Positions 1 through 36,920 of a DNA stretch of 36,920 nucleotides are shown here, in pieces. Positions within the stretch are counted from its first letter, which is position 1. Each line of letters begins with the position of its first letter. The notes beneath the pieces were generated by a model. It worked only from the letters and a program-made list of their open reading frames with translations, did not search any database and was not told the origin of the DNA. Both the position numbers and the translations under genes were made by a program. The stretch is taken from contig CAXBPH010000038.1 in the NCBI GenBank assembly GCA_963977445.1, positions 1-36,920 on the forward strand, read 5' to 3'. This stretch comes from an uncultured bacterium. GTDB lineage: Bacteria; Hydrogenedentota; Hydrogenedentia; Hydrogenedentales; JAEUWI01.

Positions 1-366
1 ACCGGACCGGGTAGACTCTCATAATACATGGATCAGTTTACAGGGGGCAGGCCACACGCACATTTACCATATACATGGCAAGTTAATTTTGGTCAAGCAC
101 CTAAGCGACCACAGACCGCACTCGGAAACCGAACCCCCGATAATTCGCGCGAAGTTTAGAGACCTCCGGTTCCTCATCGCGTCGCTCGGCTACACCTACG
201 GGCCCAAAACTTGAAGAGTGTCCCAACACCCCAAAAACCACAGAAACTTTCATAAGCCATGGACCAAAGAGAGGGGTTTGCCAATAGCTTTCGGGCGAAT
301 AGAGCAGACTAAGTATACGTGCCTTTGGTGCAAGACTAGTGAAAGAGGGGCTTCGCCAAATAGTCG

Positions 367-1104
367 CTACCATTCTGAAGTGCTCTGGAGTAAATCGGAC
401 TCAACATAATACGTATCTAATAAATGAAGCACATCTGATTCTGTTGGATTTAGGTTTCTGGTGTATCCAATGCTATCAGCCAATCCAACAACTCCAGCTC
501 GGGTATTACCGTCGACTACCGCATACGTAATAGTGATATTGAATCGTTGGTTGGCTCCAAGGTCGAGTTCGCATTGGAAGGTATTTCCGTTAACATTCTG
601 GTATGTAATAATTATGCCATCTTCGAAAAGCGCATAGCTTGTCGCGCTGCCTTCAACTGTGGCGTCCACGGGCAATAGCGAAATTTGGTCGCTTAAAAAA
701 AAGCCAACTAAATCAGAGTTTCCCGTTCCTTGGCCACCGAATGATATGGTGCCGTCACTACCAATAAAGAGATCCGCGTGAAGCCTGCCGAAGTAAGCGA
801 ACTCGCTGGAGCTAGGCAAAGATAAGGCGAATGGATCGGATTGGGAAAAATCGATGTGTTGGTGGTTGGTTGGATCGGTGGGCAATGATGTCTGATCAAA
901 TATCTCGCGACTATAACCAGGAGTCAACGAGCGTTTCTCGACAATAAAATCCCTGGCAATAAAACGTAATTGCTTTCCGCTTAGTACAGAAGCTTCTCCG
1001 ATGTCGAAACTCTGCGTTTGGTAGTCAACTTTCGGAAGACATCCCGGAAATAAAATTGTAAGAAACACGCCTAGGACAACAAGAGCAACTGATCGGTTAT
1101 TCAT
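367..1104 (-). CDS. Hypothetical lipoprotein with a NIDO/nidogen-like beta module
   Basis: 245-aa ORF; AAGGAG RBS; hydrophobic N-terminus ending LFPG-C (lipobox-like). FAYFG...LFIGSDGTISFG resembles the F.FFG...V..NG.ISF pattern of NIDO-like domains (domain call tentative). Confidence 0.7.
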   Translation of the reverse strand: MNNRSVALVVLGVFLTILFPGCLPKVDYQTQSFDIGEASVLSGKQLRFIARDFIVEKRSLTPGYSREIFDQTSLPTDPTNHQHIDFSQSDPFALSLPSSSEFAYFGRLHADLFIGSDGTISFGGQGTGNSDLVGFFLSDQISLLPVDATVEGSATSYALFEDGIIITYQNVNGNTFQCELDLGANQRFNITITYAVVDGNTRAGVVGLADSIGYTRNLNPTESDVLHLLDTYYVESDLLQSTSEW

Positions 1105-1357
1105 GTCTTTCTCCTTATACAGACTACTGAAAGGAAAGCAACCATGTTTGGTGCTTCAAAACCCGGCTCATGTCTTCAAGATACTGTCCTTGTCCCCGTA
1201 AGCGCGAAGGGCCAAAGAGCGCGTTACAAATAAAATGGCTTTGATAATTTCGCGCATGTCAGCCGAACGTGGCCACCCCAAAACCTGAAAATAGAGGCTA
1301 ATTGACTAAAATAGGCCTGGCCGCACGTTGTAATGCCTAAACACGGGCTACGAAGGG

Positions 1358-1843
1358 CTAGCGTACAGCAACACAGACATCCAGGGCAAAGGTATTTCCC
1401 TGGGCATTCTCAAATACCACCACGACACAATAGGTACCGGTGCGGTGGTAGACCTCGTGCTTGCCCCCGGAAATGATGGTAGGAAGGGTAATACTGAATT
1501 TGTACTGGGTTGAAGAAAGTTTCGTCTTCGCCCCGCCAGCGATCATATTAATGAGCTCGCCTACACCATCCCGTGTATCTTCATCGGACAATACCTCATC
1601 CTCTGGGATCATGAGCATGGTCCTAACCGCTTCCAGGGCCACCTCACTGGGAAGACTCAATGCACACGTGCCCGTCGTCGTCCCAGATAGGCCTATAATC
1701 CCACTGAAGTCGCCATACATATCAAAGCCTTCCTTTATGAAGACTTCTTTACGTCGGATATTCATGGATATCATTGTCGAGAAGGTTTCTTTGGTTGATT
1801 CAATAAAAGGTGCAATCAACTCAATCTTCAAGGAAGAACCCAC
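1358..1843 (-). CDS. cheX: Chemotaxis phosphatase CheX family protein
   Basis: PFIES...SGIIGLSG...DGVGELINMIAG (ExxN motif)...ITLPTII. Start moved to GTG at 1843, which has a GGAG RBS. Confidence 0.88.
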   Translation of the reverse strand: MGSSLKIELIAPFIESTKETFSTMISMNIRRKEVFIKEGFDMYGDFSGIIGLSGTTTGTCALSLPSEVALEAVRTMLMIPEDEVLSDEDTRDGVGELINMIAGGAKTKLSSTQYKFSITLPTIISGGKHEVYHRTGTYCVVVVFENAQGNTFALDVCVAVR

Positions 1844-2054
1844 GTCTCTACGCTCCAATACCACTCATTACAGTATTTAAAACCCACCCCATTTACCGTC
1901 GTGCCAAGCGGCTAGCTCCGACTATTATATAGAATAGCAATTAAAAAGGAAGCTATTCGACAAAATACGGTGACCAAAGATGGAAAGCATCCGCAACATA
2001 TGGTGTTTCATAGACGGTACAACAAATTCCATCAATACCCGTCAAAACAGAAGG

Positions 2055-2241
2055 TTATCCACATGCATTTTTACCTGTCTGATTTTAGATCGGGTGTTGA
2101 ATATATTTTCAGTTACTAAAATATAAACAATTCATAATAAACGACTTATACAATCAAAATAACACCAGTAACACCCAACACACTTTTATCCTGGCGTAAA
2201 TTAGATTGGATAAAAAGCAGGTTATCAACAAGTTATCCACA
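2055..2241. promoter_or_regulatory. DnaA-box cluster downstream of dnaN
   Basis: TTATCCACA at 2055-2063 and 2233-2241; TTATCAACA at 2222-2230; AT-rich non-coding context. Confidence 0.75.
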
Positions 2242-2291
2242 CCCCCCGATACGCGCATATATATCCACTTACCACTACATATTGGGCTAAC

Positions 2292-2322
2292 AAAAAAGGG
2301 AGTATCTGAACCAGATACTCCC
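2292..2322 (-). terminator. Rho-independent terminator of dnaN
   Basis: 11-bp stem GGGAGTATCTG/CAGATACTCCC (2298-2322) followed by T6 on the minus strand, ~30 bp after the dnaN stop. Confidence 0.85.
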
Positions 2323-2354
2323 GATAGTCACGGTTTGATTCCCCCAAGGGGCAA

Positions 2355-3461
2355 TTAGATTCGAATCGGCATAACCACGTTGATGTATAGATCATCCGGG
2401 GCTTCGCTGCGTGGTTTAATGATTCCCGGGCTCATGGCATCTTTCACCACCAGGACAACCTGCTCGGTCTGAATGCGACGCAATACGTCGAGCACGAAAT
2501 CGGGGTTGAAGGCAATCTCAACCACTTCCCCATCGTACTCGATAGGAAGTTCTTCTTCGTATTCGCCAACTTCGGGCGTTACGACCTTCAGGGTCATCAC
2601 CCCATCGCCAAATCCAAAGCGAACGGAGTTGAACTTGTCGTTGGTCATGGTCCGGGTACGGCGTACGGCTTCGGTAAAGCGCTCGGTGTTCACCAGAACC
2701 TCTTTATCGTGTTTTGCCGGTATAACCATGTTGTAGTTCGGGAAGGTACCTTCAATGAGCGCAGAGACCATCCTGAGGTTGTTAAACACGAAGGCTATCT
2801 GACTCTCGTCGAGATAAACGAGCACAGGCTCTTCATCGTCCAACAAACGCTCCAGCTCATGAATCATCTTCGATGGAATGATGATCTTCGCTTCCTTGTC
2901 CGCTGGAATGCCTTCCGTCTGCCGATTGAGGGACATTCGACGTCCGTCGGTAGCCACGACCGTCAGCTTACCTTCCAGAATCTCAAACAAGAGGCCCGTC
3001 AGGTTGTAGCGTGCCTGGTCGTTGCAGATTGCGAAGGAAGACCGCAGGAAGAGGGTTTTCAGCGTAGCCTGGGTGAAGGTGAGGGGTTCTATGCCCTCAA
3101 AGCTCCGAATAGGCGGAAATTCATCGGGAGACATGCTGAAGAGTTTGGTGTCGATTCGACCGCATGTGATATCGATGATATTGTTGTCGGTCAAATTGAG
3201 CGTAATGTCTTCATTGGGCATTTCAGCCAGCATGGAGGACAGACGCTGCGACGAGATGGTCATGGCACCGGGACTGTCCACGGTGCAATCTACCGTGCAC
3301 TCGATACTGACCTTCAGATCGGTTGCGGCAAGTTTAACGCAGGCCTCGCCGGTTTCCATCAGAATATGGGAAAGAATGGGCAGCGCCGATTTTGACGATA
3401 CGATACTCTTGACCTTGTTCACCGCATCTAAGAGGTCTTGTCTGGGAATGGTTATCTTCAT
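2355..3461 (-). CDS. dnaN: DNA polymerase III beta sliding clamp
   Basis: LPILSHIL, ATDL, VATDGRRM, EGTFPNY, IAFNPDFVLDVL and C-terminal VVMPIRI. Start at the second ATG (3461), which follows GGAG. Confidence 0.98.
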   Translation of the reverse strand: MKITIPRQDLLDAVNKVKSIVSSKSALPILSHILMETGEACVKLAATDLKVSIECTVDCTVDSPGAMTISSQRLSSMLAEMPNEDITLNLTDNNIIDITCGRIDTKLFSMSPDEFPPIRSFEGIEPLTFTQATLKTLFLRSSFAICNDQARYNLTGLLFEILEGKLTVVATDGRRMSLNRQTEGIPADKEAKIIIPSKMIHELERLLDDEEPVLVYLDESQIAFVFNNLRMVSALIEGTFPNYNMVIPAKHDKEVLVNTERFTEAVRRTRTMTNDKFNSVRFGFGDGVMTLKVVTPEVGEYEEELPIEYDGEVVEIAFNPDFVLDVLRRIQTEQVVLVVKDAMSPGIIKPRSEAPDDLYINVVMPIRI

Positions 3462-3482
3462 GTTGTTCTCCATGGCCTTTTA

Positions 3483-4074
3483 TGTGGATAAGCGATGCTT
3501 ATTATATATTATTGAATATATAGATAAAACAAGTCATAGTCTTAATAGGGGACGGGATAGGGTTAGAAACGTAGTTAAACCGCCTTATATCAACAACTTA
3601 ACCTGTTGATAAAAAGGTGGATAACCACCAGGTTTATCCACTGTCGTCCACAATTTTCATCCTGACCCGATTAATGGGTGTGAATTCAAACATAAAATTG
3701 TGGAAAACCGACAGGATTATCCCACGTTTATCCGGATCTTATCCACATTCCAATTGGTGGTAACTGTTCCACGGAGTTGCGGATTTATCCACAGCACGAT
3801 TTTCGAGTAAAAACGGGCGAAAACACTACCTATACGCAGGTTATTCACCGACCGTGGAACGCTCCCATTCTTCCAACTCACCGATTAGTACGCATCCATC
3901 TTAAAAAAGTTAAGTTGTTTAGTTTCAACTACTTAGATTCCGGCAAATGTACCACCTAAAATAAGCCGACGTTTTCCTAACTCTAGGAAAATCAATACCT
4001 TGGGTCCTGTCAGATGTCAAATGGAGGGATCCTTCCGGACCCCTCCAAGAGGAGTTATTAACAAGTTATCCACA
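3483..4074. other. Probable chromosomal replication origin (oriC)
   Basis: Consensus TTWTNCACA boxes at 3483 (rev), 3699 (rev), 3739, 3785, 4066; near-consensus boxes at 3604, 3616, 3634, 3841, 4055. AT-rich tract ~3499-3547. IHF consensus WATCAANNNNTTR at 3588-3600 and 3990-4002. Lies directly upstream of dnaN. Confidence 0.85.
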
Positions 4075-4151
4075 GGCATATAGCAATTTTTTGCTTATTT
4101 TGACGCCATATGGACCATATCCGCCTAAGAACCGGGTCTTCAGGTTCTTAA

Positions 4152-6125
4152 TCAGGTGCGGATTACGCGCAAGAACTCTTCTGGATTAACAACGCCATTT
4201 TTAACCTTCTGGCGACAGCGCATCGCCATGGTCTTCAGTTTTGCGGCCTTCATAATCTGATCCGCTCCGGCTTCGTCGTTAATCAGCTTCCGGATAGGCT
4301 CTGTAATCTCCAGAATTTCAAAAATTCCGGTACGGCCATGGTTGCCGGTCTGGTAGCACGCATCACAACCCTTACCCCGATACAGCTTCTTTGTTGTTGC
4401 CGGTAAACCGAGGGATTTCAAAAGGGACGCCTGGGGTTTGAAGGTCGTGCGACACTCGTTACAAATCGTCCGCACCAGTCGCTGACCAATAATGGCGGTC
4501 AATGCGCTGGAAATCAGATAGGCCGGCACATCCATGTTCCGCAAGGTACTGATTGCTTCGGGCGCATCATTGGTGTGGAGGGTGCTGAAGACCAGGTGAC
4601 CGGTCATGGCCGCACGTACGGCAATCCGGGCCGTTTCTGAGTCCCGAATTTCACCCACCAGCAGCACGTCGATATCCTGACGAAGGGCCGCACGGAGGGT
4701 ATTTGCGAAGGTGAGGTCGATATCGTTATCGATCTGTACCTGGTTGATCCCGGACAACTGATATTCAACTGGGTCTTCCAAGGTAACAATACTGTCGGTC
4801 ATGACGTTTTTCTGGTTCAACGCCGCATAGAGACTCGTTGTTTTGCCACTGCCGGTAGGTCCAGTGACCAGAATCATGCCGTAGGGCTCTTCAATGATAC
4901 TCATGAACTGTTTTTCGTCGTCCTCTTCGAGGCCGAGTTCCCGTATACCGGACAGGACCGAACTTTGATCGAGGAGCCGCATGACCACACGCTCCCCGAG
5001 ATAGGTAGGAAGGGTGGCAACACGGACATCAAACTCCTGATCACCCACCTCCATGCTGATATGGCCGTCCTGGGGATGGCGCGTGTCGGTAATATCCAGC
5101 TCAGAGATAATTTTAATACGGGAAACCACGGCGGCTTCCAGTTCCTCCGGGATGCTCATGATGTCATGGAGGACACCATCGATTCGATAGCGCACCCGCA
5201 TCTCAGGTTCCTGGGGATCAAGATGGATATCGGTGGCACCGGAATTCACGGCACCTTCGATAATGGTGGTCACCATCTGAATGACTGAGCTACCTGAAGC
5301 GGCCCGAGCTATATTCTCAAAACGGGCCATTTCGCGCACTTCCTCTACTTCATATTCTTCCTCGCTACTCACGTTATTGATCTCCCTAACCTTTGATACT
5401 TCAGCCACTTCAGACAATTCTTCCGTACCGGATAACGTCACCACTTTGCGTGTGGGCCGTGACCTTTCCGTCGTACTAGCACCCACAACCGCTATTTTCT
5501 TGTAGCGTTTTGTAAGTTCTACGTTGAAATCGGAACAGGCCGTAATATTTGCATGAATTCGCTTCCCAAGCAGGGTAGCGGCCCCATCCAATCGCCCGAG
5601 GGCCTGGGGACTTGTTATGAGGACTTCCAGCCTGTCGCCAAAGAGGCTGATGGGGATAAATTCATTTTTCTTGGCGATACTCTCGGGTATGGCTTCCAGT
5701 GCATCCTTTTCACTGGGGGTTTTATCCAGCGCAACATAGGGCAGGTCATGCTGGTCACTGAAGGCGTGGGCGATATCGACCCGCGTCGCGTAACCCATGT
5801 CCAGCAGGAGACTGCCCAGCAGCCGACCTTTCCGCTTTTGCACCGCGAGCACTTCTTCCAACTGTTTGTTCGTAATAACCCCCATCTGAACGAGGGTATC
5901 ACCTAAATTGGTATCTACAGAACGTGTTGATTTTGAGTGAAACTCATAGCGAAGCACGTCTTCAATGGCGCTGAACGAGACATTGTGTTTTTTGACCAGC
6001 AATTTATACCAAGGCGTTCCGGAATCAGCTTCCGCATCTTTGGCTTGCTGCAGTTCGTCCTGCGTAATGAGATCCTGCTTGACCAGATTTTCGCCCAGGC
6101 TGATGTTTCGCTTGCGCGCAGACAT
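4152..6125 (-). CDS. PilB/GspE-family assembly ATPase with N-terminal MshEN-like repeats
   Basis: ATDIHLDP, RYRIDG, Walker A GPTGSGKT, TLEDPVE, LRQD...GEIRD, TGHLVFSTLHTN, Zn-binding CNEC/CDAC. LGxxLVxxGxI repeats at the N-terminus; GGAGG RBS. Confidence 0.95.
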   Translation of the reverse strand: MSARKRNISLGENLVKQDLITQDELQQAKDAEADSGTPWYKLLVKKHNVSFSAIEDVLRYEFHSKSTRSVDTNLGDTLVQMGVITNKQLEEVLAVQKRKGRLLGSLLLDMGYATRVDIAHAFSDQHDLPYVALDKTPSEKDALEAIPESIAKKNEFIPISLFGDRLEVLITSPQALGRLDGAATLLGKRIHANITACSDFNVELTKRYKKIAVVGASTTERSRPTRKVVTLSGTEELSEVAEVSKVREINNVSSEEEYEVEEVREMARFENIARAASGSSVIQMVTTIIEGAVNSGATDIHLDPQEPEMRVRYRIDGVLHDIMSIPEELEAAVVSRIKIISELDITDTRHPQDGHISMEVGDQEFDVRVATLPTYLGERVVMRLLDQSSVLSGIRELGLEEDDEKQFMSIIEEPYGMILVTGPTGSGKTTSLYAALNQKNVMTDSIVTLEDPVEYQLSGINQVQIDNDIDLTFANTLRAALRQDIDVLLVGEIRDSETARIAVRAAMTGHLVFSTLHTNDAPEAISTLRNMDVPAYLISSALTAIIGQRLVRTICNECRTTFKPQASLLKSLGLPATTKKLYRGKGCDACYQTGNHGRTGIFEILEITEPIRKLINDEAGADQIMKAAKLKTMAMRCRQKVKNGVVNPEEFLRVIRT

Positions 6126-6378
6126 CTAAAATTATCCTCCCTCGGCTAACTTGTGAACGGCAGAGGCCATTATAGAAGTAACGTGAATGGATCGCAAAGT
6201 GTGATATTCGCGCAACGAACAGGCTGACCACCGTTCAGACAATGTCCAACATCATCGGCGATTTTAGCGCTATTTGCAAGAACTTTTATTGGGAATCCCC
6301 TTGGCCTTGGTGCCAATAAGACGGTATTATCGAGCTTGGTAATGACGACACGGCTGGTTCACCGCCGAACAAAGGAGC

Positions 6379-7563
6379 ATGATGAATACGCACGAAACAC
6401 CGGAGACGACAGCTTCCCCGACACCACAGCAGCCCCCTGTAAATTACGTTCAACTGGCCGTATCCCTATTGGCCATCGCTTTAATAGTCACCAATGTAAT
6501 CACGTGGCTCTACTATAAAGACGCGCTGAAACAACCGGGATCCACCGAAATTAGGGGTGAGACTCTTGCCATAAAGGCACCGCCAGCGGTCACCACGGCC
6601 AACGGGTCCCCCATTGACCTGACCACACGAAACTTCGACTTTCCTATCACCAATGCCCACGATCATCTTTACAAGCTGCAACATCTCGATAAGTATATGA
6701 AGGCGGCAAAAAAATTCGGTATTGATCGAACCATTTTTGTGGCCAGTTCTGAGTTTACCTTTCTCGGCACCAAAGGCGATCCGAAAAAACTCAATGACTG
6801 GAGCACCCGGGAAATACTAACGGCCGCGAAAAAATATCCCGGGAAGATTATCCCTTTTGCTACCCTCCACCCCGATGACCCGGACAAAGTCGCCCTGCTG
6901 AAAAGTTATGTGGCCGACGGCGTTATGGGGCTGAAACTCTATACGGGCCATAGTAATTTTCATGACCGCTCCCTCGATGTACCCGAGATGGATCCCGTCT
7001 ACGCCTATTGCGCAGAAACTCAACTGCCCGTGTTGTGGCATGTAAACATGGCGAAATACACGAAGGAACTCTTCACCGTCCTCGATAGGTATCCCACGAT
7101 GAAGGTGATCATTCCCCACTATGGCGTTGGCTTCTGGCGGCCCGAGGGCAACGTCATGGGTGACGTGGAAAAAATGCTGGATACCTATCCCAACGTCTAC
7201 GTGGACAGCAGCTTTGGCACGCGGGAGATTCTCGTGGGTGGATTGGAAAAGGTGAGCGCCCACCTGGAGGTATTCAAAGACTTTTACGCGAAGTACCAGG
7301 ACCGGATTGTATGGGGCACCGACATGGTGGTCACGGGAAATTCGGAAAAAACGGAACCGTGGGTGGAATCCGTGATCCGCGCCTGTCGCGACGTCCACGA
7401 AAAAGACACCTATGTTTTCTGGATGGCGGCCCAGGGCTCCAAGTACGCGTATGGCAATGGCAGCAATACCTACGGCGTGTTGCGGGGCCTGAATCTGTCC
7501 GACGAAATTCTGGAAAAGGTCTACAAGACCAATATGGACCGCCTGCTGGGTATAGGAAAGTAG
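6379..7563 (+). CDS. Membrane-anchored amidohydrolase (TIM barrel, Amidohydro_2-like)
   Basis: N-terminal TM helix, NAHDH metal motif, GLKLY, LPVLWH, IIPHYG, NVYVD, IVWGTD; AAGGAG RBS. Confidence 0.85.
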   Translation: MMNTHETPETTASPTPQQPPVNYVQLAVSLLAIALIVTNVITWLYYKDALKQPGSTEIRGETLAIKAPPAVTTANGSPIDLTTRNFDFPITNAHDHLYKLQHLDKYMKAAKKFGIDRTIFVASSEFTFLGTKGDPKKLNDWSTREILTAAKKYPGKIIPFATLHPDDPDKVALLKSYVADGVMGLKLYTGHSNFHDRSLDVPEMDPVYAYCAETQLPVLWHVNMAKYTKELFTVLDRYPTMKVIIPHYGVGFWRPEGNVMGDVEKMLDTYPNVYVDSSFGTREILVGGLEKVSAHLEVFKDFYAKYQDRIVWGTDMVVTGNSEKTEPWVESVIRACRDVHEKDTYVFWMAAQGSKYAYGNGSNTYGVLRGLNLSDEILEKVYKTNMDRLLGIGK

Positions 7564-7705
7564 CGGGGAGAATGCCCGAGGGAGTACTCAGCCCATAAAC
7601 CCAAGCTAATCCACCGGCTCTGCCGTTCCGTCGAGTTCTTCTACGGTTAACTCACGCAGCGCAATTTTTTGCCGTGTTGCAGGATAGGGCGGTCGAAGCG
7701 CTCTT

Positions 7706-7857
7706 AGCCCCAGAGGGGCGGCATAGAATTTTCGGAGATGGGACCCAACTCGCGCCCTATGTCGCCCCGCTGGGACTCGTATCGGCGTGTGTCGACCAAA
7801 ACCCAGGACTCGCTACGCTCGCCACTGGGCTACGTTATATCGCCCACTTCGTGGACT
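7706..7857. repeat. REP-like inverted repeat cluster
   Basis: AGCCCCAGAGGGGCGGCATAG (7706-7726) inverted against CTATGTCGCCCCGCTGGGACT (7757-7777), 3 mismatches; third degenerate arm ~7835-7857. Confidence 0.65.
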
Positions 7858-8157
7858 TAACAGCCCTGTTGCCGTGGCCTTCCTCATACCAACGGCTCTG
7901 CCGGTGTTGCTGATTTAGCGCGCCATTGGCGCTGGAGAAAACGTGATTGCCCTACAGCTATGCTGACCTGAGGGCCAACGGCCAAGAAGCATACCAGCAT
8001 GGGGCAAAGCCCCATGTTTCGGAGTATATTCACCCATTAAGGGCTGAAAGCCCGCCCCATGGGTCACCGCGCCAACCCATATCAAAAAAAGATCCCTGCT
8101 TGTCCGGCGAAGACGTGACCAATACTATCCCACCTGCTTGATTCAGACTCCTGCTAC

Positions 8158-8976
8158 TCAGCCCAGGCGATCGGCCAGCTCGATAGCGGCTCTTCGCTCG
8201 CTGATGGTGTCTTTCAGGCTCTTGAGGTGTATCGCATCCTGCACCTCACCCCATTCCCAGAGGGTGTCGATGTACGCGTCTTTCTCGGGGCCCGTCATTT
8301 TTCCCCAACCCGGACCGGAGAATTTCTTGGTCTCGCCCATGGTATAGCGCTGGGCAAACCACGCTTCTGCCGCCAGTTCCCGGGGCGTCATCCAATCCCA
8401 CACGAGCCGTATGGTGTACTGATCCTCCAAACGGACGCCCCCGAAAAGATCTTTACGGTATCCCACCACGCCACGGCGGGCGGGATTCCGGCGAATATGG
8501 GCCAGAGCGATCAGCAGCTCATCGTGCAACGCCTCGTGGAGGCAAATATCAAAGTACGTAAAGGAATTCTTGAACTCGCCATGGCGGCCCGGAATCCTTC
8601 GGTATTCCTGGACCCGCGTGATGGAGGCGATAGACTCGCTGGGCAAAAAAATGGCAAGGGCTGCTTCCGCTGCGGGCGGCACATGCACGTTGGGTTGCAG
8701 ATTGATATAGAGACCCAGCTCTGTGGCTTTCACCAGCCAGTTGCGTTGGTTGCGACACCGGTTGAAATGCCACAGACCCAGGCCCGCAAAAAACAAGGTG
8801 GCCATGGCCGGCACGGCAATCAATACCGGATTGGTGGGCCCACTTTTGGGAATGGCCACATAGGCCGTGATGACCGCCATGATAAGAACCACCCAGGCAA
8901 GGCTGCGCCATGAGGCATTCTTAAAGGTCTGTACGACGGGGGCGTCGGTGATGGAGCTGTCATTGATAAACTGCAT
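8158..8976 (-). CDS. Hypothetical membrane protein (2 TM plus soluble domain)
   Basis: 272-aa ORF with two N-terminal hydrophobic helices; same orientation as the upstream sulfatase. Confidence 0.7.
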   Translation of the reverse strand: MQFINDSSITDAPVVQTFKNASWRSLAWVVLIMAVITAYVAIPKSGPTNPVLIAVPAMATLFFAGLGLWHFNRCRNQRNWLVKATELGLYINLQPNVHVPPAAEAALAIFLPSESIASITRVQEYRRIPGRHGEFKNSFTYFDICLHEALHDELLIALAHIRRNPARRGVVGYRKDLFGGVRLEDQYTIRLVWDWMTPRELAAEAWFAQRYTMGETKKFSGPGWGKMTGPEKDAYIDTLWEWGEVQDAIHLKSLKDTISERRAAIELADRLG

Positions 8977-9113
8977 GGGCCTGGCTCAGTTGGTAGATGG
9001 GTTAGGTGACTGCATCACACGGTAACGCAGCACGACCGACGGCTGCAAGCGGCGGACTAAGGGTCACTCTGATACGTAACGTATCGGGGTAGTGACTGAG
9101 GCAACGCTGGATT

Positions 9114-10532
9114 CTAGCGAATTCGTGTCGCCGCGAGGGCGGCGTGTTTTGCATTCAGTTGCTCGCTGAGGGTTGCCTGGATTTCACTATATCGGGGGTC
9201 ATTGATCACGTTCTGCGTTTCGCCAGGATCTGCTGCGAGGTGATAGAGCTCGTCTTTACCGGGACGGCGAAAATCGCGCATGAGCTTCCACTCAGGCGTG
9301 CGGATGACGCGCATGTCGCACACTTCATAGTGGTGCATGCCATATTCCGCGTAGAAGGACTTTTCCCAGGGAATGTTCTCTCCCTTTAGTATAGGCAGGA
9401 AATTGCGCCCATGGATAAGTACGTTGTCGTCCAGCGTGACACCGGCCATGGCCAGGAGGGTGGGAAACCAATCGAGGTTGGTGATGGTTTCGTCGATGCG
9501 GGTGCCCGGCGCAACCACACCCGGCCAGCGCACGATGGTGGGCACGTGCATGGAGGTGTCAAACATGTTGGGACGTCGGCCATAGGGTTCTGTGCCCTTC
9601 AGGGTGAGCCACGAGGCATTGCCCTTATGGAGTACCCCATGGTGTCCCACGTTGTAGCCGTGGTCGCTGGTAAAAATAACGATGGTATTTTCGGCGGCCC
9701 CGGAGCTATCGAGCTGATCGAGGATACGGCGCACGTTGCGGTCAACGCCGGCCACACTGGCGAGGTACTGGCGCATGAGGTCATCCATACGGGGCACATC
9801 GAGATTGGCCAGGTCGGGTTTGGGGAGATCGAGTTCCCGGTCCTTTACGTGGGCCTCGTCTTCGGGAGCCACCGGTTTCCAGGGGGCATGAGGCGATCGA
9901 TAGTGTACGGACAGCATGAAGGGCGTGTCCTGCGTTTTGGCATCTTGAAGGAAGGCCAGGGCTTTGTCGGTCAAGAGGTCGACGGTGAGTCCCTTTTCCA
10001 CGGCCACCACGCCGTCGTGTTCCAGCTCGGGATCGACGACCTTCGCCCCCCCTTCGCGGAATCCGTAAAAGTAGTCATAGCCGAAGTGCTTGGGGAGGAA
10101 TTCGTCCTGCGTGCCGAGGTGCCATTTCCCGACGAGGCCCGTGTGATAGCCGCTGTCTCGGAGGGCACGTACCCACGTCGCAATGGTCGGCTCCAGCCCC
10201 AGTTGGGATTCATCCACCCGGTTATTGCCCCCTCGTGGGGCGATCCAATCGGTGATGCCCACTTCTGATCCGTAGCGGCTGGTCAGCAGGCCCACCCGGG
10301 AGGGTGAGCACACCGGCGTGGTCACGAAGAAGTTGCTGAACTTCGCGCCCTCTCGGGCAAGGCGGTCCATACCCGGTGTATCGGCATCGGGATTGTCCGC
10401 ATTGCTCATGGCCCAGGGACCCTGATCGTCGGTGAGGATGAACAGGATGTTGGGCCGGGTCGCGCCATGGGTATGGAGCGCGGCGAGGCCCATGACTACC
10501 AGGGCGATGGACGTAGTGAGACGGCGAGACAT
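9114..10532 (-). CDS. Secreted formylglycine-dependent sulfatase
   Basis: RPNILFILTDD, CSPSR (CxPxR), GKWHLG, SDHG. Signal peptide from MSRRLTT; start reassigned to ATG 10532 with AGGAG RBS. Confidence 0.95.
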   Translation of the reverse strand: MSRRLTTSIALVVMGLAALHTHGATRPNILFILTDDQGPWAMSNADNPDADTPGMDRLAREGAKFSNFFVTTPVCSPSRVGLLTSRYGSEVGITDWIAPRGGNNRVDESQLGLEPTIATWVRALRDSGYHTGLVGKWHLGTQDEFLPKHFGYDYFYGFREGGAKVVDPELEHDGVVAVEKGLTVDLLTDKALAFLQDAKTQDTPFMLSVHYRSPHAPWKPVAPEDEAHVKDRELDLPKPDLANLDVPRMDDLMRQYLASVAGVDRNVRRILDQLDSSGAAENTIVIFTSDHGYNVGHHGVLHKGNASWLTLKGTEPYGRRPNMFDTSMHVPTIVRWPGVVAPGTRIDETITNLDWFPTLLAMAGVTLDDNVLIHGRNFLPILKGENIPWEKSFYAEYGMHHYEVCDMRVIRTPEWKLMRDFRRPGKDELYHLAADPGETQNVINDPRYSEIQATLSEQLNAKHAALAATRIR

Positions 10533-10618
10533 GGGGGCGCTCCTGCGTGAGGTTGTCGTGGCGGTGTGTGTCGGATAGGCCATTCTAGAGCATGGTCGGG
10601 AACGGGTCAAAATGGGCC

Positions 10619-10695
10619 GTGGACGGAGTGGACTGGGTGGACGTAGTGGACCTAAGGTAAATGTCCACCTCGTCCACCTCGTCCACTAAGTCCAC
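10619..10695. repeat. Mirror array of 9-bp-period hexamers: (GTGGAC-NNN)x4 then (GTCCAC-NNN)x4
   Basis: GTGGAC at 10619, 10628, 10637, 10646; GTCCAC at 10663, 10672, 10681, 10690. Confidence 0.9.
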
Positions 10696-10698
10696 CCA

Positions 10699-13600
10699 CT
10701 ACTCCGGCTCAGCGTCTTCGCCCTCCACCCTCTTCTCTTCCACCTGTTCCGCGATCTCCGTTGCCCGCCAGCGGGTATAGCCATAGGCCACCGTGAGCAA
10801 GGCCAGGCCCAGAAAGACGAGGGCACCCACGCGATAGGGGCCTTCCAGTCGCCACACATCCACCAGGAAGGCCCGGCCAATGGCGAGGGCGACGGTACAC
10901 AGGCCCACATAACGAAACCAGGGCTGGCGCGTTACCAGGGCCCATACAAAGAGGATGAGGGCCACAACGGTCCAACAGATGGTGAGATAGAAATCGTGAA
11001 TCACATTAAATTTGGTGAGGCCCACCACGATTAGCAACGCGGGGATCCCGGTAAGGAAGGCGTTGAGCGTTGGTTGGTGACCAGGCAGGAGCTCGACGCG
11101 CGTCCGCTCCAAGAGACGGGTCGCTCCCCGTTCCGAAATCAGCCAATAGCCGGTCATGGCGACATAGGCGACACACAGGACGCCGGGCGACGCGTGATTA
11201 AAGGAAAAGAGCAGGAGCGGGATGGTGCCGACTACGGCAGACAGCAGTGACAGGAAGGCGGCCGCGCGCGAACGGAACCAGGCGGCATAGCCGAGGAAGG
11301 CCACCGCCATGGCGGCGAATCCCGTGTAGCGCCACGCCGAGCTGGTGAGCTCCTGGTTGTAGTGAAAGGCGGCAAACCAGGTTGTCAGGAGAAGGACGGG
11401 GCCCAATAGGCGTTGTGCAAAGGGGCGATAATGCACCAGCAGGCGATCACCCGCCAGGGTAGTGGCCAACAGCAACAGGAAGGTGCCATGAAACCAGACA
11501 TCGGGCGAGGCAGGCGTGCCACCATCGACCCAGGCAACACAGGCGGCCAGGGTCAAGAGGGTGCCGAAAATTGCCATGGCACGGCGATGAAGCCAGGGCA
11601 GGGCTACGCCGAAGGCCACGGCAAACACGGCCAGCGCAACGGGCAGAGCGGGAGCCATATAGCGTGCGTCGATGAGGAACAGGCCGCCACCGGCGATAGC
11701 GCCATAGACCAGATAGGGCGTGGGCAGGAGATGGTGGAATGCGAGGCCCGGTCGCTTGCCCCACCACCGTGATTCCACGGCCGTGGCGGCGACGGCGGCC
11801 AGTGCGAGGCCCACGGGGGCCATCCAGGGGTGGAACATGGCCACGTCGGACACCACACAGGACCCGCCGGCAAAGAGCACCATGGCAATGCTCAGCAGAC
11901 CCAGATTGGTGCTTGCGGTTGCGGCGGCATAGAGGGCGCCCAGGAGTCCGAGCCCTCCGCCGAGGAGGATGGCCTCTTCTACGGCCAACCGTTTCGAGGC
12001 CAGGAGCATGATTAATCCTGCGGCAACGGCACTACAGACTGTGGCGATGAGGTGGTGATTTCGATACCATCCGCCCTGGATGTCTTCGTGTGTGGCATAG
12101 GCCGAAAAACGTCGGGGCACCAGGATGGCGATCGCTTCTGCGAGGATGACCAGGGTGGCCGTACCACCGACGGCCAGCGCGAAGGTGCCGACCCACTCCT
12201 GGCGCTCCAGGGCTATACAGGTGAGGATTCCATTGATGGCGGCGAGGAGCACACTGGTGGTCAGCAGGGGTGCTGCACTGCGATAAAGAGCCATGCCGGC
12301 CAGGGCAAGGAAGCCTACACCCAACACAAGAATGGTGCTGCCCGGTGTGAGGAGGACGTCGCTGTACCCCACCAAGAGGAAGGTCCCACACAGGGCCAGG
12401 GTATGGGACAACTGCTGCCGACTGGGCAGGGGCCCACCCTCCCACGTTGCGGGCAGGATTTCCAGGGTGTGGCACCAGGCATCGAGATTGGGCATCTTTG
12501 GAAGTCCCGGCGAGGGAAAGGTGTGCCAGGGGGTGACGCGGTACATCTCGGCAGCGGTGACAAAGGCGACCACGATGGCCAGGGCCACGAAGAGCTCGCC
12601 CACAAAGCCTGCCTCACCATAGGCCGGGAAGGAGACGTTCTGGAGCACATAAATCCCGTGAAAGAAGGTGACGGCGGCCGTGCCCAGGGCGAGAATGCGT
12701 CCGCTGTGTTCCCGGCGGCGTCGGGCCGCGTAGAGGAGCACCAGGCATTCTAAAGCGAGGGACAGGGTCAGGGTGGTGCCGTCGAGCCAGGTGGCGAAGC
12801 CAATGGCCATGAGCACCGAGGTTTTGGTGAAGTAGGTTAAGGTTACCCGGTCCGCCGCATTGCGGTTGTGATAGCCGAGCGCCATGATCAGGCTGAAGAG
12901 GGCGGTGGAGAAATAGAGGAAATGCTCCTGGGGGGCCACGGCCGGGAAGGCGCGTACGAGCCCAATCCCCAGAAGGACAAAGCCCGTGGTATTGAGACTG
13001 ACGAAGATACTCCGAACCCGGGGTGGCACGGTCTGGCGGTTGGGGGGCGTGAGCAACTCGGCGGCGGCATAGGTAATCAGGTAGGCCACGAGCAGGGCCA
13101 TACCCACGGTAAAATCGACCAGCGATTCACTGCCCGGAGAGCGGCTCAACCAGAAGAACTGGTTTAAGTAACTGCCTATCATGGCCGTCATGGCCACGGC
13201 ATACCAGCCATTACGGATGAGGAACCAGGCGCTGCCAATACCCAGGAGAAGGAGCCCACCAACGGCGGCGCGACTGGGAGATTCGAGGGACAAGGTTGAC
13301 AAGGCCACCGTAAAATGGCCCAGGAGGGTCATGGTAAAGGCAATGGGTTGGGATTTTCGCCATTGGGCCAACGCCCCCCATCCCAACACGAGCAGCGCCA
13401 GCAGTGCCAGGGTAAACTCCTGACTCGGGGCGATCCGGGTGGCGGGGATGTACCACGTGGCGAAGGTCACAAAATAAGTGATACCCAGGCCACCCCCCAG
13501 GAGAATGCGGGCGTAACTCGTGTATTTCTTCTCCAGCGTGCGGCCTACGGCGACCAGGCCCCCGCTCAAGAGGTAGCCCAGACCCACGCGAAGATAGGGC

Positions 13601-14115
13601 ATCAAGGCGGAGTCTTCATATTTCTGCGCCACATAGGTGAAGCCCCAGACGGCGCCCATGGCGAGCAGGAGCATACCCAGACGGGGTGCCCAATAGCTGC
13701 CCAGGGCCATTTCAAAGCTCATATCTTCCGGCGGACCAAAGCGACGGGGCTTCTTCACTTTCGGTTCCCGGGGCGGTGCCACGGCCGCTGGCGTGGGTGC
13801 ATATTTTGGCTTTTCCCGGGGTAAGGGAGGCGCAACGGGCCGGGCTGTGGTGACGGCTTGGTCCACCTTGACGTTTTCCACCGGCGGCGTCTCGGTCATT
13901 GATGTTTTTGCGCTGATCGGCAGGGGTGGCGGCGTCTGGATGCGTAAAGTGCCCGTCGGAGCCACCGATTCGGGCACCGCCGTCGTTTCCGACGGTGTAT
14001 CCAGTTTCCGCTGATGCATTTCCACCGCGTCGAGGCGCATAGACAGTTGCGCCACATCCCGCTCCACGCCCTGCACGTCCCGGCGTAGTTGTTGAATCGT
14101 GTCGGCCAATTCCAT
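10699..14115 (-). CDS. DUF2339-like large polytopic membrane protein
   Basis: N-terminal coiled coil, Pro-rich linker, FEMALGSYWAPRLG, many TM helices, C-terminal RAFLVDVWRLEGPYRVGALVFLG. Start at ATG 14115 with GGAG RBS. Confidence 0.85.
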   Translation of the reverse strand: MELADTIQQLRRDVQGVERDVAQLSMRLDAVEMHQRKLDTPSETTAVPESVAPTGTLRIQTPPPLPISAKTSMTETPPVENVKVDQAVTTARPVAPPLPREKPKYAPTPAAVAPPREPKVKKPRRFGPPEDMSFEMALGSYWAPRLGMLLLAMGAVWGFTYVAQKYEDSALMPYLRVGLGYLLSGGLVAVGRTLEKKYTSYARILLGGGLGITYFVTFATWYIPATRIAPSQEFTLALLALLVLGWGALAQWRKSQPIAFTMTLLGHFTVALSTLSLESPSRAAVGGLLLLGIGSAWFLIRNGWYAVAMTAMIGSYLNQFFWLSRSPGSESLVDFTVGMALLVAYLITYAAAELLTPPNRQTVPPRVRSIFVSLNTTGFVLLGIGLVRAFPAVAPQEHFLYFSTALFSLIMALGYHNRNAADRVTLTYFTKTSVLMAIGFATWLDGTTLTLSLALECLVLLYAARRRREHSGRILALGTAAVTFFHGIYVLQNVSFPAYGEAGFVGELFVALAIVVAFVTAAEMYRVTPWHTFPSPGLPKMPNLDAWCHTLEILPATWEGGPLPSRQQLSHTLALCGTFLLVGYSDVLLTPGSTILVLGVGFLALAGMALYRSAAPLLTTSVLLAAINGILTCIALERQEWVGTFALAVGGTATLVILAEAIAILVPRRFSAYATHEDIQGGWYRNHHLIATVCSAVAAGLIMLLASKRLAVEEAILLGGGLGLLGALYAAATASTNLGLLSIAMVLFAGGSCVVSDVAMFHPWMAPVGLALAAVAATAVESRWWGKRPGLAFHHLLPTPYLVYGAIAGGGLFLIDARYMAPALPVALAVFAVAFGVALPWLHRRAMAIFGTLLTLAACVAWVDGGTPASPDVWFHGTFLLLLATTLAGDRLLVHYRPFAQRLLGPVLLLTTWFAAFHYNQELTSSAWRYTGFAAMAVAFLGYAAWFRSRAAAFLSLLSAVVGTIPLLLFSFNHASPGVLCVAYVAMTGYWLISERGATRLLERTRVELLPGHQPTLNAFLTGIPALLIVVGLTKFNVIHDFYLTICWTVVALILFVWALVTRQPWFRYVGLCTVALAIGRAFLVDVWRLEGPYRVGALVFLGLALLTVAYGYTRWRATEIAEQVEEKRVEGEDAEPE

Positions 14116-14161
14116 ATCCCGAATCTCCCTGATTGCCATACCGGCGACTAGTTACACGATC

Positions 14162-14189
14162 AGTATACCATAATATGGTTAGATGTCAA
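14162..14189 (-). promoter_or_regulatory. Sigma70-type promoter of the DUF2339-like gene with an overlapping palindrome
   Basis: Minus strand TTGACA-16 nt-TATACT with extended TGn; palindrome ACCATA-A-TATGGT at 14167-14179. Confidence 0.75.
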
Positions 14190-14474
14190 ACAATAAAACA
14201 CGAAACAAATAGTGTCTTGAATCAGGACCGATTCCGAAGTAAAAAATGGAGGTGGTGAACCTTTTCCCGGTGAACTCCGTCTCCTATAGTAGAACAATCG
14301 GGAAGGAAGGGATATGGCCACGGAAAAAACGCGGATCGAGAGTGAATTGTTCCTCGTCCAATACCGTCGGGGGGACCGTGCCGTTGTTTGTGGGGATCCT
14401 CCAGATTGTTGGGGAAAGCCGGCCAGCAACACGACCTTGCCCTGCCGGGTGAAGATCTTACGGTCGCTCGGGGA

Positions 14475-14504
14475 GTGACAGGTGACAATTGTCTATGGTA
14501 CAGT
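14475..14504 (+). promoter_or_regulatory. higBA promoter/operator
   Basis: GTGACA-18 nt-TACAGT (TGn-extended); palindrome GACAATTGTC at 14484-14493. Confidence 0.55.
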
Positions 14505-14509
14505 GATTC

Positions 14510-14788
14510 ATGATCGACAGCATCAAACACAAAGGACTCCGGCGGCTCTACGAACGGGGTGATTCCAGTAAGATCAATCCGATTCACGTAGATAAGGTAG
14601 CGCTGATTCTGGCGGACCTTGATGCTGCAGATTCCATTGATCACATGCGTCAGCCCGGCTATCGCTTGCATGAACTGCGTGGAAATCTTCGTGGTTATCA
14701 TGCCGTCGAGGTCTCTGGAAACTGGCGCATCGTCTTCCGCTTTAGTGCGGGAAAAGCCTTCGATATTGACCTTGTGGATTACCACTGA
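14510..14788 (+). CDS. higB: HigB-like (RelE/ParE superfamily) toxin
   Basis: MIDSIKHKGLRRLYE...PGYRLHELRG...VSGNWRIVFRF...DLVDYH; precedes an HTH antitoxin. Confidence 0.93.
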   Translation: MIDSIKHKGLRRLYERGDSSKINPIHVDKVALILADLDAADSIDHMRQPGYRLHELRGNLRGYHAVEVSGNWRIVFRFSAGKAFDIDLVDYH

Positions 14789-14802
14789 AAGGTTTACCAA
14801 CC

Positions 14803-15084
14803 ATGCCCATGATGAACCCACCCCACCCCGGCAAACATGTTCGGATGAATTGCATCGAACCGCTGGGACTCACCGTCTCGGATGCTGCCAAGGCACTGGG
14901 TGTCGCTCGGCAGACGTTAAACAACCTGCTCAATGGAAAATCCGGAATTTCAGCCGAAATGTCGCTCCGCCTGGAAAAGATGGGATGGGGACAGGCCGAT
15001 GGCTGGCTGCGCCTACAGTCGAACTACGATTTGAGCCAGGCCCGGAAAAGGGAAGAGCATATCGTGGTGCATCCCGTGTCGTAA
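14803..15084 (+). CDS. higA: HigA antitoxin (XRE HTH)
   Basis: PPHPG...LTVSDAAKALGVARQTLNNLLNGKSGISAEMSLRL...WLRLQSNYDL. Confidence 0.93.
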   Translation: MPMMNPPHPGKHVRMNCIEPLGLTVSDAAKALGVARQTLNNLLNGKSGISAEMSLRLEKMGWGQADGWLRLQSNYDLSQARKREEHIVVHPVS

Positions 15085-15179
15085 AGGCACGAAACGTCCC
15101 TTCTGGTGGTTCAAGCCTTCCAAGAGGGCCTTCCGCCGCACCAGTCCCAACGTTCACCGTGGCCAGCCACCACCCCCCA

Positions 15180-16877
15180 CTACATTCGTTCGGGAGCCTC
15201 GATGCCGAGGATGCCCAGGGCGTTCTTCAGGGTCTGGAGGGTGGCTTTGCAAATCTGCAGGCGGGCCACCATGAGCTCGGGAGTCTTGGCCTTCAACACG
15301 GGGCAATCGTTGTAGAAACTCGAGAAGAGTCGCGACAGCTCCAGGGTGTAGTTGGCAATGGGGGCACAGGTCCGTTGTTTGAGGGCACCGGCCACGATGT
15401 TGGGGAAGTCGGCGATTTTGGTGAGCAAGGCCCATTCGGTGTCGGAGGTGGTGTTGAATTTCTTCGCCGGGACGTTGGGGATGTCTCCGTCAATTTTACG
15501 AATCATGGAATTGATCCGGGCGCAGGAATATTGGATGTAGGGGCCCGTGTCGCCCACGAACTTCATGTTTTCTTCCATGTCGAAGATGACGTTCTTATTG
15601 GGCGTGACGCGGAGGATGCTGAAACGGATAGCCGCGACGGCTACCTGCTCGGCGATAACCTGTTGCTCTTTCTTCGAAAGGTCGGTGCACTGCTCCGCGA
15701 CCCGTTCCTGGGCCAGGGTGGCGGCCTCATCGAGGAAGTCAGACAGCAACACGACCTTGCCCTGGCGGGTGGACATTTTGCCGTCTTTCAGCAGGATGTA
15801 GGAGTAGTAAATAGGCTCTGGTACGGGATGACCCGCTGCCGCGAGGATAAGATTGAGCTGCTGGGCATAGAGTTTGTGGTCTTCGCCCAATACCATCATG
15901 TTGATGTCGGCACCGAGAGCCTGCTTGTCGAGGGTGTAGGCCAAATCGCGAAAGCCATACATGGAGCTGCCGTTACCCCGGAGGAGAACGAAATACCGTC
16001 CTTCTTCCAGATTGTGGCCGATCTTGGAGAGGTCCACCACGAGGCGCTTGTCGTCATCGATGAAGACAGCGTCTTTTTCCTTGAGTTTTTCGACCAGTTC
16101 GTCAAGACGGGCGTCTTTCACATACTTCGACTCGTGATCGAAGACGTCATAGGTGCCACCGAGGCGGGTGAGCACTTCCAGTTGCCCCTTGAGGCAGAGG
16201 TCGGTGACGGCCGTAAAGCGTTTCTGGGTTTCCGGATCGCCCTGCTCCATCTTCGCCAGGAGGTCATAGCCAGCCTGGGCAAAGGCTTCGTCCGTCTTGG
16301 CCCGCTCATTGGCTTCCACATAGGCGTCGAGGATCTGGTCAAAAGCCAGATCCTCCAATTCGTCCGCAATCATCACGAGCAAGCCGATTTGCCGGCCCAT
16401 GTCGTTCACGTAGTAGTGCACCTCCACCTCGTAATCTTCAAAGCGGAAGAGGCGGGCGAGACTGTCGCCGATCATGGCATTTCGCGCACGGCCCACGTGG
16501 GGGCTGGCGTTGGGGTTGATGCTTGTGTGTTCCAGGACCACCTTGGTACCCGTTCCCGAATGGGCGGATCCGAATTTTTCCCCGGCTTCCAGGACCCCGC
16601 CTACGATCTGCCGTGCAATGGCACCGCGATTGAGGAAGAGGTTGAGATAGGGCCCCATGGGCTTGGCTTCGGTGACCTCGGGGCCAAAATCGACCCGTTT
16701 CGCGGCGTCGGCAGCCAATTTCGGAGGGGCAGCCTTGAGTTTTTTGGCGGCCAGAAACATGGGAATGGCGACATCGCCCATTTCCAGCTTGGGCGGGGCA
16801 CCAAAAGAGATGTCGTCGGCATCCAGCTCGGGAAAGGCGGCCAATATGGGGTCTACAAGGCTTTCAAACGGATTCAC
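15180..16877 (-). CDS. argS: Arginine--tRNA ligase
   Basis: EHTSINPN...PHVGR, YYVNDMGRQ, KMSTRQG, GDTGPYIQYSCAR, FYNDCPVL, LGILGIEAPERM. GTG start at 16877 after AAGGA. Confidence 0.96.
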   Translation of the reverse strand: MNPFESLVDPILAAFPELDADDISFGAPPKLEMGDVAIPMFLAAKKLKAAPPKLAADAAKRVDFGPEVTEAKPMGPYLNLFLNRGAIARQIVGGVLEAGEKFGSAHSGTGTKVVLEHTSINPNASPHVGRARNAMIGDSLARLFRFEDYEVEVHYYVNDMGRQIGLLVMIADELEDLAFDQILDAYVEANERAKTDEAFAQAGYDLLAKMEQGDPETQKRFTAVTDLCLKGQLEVLTRLGGTYDVFDHESKYVKDARLDELVEKLKEKDAVFIDDDKRLVVDLSKIGHNLEEGRYFVLLRGNGSSMYGFRDLAYTLDKQALGADINMMVLGEDHKLYAQQLNLILAAAGHPVPEPIYYSYILLKDGKMSTRQGKVVLLSDFLDEAATLAQERVAEQCTDLSKKEQQVIAEQVAVAAIRFSILRVTPNKNVIFDMEENMKFVGDTGPYIQYSCARINSMIRKIDGDIPNVPAKKFNTTSDTEWALLTKIADFPNIVAGALKQRTCAPIANYTLELSRLFSSFYNDCPVLKAKTPELMVARLQICKATLQTLKNALGILGIEAPERM

Positions 16878-17071
16878 AGGGATATTCCTTATGGGCATTC
16901 GGGGGTGGTGGGTTTGAGGCACTTATTATACCGTATCTATTATGCACACAACCAGAGACGGAACCGTAGGAAATCTGGGGCGCTTTAATGGGCCCGATGG
17001 TGTAGGATAACCCTTCCCCATGGGGTATGGGGATGGCAGTACCAATTTACCCAAAATCAGGAGAAGGCATC

Positions 17072-18574
17072 GTGGATCGACGTTCATTTTTAAAAACCGG
17101 GGGCCAGGCGGTCGTGGCCGGAAGTGTAGCCAGTGGTTTTTCGCCCGCCGCATCGGGTGTGGAAGTGGTTTCGACCCCCTCGGAAGGGGACTCCCTCCTG
17201 GGGGATTACACGGCAGAAGACCACCGCAAGCGTCTGGAAAATATTGCCCGATGCACCCGCGCCATCCGCTCCTCCATGCGGGAACACTTCGTTACCGATT
17301 ACCGTCCGGGACAGTGCTGCTACAACCTGGGCGAGTACCCGAGCACCAAACCGTGGGTGGTCGACGAATACGACGCCCAGGAACTGGACCGCCTCCGGGA
17401 TGAAGGCATCCAGGTGATCCAGGTTTTCGACGACTGGAACGACTCCCTCCGGCTTTTCGGTGGCGACAAGTATTCCGCCGTGAACCCGTCGGGCTACCAC
17501 AAGTTCATCGAGCTGGCCCATGCCCGGGGCATGAAAGTCCTTACCTATACCTCCACGTGCTTCATCCAGCGTAGTGATCCCGATTTTAAGCAGGAATGGA
17601 GCCGGGAGGGCGACTTCCTCCAGGTGGGCTATTGGGACATGGCCCGCTGTTCGCCGGCGAGCCCCGGCTGGCGGGCCTTTGTGATGCAGAAATTCGCCCG
17701 CATCATGGAAGAATATGGCACAGACGGGATCTACGTCGACGGGGGCTATTTGTCCAACCAGCACGCCTACAAGGGCACCATGCCCGTCGCACCCGATGAA
17801 ATTGTGGCCTTTGACGAGACGGCCGAGCACGATGGGGCCTTCACGGACATGCTCGCTCTGATCTACGCCGATGTGAAGCGACGGGGCGGCATCCTGAAGT
17901 TGCACGTGAACGCCGCGGAGAAGCCCCAGTCCCGGGGGCTCGATACCTACGATTACCTCTGGGTCGGTGAAGGGGTGAAGGAGGCCGATACCCTCCGGGA
18001 AACCGTCAAGAACTACGAGCCCTACCTCGTGCCCTGTCTGGACATGGGATTTACCAGCCTGGAATCGGAAAACGAGCCCTATTTACATTCCATCCCCTAT
18101 CTCCAGTTTCCCGTGTCCATGGGTGGCCGCATCTTCACCGGCGAACGGGGTTTCGTGCCCGGTATAACCTACAAAGACGATTTCTGGATGACCCGGTGTC
18201 GTGATGCCTGGAAACAATACCAGGAGGACCCGACCAAGCTGCATACCTATAGCGCCTGGGACGAAGTGCCCGGTAGTCCCAAGACGCGTGAGACCCATGC
18301 CCGGTGGCTGAAGCAGTATTTGCCCCTGGTGGAAGAAGGTACGAAAGCGTGGCTGGAAATCGGCGATTCAGACTTATTTGCCGCGCCCCTGCCTGCGGGG
18401 GTTGTGGCGTCGGCTTTCGCCAATCGCGAGCTTCACCTGGTGCTGGCCAATTACAGCCGTGAGGCCGTTGAGATCGCGACGACCACGTCCTATGTGGCGA
18501 CGGGGGAAACCGACGCAACTACAAGCTGGACCCTGCCCCCCCGTTCATTGCGAATTTTGAAGCACACGGCATAG
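17072..18574 (+). CDS. Tat-exported putative glycoside hydrolase-like TIM-barrel protein
   Basis: GTG start after AGGAG giving DRRSFLK Tat motif. FIELAHARGMKVLTY, CSPASPGWR and YGTDGIYVDG are typical of GH-like barrels; family not assignable by eye. Confidence 0.7.
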   Translation: MDRRSFLKTGGQAVVAGSVASGFSPAASGVEVVSTPSEGDSLLGDYTAEDHRKRLENIARCTRAIRSSMREHFVTDYRPGQCCYNLGEYPSTKPWVVDEYDAQELDRLRDEGIQVIQVFDDWNDSLRLFGGDKYSAVNPSGYHKFIELAHARGMKVLTYTSTCFIQRSDPDFKQEWSREGDFLQVGYWDMARCSPASPGWRAFVMQKFARIMEEYGTDGIYVDGGYLSNQHAYKGTMPVAPDEIVAFDETAEHDGAFTDMLALIYADVKRRGGILKLHVNAAEKPQSRGLDTYDYLWVGEGVKEADTLRETVKNYEPYLVPCLDMGFTSLESENEPYLHSIPYLQFPVSMGGRIFTGERGFVPGITYKDDFWMTRCRDAWKQYQEDPTKLHTYSAWDEVPGSPKTRETHARWLKQYLPLVEEGTKAWLEIGDSDLFAAPLPAGVVASAFANRELHLVLANYSREAVEIATTTSYVATGETDATTSWTLPPRSLRILKHTA

Positions 18575-18747
18575 GACCGATAGACCACCTTGGAGCACCT
18601 GAAATATCCCGAAATTCGAAGTGCCACCTCGTGGGTTGGAACTGGGGACGTCAGTCGGGCCTATGTGGTAAAAGGAAGACGCGATGGGCTCTGCTTGCGA
18701 TACATCTCGCCCCGTATCTTTTTGCAGAGGAAGCCACAAACCATGGA

Positions 18748-18936
18748 CGTGCCGCGCGATCTGGTACTCCAGTTCGTGCGAAGGGACTACGGGACGTCAA
18801 CGGGGTCTATGTGGTTGTGGAAAGTCTTCAAGATCTCATTTGGAATAGGGCATTGTGCTTGGACTTGGCCTTGATGTAGAGATTAAATCCTTTTTCCAAC
18901 CCACGCACGAACTGGAGTACCAGATCGCGCGGCACG
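18748..18936. repeat. REPIN-like element: perfect 33-bp inverted repeat with 123-bp spacer
   Basis: CGTGCCGCGCGATCTGGTACTCCAGTTCGTGCG (18748-18780) and its exact reverse complement (18904-18936). Confidence 0.85.
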
Positions 18937-19195
18937 ATTGGTGGGTTCAGTTTGTTTTTTTGGAGTGAGTCTTTGTTGGTAACTTTGGACGAGCGGGTGC
19001 CCCACTTCGTACGCAGGGACTGTGGGAAATCTGTGGGGTCTATAAGGTATCGCACCGAACCCGCTCATGCGTGCGCGCCCATTTTAATGCGACAGCCCTC
19101 TTACTTGCCCCGGACTGAGGAATAGAATGGCCCAATCATGCTATGCTCAGGCCCGGTCAAAGCAATCGATGCGAACGAAGAAAGGAAGCAATATC

Positions 19196-19372
19196 ATGAA
19201 CCACACACGTGCCTTGAGCCGCCGTCCCCAGATGGCCCAGAATGGGGTTACGACCCCGGCTGAATCGGCGGTCCTTACCTTCTTGACCATATTCTTCAGC
19301 AGCTGGATAAATGGGCCGTCGGTCATTCGGACGCTCTCCAGTTTCTATGCGAAGACGCCAGAAGGCTACTGA
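19196..19372 (+). CDS. Small 58-aa hypothetical peptide
   Basis: AAGGAAG RBS 7 nt before the ATG; basic N-terminus plus hydrophobic core; strong hairpin right after the stop. Confidence 0.6.
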   Translation: MNHTRALSRRPQMAQNGVTTPAESAVLTFLTIFFSSWINGPSVIRTLSSFYAKTPEGY

Positions 19373-19373
19373 C

Positions 19374-19413
19374 AAAAAAAACGTGGGATGCTCTCGATGG
19401 AGAGCATCCCACG
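19374..19413 (-). terminator. Rho-independent terminator (PPIase gene; possibly bidirectional)
   Basis: 14-bp perfect stem CGTGGGATGCTCTC/GAGAGCATCCCACG plus T8 on the minus strand, between convergent genes. Confidence 0.88.
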
Positions 19414-19438
19414 ATATCTGCATGGGGCTGGGCGAATA

Positions 19439-19981
19439 TTATTCTGCTTTTGATTCGGCGGCGGGTGCCTTGCCCCCACCGTGGCGCTCTTCCTGGACCC
19501 GTTGATCCAATTCCTGCTCATATTCGTCGGCGTCGGAAATGTACCGGCTCTCGACGACGATCAAGTGGAAACCATAGCTTGTCTGGATAATGTCGCTGAG
19601 CTCGCCGATGGGGGCACTCCAGACAAACTTCTCGTAGTTTTCCTCGAAGGTACCCCGTCGTTGGGGGGGAATATATCCACCTTGGGAACCACTACCCGGA
19701 TCGTCGGAATATTGACGGGCCAGACTTTCAAAATTCTCCCCATCCACGACGCGCTGACGAATCTCCTGGATCAGTTTCAGCGCCCGGGATCGATCTGCGG
19801 GATCGGCCTTATTGAAGCCGATGAGGATGTGCTTCGAGGCCACTTCCGAATTGGTCGGTCGCAGATCGCCTTGAAAGGCGATAATGGCCAGCATCAAGAC
19901 AAAAATGGAGATTACGCCAATCCAGATGTGTTTGGTGTAGTCTTTTGGTTCTTCCGGTGTGACGTCGTTGTCCAGGGACAT
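19439..19981 (-). CDS. Membrane-anchored parvulin-type peptidyl-prolyl isomerase
   Basis: ASKHILI, FESLARQYSDDPGSGSQGG, IIQTSYGFHLI; one N-terminal TM; AAGGAGG RBS. Confidence 0.92.
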   Translation of the reverse strand: MSLDNDVTPEEPKDYTKHIWIGVISIFVLMLAIIAFQGDLRPTNSEVASKHILIGFNKADPADRSRALKLIQEIRQRVVDGENFESLARQYSDDPGSGSQGGYIPPQRRGTFEENYEKFVWSAPIGELSDIIQTSYGFHLIVVESRYISDADEYEQELDQRVQEERHGGGKAPAAESKAE

Positions 19982-20122
19982 GGTATAACTACCTCCTTAT
20001 GGCCGGGCCGTAGAGACCCGTCTATATAATCCAATATGAACTAAGAAAAAGCACGTGTCGCCAGGGAGCCCCTGGCCGACAGAATTTATCAACTATTGAT
20101 TGACCGATATGCCCTCAATCAC

Positions 20123-21151
20123 TCAGGGCATGATACTGTCGAGCATTTTGTAGTACTGCGAAAAATAGGATATGACAATGTAGCCGACGAGCCCACCCAT
20201 GGCGAGGCCGATCAGCGTACTCATGACCTTGGTCGCAATGCCCATGGCATGCTGACCTTCTTCCAAATGGTATTGGGCAACTTTTTGTAAGGACGCTTCC
20301 AGATTACCGGAGCGCTCCCCCACTTCCAGCATTTCGCGGGCCATGGGGCTGAGACTGCGGCAGGGCGCAAAGGCCTCCACGAGGGTGGCCCCTTCGCCTA
20401 CCCGGGGGATGGCCGTCAGGAGATCGCGCTCCATGCGGGCATTGCCCGAGATGGCGGCGGCATTGCCGATGCAGGATTTGATGTTCATCCCACTGCCCAC
20501 CAACAAGGCGAAGCTGCGGAAGAATCGGGCCAGGCTGAATTTCTTGTTGACCACGTTCAGGGGCCAGACGTAACTGATGAGGGTACCGAACCCAAAGCGA
20601 AGCACACCCAGCCGGGAGAGGATGAACAGGGTGAGGAGTATGGCGGCCAGGACCAACATGGAAATGCCCTGAAAACGAAAATAGCCGTCAAAATACTCGC
20701 CCAAATCAAAGGGTTTTCTCGAGTCCAGATTGATACTACCGATGAGGCCCAGCGCAAAGGTGCCGAGAAACCAGGCGGCGGTGAGTTGAATCATGGGATA
20801 CACCATGGAGCCCACAATTTTTCGCTGCATGCTGAGGCGATCTTCATAATAATCGGCCAGATCGCGGAGCATGATATCGAGACGTCCGCCCAATTCACCG
20901 GAATGGAGCAACTCGATGAAGAAGCGCGGCAGGTATTTCTGCTGCTTCCGGGCCGCGTCGCTCAGGGTGGACCCATTTCGCGCATCGGCGGCCATATCGC
21001 GGAAGACCTGCTTGGCCCGGCTCTCCCTGGAATTCTCTGACATGAGCTCCAGGGTGCGCACGATGGGCAGGCCCGCATCATAGCTGGTGGCCATCTGACG
21101 GCACAGGGGGACCAATTGCTTGGCCGAAATTTCGCTTGTCATCAAACCCAT
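20123..21151 (-). CDS. PilC/GspF-family inner-membrane platform protein
   Basis: RQMATSYDAGLP, GELGGRLD, SMVYP, ARFFRSFALLVGSG, GERSGNLE; two T2SSF repeats. Confidence 0.93.
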   Translation of the reverse strand: MGLMTSEISAKQLVPLCRQMATSYDAGLPIVRTLELMSENSRESRAKQVFRDMAADARNGSTLSDAARKQQKYLPRFFIELLHSGELGGRLDIMLRDLADYYEDRLSMQRKIVGSMVYPMIQLTAAWFLGTFALGLIGSINLDSRKPFDLGEYFDGYFRFQGISMLVLAAILLTLFILSRLGVLRFGFGTLISYVWPLNVVNKKFSLARFFRSFALLVGSGMNIKSCIGNAAAISGNARMERDLLTAIPRVGEGATLVEAFAPCRSLSPMAREMLEVGERSGNLEASLQKVAQYHLEEGQHAMGIATKVMSTLIGLAMGGLVGYIVISYFSQYYKMLDSIMP

Positions 21152-21488
21152 GGCGCTACCAGGTTCTCCACTGCCTTACCTATACCGACACGGGTAACAC
21201 CCGACGGATCCGGTTCATAGAATTCGCATTGTAGCAAAATCCGGGAAATTGTCAAAACTCGGTGTTCCATGGCGCAATGGAGCAGATAGGGGGATCCCGT
21301 GCCCACAGGGATGGCGGGGCTTCAAATTGACCCAAAGGTGCCCGGCATAAACCCACGGGCAAGTCTCGCGGACTTGTCCGTGCCACCCCGACGTGGTTGA
21401 TGAGGCCCTGGGTGCTTCCTGGTGGACTTGGGGTCAATCACGTGGCACAGACGGTGGTGTGCCAACAAGATTGACTTGGTACACCCTG

Positions 21489-21646
21489 CGTGCCGCGCGA
21501 TCCTGTACTCAGGTTCGTGCGTGTGGATGCAACGGTGACGCTTACGTTCGGTTATGTTGGGTGTGAGCACGATCAGCCCCCAAACTACCGGGAGCTCTGC
21601 GTGGTTTACCCGCACACGAACCGACGTTGTCGGATCGCGTGGCACG
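21489..21646. repeat. Second REPIN-like pair of the CGTGCC hairpin family
   Basis: CGTGCCGCGCGATCCTGTACTCAGGTTCGTGCG (21489-21521) and a diverged inverted copy at 21613-21646; truncated copy at 21868-21883. Confidence 0.75.
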
Positions 21647-21700
21647 GTACATGGGGCTGCTCCACGAAGAACCTATCCACAAGAATTTATGGTCTACAGT

Positions 21701-21784
21701 GTCCTTCCCGCGAACGCGGGAATCCAGAGGGTATTCTCGGTTTTTGTGTTCGCGTTTCTGGATCCCCGCGTTCGCGAGGATGAC
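21701..21784. repeat. dRS3/RPE-like palindromic element
   Basis: GTCCTTCCCGCGAACGCGGGAATCCAG (21701-21727) inverted against CTGGATCCCCGCGTTCGCGAGGATGAC (21758-21784). Confidence 0.8.
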
Positions 21785-21904
21785 GGCCTTCGGACCTTTT
21801 TCATACGCTTGCTCCCGTTGGAGTAAATCGACCGCCCCATGTTGCCCCAACTTGGTCTGGTAGTCTTGCACACGAACCGACGTGCCATCCGTACGAATCT
21901 ATAG

Positions 21905-21936
21905 AAAAAGGCCCCCGATCCGTATCGGGGGCCTTT
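21905..21936 (-). terminator. Rho-independent terminator of the thioester-protein gene
   Basis: AAAGGCCCCCGAT/ATCGGGGGCCTTT stem with a T tract on the minus strand, ~20 bp after the stop. Confidence 0.85.
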
Positions 21937-21954
21937 GTCGGTGACTTTCTGTGT

Positions 21955-24900
21955 CTAATTCACTTCCAGGGTCACCGGGGCCGAGGCGGCTTCCATTTCG
22001 GTGTTGTAGTAGGCATAAACCCGGGACGGGGGCGTTTGGGCCTTCAGGGGGAACTTGGCCCGGAGGCCGTAGCTGAAGTTCAGGGTCGCATTGCCCATAA
22101 TCTCCTCGAAGTAGAGGATGATCTGTCGTCCCGCCACGTCGTAGCGGCTGATTTGACCGTCCGTGACCAGTTTATCGAGGTCGCCACGCTCCACCTGGAA
22201 GCCCGGCGGCACCCCGAGGTCGACGATGGTCATTTCGGTCTGAGCGGGCAGGTTGTTCTTCACCGTGACCGAGGCCGTCACGAGGTCATTCACGGCGAGT
22301 TTGGTCTTGTCATAGGCCACGTCGATGCTGAAGGGCGCGGCCTGGGGCTTCCGACCTGTCCAAGGCGTATAGTGGCGTCCCACCACCTGGTAGAGCATGC
22401 TGCCTTCGCCACTGAACTCAATGCGGACCCGGTTGGCTCCGAGCCGCGTAAGGTCGCCAGCGTCTACGAGACGCATGACATCGGCGTTGTCTTCGGTGAC
22501 CTGGAACTCGCTCACCACGGCGTCATTGACCAGAACCCGAACGGTGGCGTTCACCGCTTTGGTCTGGTGTTGGAGCGACAAGGTGAGGGCCTTCAGGGCG
22601 AGGATGGTGGATTGGGTAGAACCCCAGTGTCCGCTCGCTTCTTTTTTCTGGATGAGCCAGGTAAGGGCCTCCGTCGTGGTGTCCGCGTATTTTCCTGCTT
22701 TCATGAAGGCGATGGCTGTGAGGGCCGTGGCCTCCACATCGGCGGCATCTCCGTGGGTGAAGGTCACGGTGGCCGTTCCCTTCCAGTGGGTGATCTTGTC
22801 TTCGCTGACCTTCATGCCATGGAGCTTTTCCAAGACGCTCCGTGTGGTGCCATCGTCAGCATCCCACGAAACCAGGGCATTGGCGACCAGGGCGAGGGTG
22901 TAGGCGTCTTCGGCCTTCTGCCAATGCTGCTTGAGGTATTGCATGGCCCGGTCGATACTCGGGTCGGTCTTGCCGCTGGTGAGGAGGGCGTCGGCGATGT
23001 AGGCCGTTACGAGCACGTCGCTACCCTGGATGTTGCCCCAGGATTCGGCATGGAGATAGTTGGCGTCTGGTTTCCAACTGCCATCCGACGCCTGTTGTTC
23101 CAAGAGCCAGGCATGGGTCCGGCGCATGACATCGGGGTCCACTTCATGGACCCTGGCCATGTCGTAGAATTCCTTGAGTCCATAGGCCGTCAGGATTTTG
23201 TTGGCCGGGGCTTCCCCAAACCAGGAAAAGCCACCGCCGTCTACCTCATAGGTGAGGAGACGTTGATACCCGGCACTGATGAACCCTTCGGCCTTCAACT
23301 GGAGTTCGGGGTTTATCTGTTCCGTGTCTTTCATATATTGAACGATGAGTATGTTGGGATAGGTGGTCGAACTGGTCTGTTCGAAGCAACCCGAAGGCAT
23401 CTGAAGCATGCTGTCGAGGCCGTCCACAATCTGGCTGAAGACACCGGGATACACCCGTACGAGGATCTTCTGTGCGCCTGCCACACTGTTGTCGGGGATG
23501 GTGATGGTGTGGTCGACGGTGGCCGAAAGACGATCACTCACGCTGACTTCCACCTTTTCGCCGTCGGGGGCCACTTCGACGTCACGGCGGATGGCGTCTT
23601 CCATGGTCTTACCATGGGCGAAGACAGTGAGCTTGTGGTGGCCCAGTTCCTTCACCGTGATGGGGAAGTACAGGGCACGTACTTCACCGGCACCAAGACG
23701 AACCGTAACTTCACTATCGCCGTCCAGGGTGAACCAATCTTCGGTCTCGAATACAAGGCGAACCTCCTGGGCGTCGTCGAGGTAGTTGTAGAGCACCACG
23801 GGGATAGACACCTGGTCATTCTGGGTAAGGAAGACGGGCAGATCGAGGTCTACGAAGAATTCCTGGAAGACCCGGAGAGGCGTTTCGGTGCTGCCCAAAG
23901 CGCCGGACGCATTGGATGCCATGGTCGTCATGCGCCAGGTGGTAATGCTGTCGGCGAGGCCCACGGCCATGGTGGCCTGTCCCTGACCATCGGTAATGAG
24001 GGCGGGCTCAAAAAGGAGGGTCTCGGGGAAGTACTCCCGGATGCGTACCGGCCCGACGCTTTCGGACGGGTCGTCGTTTTCCTTCAATTCCATCACAACG
24101 GCACGGGCAGCTCCATCCGCCATGACCATGGGTGCCGCCATGGCTGCTTCCGGCATGGCAAGTTCCTGCTCCCCTTTGAAAAGCTTTCTCACACCGCGAT
24201 TACGGATACCGCCACCGAAGCCCCCGGCACGGCGCCCGACAAGCTCGGGGGAATCGGGGGAAATATCGTCCGCCGTATTCTCGATACCATCGGGGCCTTT
24301 GGAGTGCATCTGGAACCAGCCCCCGGTGTTTTCCACCTGATCCAGGTCGAAGAGATAGCGGTTGCCCCAGGGATCTTCCAGATCCCGTGCGGATATAAAC
24401 TTGCGACGGAGCAGGGTGTCCATCATGTCGCCCGGTGCCTTCCAGTTATTTTTTTCGAGGTAGCGCACGATAACTTTGGCGATACGCTCGTAGTCCTGGC
24501 CGATTCGTTCGGCCAGGGCCGTCTCGGAGGCGGCGCGCTTTGCGGTGAAACTGTTCTGGTGGATAGGCGGTGCCGGGGGTGTTTCGGCGGAGGCCAGCAA
24601 TACCCTGGCCGCCTCCTGCTGACGATCATCCCAACGCATGGGTCGGGGCTGGGGCTCCACGGGATCGGTAATCAGGGTGTCGAGGTGGTACCCGTGAATT
24701 TCATAGCGGGGCTTCATGATCTCCTGTTCCAGGGTGAAGAAAACCTTCTCCAGACCGGGGTGGAGCTCCTGCAAGGCAAATACGCTCTCGTCCACGATGG
24801 AAATGCCCAAGGCCGCTGCCGTGGGCCGACCCTGCTTGTCGGTGACCGCGAAATTCAGCAGGGCCTCTTCCCCGGGACGGTAGGTGTCGTGATCCATGGA

Positions 24901-26856
24901 AATGGTGAGCTGCAGCTGGTCCGCCGGGTTGATATAGAGCAACCGGGCATCGCGGATGAGATCGGTGGTTGGGGACAAAATGTAGGCATGGAGGACCACA
25001 CTGCCCATCAGGCCGGGGTCCAGATCCATATCCAGGGTGGCCCGGCCCATGGTCAGGGTGGCGCTGCGGGTCATGACGGTCTGGCCTTCGCGCACCAGGT
25101 CGAAATAGACATTGCCCCGCTGTTTGGTGGAAATGACTTCGGCATGGAGCCCTTCCCCAGCGGCGTAGAGGGTCTTGTCCGTGCGGATAAGGAGGGCATG
25201 TTCTCCTGTCGTGGAGGAAAGGGTCGCATTGTGGTTCAGGGTATGGCCTTGCGGGTCTTTCACATGAAGGGAGAGGGTTGTCTCGCCGGCCTTGGGGGTG
25301 AAGCGGAGGGTGCCCACGCCCAGGGCATCGGTTTTCACTTCGACGGTGGTATCGAGCCGATCGCTGGCCACGGAAACAACGGCACCATCCACCGGGCTAC
25401 CGTCGGGGCGTGCCACGAGCAAGTAAACGTCGTTTTCCACGCCGGGAGCGAGGTTTCCCCCTTCCGCGATGGCGTGGACCTGTATGTCGGAGGCGGCCAC
25501 CGATTTCATGACGCTTTTCAGCTCGATGTGATCCGCCGTGTCGGTAACTTCCACTTCGAGTCGCACGGAGGCCTGGCCCTGCTCCAACTCGGTGCCTACG
25601 AAATGATCCGGCAGGGGCAGGCTGAAGGACCAGTGACCATTCTCATCCAGGGTGCCATTTAATTCGCTGAAGGTATCGAAATTGACCACAAACGAAGAGG
25701 CCTTAATCGTGACGGAGCCGCCCGCTACGGGTTTCCCAAAGAAATAGTCGGATTGAATCTCCCCCGTTAACGTGTCGCCCGGACGGTAGAAATTTCGGTC
25801 GGTTGTGACGTCAATTTCGAACTTCGGGAGCACGTAGCGGTCCACCGTGACGACTTTTTCGCTCTGGTCATCGCCGAGGATGGCGCGGACTGTGTAGGTG
25901 CCGAGATTGACCTCGGTGGCGAGCTGGAAGCGCGCCGAGGCGATACCGAAGGTGTCGGTGTTGCCCGTTTCCTTGAAGACCTTGTTGCCCTTTCCATCCA
26001 TGACCTCCATGGTGAGGGTCTGGTCTGCTGCGGGCTTGAGACTGCCCGCATCGAGGGACAGGGTTCGCATCTCTATATACTGGCCGGGCTGGTACTGGGG
26101 CTTGTCCGTGCTGAGGAGTATTTTGTTCTTGTTCTTTACCGAGACGGGCTGTTCCAAGTAGTCATCGCCATAGCCCGTAGCGGCGAGTCGGATTTCCAGC
26201 ACGCAATTGCCGTGGTATTTGGGTGACACTTCAAAGGCCGCCTCCAGACTGCCATCCTCATTGGTCTTACCCTGATAGAGGGGGTAGCGATCCGTATCGT
26301 TGACCAGCGTTAACTCGGCATCGGCTCCGGCGACGGGTGCCCCCGTGGCGTGGTTACGTGCCACGAGTTGAACGGCGGCCGTGCTGCCCACGAGCATGTC
26401 GGGGAAGCCCACGAGGCGAGTTTCCAACTGGGGCAGGGTGTCTATGACGAGAAATCCACCCTGCTCCTGGTCATTGCCCGCACCCAGGGTGTATTGGATG
26501 ACGCTGTCGGCATAGTGCTCCGGTCGCAGGAGTCCCCCCAGGGGCAACACAATGGTATTCTCCCCCGGTTCCAGCCGGACCCGCTGAGAGGCCGCGACCC
26601 GATCCTGCCCGGCCAGACTGCGGACCGAAACCTTGAAGAGCTCGTTGGACGTAACGTTTCGGGGGTTGGTAATGACCGCATGGGCCACCAACTCTCCCTG
26701 ATCCGGTCGCAATTCGAAGCGACTCCGGTCTACCCGGGTGGCGGATTCATTTTCCTGGGCAAGGACGGGTGTCAGGTCCCATTGAGCCACCTGGCTCCCC
26801 ATCAACGCGAGCAACAATGCCACGCCTATCCAAACATGTCTATGATCGACTTTCAT
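21955..26856 (-). CDS. Secreted alpha-2-macroglobulin/complement-like thioester protein
   Basis: STDKPQYQPGQ, YVLPKF, VDESV, REYFPET, DSITTW, thioester GCFEQ (23377-23391), GYQRLLTY, STQSTILAL, YAYY. Sec-type signal; start ATG 26856 after GGAGG. Confidence 0.95.
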   Translation of the reverse strand: MKVDHRHVWIGVALLLALMGSQVAQWDLTPVLAQENESATRVDRSRFELRPDQGELVAHAVITNPRNVTSNELFKVSVRSLAGQDRVAASQRVRLEPGENTIVLPLGGLLRPEHYADSVIQYTLGAGNDQEQGGFLVIDTLPQLETRLVGFPDMLVGSTAAVQLVARNHATGAPVAGADAELTLVNDTDRYPLYQGKTNEDGSLEAAFEVSPKYHGNCVLEIRLAATGYGDDYLEQPVSVKNKNKILLSTDKPQYQPGQYIEMRTLSLDAGSLKPAADQTLTMEVMDGKGNKVFKETGNTDTFGIASARFQLATEVNLGTYTVRAILGDDQSEKVVTVDRYVLPKFEIDVTTDRNFYRPGDTLTGEIQSDYFFGKPVAGGSVTIKASSFVVNFDTFSELNGTLDENGHWSFSLPLPDHFVGTELEQGQASVRLEVEVTDTADHIELKSVMKSVAASDIQVHAIAEGGNLAPGVENDVYLLVARPDGSPVDGAVVSVASDRLDTTVEVKTDALGVGTLRFTPKAGETTLSLHVKDPQGHTLNHNATLSSTTGEHALLIRTDKTLYAAGEGLHAEVISTKQRGNVYFDLVREGQTVMTRSATLTMGRATLDMDLDPGLMGSVVLHAYILSPTTDLIRDARLLYINPADQLQLTISMDHDTYRPGEEALLNFAVTDKQGRPTAAALGISIVDESVFALQELHPGLEKVFFTLEQEIMKPRYEIHGYHLDTLITDPVEPQPRPMRWDDRQQEAARVLLASAETPPAPPIHQNSFTAKRAASETALAERIGQDYERIAKVIVRYLEKNNWKAPGDMMDTLLRRKFISARDLEDPWGNRYLFDLDQVENTGGWFQMHSKGPDGIENTADDISPDSPELVGRRAGGFGGGIRNRGVRKLFKGEQELAMPEAAMAAPMVMADGAARAVVMELKENDDPSESVGPVRIREYFPETLLFEPALITDGQGQATMAVGLADSITTWRMTTMASNASGALGSTETPLRVFQEFFVDLDLPVFLTQNDQVSIPVVLYNYLDDAQEVRLVFETEDWFTLDGDSEVTVRLGAGEVRALYFPITVKELGHHKLTVFAHGKTMEDAIRRDVEVAPDGEKVEVSVSDRLSATVDHTITIPDNSVAGAQKILVRVYPGVFSQIVDGLDSMLQMPSGCFEQTSSTTYPNILIVQYMKDTEQINPELQLKAEGFISAGYQRLLTYEVDGGGFSWFGEAPANKILTAYGLKEFYDMARVHEVDPDVMRRTHAWLLEQQASDGSWKPDANYLHAESWGNIQGSDVLVTAYIADALLTSGKTDPSIDRAMQYLKQHWQKAEDAYTLALVANALVSWDADDGTTRSVLEKLHGMKVSEDKITHWKGTATVTFTHGDAADVEATALTAIAFMKAGKYADTTTEALTWLIQKKEASGHWGSTQSTILALKALTLSLQHQTKAVNATVRVLVNDAVVSEFQVTEDNADVMRLVDAGDLTRLGANRVRIEFSGEGSMLYQVVGRHYTPWTGRKPQAAPFSIDVAYDKTKLAVNDLVTASVTVKNNLPAQTEMTIVDLGVPPGFQVERGDLDKLVTDGQISRYDVAGRQIILYFEEIMGNATLNFSYGLRAKFPLKAQTPPSRVYAYYNTEMEAASAPVTLEVN

Positions 26857-26907
26857 ACTCTTGCCTCCGTGAGCGGCGTAGCGCTCGTTAATCACATGCT
26901 ATTGGTG

Positions 26908-26936
26908 TTTGATCCGGCTTTCCTTGAAACAGTTCC
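26908..26936 (-). promoter_or_regulatory. Candidate ECF (sigmaE-like) promoter of the thioester-protein gene
   Basis: Minus strand GGAACTG-16 nt-ATCAAA versus RpoE consensus GGAACTT-N16-GTCAAA, ~50 bp before the start. Confidence 0.45.
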
Positions 26937-27191
26937 TCAGGGCGGGACGCGCCGCGGGGGAACAGGTCCTTTGACACCGGAAATGCGAGGCGGTTCGGCG
27001 TTGTCCAAAATCAGGGGTCCACAAGAGGCGCGCGCTTTCCCGACGGCGTGGGTTCGGAGTCAGGCTCCTGGCGAGGTGCCGTCATTGAAGCTCAGTCCAC
27101 CGTCGCGTAAACTACAAGCCCGTGGTCATGTACCCAGTGCTTCCATCGGAAGCCATGCCCGTTGGGGCGAAACCCGAAGAACGAAACAAAC

Positions 27192-28115
27192 ATGATTCGA
27201 TTTATCCTCAAACGCATCGCCACCTTCATCCCCGTGTTGCTGGCGATTATTACCATCACCTTCTTTATGGTGCGGATTGCGCCGGGCGGGCCCTTTGACG
27301 AGGAGCGGAAGGTGCCGGAAGAGACGTTGCGCCAGTTGCAGAAGGCCTACAATCTCGATGCACCCCTCTACCGCCAGTACCTCGATTATCTTGGTGGCGT
27401 AGTAACGGGCGATTTGGGGCCCTCCTTTAAGAAGCCCAGTCGGACGGTGTCGGAGTGGATTGTCTTGAAGTTGCCTGTCTCCCTGGAGCTGGGGTGCTAT
27501 GCCTTGTTGATCGCCTTATGCATTGGCCTGCCGGCGGGCATCCTGGCGGCGACCCGACCCAACACGATGCAGGATTATGTGCCCATGTCCTTTGCCATGG
27601 GCGGCATTTGCATCCCGAATTTCGTGTTGGGACCTTTGCTGGTGCTCGTCTTTTCCCTGTGGCTCGGGTGGCTGCCCGTGACGGGATGGAATACACCCGC
27701 GGAAAAAATTCTGCCTTCCTTCACGCTGGGTGCGGTCTATGCCGCCTATATCGCCCGACTGACCCGGGGCGGCATGCTGGAGGTGATGGGGCAGGACTAT
27801 ATACGCACGGCCCGGGCTAAGGGGCTCAGCGAAACGGCAGTGGTCCTGAGGCATGGCCTTCGTGGCGGCCTCCTGCCGGTGATTGCCTACCTGGGACCGG
27901 CGACAGCGGGCCTCTTGACGGGCTCCTTTGTGATAGAGAAGATTTTTCTCATCCCCGGTTTGGGTCGGGAGTTTGTGGATGCGGCCTTCAACCGGGATTA
28001 CACCATGATCATGGGTACGGTGCTGGTCCTGGCGGCCCTGGTGCTGGTTTTGAACCTCGTGGCCGATATTCTCCAGGCCCTGCTTGATCCCCGTGTACGG
28101 ATGTCCATGAAATGA
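27192..28115 (+). CDS. oppB: Oligopeptide ABC transporter permease
   Basis: MIRFILKR...APGGPF, GDLGPSF, DYIRTARAKGL (EAA loop), VIEKIF.IPGLG, LLDPRVR. Confidence 0.92.
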   Translation: MIRFILKRIATFIPVLLAIITITFFMVRIAPGGPFDEERKVPEETLRQLQKAYNLDAPLYRQYLDYLGGVVTGDLGPSFKKPSRTVSEWIVLKLPVSLELGCYALLIALCIGLPAGILAATRPNTMQDYVPMSFAMGGICIPNFVLGPLLVLVFSLWLGWLPVTGWNTPAEKILPSFTLGAVYAAYIARLTRGGMLEVMGQDYIRTARAKGLSETAVVLRHGLRGGLLPVIAYLGPATAGLLTGSFVIEKIFLIPGLGREFVDAAFNRDYTMIMGTVLVLAALVLVLNLVADILQALLDPRVRMSMK

Positions 28116-29005
28116 TGCAAGAGGCCCTCTTCGAAAATGCCGAATCCGGTACGTCACTCTGGCAGGACGCCTGGCACCGGCTCCAGAAAAACAAACTGGC
28201 CATGTTGAGTGTATTCATCCTCCTTTTCGTCGTGTTGACCACGGTGACCGGGCCCTGGATCATCGACGCCACGCAGGGGTACAGCTATCGCGAAACGGAA
28301 ACCACCCTGGGCGCCTCCGCACCCTCCCCGGAACATTGGTTTGGCACGGACCAGCTGGGTCGCGATCTCTTGACCCGGACCCTCCACGGTGGCCGTATAT
28401 CCCTCCTGGTGGGGCTGGTGGCGACGTTTGTGTCCATGATTGTGGGCGTGACGTACGGCGCGATTGCGGGCTTTATCGGCGGGCGTACGGACCAGGTGAT
28501 GATGCGCGTCGTGGATGTGCTTTACGCCCTGCCCTTCGTAATTTTTGTGATTATCCTCATGGTGCTCTTCGGGCGAAATATCTATCTCCTCTTTCTCGCC
28601 ATCGGCGCGGTGGAATGGCTGACCATGGCCCGTATCGTGCGCAGCCAGGTGATTTCACTCCGCGAAAAAGAATTTATCGAAGCGACCCGGGTGATGGGCC
28701 TCCCCCGCTACCAGATCATCTTTCAGCACATTATCCCCAATACCCTTGGTCCCGTAATCGTCTATGTGACCCTTACGGTGCCCCAGGTGATGTTGTTGGA
28801 GGCTTTCCTGAGCTTTCTCGGCCTGGGCGTCCAGGCACCCATGAGCAGTTGGGGTGCTTTGATACAGGATGGCGTGGGCACCATGGAAGAATATCCCTGG
28901 ATGCTCCTCTTTCCCAGTCTGGCCCTGTCGGGCACCTTGTTTGCCCTGAATTTCCTGGGGGACGGCCTTCGGGATGCCCTCGACCCGAAAGCCTCAAAGG
29001 ATTGA
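28112..29005 (+). CDS. oppC: Oligopeptide ABC transporter permease
   Basis: SLWQDAW.RL.KNKLA, HWFGTDQLGRD, GGRISL, EAFLSFLGLG, NFLGDGLRDALDP; overlaps the oppB stop. Confidence 0.92.
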   Translation: MMQEALFENAESGTSLWQDAWHRLQKNKLAMLSVFILLFVVLTTVTGPWIIDATQGYSYRETETTLGASAPSPEHWFGTDQLGRDLLTRTLHGGRISLLVGLVATFVSMIVGVTYGAIAGFIGGRTDQVMMRVVDVLYALPFVIFVIILMVLFGRNIYLLFLAIGAVEWLTMARIVRSQVISLREKEFIEATRVMGLPRYQIIFQHIIPNTLGPVIVYVTLTVPQVMLLEAFLSFLGLGVQAPMSSWGALIQDGVGTMEEYPWMLLFPSLALSGTLFALNFLGDGLRDALDPKASKD

Positions 29006-29050
29006 TGACGTTGACCCAACCCATAACGCGCGCAAAGGAATGAGTCCAAC

Positions 29051-30058
29051 GTGTCCTTGCTCGAAGTAACTAATCTGCGCACCGCCTTCCACACCCGCGA
29101 CGGGGTGGTTCGTGCGGTGAATGGCGTCTCCTACACCGTGGCCCCCAGCGAAACCCTGGGCATCGTGGGCGAATCGGGTTCCGGCAAGTCCGTGTCTCAA
29201 TATTCCTTGCTGGGACTGCTGCCCACGCCGCCCGCGAAAGTGGAATCCGGTACGGCCCTCTTTGAAGGCACCGACCTGCTGCAAGCCTCCCCCGCCGAAC
29301 TCCGAAAGATCCGGGGCGGGCGCATTTCCATGATTTTCCAGGATCCCATGACGGCCCTCAACCCCTTTATGCGGGTGGGCAAGCAGCTCATGGAGCCCCT
29401 GCGCCTGCACAGTGATGTGCCCAAGGGGAAGGCCCGGGAAGAAGCCGCCAAGGCGCTCAAAGATGTCGGTATACAGGATGGCGAGGCCGCCCTGGATCGT
29501 TATCCCCATGAATTTTCCGGGGGCATGCGTCAGCGCATCATGATTGCCATGGCCCTCATTACCCGGCCGGCCCTGTTGATCGCCGACGAGCCCACAACGG
29601 CCCTTGACGTGACCGTGCAGGCCCAGATCCTGGCCCTCATCAAGCAGCGACAGGAAGAGCTCGGTATGGCCGTGGTCATGATTACCCACGATCTCGGGGT
29701 GATCGCGGCGACCTGCGACCGGGTGCTCGTCATGTATGGCGGGCAAATCGTGGAGTCGGCGACCCGTCCCGACCTCTTTCGTTCCCCGGCCCATCCCTAT
29801 ACCCATGCCCTCATGGCTTCCATGCCAGCCATGCACCATGAAGGGGAAGAACTCTATACCATTCCCGGCCTGCCCCCCGACATGACGCGGCCCCTGCCCG
29901 GGTGTGCCTTTGCGACCCGCTGTGCCCATGCGGAGGAGGCCTGCCACACGACGGCCCCTGCGCTCCAGGAATACGCGCCCGATCACGGCACGGCCTGCCT
30001 CCGGATACAGTCGGGCAGTCTGACGGTAGCCGGGCTGAATTCGGAGCTCCACGCATGA
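29051..30058 (+). CDS. oppD: Oligopeptide ABC transporter ATP-binding protein
   Basis: GESGSGKS, YPHEFSGGMRQR, ADEPTTALD, HPYT, C-terminal Cys cluster. Confidence 0.93.
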   Translation: MSLLEVTNLRTAFHTRDGVVRAVNGVSYTVAPSETLGIVGESGSGKSVSQYSLLGLLPTPPAKVESGTALFEGTDLLQASPAELRKIRGGRISMIFQDPMTALNPFMRVGKQLMEPLRLHSDVPKGKAREEAAKALKDVGIQDGEAALDRYPHEFSGGMRQRIMIAMALITRPALLIADEPTTALDVTVQAQILALIKQRQEELGMAVVMITHDLGVIAATCDRVLVMYGGQIVESATRPDLFRSPAHPYTHALMASMPAMHHEGEELYTIPGLPPDMTRPLPGCAFATRCAHAEEACHTTAPALQEYAPDHGTACLRIQSGSLTVAGLNSELHA

Positions 30059-31053
30059 ACGACTGTATCCTCCAGGTTGATGGACTGAAAACCCATTTTC
30101 CCATTCGAAAAGGAAGTTTTTTCCATCGCCACACCGAATGGTTGAAGGCCGTGGATGGCGTGAGCCTTTCCCTCCGCGAAGGCGAAATTCTCGGCCTGGT
30201 CGGCGAGTCGGGTTGTGGCAAGTCCACCCTGGCCCGGACCATCATGCGCCTCCTCCCCATCAAGGCGGGGGTGGTCCAATTCAATGGCAAGAATCTCACC
30301 ACCTACGAGCGGGAAGAATTGCGCCGGGTGCGACCCGAGTTCCAGATGATATTTCAGGACCCCTATGCGTCACTGAACCCCCGAAAGACGGTCTACGATA
30401 CCCTGGCCGAGCCCATGCTTACCCACGGCATCGTGACGCGTGAACATGTTGCGGCCGAAGTGGGTCGGCTCATGGAAACGGTGGGCCTTGCGAAGCGTTA
30501 TGTGCGCAAGTATCCCCACGAGTTTTCCGGTGGACAGCGTCAGCGTATTGCTATCGCCCGGGCACTGGCGCTCAAGCCCCGCCTAATTATTGCGGACGAA
30601 CCCGTGTCTGCCCTCGATGTGTCGGTGCAGGCGCAGATTCTCAACCTGCTGCGCAATCTCTGCAAAGAAGAGCAGCTGGCCATGATTCTCATCTCCCACG
30701 ATTTGTCGGTGGTGCGCCATATGGTCCATCGCATCGCGGTCATGTATCTGGGAAAAATTGTCGAACAGGGCACGGCCTCGTCCGTCTTTGAGAATCCGAG
30801 CCACCCCTACACCCGGGCCCTCCTGGCGGCCATTTTGCGCCCCACGCCCGATGCGGCGGCCACCCTGTCTGACCTGATGCTCAAAGGGGATCCCCCCTCA
30901 CCCGTGAATCCCCCGGCGGGCTGTGCCTTCCATCCACGGTGTCCCTGGGCGAAACCGGAATGTGCCGCCACCACCCCGCCCCTGATCCCCTGTGGGGAAG
31001 GTCACGAGGCGGCCTGCATTCGGATAGACGAAATCGACCTGGAGCCCAAATAG
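30055..31053 (+). CDS. oppF: Oligopeptide ABC transporter ATP-binding protein
   Basis: GESGCGKST, FQDPYASLNPR, SGGQRQR, DEPVSALD, GCAFHPRC. True start at ATG 30055 (ATGA overlap with oppD). Confidence 0.93.
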   Translation: MNDCILQVDGLKTHFPIRKGSFFHRHTEWLKAVDGVSLSLREGEILGLVGESGCGKSTLARTIMRLLPIKAGVVQFNGKNLTTYEREELRRVRPEFQMIFQDPYASLNPRKTVYDTLAEPMLTHGIVTREHVAAEVGRLMETVGLAKRYVRKYPHEFSGGQRQRIAIARALALKPRLIIADEPVSALDVSVQAQILNLLRNLCKEEQLAMILISHDLSVVRHMVHRIAVMYLGKIVEQGTASSVFENPSHPYTRALLAAILRPTPDAAATLSDLMLKGDPPSPVNPPAGCAFHPRCPWAKPECAATTPPLIPCGEGHEAACIRIDEIDLEPK

Positions 31054-31149
31054 GACTGGACAATTTCCGGATTCGGGGGCATACTGAATACGGAGCCGCA
31101 GATGGTGTCTGTGCCCAACGCTGTGTCTGATGACCGAAAGGAGGTCGTT

Positions 31150-31593
31150 ATGGCACCGCAACCTTTTATCTATTTCCTGAAGTGGGTCGCCCACTATCAC
31201 AAGGCCCTTCAGATGTACTACGAACGGGCCAGTCATCAACGACACAATCCCGAGGTGAATGCCCTGCTTGCCTATCTGGGGCAGCACGAGGGGACGCTGG
31301 CGCACATCATTGAGTCCTACGAATACGATGCGCCCCGTTCCCTGCTCAATGCCTGGTTCAAGATCTCTCCGGTACTCGTTCATATTCGGGAGCCAGAGAG
31401 CATGCATTTTGACGCGGACACGAGCGTTTCCGAAGTAATCGATCAGGTCTTGAAAATAGACGATGGCCTGATCGCGGTCTACAAGATGCTCCTGCGCCAG
31501 GCCAATTCCGAGGAACTTCGGGAGGCCCTGGAAAACCTCATCAACGAAGAACAGCGGGAAGAGATGCGCCTGATGGCCTGCGAGCAGCTGTAG
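31150..31593 (+). CDS. Ferritin-like four-helix-bundle hypothetical protein
   Basis: AAGGAGG RBS before ATG 31150; duplicated helical pattern (YYER...LLAYL..HE / VYK.L...ALENL..EE). Confidence 0.65.
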   Translation: MAPQPFIYFLKWVAHYHKALQMYYERASHQRHNPEVNALLAYLGQHEGTLAHIIESYEYDAPRSLLNAWFKISPVLVHIREPESMHFDADTSVSEVIDQVLKIDDGLIAVYKMLLRQANSEELREALENLINEEQREEMRLMACEQL

Positions 31594-31631
31594 CCGGTTT
31601 TCTGCGACCATTCCCATGATAGACTGGGACC

Positions 31632-32360
31632 ATGACGACGTCGTGGCGAAATAAATGGCTCTCCTGGCTGGTGCACGCCTACACGGCCAGCGGTGGCCTT
31701 CTGGGCTTTTTGGCGCTGATTGCCATTGCCAATGGGGCCTCCCATGAGGCCCTGTTGCTGTTGATGGGGGCCTTTTTCATTGACGTTACCGATGGACTGC
31801 TGGCCCGTTGGGTTGAGGTCCGGGAACATCTGCCTGGTTTCAGTGGTGCCCAGGTGGACGACGCAATGGACGTCTTGACCTACATCTATGCCCCGCTGTT
31901 CTTAATCGTCCACGACGGGCTCCTGCCCCACCCGCTTTGGGCCATTGGCCCGTTATTGGCGGGGCTCTACGCCTATGGTCAGCGCGATATGAAAACGGAG
32001 GACCATTACTTCCTTGGTTTCCCCTCCTACTGGAATGTGGTGGCCCTCTATCTCTTCTGGCTGCGGCCCGGGCCCACAGGAGCGGTCCTCGTGGTGCTCG
32101 TGCCCACGGTGCTGACCTTCATACCGACCCGCTATCTGTACCCCAGCTGCAACGCCTTCTTGTGGAAGACGAACTTTGCCCTGGGTGGTGTCTGGCTAAT
32201 CCTGGTGGTAGCTTTACTGCTGCAGGCAGACCCGCCACGGTCCCTGGTGCTGCTGAGTCTGGTCTACCCCATGCTCTATCTGCTGCTGAGCTTCTACGCC
32301 GAATGGCGCTATCGCACGGCGCGACTGGTTGACCCTGTAGCCCGCGATGTCAGCCCGTGA
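31632..32360 (+). CDS. pcs: CDP-alcohol phosphatidyltransferase, phosphatidylcholine synthase-like
   Basis: VHAYTASG, DVTDGLLAR...G..VDDAMD (CDP-AP motif), KTEDHYFLGFPSYWN, TFIPTRYLYP. Confidence 0.8.
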   Translation: MTTSWRNKWLSWLVHAYTASGGLLGFLALIAIANGASHEALLLLMGAFFIDVTDGLLARWVEVREHLPGFSGAQVDDAMDVLTYIYAPLFLIVHDGLLPHPLWAIGPLLAGLYAYGQRDMKTEDHYFLGFPSYWNVVALYLFWLRPGPTGAVLVVLVPTVLTFIPTRYLYPSCNAFLWKTNFALGGVWLILVVALLLQADPPRSLVLLSLVYPMLYLLLSFYAEWRYRTARLVDPVARDVSP

Positions 32361-33081
32361 GCCCCTTGAGCACCATGCGACCCGCCAGAATGGTGATGAG
32401 CACCTTGTAGAGCATGACGAATACCTTTTCGGAGACCTTGCCCAGGAGGAGTTTGCCCCACGCTGTTCCCAGGGTTACGGCGATGACCATGGCGGTGAAA
32501 AGGGCTGCGTATTCGGCGAGCTGAAACCCGATGAGGCTGAAGACCCCTACTTTCAATACGTGGGTGACAAATTGGCCCCCGGCCTTGGTGGCAATGATAT
32601 TTTCTTTCGTCAGGTTTTCTTTCAGAAAAAAGGGCGCGAGCAAGGGGCCCGTGGCACCGATGACCAGCGATAGGGCGGTGGAAATCCCGCCAAGCCAGAA
32701 AAACTTCCCCGGAATGGCCGGAACGGATTTGAACTTGGGGAGCCAGGTCATCAGGAGAATGAATAGGCCCATGGTGACCTGATAGCCCGTTTCGGGCAAC
32801 GAAAGAACCACCTGAGACCCCACCACCACGCCAACGATGCTGCCCAGGGTCATGGGCACCAGGATAGCCCACGTGCCGTGCCGCCAGTTCATGGCAAACC
32901 GTACACCATTGCTCACCAGCTGGACGGCCCCATGAAGGGGAATCAGCACGGCCGGTGGGAAATAGGCGGCCATGATGGTGAGCAGCAGAATCCCGCCGCC
33001 CATACCGAGAAATCCGGACAAGGTGGCCGTGAGAAAAGCGGCTATAACCAGAAGTATAAACTGAGAATCCATAAGCTCCAT
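32350..33081 (-). CDS. TauE/SafE (TSUP) family membrane transporter
   Basis: LSGFLGMGGGILL...IPLHGAVQLVSN...IGATGPL; multi-TM. The extra N-terminal 73 aa in the ORF track come from a repeat. Confidence 0.88.
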   Translation of the reverse strand: MELMDSQFILLVIAAFLTATLSGFLGMGGGILLLTIMAAYFPPAVLIPLHGAVQLVSNGVRFAMNWRHGTWAILVPMTLGSIVGVVVGSQVVLSLPETGYQVTMGLFILLMTWLPKFKSVPAIPGKFFWLGGISTALSLVIGATGPLLAPFFLKENLTKENIIATKAGGQFVTHVLKVGVFSLIGFQLAEYAALFTAMVIAVTLGTAWGKLLLGKVSEKVFVMLYKVLITILAGRMVLKGLTG

Positions 33082-33113
33082 TGAGGTATCCCGGGCGCCA
33101 GTATACGTGCTAA

Positions 33114-33364
33114 GGGACGTCCCGCCGCAAGCGAAACGGTCGAAGGGGAAAGTATCCCCGGGCCAGCCACAGCGTGTTGGGCATGGGCATGGGGCTAGGG
33201 GTGGCGGCATGTCCCAGCGGCGTATTTGCATGCTGTGGATTCCGCCATTTCGGCCCACGGGGACAGGCGCACGCCCCGAGCCGCTTTGCGTTGAGTCCAT
33301 TGGCCGTTTTTGTCCCGCCGTGAACTTCCATAACCCACGACGTGTTTGCGCGCGCCCGTCCCGA
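33114..33364. repeat. ~250-bp MITE-like repeat, copy 1
   Basis: Direct repeat of 34061-34310 (5 mismatches in the first 107 bp); ends GGGACG...CGTCCCGA. Confidence 0.85.
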
Positions 33365-33479
33365 CGGGACCGCAGGCCGTGAGTTCAAAGTAAACCAATC
33401 TCGTGTATAATTGCAGGGTATGGAATGCTGTCGCATTCAGAATATTGTCCATTGGATATATTTTTGAGAGGAGCTCTCC

Positions 33480-33743
33480 ATGAATATTTCACTACCCCAC
33501 GCGCTTGAGCGGTTTGTGCGGGAGCAGGTCGAGTCCGGTCTGTATGAATCCAGTAGCGAAGTTCATCGTGAAGCCTTGCGCCTTCTGATGGCGAAACAAG
33601 GTCACGAAATGAAGCGTGATGACCTGCGTGTGGCGATTGATATCGGGATTGAACAGGCCGACCGGGGTGAGTCCAAAGCCTGCACGCCGAATGACATTAT
33701 TCGGCTTTCCGAAGCACGTAGGAGTGGCGTGGCGGGCCAATGA
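33480..33743 (+). CDS. parD: ParD-like ribbon-helix-helix antitoxin (CC2985-type)
   Basis: MNISL...FVREQVESGLYESSSEV.REALRLL...I..GIEQADRG; GAGGAG RBS. Confidence 0.9.
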   Translation: MNISLPHALERFVREQVESGLYESSSEVHREALRLLMAKQGHEMKRDDLRVAIDIGIEQADRGESKACTPNDIIRLSEARRSGVAGQ

Positions 33744-34033
33744 ATGAGTCCTTGTTTACGCCTGCTGCAATGCATGATCTTGCGGATATCTTCGAGTACA
33801 TCGCGAGGGATAACGAGCCAGCAGCATTAAAAACATTGGAGCGTCTGTTTCACAATGCCGAATTGTTGGCCGAATCTCCCGAACTCGGACGTAGGCGTGA
33901 CGAAGATTTGCGAGACGGCGTGAGGAGCTTTCCCGTAGGCAACTACACGTTGTTTTACAGGATATCCGGTGGTGGCATAGAAATACTACGCGTACTCCAA
34001 GGTTCACGCGATTTGCCACCGCTGTTTGAGTAG
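33740..34033 (+). CDS. parE: ParE-family toxin
   Basis: TPAAMHDLADIFEYIARDN..AA...P.LGRRR...VRSFPVGNY.LFYR...EILRVLQGSRDL; ATGA overlap with parD. Confidence 0.92.
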   Translation: MNESLFTPAAMHDLADIFEYIARDNEPAALKTLERLFHNAELLAESPELGRRRDEDLRDGVRSFPVGNYTLFYRISGGGIEILRVLQGSRDLPPLFE

Positions 34034-34060
34034 AGTCAGCTATCTCGGGGACATGCTTTC

Positions 34061-34310
34061 GGGACGTCCCGCCGCAATCGTGACGGTCGAAGGGGAAAGT
34101 ATCCCCGGGCCATCCACAGCGTGTTGGGCATGGGCATGGGGCTAGGGGCGGCGGCATGTCCCAGCGGTGTCACGGGTGGCGCGTGGTCCGCCATTTTGGC
34201 CCATAGGGACAGGCGCACGCCCCGGACAGCTTTGCGCTGGATCCATTGGGTGATTTCGCCGCACCGTGAAATTCCATTACCCACGACGTGTTTGCGCGCG
34301 TCCGTCCCGA
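34061..34310. repeat. ~250-bp MITE-like repeat, copy 2
   Basis: Direct repeat of 33114-33364; 8-bp terminal inverted repeat TCGGGACG (34059-34066) / CGTCCCGA (34303-34310). Confidence 0.85.
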
Positions 34311-34399
34311 ATTTTTTCTTGTTCGCGCCTATGGCAATGCCGTAGCATGTCCAACTCTGTCTTAAAGCGTCACTTAACCTCCATCCACAGGAGCCTACG

Positions 34400-35515
34400 A
34401 TGAAAAAAATGCTTGCCACCCTGGCCGCAACCACGGTATGTGCCCTTAGCAGCGTTCACGCCGATGTATCACTCGACAAAATTAAACTCCCGGATGGGTT
34501 CTCCATCAGCGTTTACGCTGAGGGCGTGCCTGGTGCCCGGACCATCGCCGTGGGGGATAAGGGAACCCTCTTCGTGGGGACCCGTAATCCTGGTGTCGTC
34601 CATGCTCTCGTCGACACCGACGGGGACAACAAGACGGACAAGGCCTATATCGTGGCCGAAGGGCTGGACACGCCCAATGGCGTTGCCTTCCATGACGGGG
34701 CCCTCTATGTGGGCGCCATCAACCGGATTCTTCGTTACGACGACATTGAAAACCATCTCGATAGCCCGCCCGAAGCCGTCGTGGTGACCGATGCTCTGCC
34801 CACCGAAGCCGCCCATGGATCGAAGTACCTCGCCTTTGGTCCCGATGAACGAATCTACTTTGGTATTGGCGCGCCGTGCGACCATTGCGATCCCACGGTG
34901 GACTACCAGGACGATCGCCTGGGCACGATTACGTCCATGAAGCTGGATGGATCAGACATTAAACCCTATGTAAGCGGCGTGCGCAATTCGGTGGGGCTGG
35001 CCTGGCACCCGAAGAACGACACCCTCTATTTCACTGACAATGGCCGCGATGGTTTGGGTGACGATTCCCCCGATTGCGAACTGAACCGCGTCACCGAGCC
35101 GGGCTCGCACTTTGGTAATCCCTACATTCACGCCGGTGATGTTGTCGACCCCGAGCACGGCGCCGGAAAGAATCCCGACGACTACGTGAAGCCCATCCAG
35201 AATGTGGGACCCCACGCGACCCCGATGGGCCTTGCGTTTTACACGGGAAGCCAGTTTCCGAAGGAATATAAGAACAATCTCTTTGTTACCCTGAAGGGCT
35301 CTTCCAACCGCACGATTAAAATCGGGTATTGCATCAAGCGTGTGGTGCTGGACAAAAAAGGCAACGTGGCGTCCTTCGAAGATTTCGCCACGGGCTGGGC
35401 TTATAAGGGTGAATCGCTGGGTCGCCCCGTCGATGTGAAGGTGGCCCTCGATGGCAGCCTGCTCATGTCCGATGAACAGTCGGGTGTGGTATATCGCATC
35501 GCCTATACCGGCTAA
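34400..35515 (+). CDS. Secreted PQQ-dependent sugar/sorbosone dehydrogenase-family beta-propeller
   Basis: Signal peptide, KLPDGFSISVYA, PNGVAF, GAPCD, GVRNSVG, TDNGRD, PHATPMGL.FY, GRPVDV, SDE...YRI; AGGAG RBS. Confidence 0.9.
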   Translation: MKKMLATLAATTVCALSSVHADVSLDKIKLPDGFSISVYAEGVPGARTIAVGDKGTLFVGTRNPGVVHALVDTDGDNKTDKAYIVAEGLDTPNGVAFHDGALYVGAINRILRYDDIENHLDSPPEAVVVTDALPTEAAHGSKYLAFGPDERIYFGIGAPCDHCDPTVDYQDDRLGTITSMKLDGSDIKPYVSGVRNSVGLAWHPKNDTLYFTDNGRDGLGDDSPDCELNRVTEPGSHFGNPYIHAGDVVDPEHGAGKNPDDYVKPIQNVGPHATPMGLAFYTGSQFPKEYKNNLFVTLKGSSNRTIKIGYCIKRVVLDKKGNVASFEDFATGWAYKGESLGRPVDVKVALDGSLLMSDEQSGVVYRIAYTG

Positions 35516-35538
35516 GCGTCTATCAATAGTCCTCTCAG

Positions 35539-35571
35539 AGGCGGCATGTCATGGCGACATGCCGCCTTTTT
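35539..35571 (+). terminator. Rho-independent terminator
   Basis: 12-bp stem AGGCGGCATGTC/GACATGCCGCCT followed by a T tract. Confidence 0.88.
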
Positions 35572-35578
35572 AATGTAT

Positions 35579-36017
35579 GTGGGACTGTCTCAGCCTGACG
35601 GCGGTCGGTTGTGGGGATGCGTTTGGGCCAGCGAAAGATATTTGGTGCGGCGGGGCGGATTCAGACGGCTGTGACTGTCCTGTTGTTTGCGCGGTGTACT
35701 GGTTTTTCACTGTCCGCGCCGTGGTTTGCTTCGACAACGACGGGACGGTCACACCGGTCTTCGTGGGTATGGCTGGGCCGGGGCTTGTGTCATGGATTGT
35801 GGACGAAGTTGTTACCGACATGGCGTGGTGAGACAGTCCCACGGCTGTGATTGTCCCGTAGTTTGCGCGGCTAACTCGGTTTTTCGTTGTTCGCGCCGTG
35901 GTTTGCTTCGACAACGACGGGACAGCCACACCGGTCTTCGTGTGTGTAGCTGGGTTGGTTCGGCGATGTCGACGTGCAGGCCGCAATACTACCACCATGG
36001 AGCGGTGAGGCAGTCCC
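35579..36017. repeat. Tandem ~176-bp duplication with a 14-bp inverted repeat
   Basis: Units 35665-35840 and 35841-36017 share CGCGCCGTGGTTTGCTTCGACAACGACGGGAC and CACACCGGTCTTCGTG. GTGGGACTGTCTCA (35579-35592) is the exact inverse of 35829-35842. Confidence 0.8.
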
Positions 36018-36111
36018 CTATGAAGGCTTTTCTTGTTCCTGAATCGGCCCATGCCGTAGCATGAATGGAACACCTTATGGATTCTACCTATTCCAATTAC
36101 AGGAGACTGTC

Positions 36112-36920
36112 ATGAAATACACAACGCGCACCCTGATGATGGCAATTGCCGGGCTATCCGCCGCGCTCACGGCGACGGCGGCCGATTTGCCCCTGGAAAA
36201 AATCAAACTGCCCGAGGGCTTCACCATCAGCATCTACGCCGATAATGTGTCGGGCGCGCGCTCCATGGCCTTAAGCGAATCTGGTGTACTCTTTGTGGGT
36301 TCCCAGCAGCCGGGAAAGGTGCACGCCCTCATTGATACCGATGGCGACAACAAGGTCGACAAGGTTCACGTGATCGCAGAAGGTTTGTGGTGGCCCAATG
36401 GCGTCGCGCTGAAAGATGGCGATCTCTACGTAGCGGAGATCAATCGTATCCTGCGTTACGATGATATTGAGAATCATCTCGATGCCCCGCCCGAACCGGT
36501 CGTCGTGATTGATAATCTGCCCAAAGAACAAATGCACGGCTGGAAGTACCTGGACTTCGGGCCGGACGGCAAGCTCTATTTTGGCATTGGCGCGCCGTGC
36601 AACGATTGCGACGGTGTGGTGGACAACAATGACGAACGTTTTTCCACCATCATGCGTGCGAATGCCGATGGCACCGAACTTGAACCCTATGTTCACGGCG
36701 TCCGAAACACGGTAGGCATTACGTGGCACCCGGAGAACAAGGATCTGTATTTTACCGACAATGGCCGCGATCTGATGGGTGATGATGTGCCCGATTGCGA
36801 ACTGAACCGGGTCACCGAGATGGGGCAGCACTTCGGCTATCCCTATATTCACAGTGGCGATGTGCCGGATCCGAAACACGGTGAAGGCAAGAACCCGGAG
36901 GACTACGTGAAGCCCATTCA
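36112..36920 (+). CDS. Second PQQ sugar/sorbosone dehydrogenase paralog (truncated by the window edge)
   Basis: AGGAG RBS, ATG 36112, MKYTTR...ADLPLEKIKLPEGFTISIYA...GAPCN...GVRNTVG...TDNGRD. Open to the window end; absent from the ORF track. Confidence 0.9.
   Translation, partial: MKYTTRTLMMAIAGLSAALTATAADLPLEKIKLPEGFTISIYADNVSGARSMALSESGVLFVGSQQPGKVHALIDTDGDNKVDKVHVIAEGLWWPNGVALKDGDLYVAEINRILRYDDIENHLDAPPEPVVVIDNLPKEQMHGWKYLDFGPDGKLYFGIGAPCNDCDGVVDNNDERFSTIMRANADGTELEPYVHGVRNTVGITWHPENKDLYFTDNGRDLMGDDVPDCELNRVTEMGQHFGYPYIHSGDVPDPKHGEGKNPEDYVKPI

Follow-up and report, generated by a model that had tools for sequence, protein, structure and literature searches.

Introduction

Protease traps of the alpha-2-macroglobulin (A2M) family are usually described as holding one of two things at a single point in MG6: an unstructured bait in the inhibitors or the anaphylatoxin domain (ANA) in complement. 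Their relative ECAM is a lipoprotein that is often paired with PBP1C. In pseudopilins, the alpha1N helix drives filament assembly. A 2026 A2M review puts the bait-region domain of the A2M family at about 66-126 residues (PMC12939704), and PMC9352918 names the LNK helix, the arginine and phenylalanine of alpha'NT and the MG2-MG3 linker as elements that matter in human A2M. For the pseudopilins PulG and OutG, PMC13081927 lists the Ca ligands as D117, S/T122 and D125, with or without D124.

Here we describe a bacterial thioester protein in which a domain homologous to the soluble head of GspG lies in the bait region. The gene is located in a 36,920-nucleotide stretch of DNA from an uncultured bacterium, analysed as a whole and referred to below as the window. 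An earlier sequence-only reading of the window had proposed the GspG-like module and, building on it, a connection between the trap and a type II secretion system (T2SS) or type IV pilus. Our analysis bears out the first proposal and runs against the second.

Results

A probably secreted thioester protein of the A2M superfamily

The gene and the elements of its product outside the insert are as follows.

21955-26895, minus strand: open reading frame of the A2M/TEP-family thioester protein (1646 aa, GTG start)
26758-26856, minus strand: probable Sec signal peptide, read from the sequence (aa 14-46)
25819-25836, minus strand: YVLPKF, a hydrophobic stretch at the MG2-MG3 junction (aa 354-359)
23377-23391, minus strand: thioester motif GCFEQ (aa 1169-1173)

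The 1646-aa protein contains the Pfam domains MG2, MG3, MG4, A2M_BRD, A2M, TED_complement and A2M_recep, all above their cut-offs. Its closest relatives in the PDB by sequence are A2ML1 (E 3e-71), CD109 (1.2e-70) and A2M (1.1e-69), and a Foldseek search with a 1200-aa model ranked A2ML1, CD109 and A2Moo at the top (E 3e-54 and weaker). NCBIfam holds no family covering either the protein or its insert. Judged by its sequence, the gene product belongs to the A2M/thioester-containing superfamily (A2MF), and the thioester bond itself is predicted; the family has CFEQ in 120 of its 121 proteins, the single exception being a 1033-aa partial. The true start of the gene is likely the ATG at 26856 (M14), since this start matches a 1633-aa database copy of the protein (P0002). 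Residues 14-46 are a probable Sec signal peptide that lacks a lipobox cysteine, and cysteine is absent from the N-terminal 46 aa altogether. The protein is probably secreted and monomeric.

Y-V-L-P-K of the YVLPKF stretch is the same in all 61 sequences compared. We propose that this stretch forms the roof of the alpha'NT channel, in which case it would be equivalent to F224-V225-L226 of A2M as described in section 6 of PMC9352918.

An insert of 242 residues separates the two halves of MG6

The insert occupies aa 709-950 and lies between two flanking motifs. It begins with three segments of very different conservation and runs at its C-terminal end into a putative plug.

24772-24795, minus strand: VDESVFAL, N-side flank of the insert (aa 701-708)
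24676-24771, minus strand: LNK-like first helix and the segment that follows it (aa 709-740)
24625-24675, minus strand: variable loop (aa 741-757)
24580-24624, minus strand: second conserved helix, ..AARVLLASA.. (aa 758-772)
24019-24057, minus strand: alpha'NT-like plug, VGPVRIREYFPET (aa 947-959)
24019-24045, minus strand: RIREYFPET, C-side flank of the insert (aa 951-959)

The sequence-only reading had given its span as 24047-24700. The motifs it named are where it placed them, on the minus strand; the insert itself is slightly wider, 24046-24771, as set by the positions of VDESVFAL and RIREYFPET.

All three elements of a plug-in-channel trigger are present: the arginine and phenylalanine of alpha'NT, the first LNK helix and a hydrophobic MG2-MG3 linker. 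The first segment (aa 709-740) is the best-conserved part of the insert, with a mean pairwise identity of 70.3%, and its helix aligns with the start of the LNK region of complement C5. At the other end, R953, F956, P957, E958 and T959 do not vary among the 32 inserts. By motif alignment, R953 and F956 would correspond to R732 and F735 of A2M (PMC9352918, section 6), and alignment to C5 places the alpha'NT-like plug as well. Between these ends, aa 741-757 are gap-rich (mean pairwise identity 23.9%), and a search of this loop for a conserved processing site revealed none. The segment that follows, aa 758-772, rises again to 61.9% and is helical in both structure models; its predicted position is a buried one, between MG domains.

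A variable linker, predicted to be disordered, lies just before the putative plug

24058-24240, minus strand: disordered Gly/Ala/Met/Pro/Arg-rich linker, the proposed bait (aa 886-946)

This linker is the least conserved stretch of the insert, with a mean pairwise identity of 20.8% compared with 62-70% in its flanks, and its length ranges from 46 to 209 aa across homologues. Block-mean pLDDT is 25-39, even when the linker is modelled in its 1200-aa context. The bait-like linker rich in Gly, Ala and Met that had been read from the sequence behind the GspG-like module is thus real, variable and predicted to be disordered. Methionine is enriched in it 3.3-fold, and it carries a semi-conserved A-x-P-M-A motif. 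Together with the Met/Ala/Pro bias, this motif suggests a constraint beyond that on any cleavable loop.

The folded domain is homologous to the head of GspG

24241-24573, minus strand: GspG-type pseudopilin head, without alpha1N and without a prepilin site (aa ~775-885)
24349-24384, minus strand: DLEDPWGNRYLF (aa 838-849)
24364-24375, minus strand: DPWG turn (aa 841-844)
24262-24315, minus strand: FQMHSKGPDGIENTADDI (aa 861-878)
24262-24303, minus strand: predicted Ca-binding loop, SKGPDGIENTADDI (aa 865-878)

For the single sequence, HMMER searches left the GspG likeness below threshold. The Pfam family T2SSG matched the whole protein with E 0.034 (14.6 bits) and the domain alone with E 9e-4 (19.7 bits, below the cut-off of 21). 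Similarly, phmmer with the insert alone against the PDB gave a best E of 0.2, and a scan of the organism's own genome with PF08334 matched three other places and not the insert. The likeness is nonetheless beyond chance, and the family profile, built from 32 homologous inserts, detected it significantly. This profile matched eight distinct GspG/PulG/EpsG/XcpT chains in the PDB (E 9e-7 to 2.3e-3), and the matches span profile positions 92-183, the whole soluble head. PF08334 in turn was matched by 21 of the 32 members at E <= 0.01 (best 4.7e-8), and hhalign aligned the profile with residues 26-128 of the genome's own 131-aa GspG at a probability of 96.3% (E 1.5e-9).

In the AF2 model, block-mean pLDDT is 91-98 across slice residues 91-180. 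With the whole 263-aa model, Foldseek found nothing at E <= 0.001, and its best match was 3g20_A (1.4e-2, probability 0.99). The score is weak because the low-confidence flanks dilute it, and we used VIA-align and the sequence profiles instead. The top VIA-align match was likewise GspG of EHEC (3g20_A; Z 8.8, rmsd 2.6 A, 97 of 114 residues aligned), and the best eight rows contained major pseudopilins only. Profile, hhalign and VIA-align therefore agree that a GspG-like module sits in the bait region of the thioester protein, and we conclude that the insert domain is homologous to the GspG head.

The most conserved positions of the head are those of its fold and Ca site. Across 32 sequences, D and W of the DPWG turn are invariant and P and G nearly so; in the loop, G867, D869, D876 and D877 are invariant, and S865 and T874 are kept in at least 90%. 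In an alignment with PulG, D869, T874, D876 and D877 correspond to D117, S/T122, D124 and D125 of PulG/OutG. The side-chain Ca ligands are thus all retained in the head, and Ca binding is predicted. Positions outside this core are diverse, with a mean pairwise identity of 32.5%. The head begins at residue 26 of GspG in the hhalign alignment, so it has no hydrophobic alpha1N helix, and the prepilin-type motif [GAS][FMYW][TS][LMFI][IVLTM]E is absent from every frame of the window.

The head and the helix before it are predicted to dock on the MG ring

We modelled aa 36-745 in complex with aa 755-888. The predicted complex reached an ipSAE of 0.79, compared with 0.00 for the best of three controls. 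Of 157 solved complexes, 116 attain this mark, as do 2 of 215 mismatched pairs, a calibration that applies only roughly since our own alignments were used here. In solved A2M-family structures an LNK segment lies inside the MG ring, so the score may partly reflect that likeness and not specificity for the head. Three runs share at least 97% of their contacts, with a partner pLDDT of at least 77. Most of the partner contact residues (28 of 43) precede aa 785 and belong to the helix and strand ahead of the head, and the helix at aa 758-772 is the main contact surface in the model. The head proper supplies the other 15, including PWGN 842-845 and PDG 868-870. The head's own contacts with the MG ring would thus be few, and in the model the Ca loop and DPWG turn point to the body, not to solvent.

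This arrangement bears on two ideas of what the head might do. It could be an exosite or lure that brings T2SS-exported proteases to the trap, either foreign ones or the cell's own when prematurely active in the periplasm, because such proteases must be recognised by pseudopilin surfaces. The head lies directly N-terminal to the bait, its non-core positions vary as expected of a recognition surface, and PMC13081927 assigns control of secretion specificity to a variable loop of the major pseudopilin, with substrate contacts as a possible route. However, the best-conserved residues of the head are those of the fold and the Ca site, no surface patch was identified, and the loop and turn are predicted to point toward the body. 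We consider this idea unlikely, and its stronger form, in which the head is a Ca-dependent exosite, a recognition device beyond an anchor, that lures T2SS-exported proteases onto the bait, decidedly so. If it were true, the family would be a trap for a secretion route and not for a protease class, and an independent bacterial parallel to the ANA insertion at the same site in complement.

Alternatively, cuts in aa 741-757 and in the linker could free the head as an anaphylatoxin-like signal or effector fragment. The head occupies the position of ANA in C3/C5, according to the C5 alignment and section 6 of PMC9352918, and the stretches on either side of it are both poorly conserved. Against this, aa 741-757 showed no conserved processing site, and the helix and strand before the head, which the complex model buries within the MG ring, would keep the head on the N-terminal fragment. 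We give this idea almost no credence.

The pilus genes nearby are not conserved neighbours of the trap gene

20123-21151, minus strand: T2SSF (pilC/gspF-like) gene, the next real gene, 803 bp downstream
4152-6125, minus strand: T2SSE (pilB/gspE-like) gene, 16 kb from the trap gene
21905-21933, minus strand: terminator-like hairpin and T-run of the intrinsic type, 21 nt past the trap stop codon

The sequence-only reading had drawn attention to a pilC homolog directly downstream and a pilB homolog in the window, and both are there. From them it had suggested that the trap is linked through its pilin-like head to a T2SS pseudopilus or a type IV pilus, or works with those machines; as an alternative it had named a possible decoy for pilin-directed proteases or phages. 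In addition to the two genes, the first of which lies on the same strand as the trap gene, the docking proposal has in its favour that the domain is truly GspG-derived and that other parts of the genome encode canonical pseudopilins and include a gspF-gspG cluster.

The neighbourhoods of related genes argue against it. We compared 80 of 520 candidate loci; tblastn with the window's proteins found PilC near the trap gene at one of the 80 loci and PilB at two, and PilC was found in none of the four loci from the same genus for which 7.9-14.9 kb of sequence is available downstream. A search for a conserved operon partner by ORF clustering of the 80 loci identified none in more than 6: the most recurrent neighbour cluster was a generic ABC ATPase (6/80), and the A2M gene itself was recovered in 79 of 80. 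An Opp transporter upstream is common only to the two closest loci.

Within the window, the trap gene and pilC are also set apart. The hairpin past the trap stop codon has a dG of -26.5 kcal/mol (z -5.3), equalled by 0 of 200 shuffles; it was read from the spacer and then folded, and a consensus terminator scan did not list 21905-21933. A dispersed repeat follows between the two genes, and pilC has its own sigma-70-like promoter, separate from the trap gene. The head, for its part, lacks the alpha1N helix and the window any prepilin-type motif, both of which a subunit requires to join a pilus. Pilus docking by gene linkage is largely refuted by these data, and we regard a pilus-docking role of any kind as very unlikely.

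The head-in-trap layout is widespread and its Ca site is retained

We surveyed 185,579 species genomes and found the layout across more than 10 phyla, with 520 candidate loci. The trap family comprises 179 clusters at 50% identity (E <= 1e-30), mostly from uncultured phyla. The head is conserved among homologues: the pattern DxW...GxD...DD is present in 118 of 121 proteins. Two full-length homologues, P0102 and P0110, lack the Ca-loop pattern, which indicates that the head is dispensable in some lineages.

Some family members have tandem heads or an added CarboxypepD_reg domain. One database entry (P0036) is a fragment of such a protein annotated 'GspG', a name that fragments of trap proteins receive because of the pseudopilin-derived head.

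Could the head be an evolutionary passenger, captured once and serving as an inert spacer that lengthens the bait region without a specific role? The plasticity of bait-region content (tandem heads, CarboxypepD_reg) and the loss of the Ca loop in P0102 and P0110 would fit this, as would the tolerance of A2M for a wholly artificial bait, reported in PMC9352918. Against it, DPWG and all Ca ligands show little or no variation across many phyla and the motif is kept in 118/121, a pattern that points to purifying selection maintaining a folded domain that binds Ca. We find the passenger idea doubtful.

Our literature search, with subscription journals and bioRxiv supplements outside its range, found no description of this layout among the papers listed, and a term search of PMC12939704 returned neither pilin nor pseudopilin nor type II secretion. 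Within the reach of that search, the trap family with a pseudopilin head is undescribed.

Discussion

A proposed protease trap with a docked pseudopilin head

The reading that we favour, with a probability of roughly 0.55, is that the protein is a canonical plug-in-channel protease trap in which a docked, ANA-like, Ca-stabilised head presents the bait. The analysis above shows homology, architecture, conservation, predicted disorder and a lack of gene linkage; protease trapping, its trigger and the anchoring and calcium roles in the trap protein we infer as follows. The LNK helix would form the floor of the channel, and the second conserved helix and a strand would sit buried among the MG domains. 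The Ca-site domain would be what remains of a GspG-type pseudopilin, its soluble head, after loss of the membrane helix and prepilin site. Serving as a rigid, Ca-stabilised anchor on the MG ring, it would fix the N-terminal end of the bait and keep the loop in solvent. The fast-evolving disordered loop of roughly 60 aa would be the actual bait, and the alpha'NT plug (R953, F956) would thread back to MG6. Cleavage of the loop by a protease would free the plug, the channel would collapse, and the thioester thereby exposed would bind the protease covalently. We accordingly read the head as neither a pilus subunit nor a pilus-docking device.

A folded domain is unnecessary for such a trigger, since human A2M is functional with an all-Gly/Ser bait (PMC9352918). 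The anchor/bait reading leaves what the domain adds unaccounted for, and likewise the Met/Ala/Pro bias of the linker and its A-x-P-M-A motif.

Comparison with known systems

By sequence, the bacterial trap clade is nearer to animal A2M/A2ML1/CD109 than to E. coli ECAM. It shares with the monomeric and tetrameric animal inhibitors, represented by human A2ML1, CD109 and A2M (PDB 7q1y, 8s3o, 6tav), the order of its domains, TED thioester and receptor-binding/MG8 domain among them, as well as the alpha'NT R/F, the LNK helix, the MG2-MG3 linker and a disordered bait just before alpha'NT. Unlike these animal proteins, the bacterial trap has a folded pseudopilin-derived domain and a probable Sec-type signal peptide, and its thioester motif is CFEQ in all 120 motif-bearing proteins. 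Its insert measures 242 aa, compared with about 66-126 residues for A2M-family bait regions in PMC12939704. E. coli ECAM/YfhM and Salmonella A2M (5a42, 4ziq, 4rtd, 4u48) have the same overall fold, at Foldseek ranks 41-47. Sequence kinship with ECAM/YfhM is distant (E 3e-9, over aa 968-1282 only, about 315 aa), and the trap protein has no lipoprotein cysteine, unlike ECAM-type lipoprotein anchoring.

Complement C3/C4/C5 likewise have a small folded domain between LNK and alpha'NT, at the same MG6 site, as given in PMC9352918. The fold of their ANA is unrelated to that of the head: ANATO was not among the Pfam matches of the insert at E <= 10, and the fold matches are pseudopilins. Whereas C3/C4/C5 have a single convertase site, about 60 disordered residues follow the head in the trap, and no furin-type site precedes it.

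The homologous heads are those of GspG/PulG/EpsG/XcpT (PF08334; 3g20, 1t92, 5o2y, 3fu1, 3gn9, 4lw9, 2kep), with which the trap head has in common the alpha1C helix, the DPWG turn, the beta-strands and the C-terminal Ca loop with all its side-chain ligands. In contrast to GspG, it has no leader peptide, prepilin-peptidase site or alpha1N, and it lies within a 1646-aa protein whose gene belongs to no gsp operon. It is thus a pilin head reused outside any filament. Together with the bait, this pseudopilin-derived Ca-site domain represents a third kind of module at the MG6 insertion point and, independently of ANA, a second folded domain at that site. The trap family is therefore a natural experiment in what a bait region can hold while still arming a plug-in-channel trigger.

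A thioester protein of the A2M family

The trap protein is encoded by a single long open reading frame of 1646 aa (21955-26895, minus strand); its database copy (P0002) starts at M14 and has 1633 aa. From the sequence, the N-terminus looks like a Sec signal peptide lacking a lipobox cysteine. Pfam matched MG2, MG3 and MG4, each above cut-off, as were the Pfam domains listed here.

Features of the trap protein
aa 569-708: A2M_BRD (Pfam)
aa 709-950, window 24046-24771: insert, flanked by VDESVFAL (aa 701-708) and by RIREYFPET (aa 951-959)
aa 959-1047: A2M (Pfam)
aa 1154-1438: TED_complement (Pfam)
aa 1169-1173, window 23377-23391, minus strand: thioester motif GCFEQ
aa 1552-1636: A2M_recep (Pfam)

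Among 120 homologues, CFEQ is the thioester motif of every member having one; animal A2M and C3 carry CGEQ and ECAM carries CLEQ. By sequence, the nearest solved protein is human A2ML1 (E 3e-71), followed by CD109 (E 1.2e-70) and human A2M (E 1.1e-69), whereas E. coli YfhM/ECAM matched only at E 3e-9. An AF2 model of aa 447-1646 (1200 aa, mean pLDDT 80) ranked these relatives by fold in the same order.

The insert contains a homologue of the GspG head

The sequence-only reading had placed a GspG-like module in the bait region, and every motif lay where it was claimed. With this one sequence alone, the Pfam T2SSG match was below threshold (E 9e-4, 19.7 bits; cut-off 21). The insert is nevertheless conserved in 135 database proteins (E <= 1e-3), some of them already labelled PF08334 and one fragment named GspG. 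An alignment of 32 diverse inserts (31 of 60 representatives at <62% identity, plus the window copy) gave a profile, A1, that matched eight distinct major-pseudopilin chains in the PDB (E 9e-7 to 2.3e-3, profile positions 92-183); below them came five unrelated, weaker rows (E 0.009-0.57). PF08334 was matched individually by 21 of the 32 members, and hhalign of A1 against the 131-aa GspG of the same genome (contig C212) gave a probability of 96.3% (E 1.5e-9, template residues 26-128). In an AF2 model of the insert, slice residues 91-180 reach block-mean pLDDT 91-98 and fold into one long helix, a pair of short ones and two strands. In VIA-align, EHEC GspG was the top match (Z 8.8, rmsd 2.6 A, 97/114 residues), and the first eight rows were all major pseudopilins. 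The Foldseek top ten were likewise all pseudopilins, albeit with weak E-values (best 1.4e-2). Collectively, these matches establish that the homology is real and spans the whole soluble head, beyond the DPWG and GPDG motifs, confirming the module.

The head has lost its leader, its prepilin-peptidase site and its hydrophobic alpha1N helix; the GspG match begins at residue 26, and a search of all frames of the window for a prepilin-type motif found none. Ordinary pseudopilins are present elsewhere in the genome, one adjoining a 408-aa gspF. According to a 2026 preprint (PMC13081927), D117, T/S122 and D125 (possibly also D124) ligate calcium in OutG/PulG through their side chains, alongside two backbone carbonyls. 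By PulG alignment and A1 profile search, D117, T/S122, D125 and D124 correspond to D869, T874, D877 and D876 of the trap protein. A1 shows no variation at G867, D869, D876 and D877, and conservation of 90% or more at S865 and T874. Calcium-free PulG, as that preprint states, is disordered and is degraded in vivo, which makes a calcium dependence plausible.

Anatomy of the insert

Mean pairwise identity, taken over 1500 random pairs from 120 sequences, is sharply uneven between segments, and within the insert it is highest for the first helix.

Segments and mean pairwise identity
aa 681-708: MG6a flank, 62.4%
aa 709-740: first (LNK) helix, 70.3%
aa 741-757: variable loop, 23.9%
aa 758-772: second helix (AARVLLASA), 61.9%
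aa 775-878: head, 32.5%
aa 879-950: linker, 20.8%
aa 951-980: MG6b flank, 64.8%

In complement C5, the counterpart of the first helix by alignment is the beginning of the LNK region, and that of RIREYFPET is IRSYFPESWLW; the head therefore sits exactly where C3 and C5 have the ANA domain.

The linker ranges from 46 to 209 aa across the family. Relative to whole proteins it is rich in Gly (14.1 vs 7.3%), Ala (17.4 vs 9.8%), Met (7.0 vs 2.1%, 3.3-fold) and Pro (8.0 vs 4.8%). Among the 101 proteins having a linker <= 110 aa, 82 show a Met enrichment above 2-fold. Within the 1200-aa model, block-mean pLDDT is 25-39 across aa 889-946, with order on both sides. The linker (24058-24240, minus strand) and its homologues are Met/Ala/Pro-rich and retain a semi-conserved A-x-P-M-A motif across phyla. 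A simple "any cleavable loop" view does not account for them.

Distribution and variants

When one genome for each species was scanned by pattern, 520 candidate loci emerged, 80 of which were retained; each match extends to at least query residue 179 and therefore includes the head. Judged by record title, they span Hydrogenedentota, Omnitrophota, Planctomycetota, Armatimonadota, WOR-3, Acidobacteriota, Verrucomicrobiota, KSB3/Moduliflexota, Poribacteria and others. In its own phylum the gene occurs in 20/135 genomes (17/86 high-quality ones), the best matches being single-copy, and in 7/8 genomes of its genus with the window's genome left out. Among 1.84 billion cluster representatives, A1 matched 3777 proteins with E <= 1e-3; at E <= 1e-10 the number is 896, and at E <= 1e-30 it is 179. 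Four or five stretches are matched by A1 in several proteins (1768-2106 aa), indicating putative tandem heads. Acidobacterial-type members carry an extra CarboxypepD_reg domain after the head. Variant proteins include homologues P0103, P0106 and P0109 and representatives P0122, P0141, P0230, P0261, P0266 and P0245; the last (4137 aa), in which the profile's Ca-loop part matches 25 times, is probably a protein of another kind.

Neighbouring genes do not support a pilus link

A link from the trap to a T2SS or type IV pilus had been proposed through pilC and pilB, both of which are real genes.

20123-21151, minus strand: T2SSF (pilC/gspF-like) gene
4152-6125, minus strand: T2SSE gene, PilB/GspE-type ATPase with MshEN/c-di-GMP-binding N-terminal domain
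~21701-21787: dispersed repeat (~87-130 bp) in the 803-bp spacer (21152-21954) between the trap gene and pilC

Across the 80 related loci (flanks up to 10 kb), tblastn found PilC in one and PilB in two. PilC or PPIase was found in none of four same-genus loci (L002, L004, L084, L085), which have 7.9-14.9 kb of sequence downstream of the trap gene. The two closest loci share synteny in the upstream Opp genes; no gene cluster other than the trap gene itself is shared by more than six of the 80. No pilin gene lies within the window. A hairpin (-26.5 kcal/mol) and T-run follow the trap-gene stop codon, and pilC has its own promoter-like site (TTGACA-16-TACAAT). The pilus link is thus not supported.

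The T2SSF gene encodes only 342 aa, which line up with the 401-419-position GspF and PilC models from around position 56-75, and stands alone with a PPIase gene (19439-19981); the ATPase gene adjoins dnaN (2355-3473, minus strand). The spacer repeat recurs on many of the genome's contigs (53 scored matches), and its translation yields a "..LDSRVRG.D.." string of spurious ORFs (21542-21871; a 408-aa ORF of locus L081). GC content is 45-52% in 1-7000 vs 52-65% in 7001-36920. Two plus-strand ORFs have no Pfam family (14619-16988, 789 aa; 17027-18574, 515 aa), the second being 75% identical to an ORF in L004.

A plausible mechanism and its relation to known traps

In A2M, according to Harwood et al. 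(PMC9352918), the trigger is withdrawal of the cleaved bait's C-terminal end, alpha'NT, from a channel made up of MG2 and MG3, the linker joining the two, and the first LNK helix, and R732 and F735 are partially conserved through the superfamily. Their equivalents here, R953 and F956, are invariant (32/32 sequences), as is YVLPK at the MG2-MG3 junction (61/61). Because of these invariant residues and the highly conserved LNK helix, the protein can plausibly be read as a canonical plug-in-channel trap with the disordered linker as bait. Cleavage of the linker would then retract the alpha'NT plug out of the channel that MG2, MG3 and LNK form, as in A2M.

To probe the role of the head, we folded aa 36-745 together with aa 755-888. 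The predicted complex had an ipSAE of 0.79 (best of three controls, 0.00); that mark is reached by 116/157 solved complexes and 2/215 mismatched pairs, counts that are only rough here because our own alignments served as input. Contact agreement between runs was at least 97%, and partner pLDDT at least 77. Among the 43 partner contact residues, 28 precede aa 785 (second helix and strand) and touch the N-terminal MG region (aa 57-165), aa 474-654 and aa 725-745. These contacts recall how LNK lies in the ring in solved structures of the A2M family, and this part of the complex may pass by that likeness. The other 15 belong to the head (alpha1C start, PWGN 842-845, PDG 868-870); these contacts are new and few. 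We infer from the model that the head may be a rigid, Ca-stabilised, ANA-like anchor; on the MG ring, it would fix the N-terminal end of the bait.

Literature searches found no papers on a pseudopilin head within an A2M protein, a layout that is widespread and apparently undescribed. The A2M-type trap is a known kind of system, of which the GspG-head layout appears to be a new form; the proposed mechanism is plausible.
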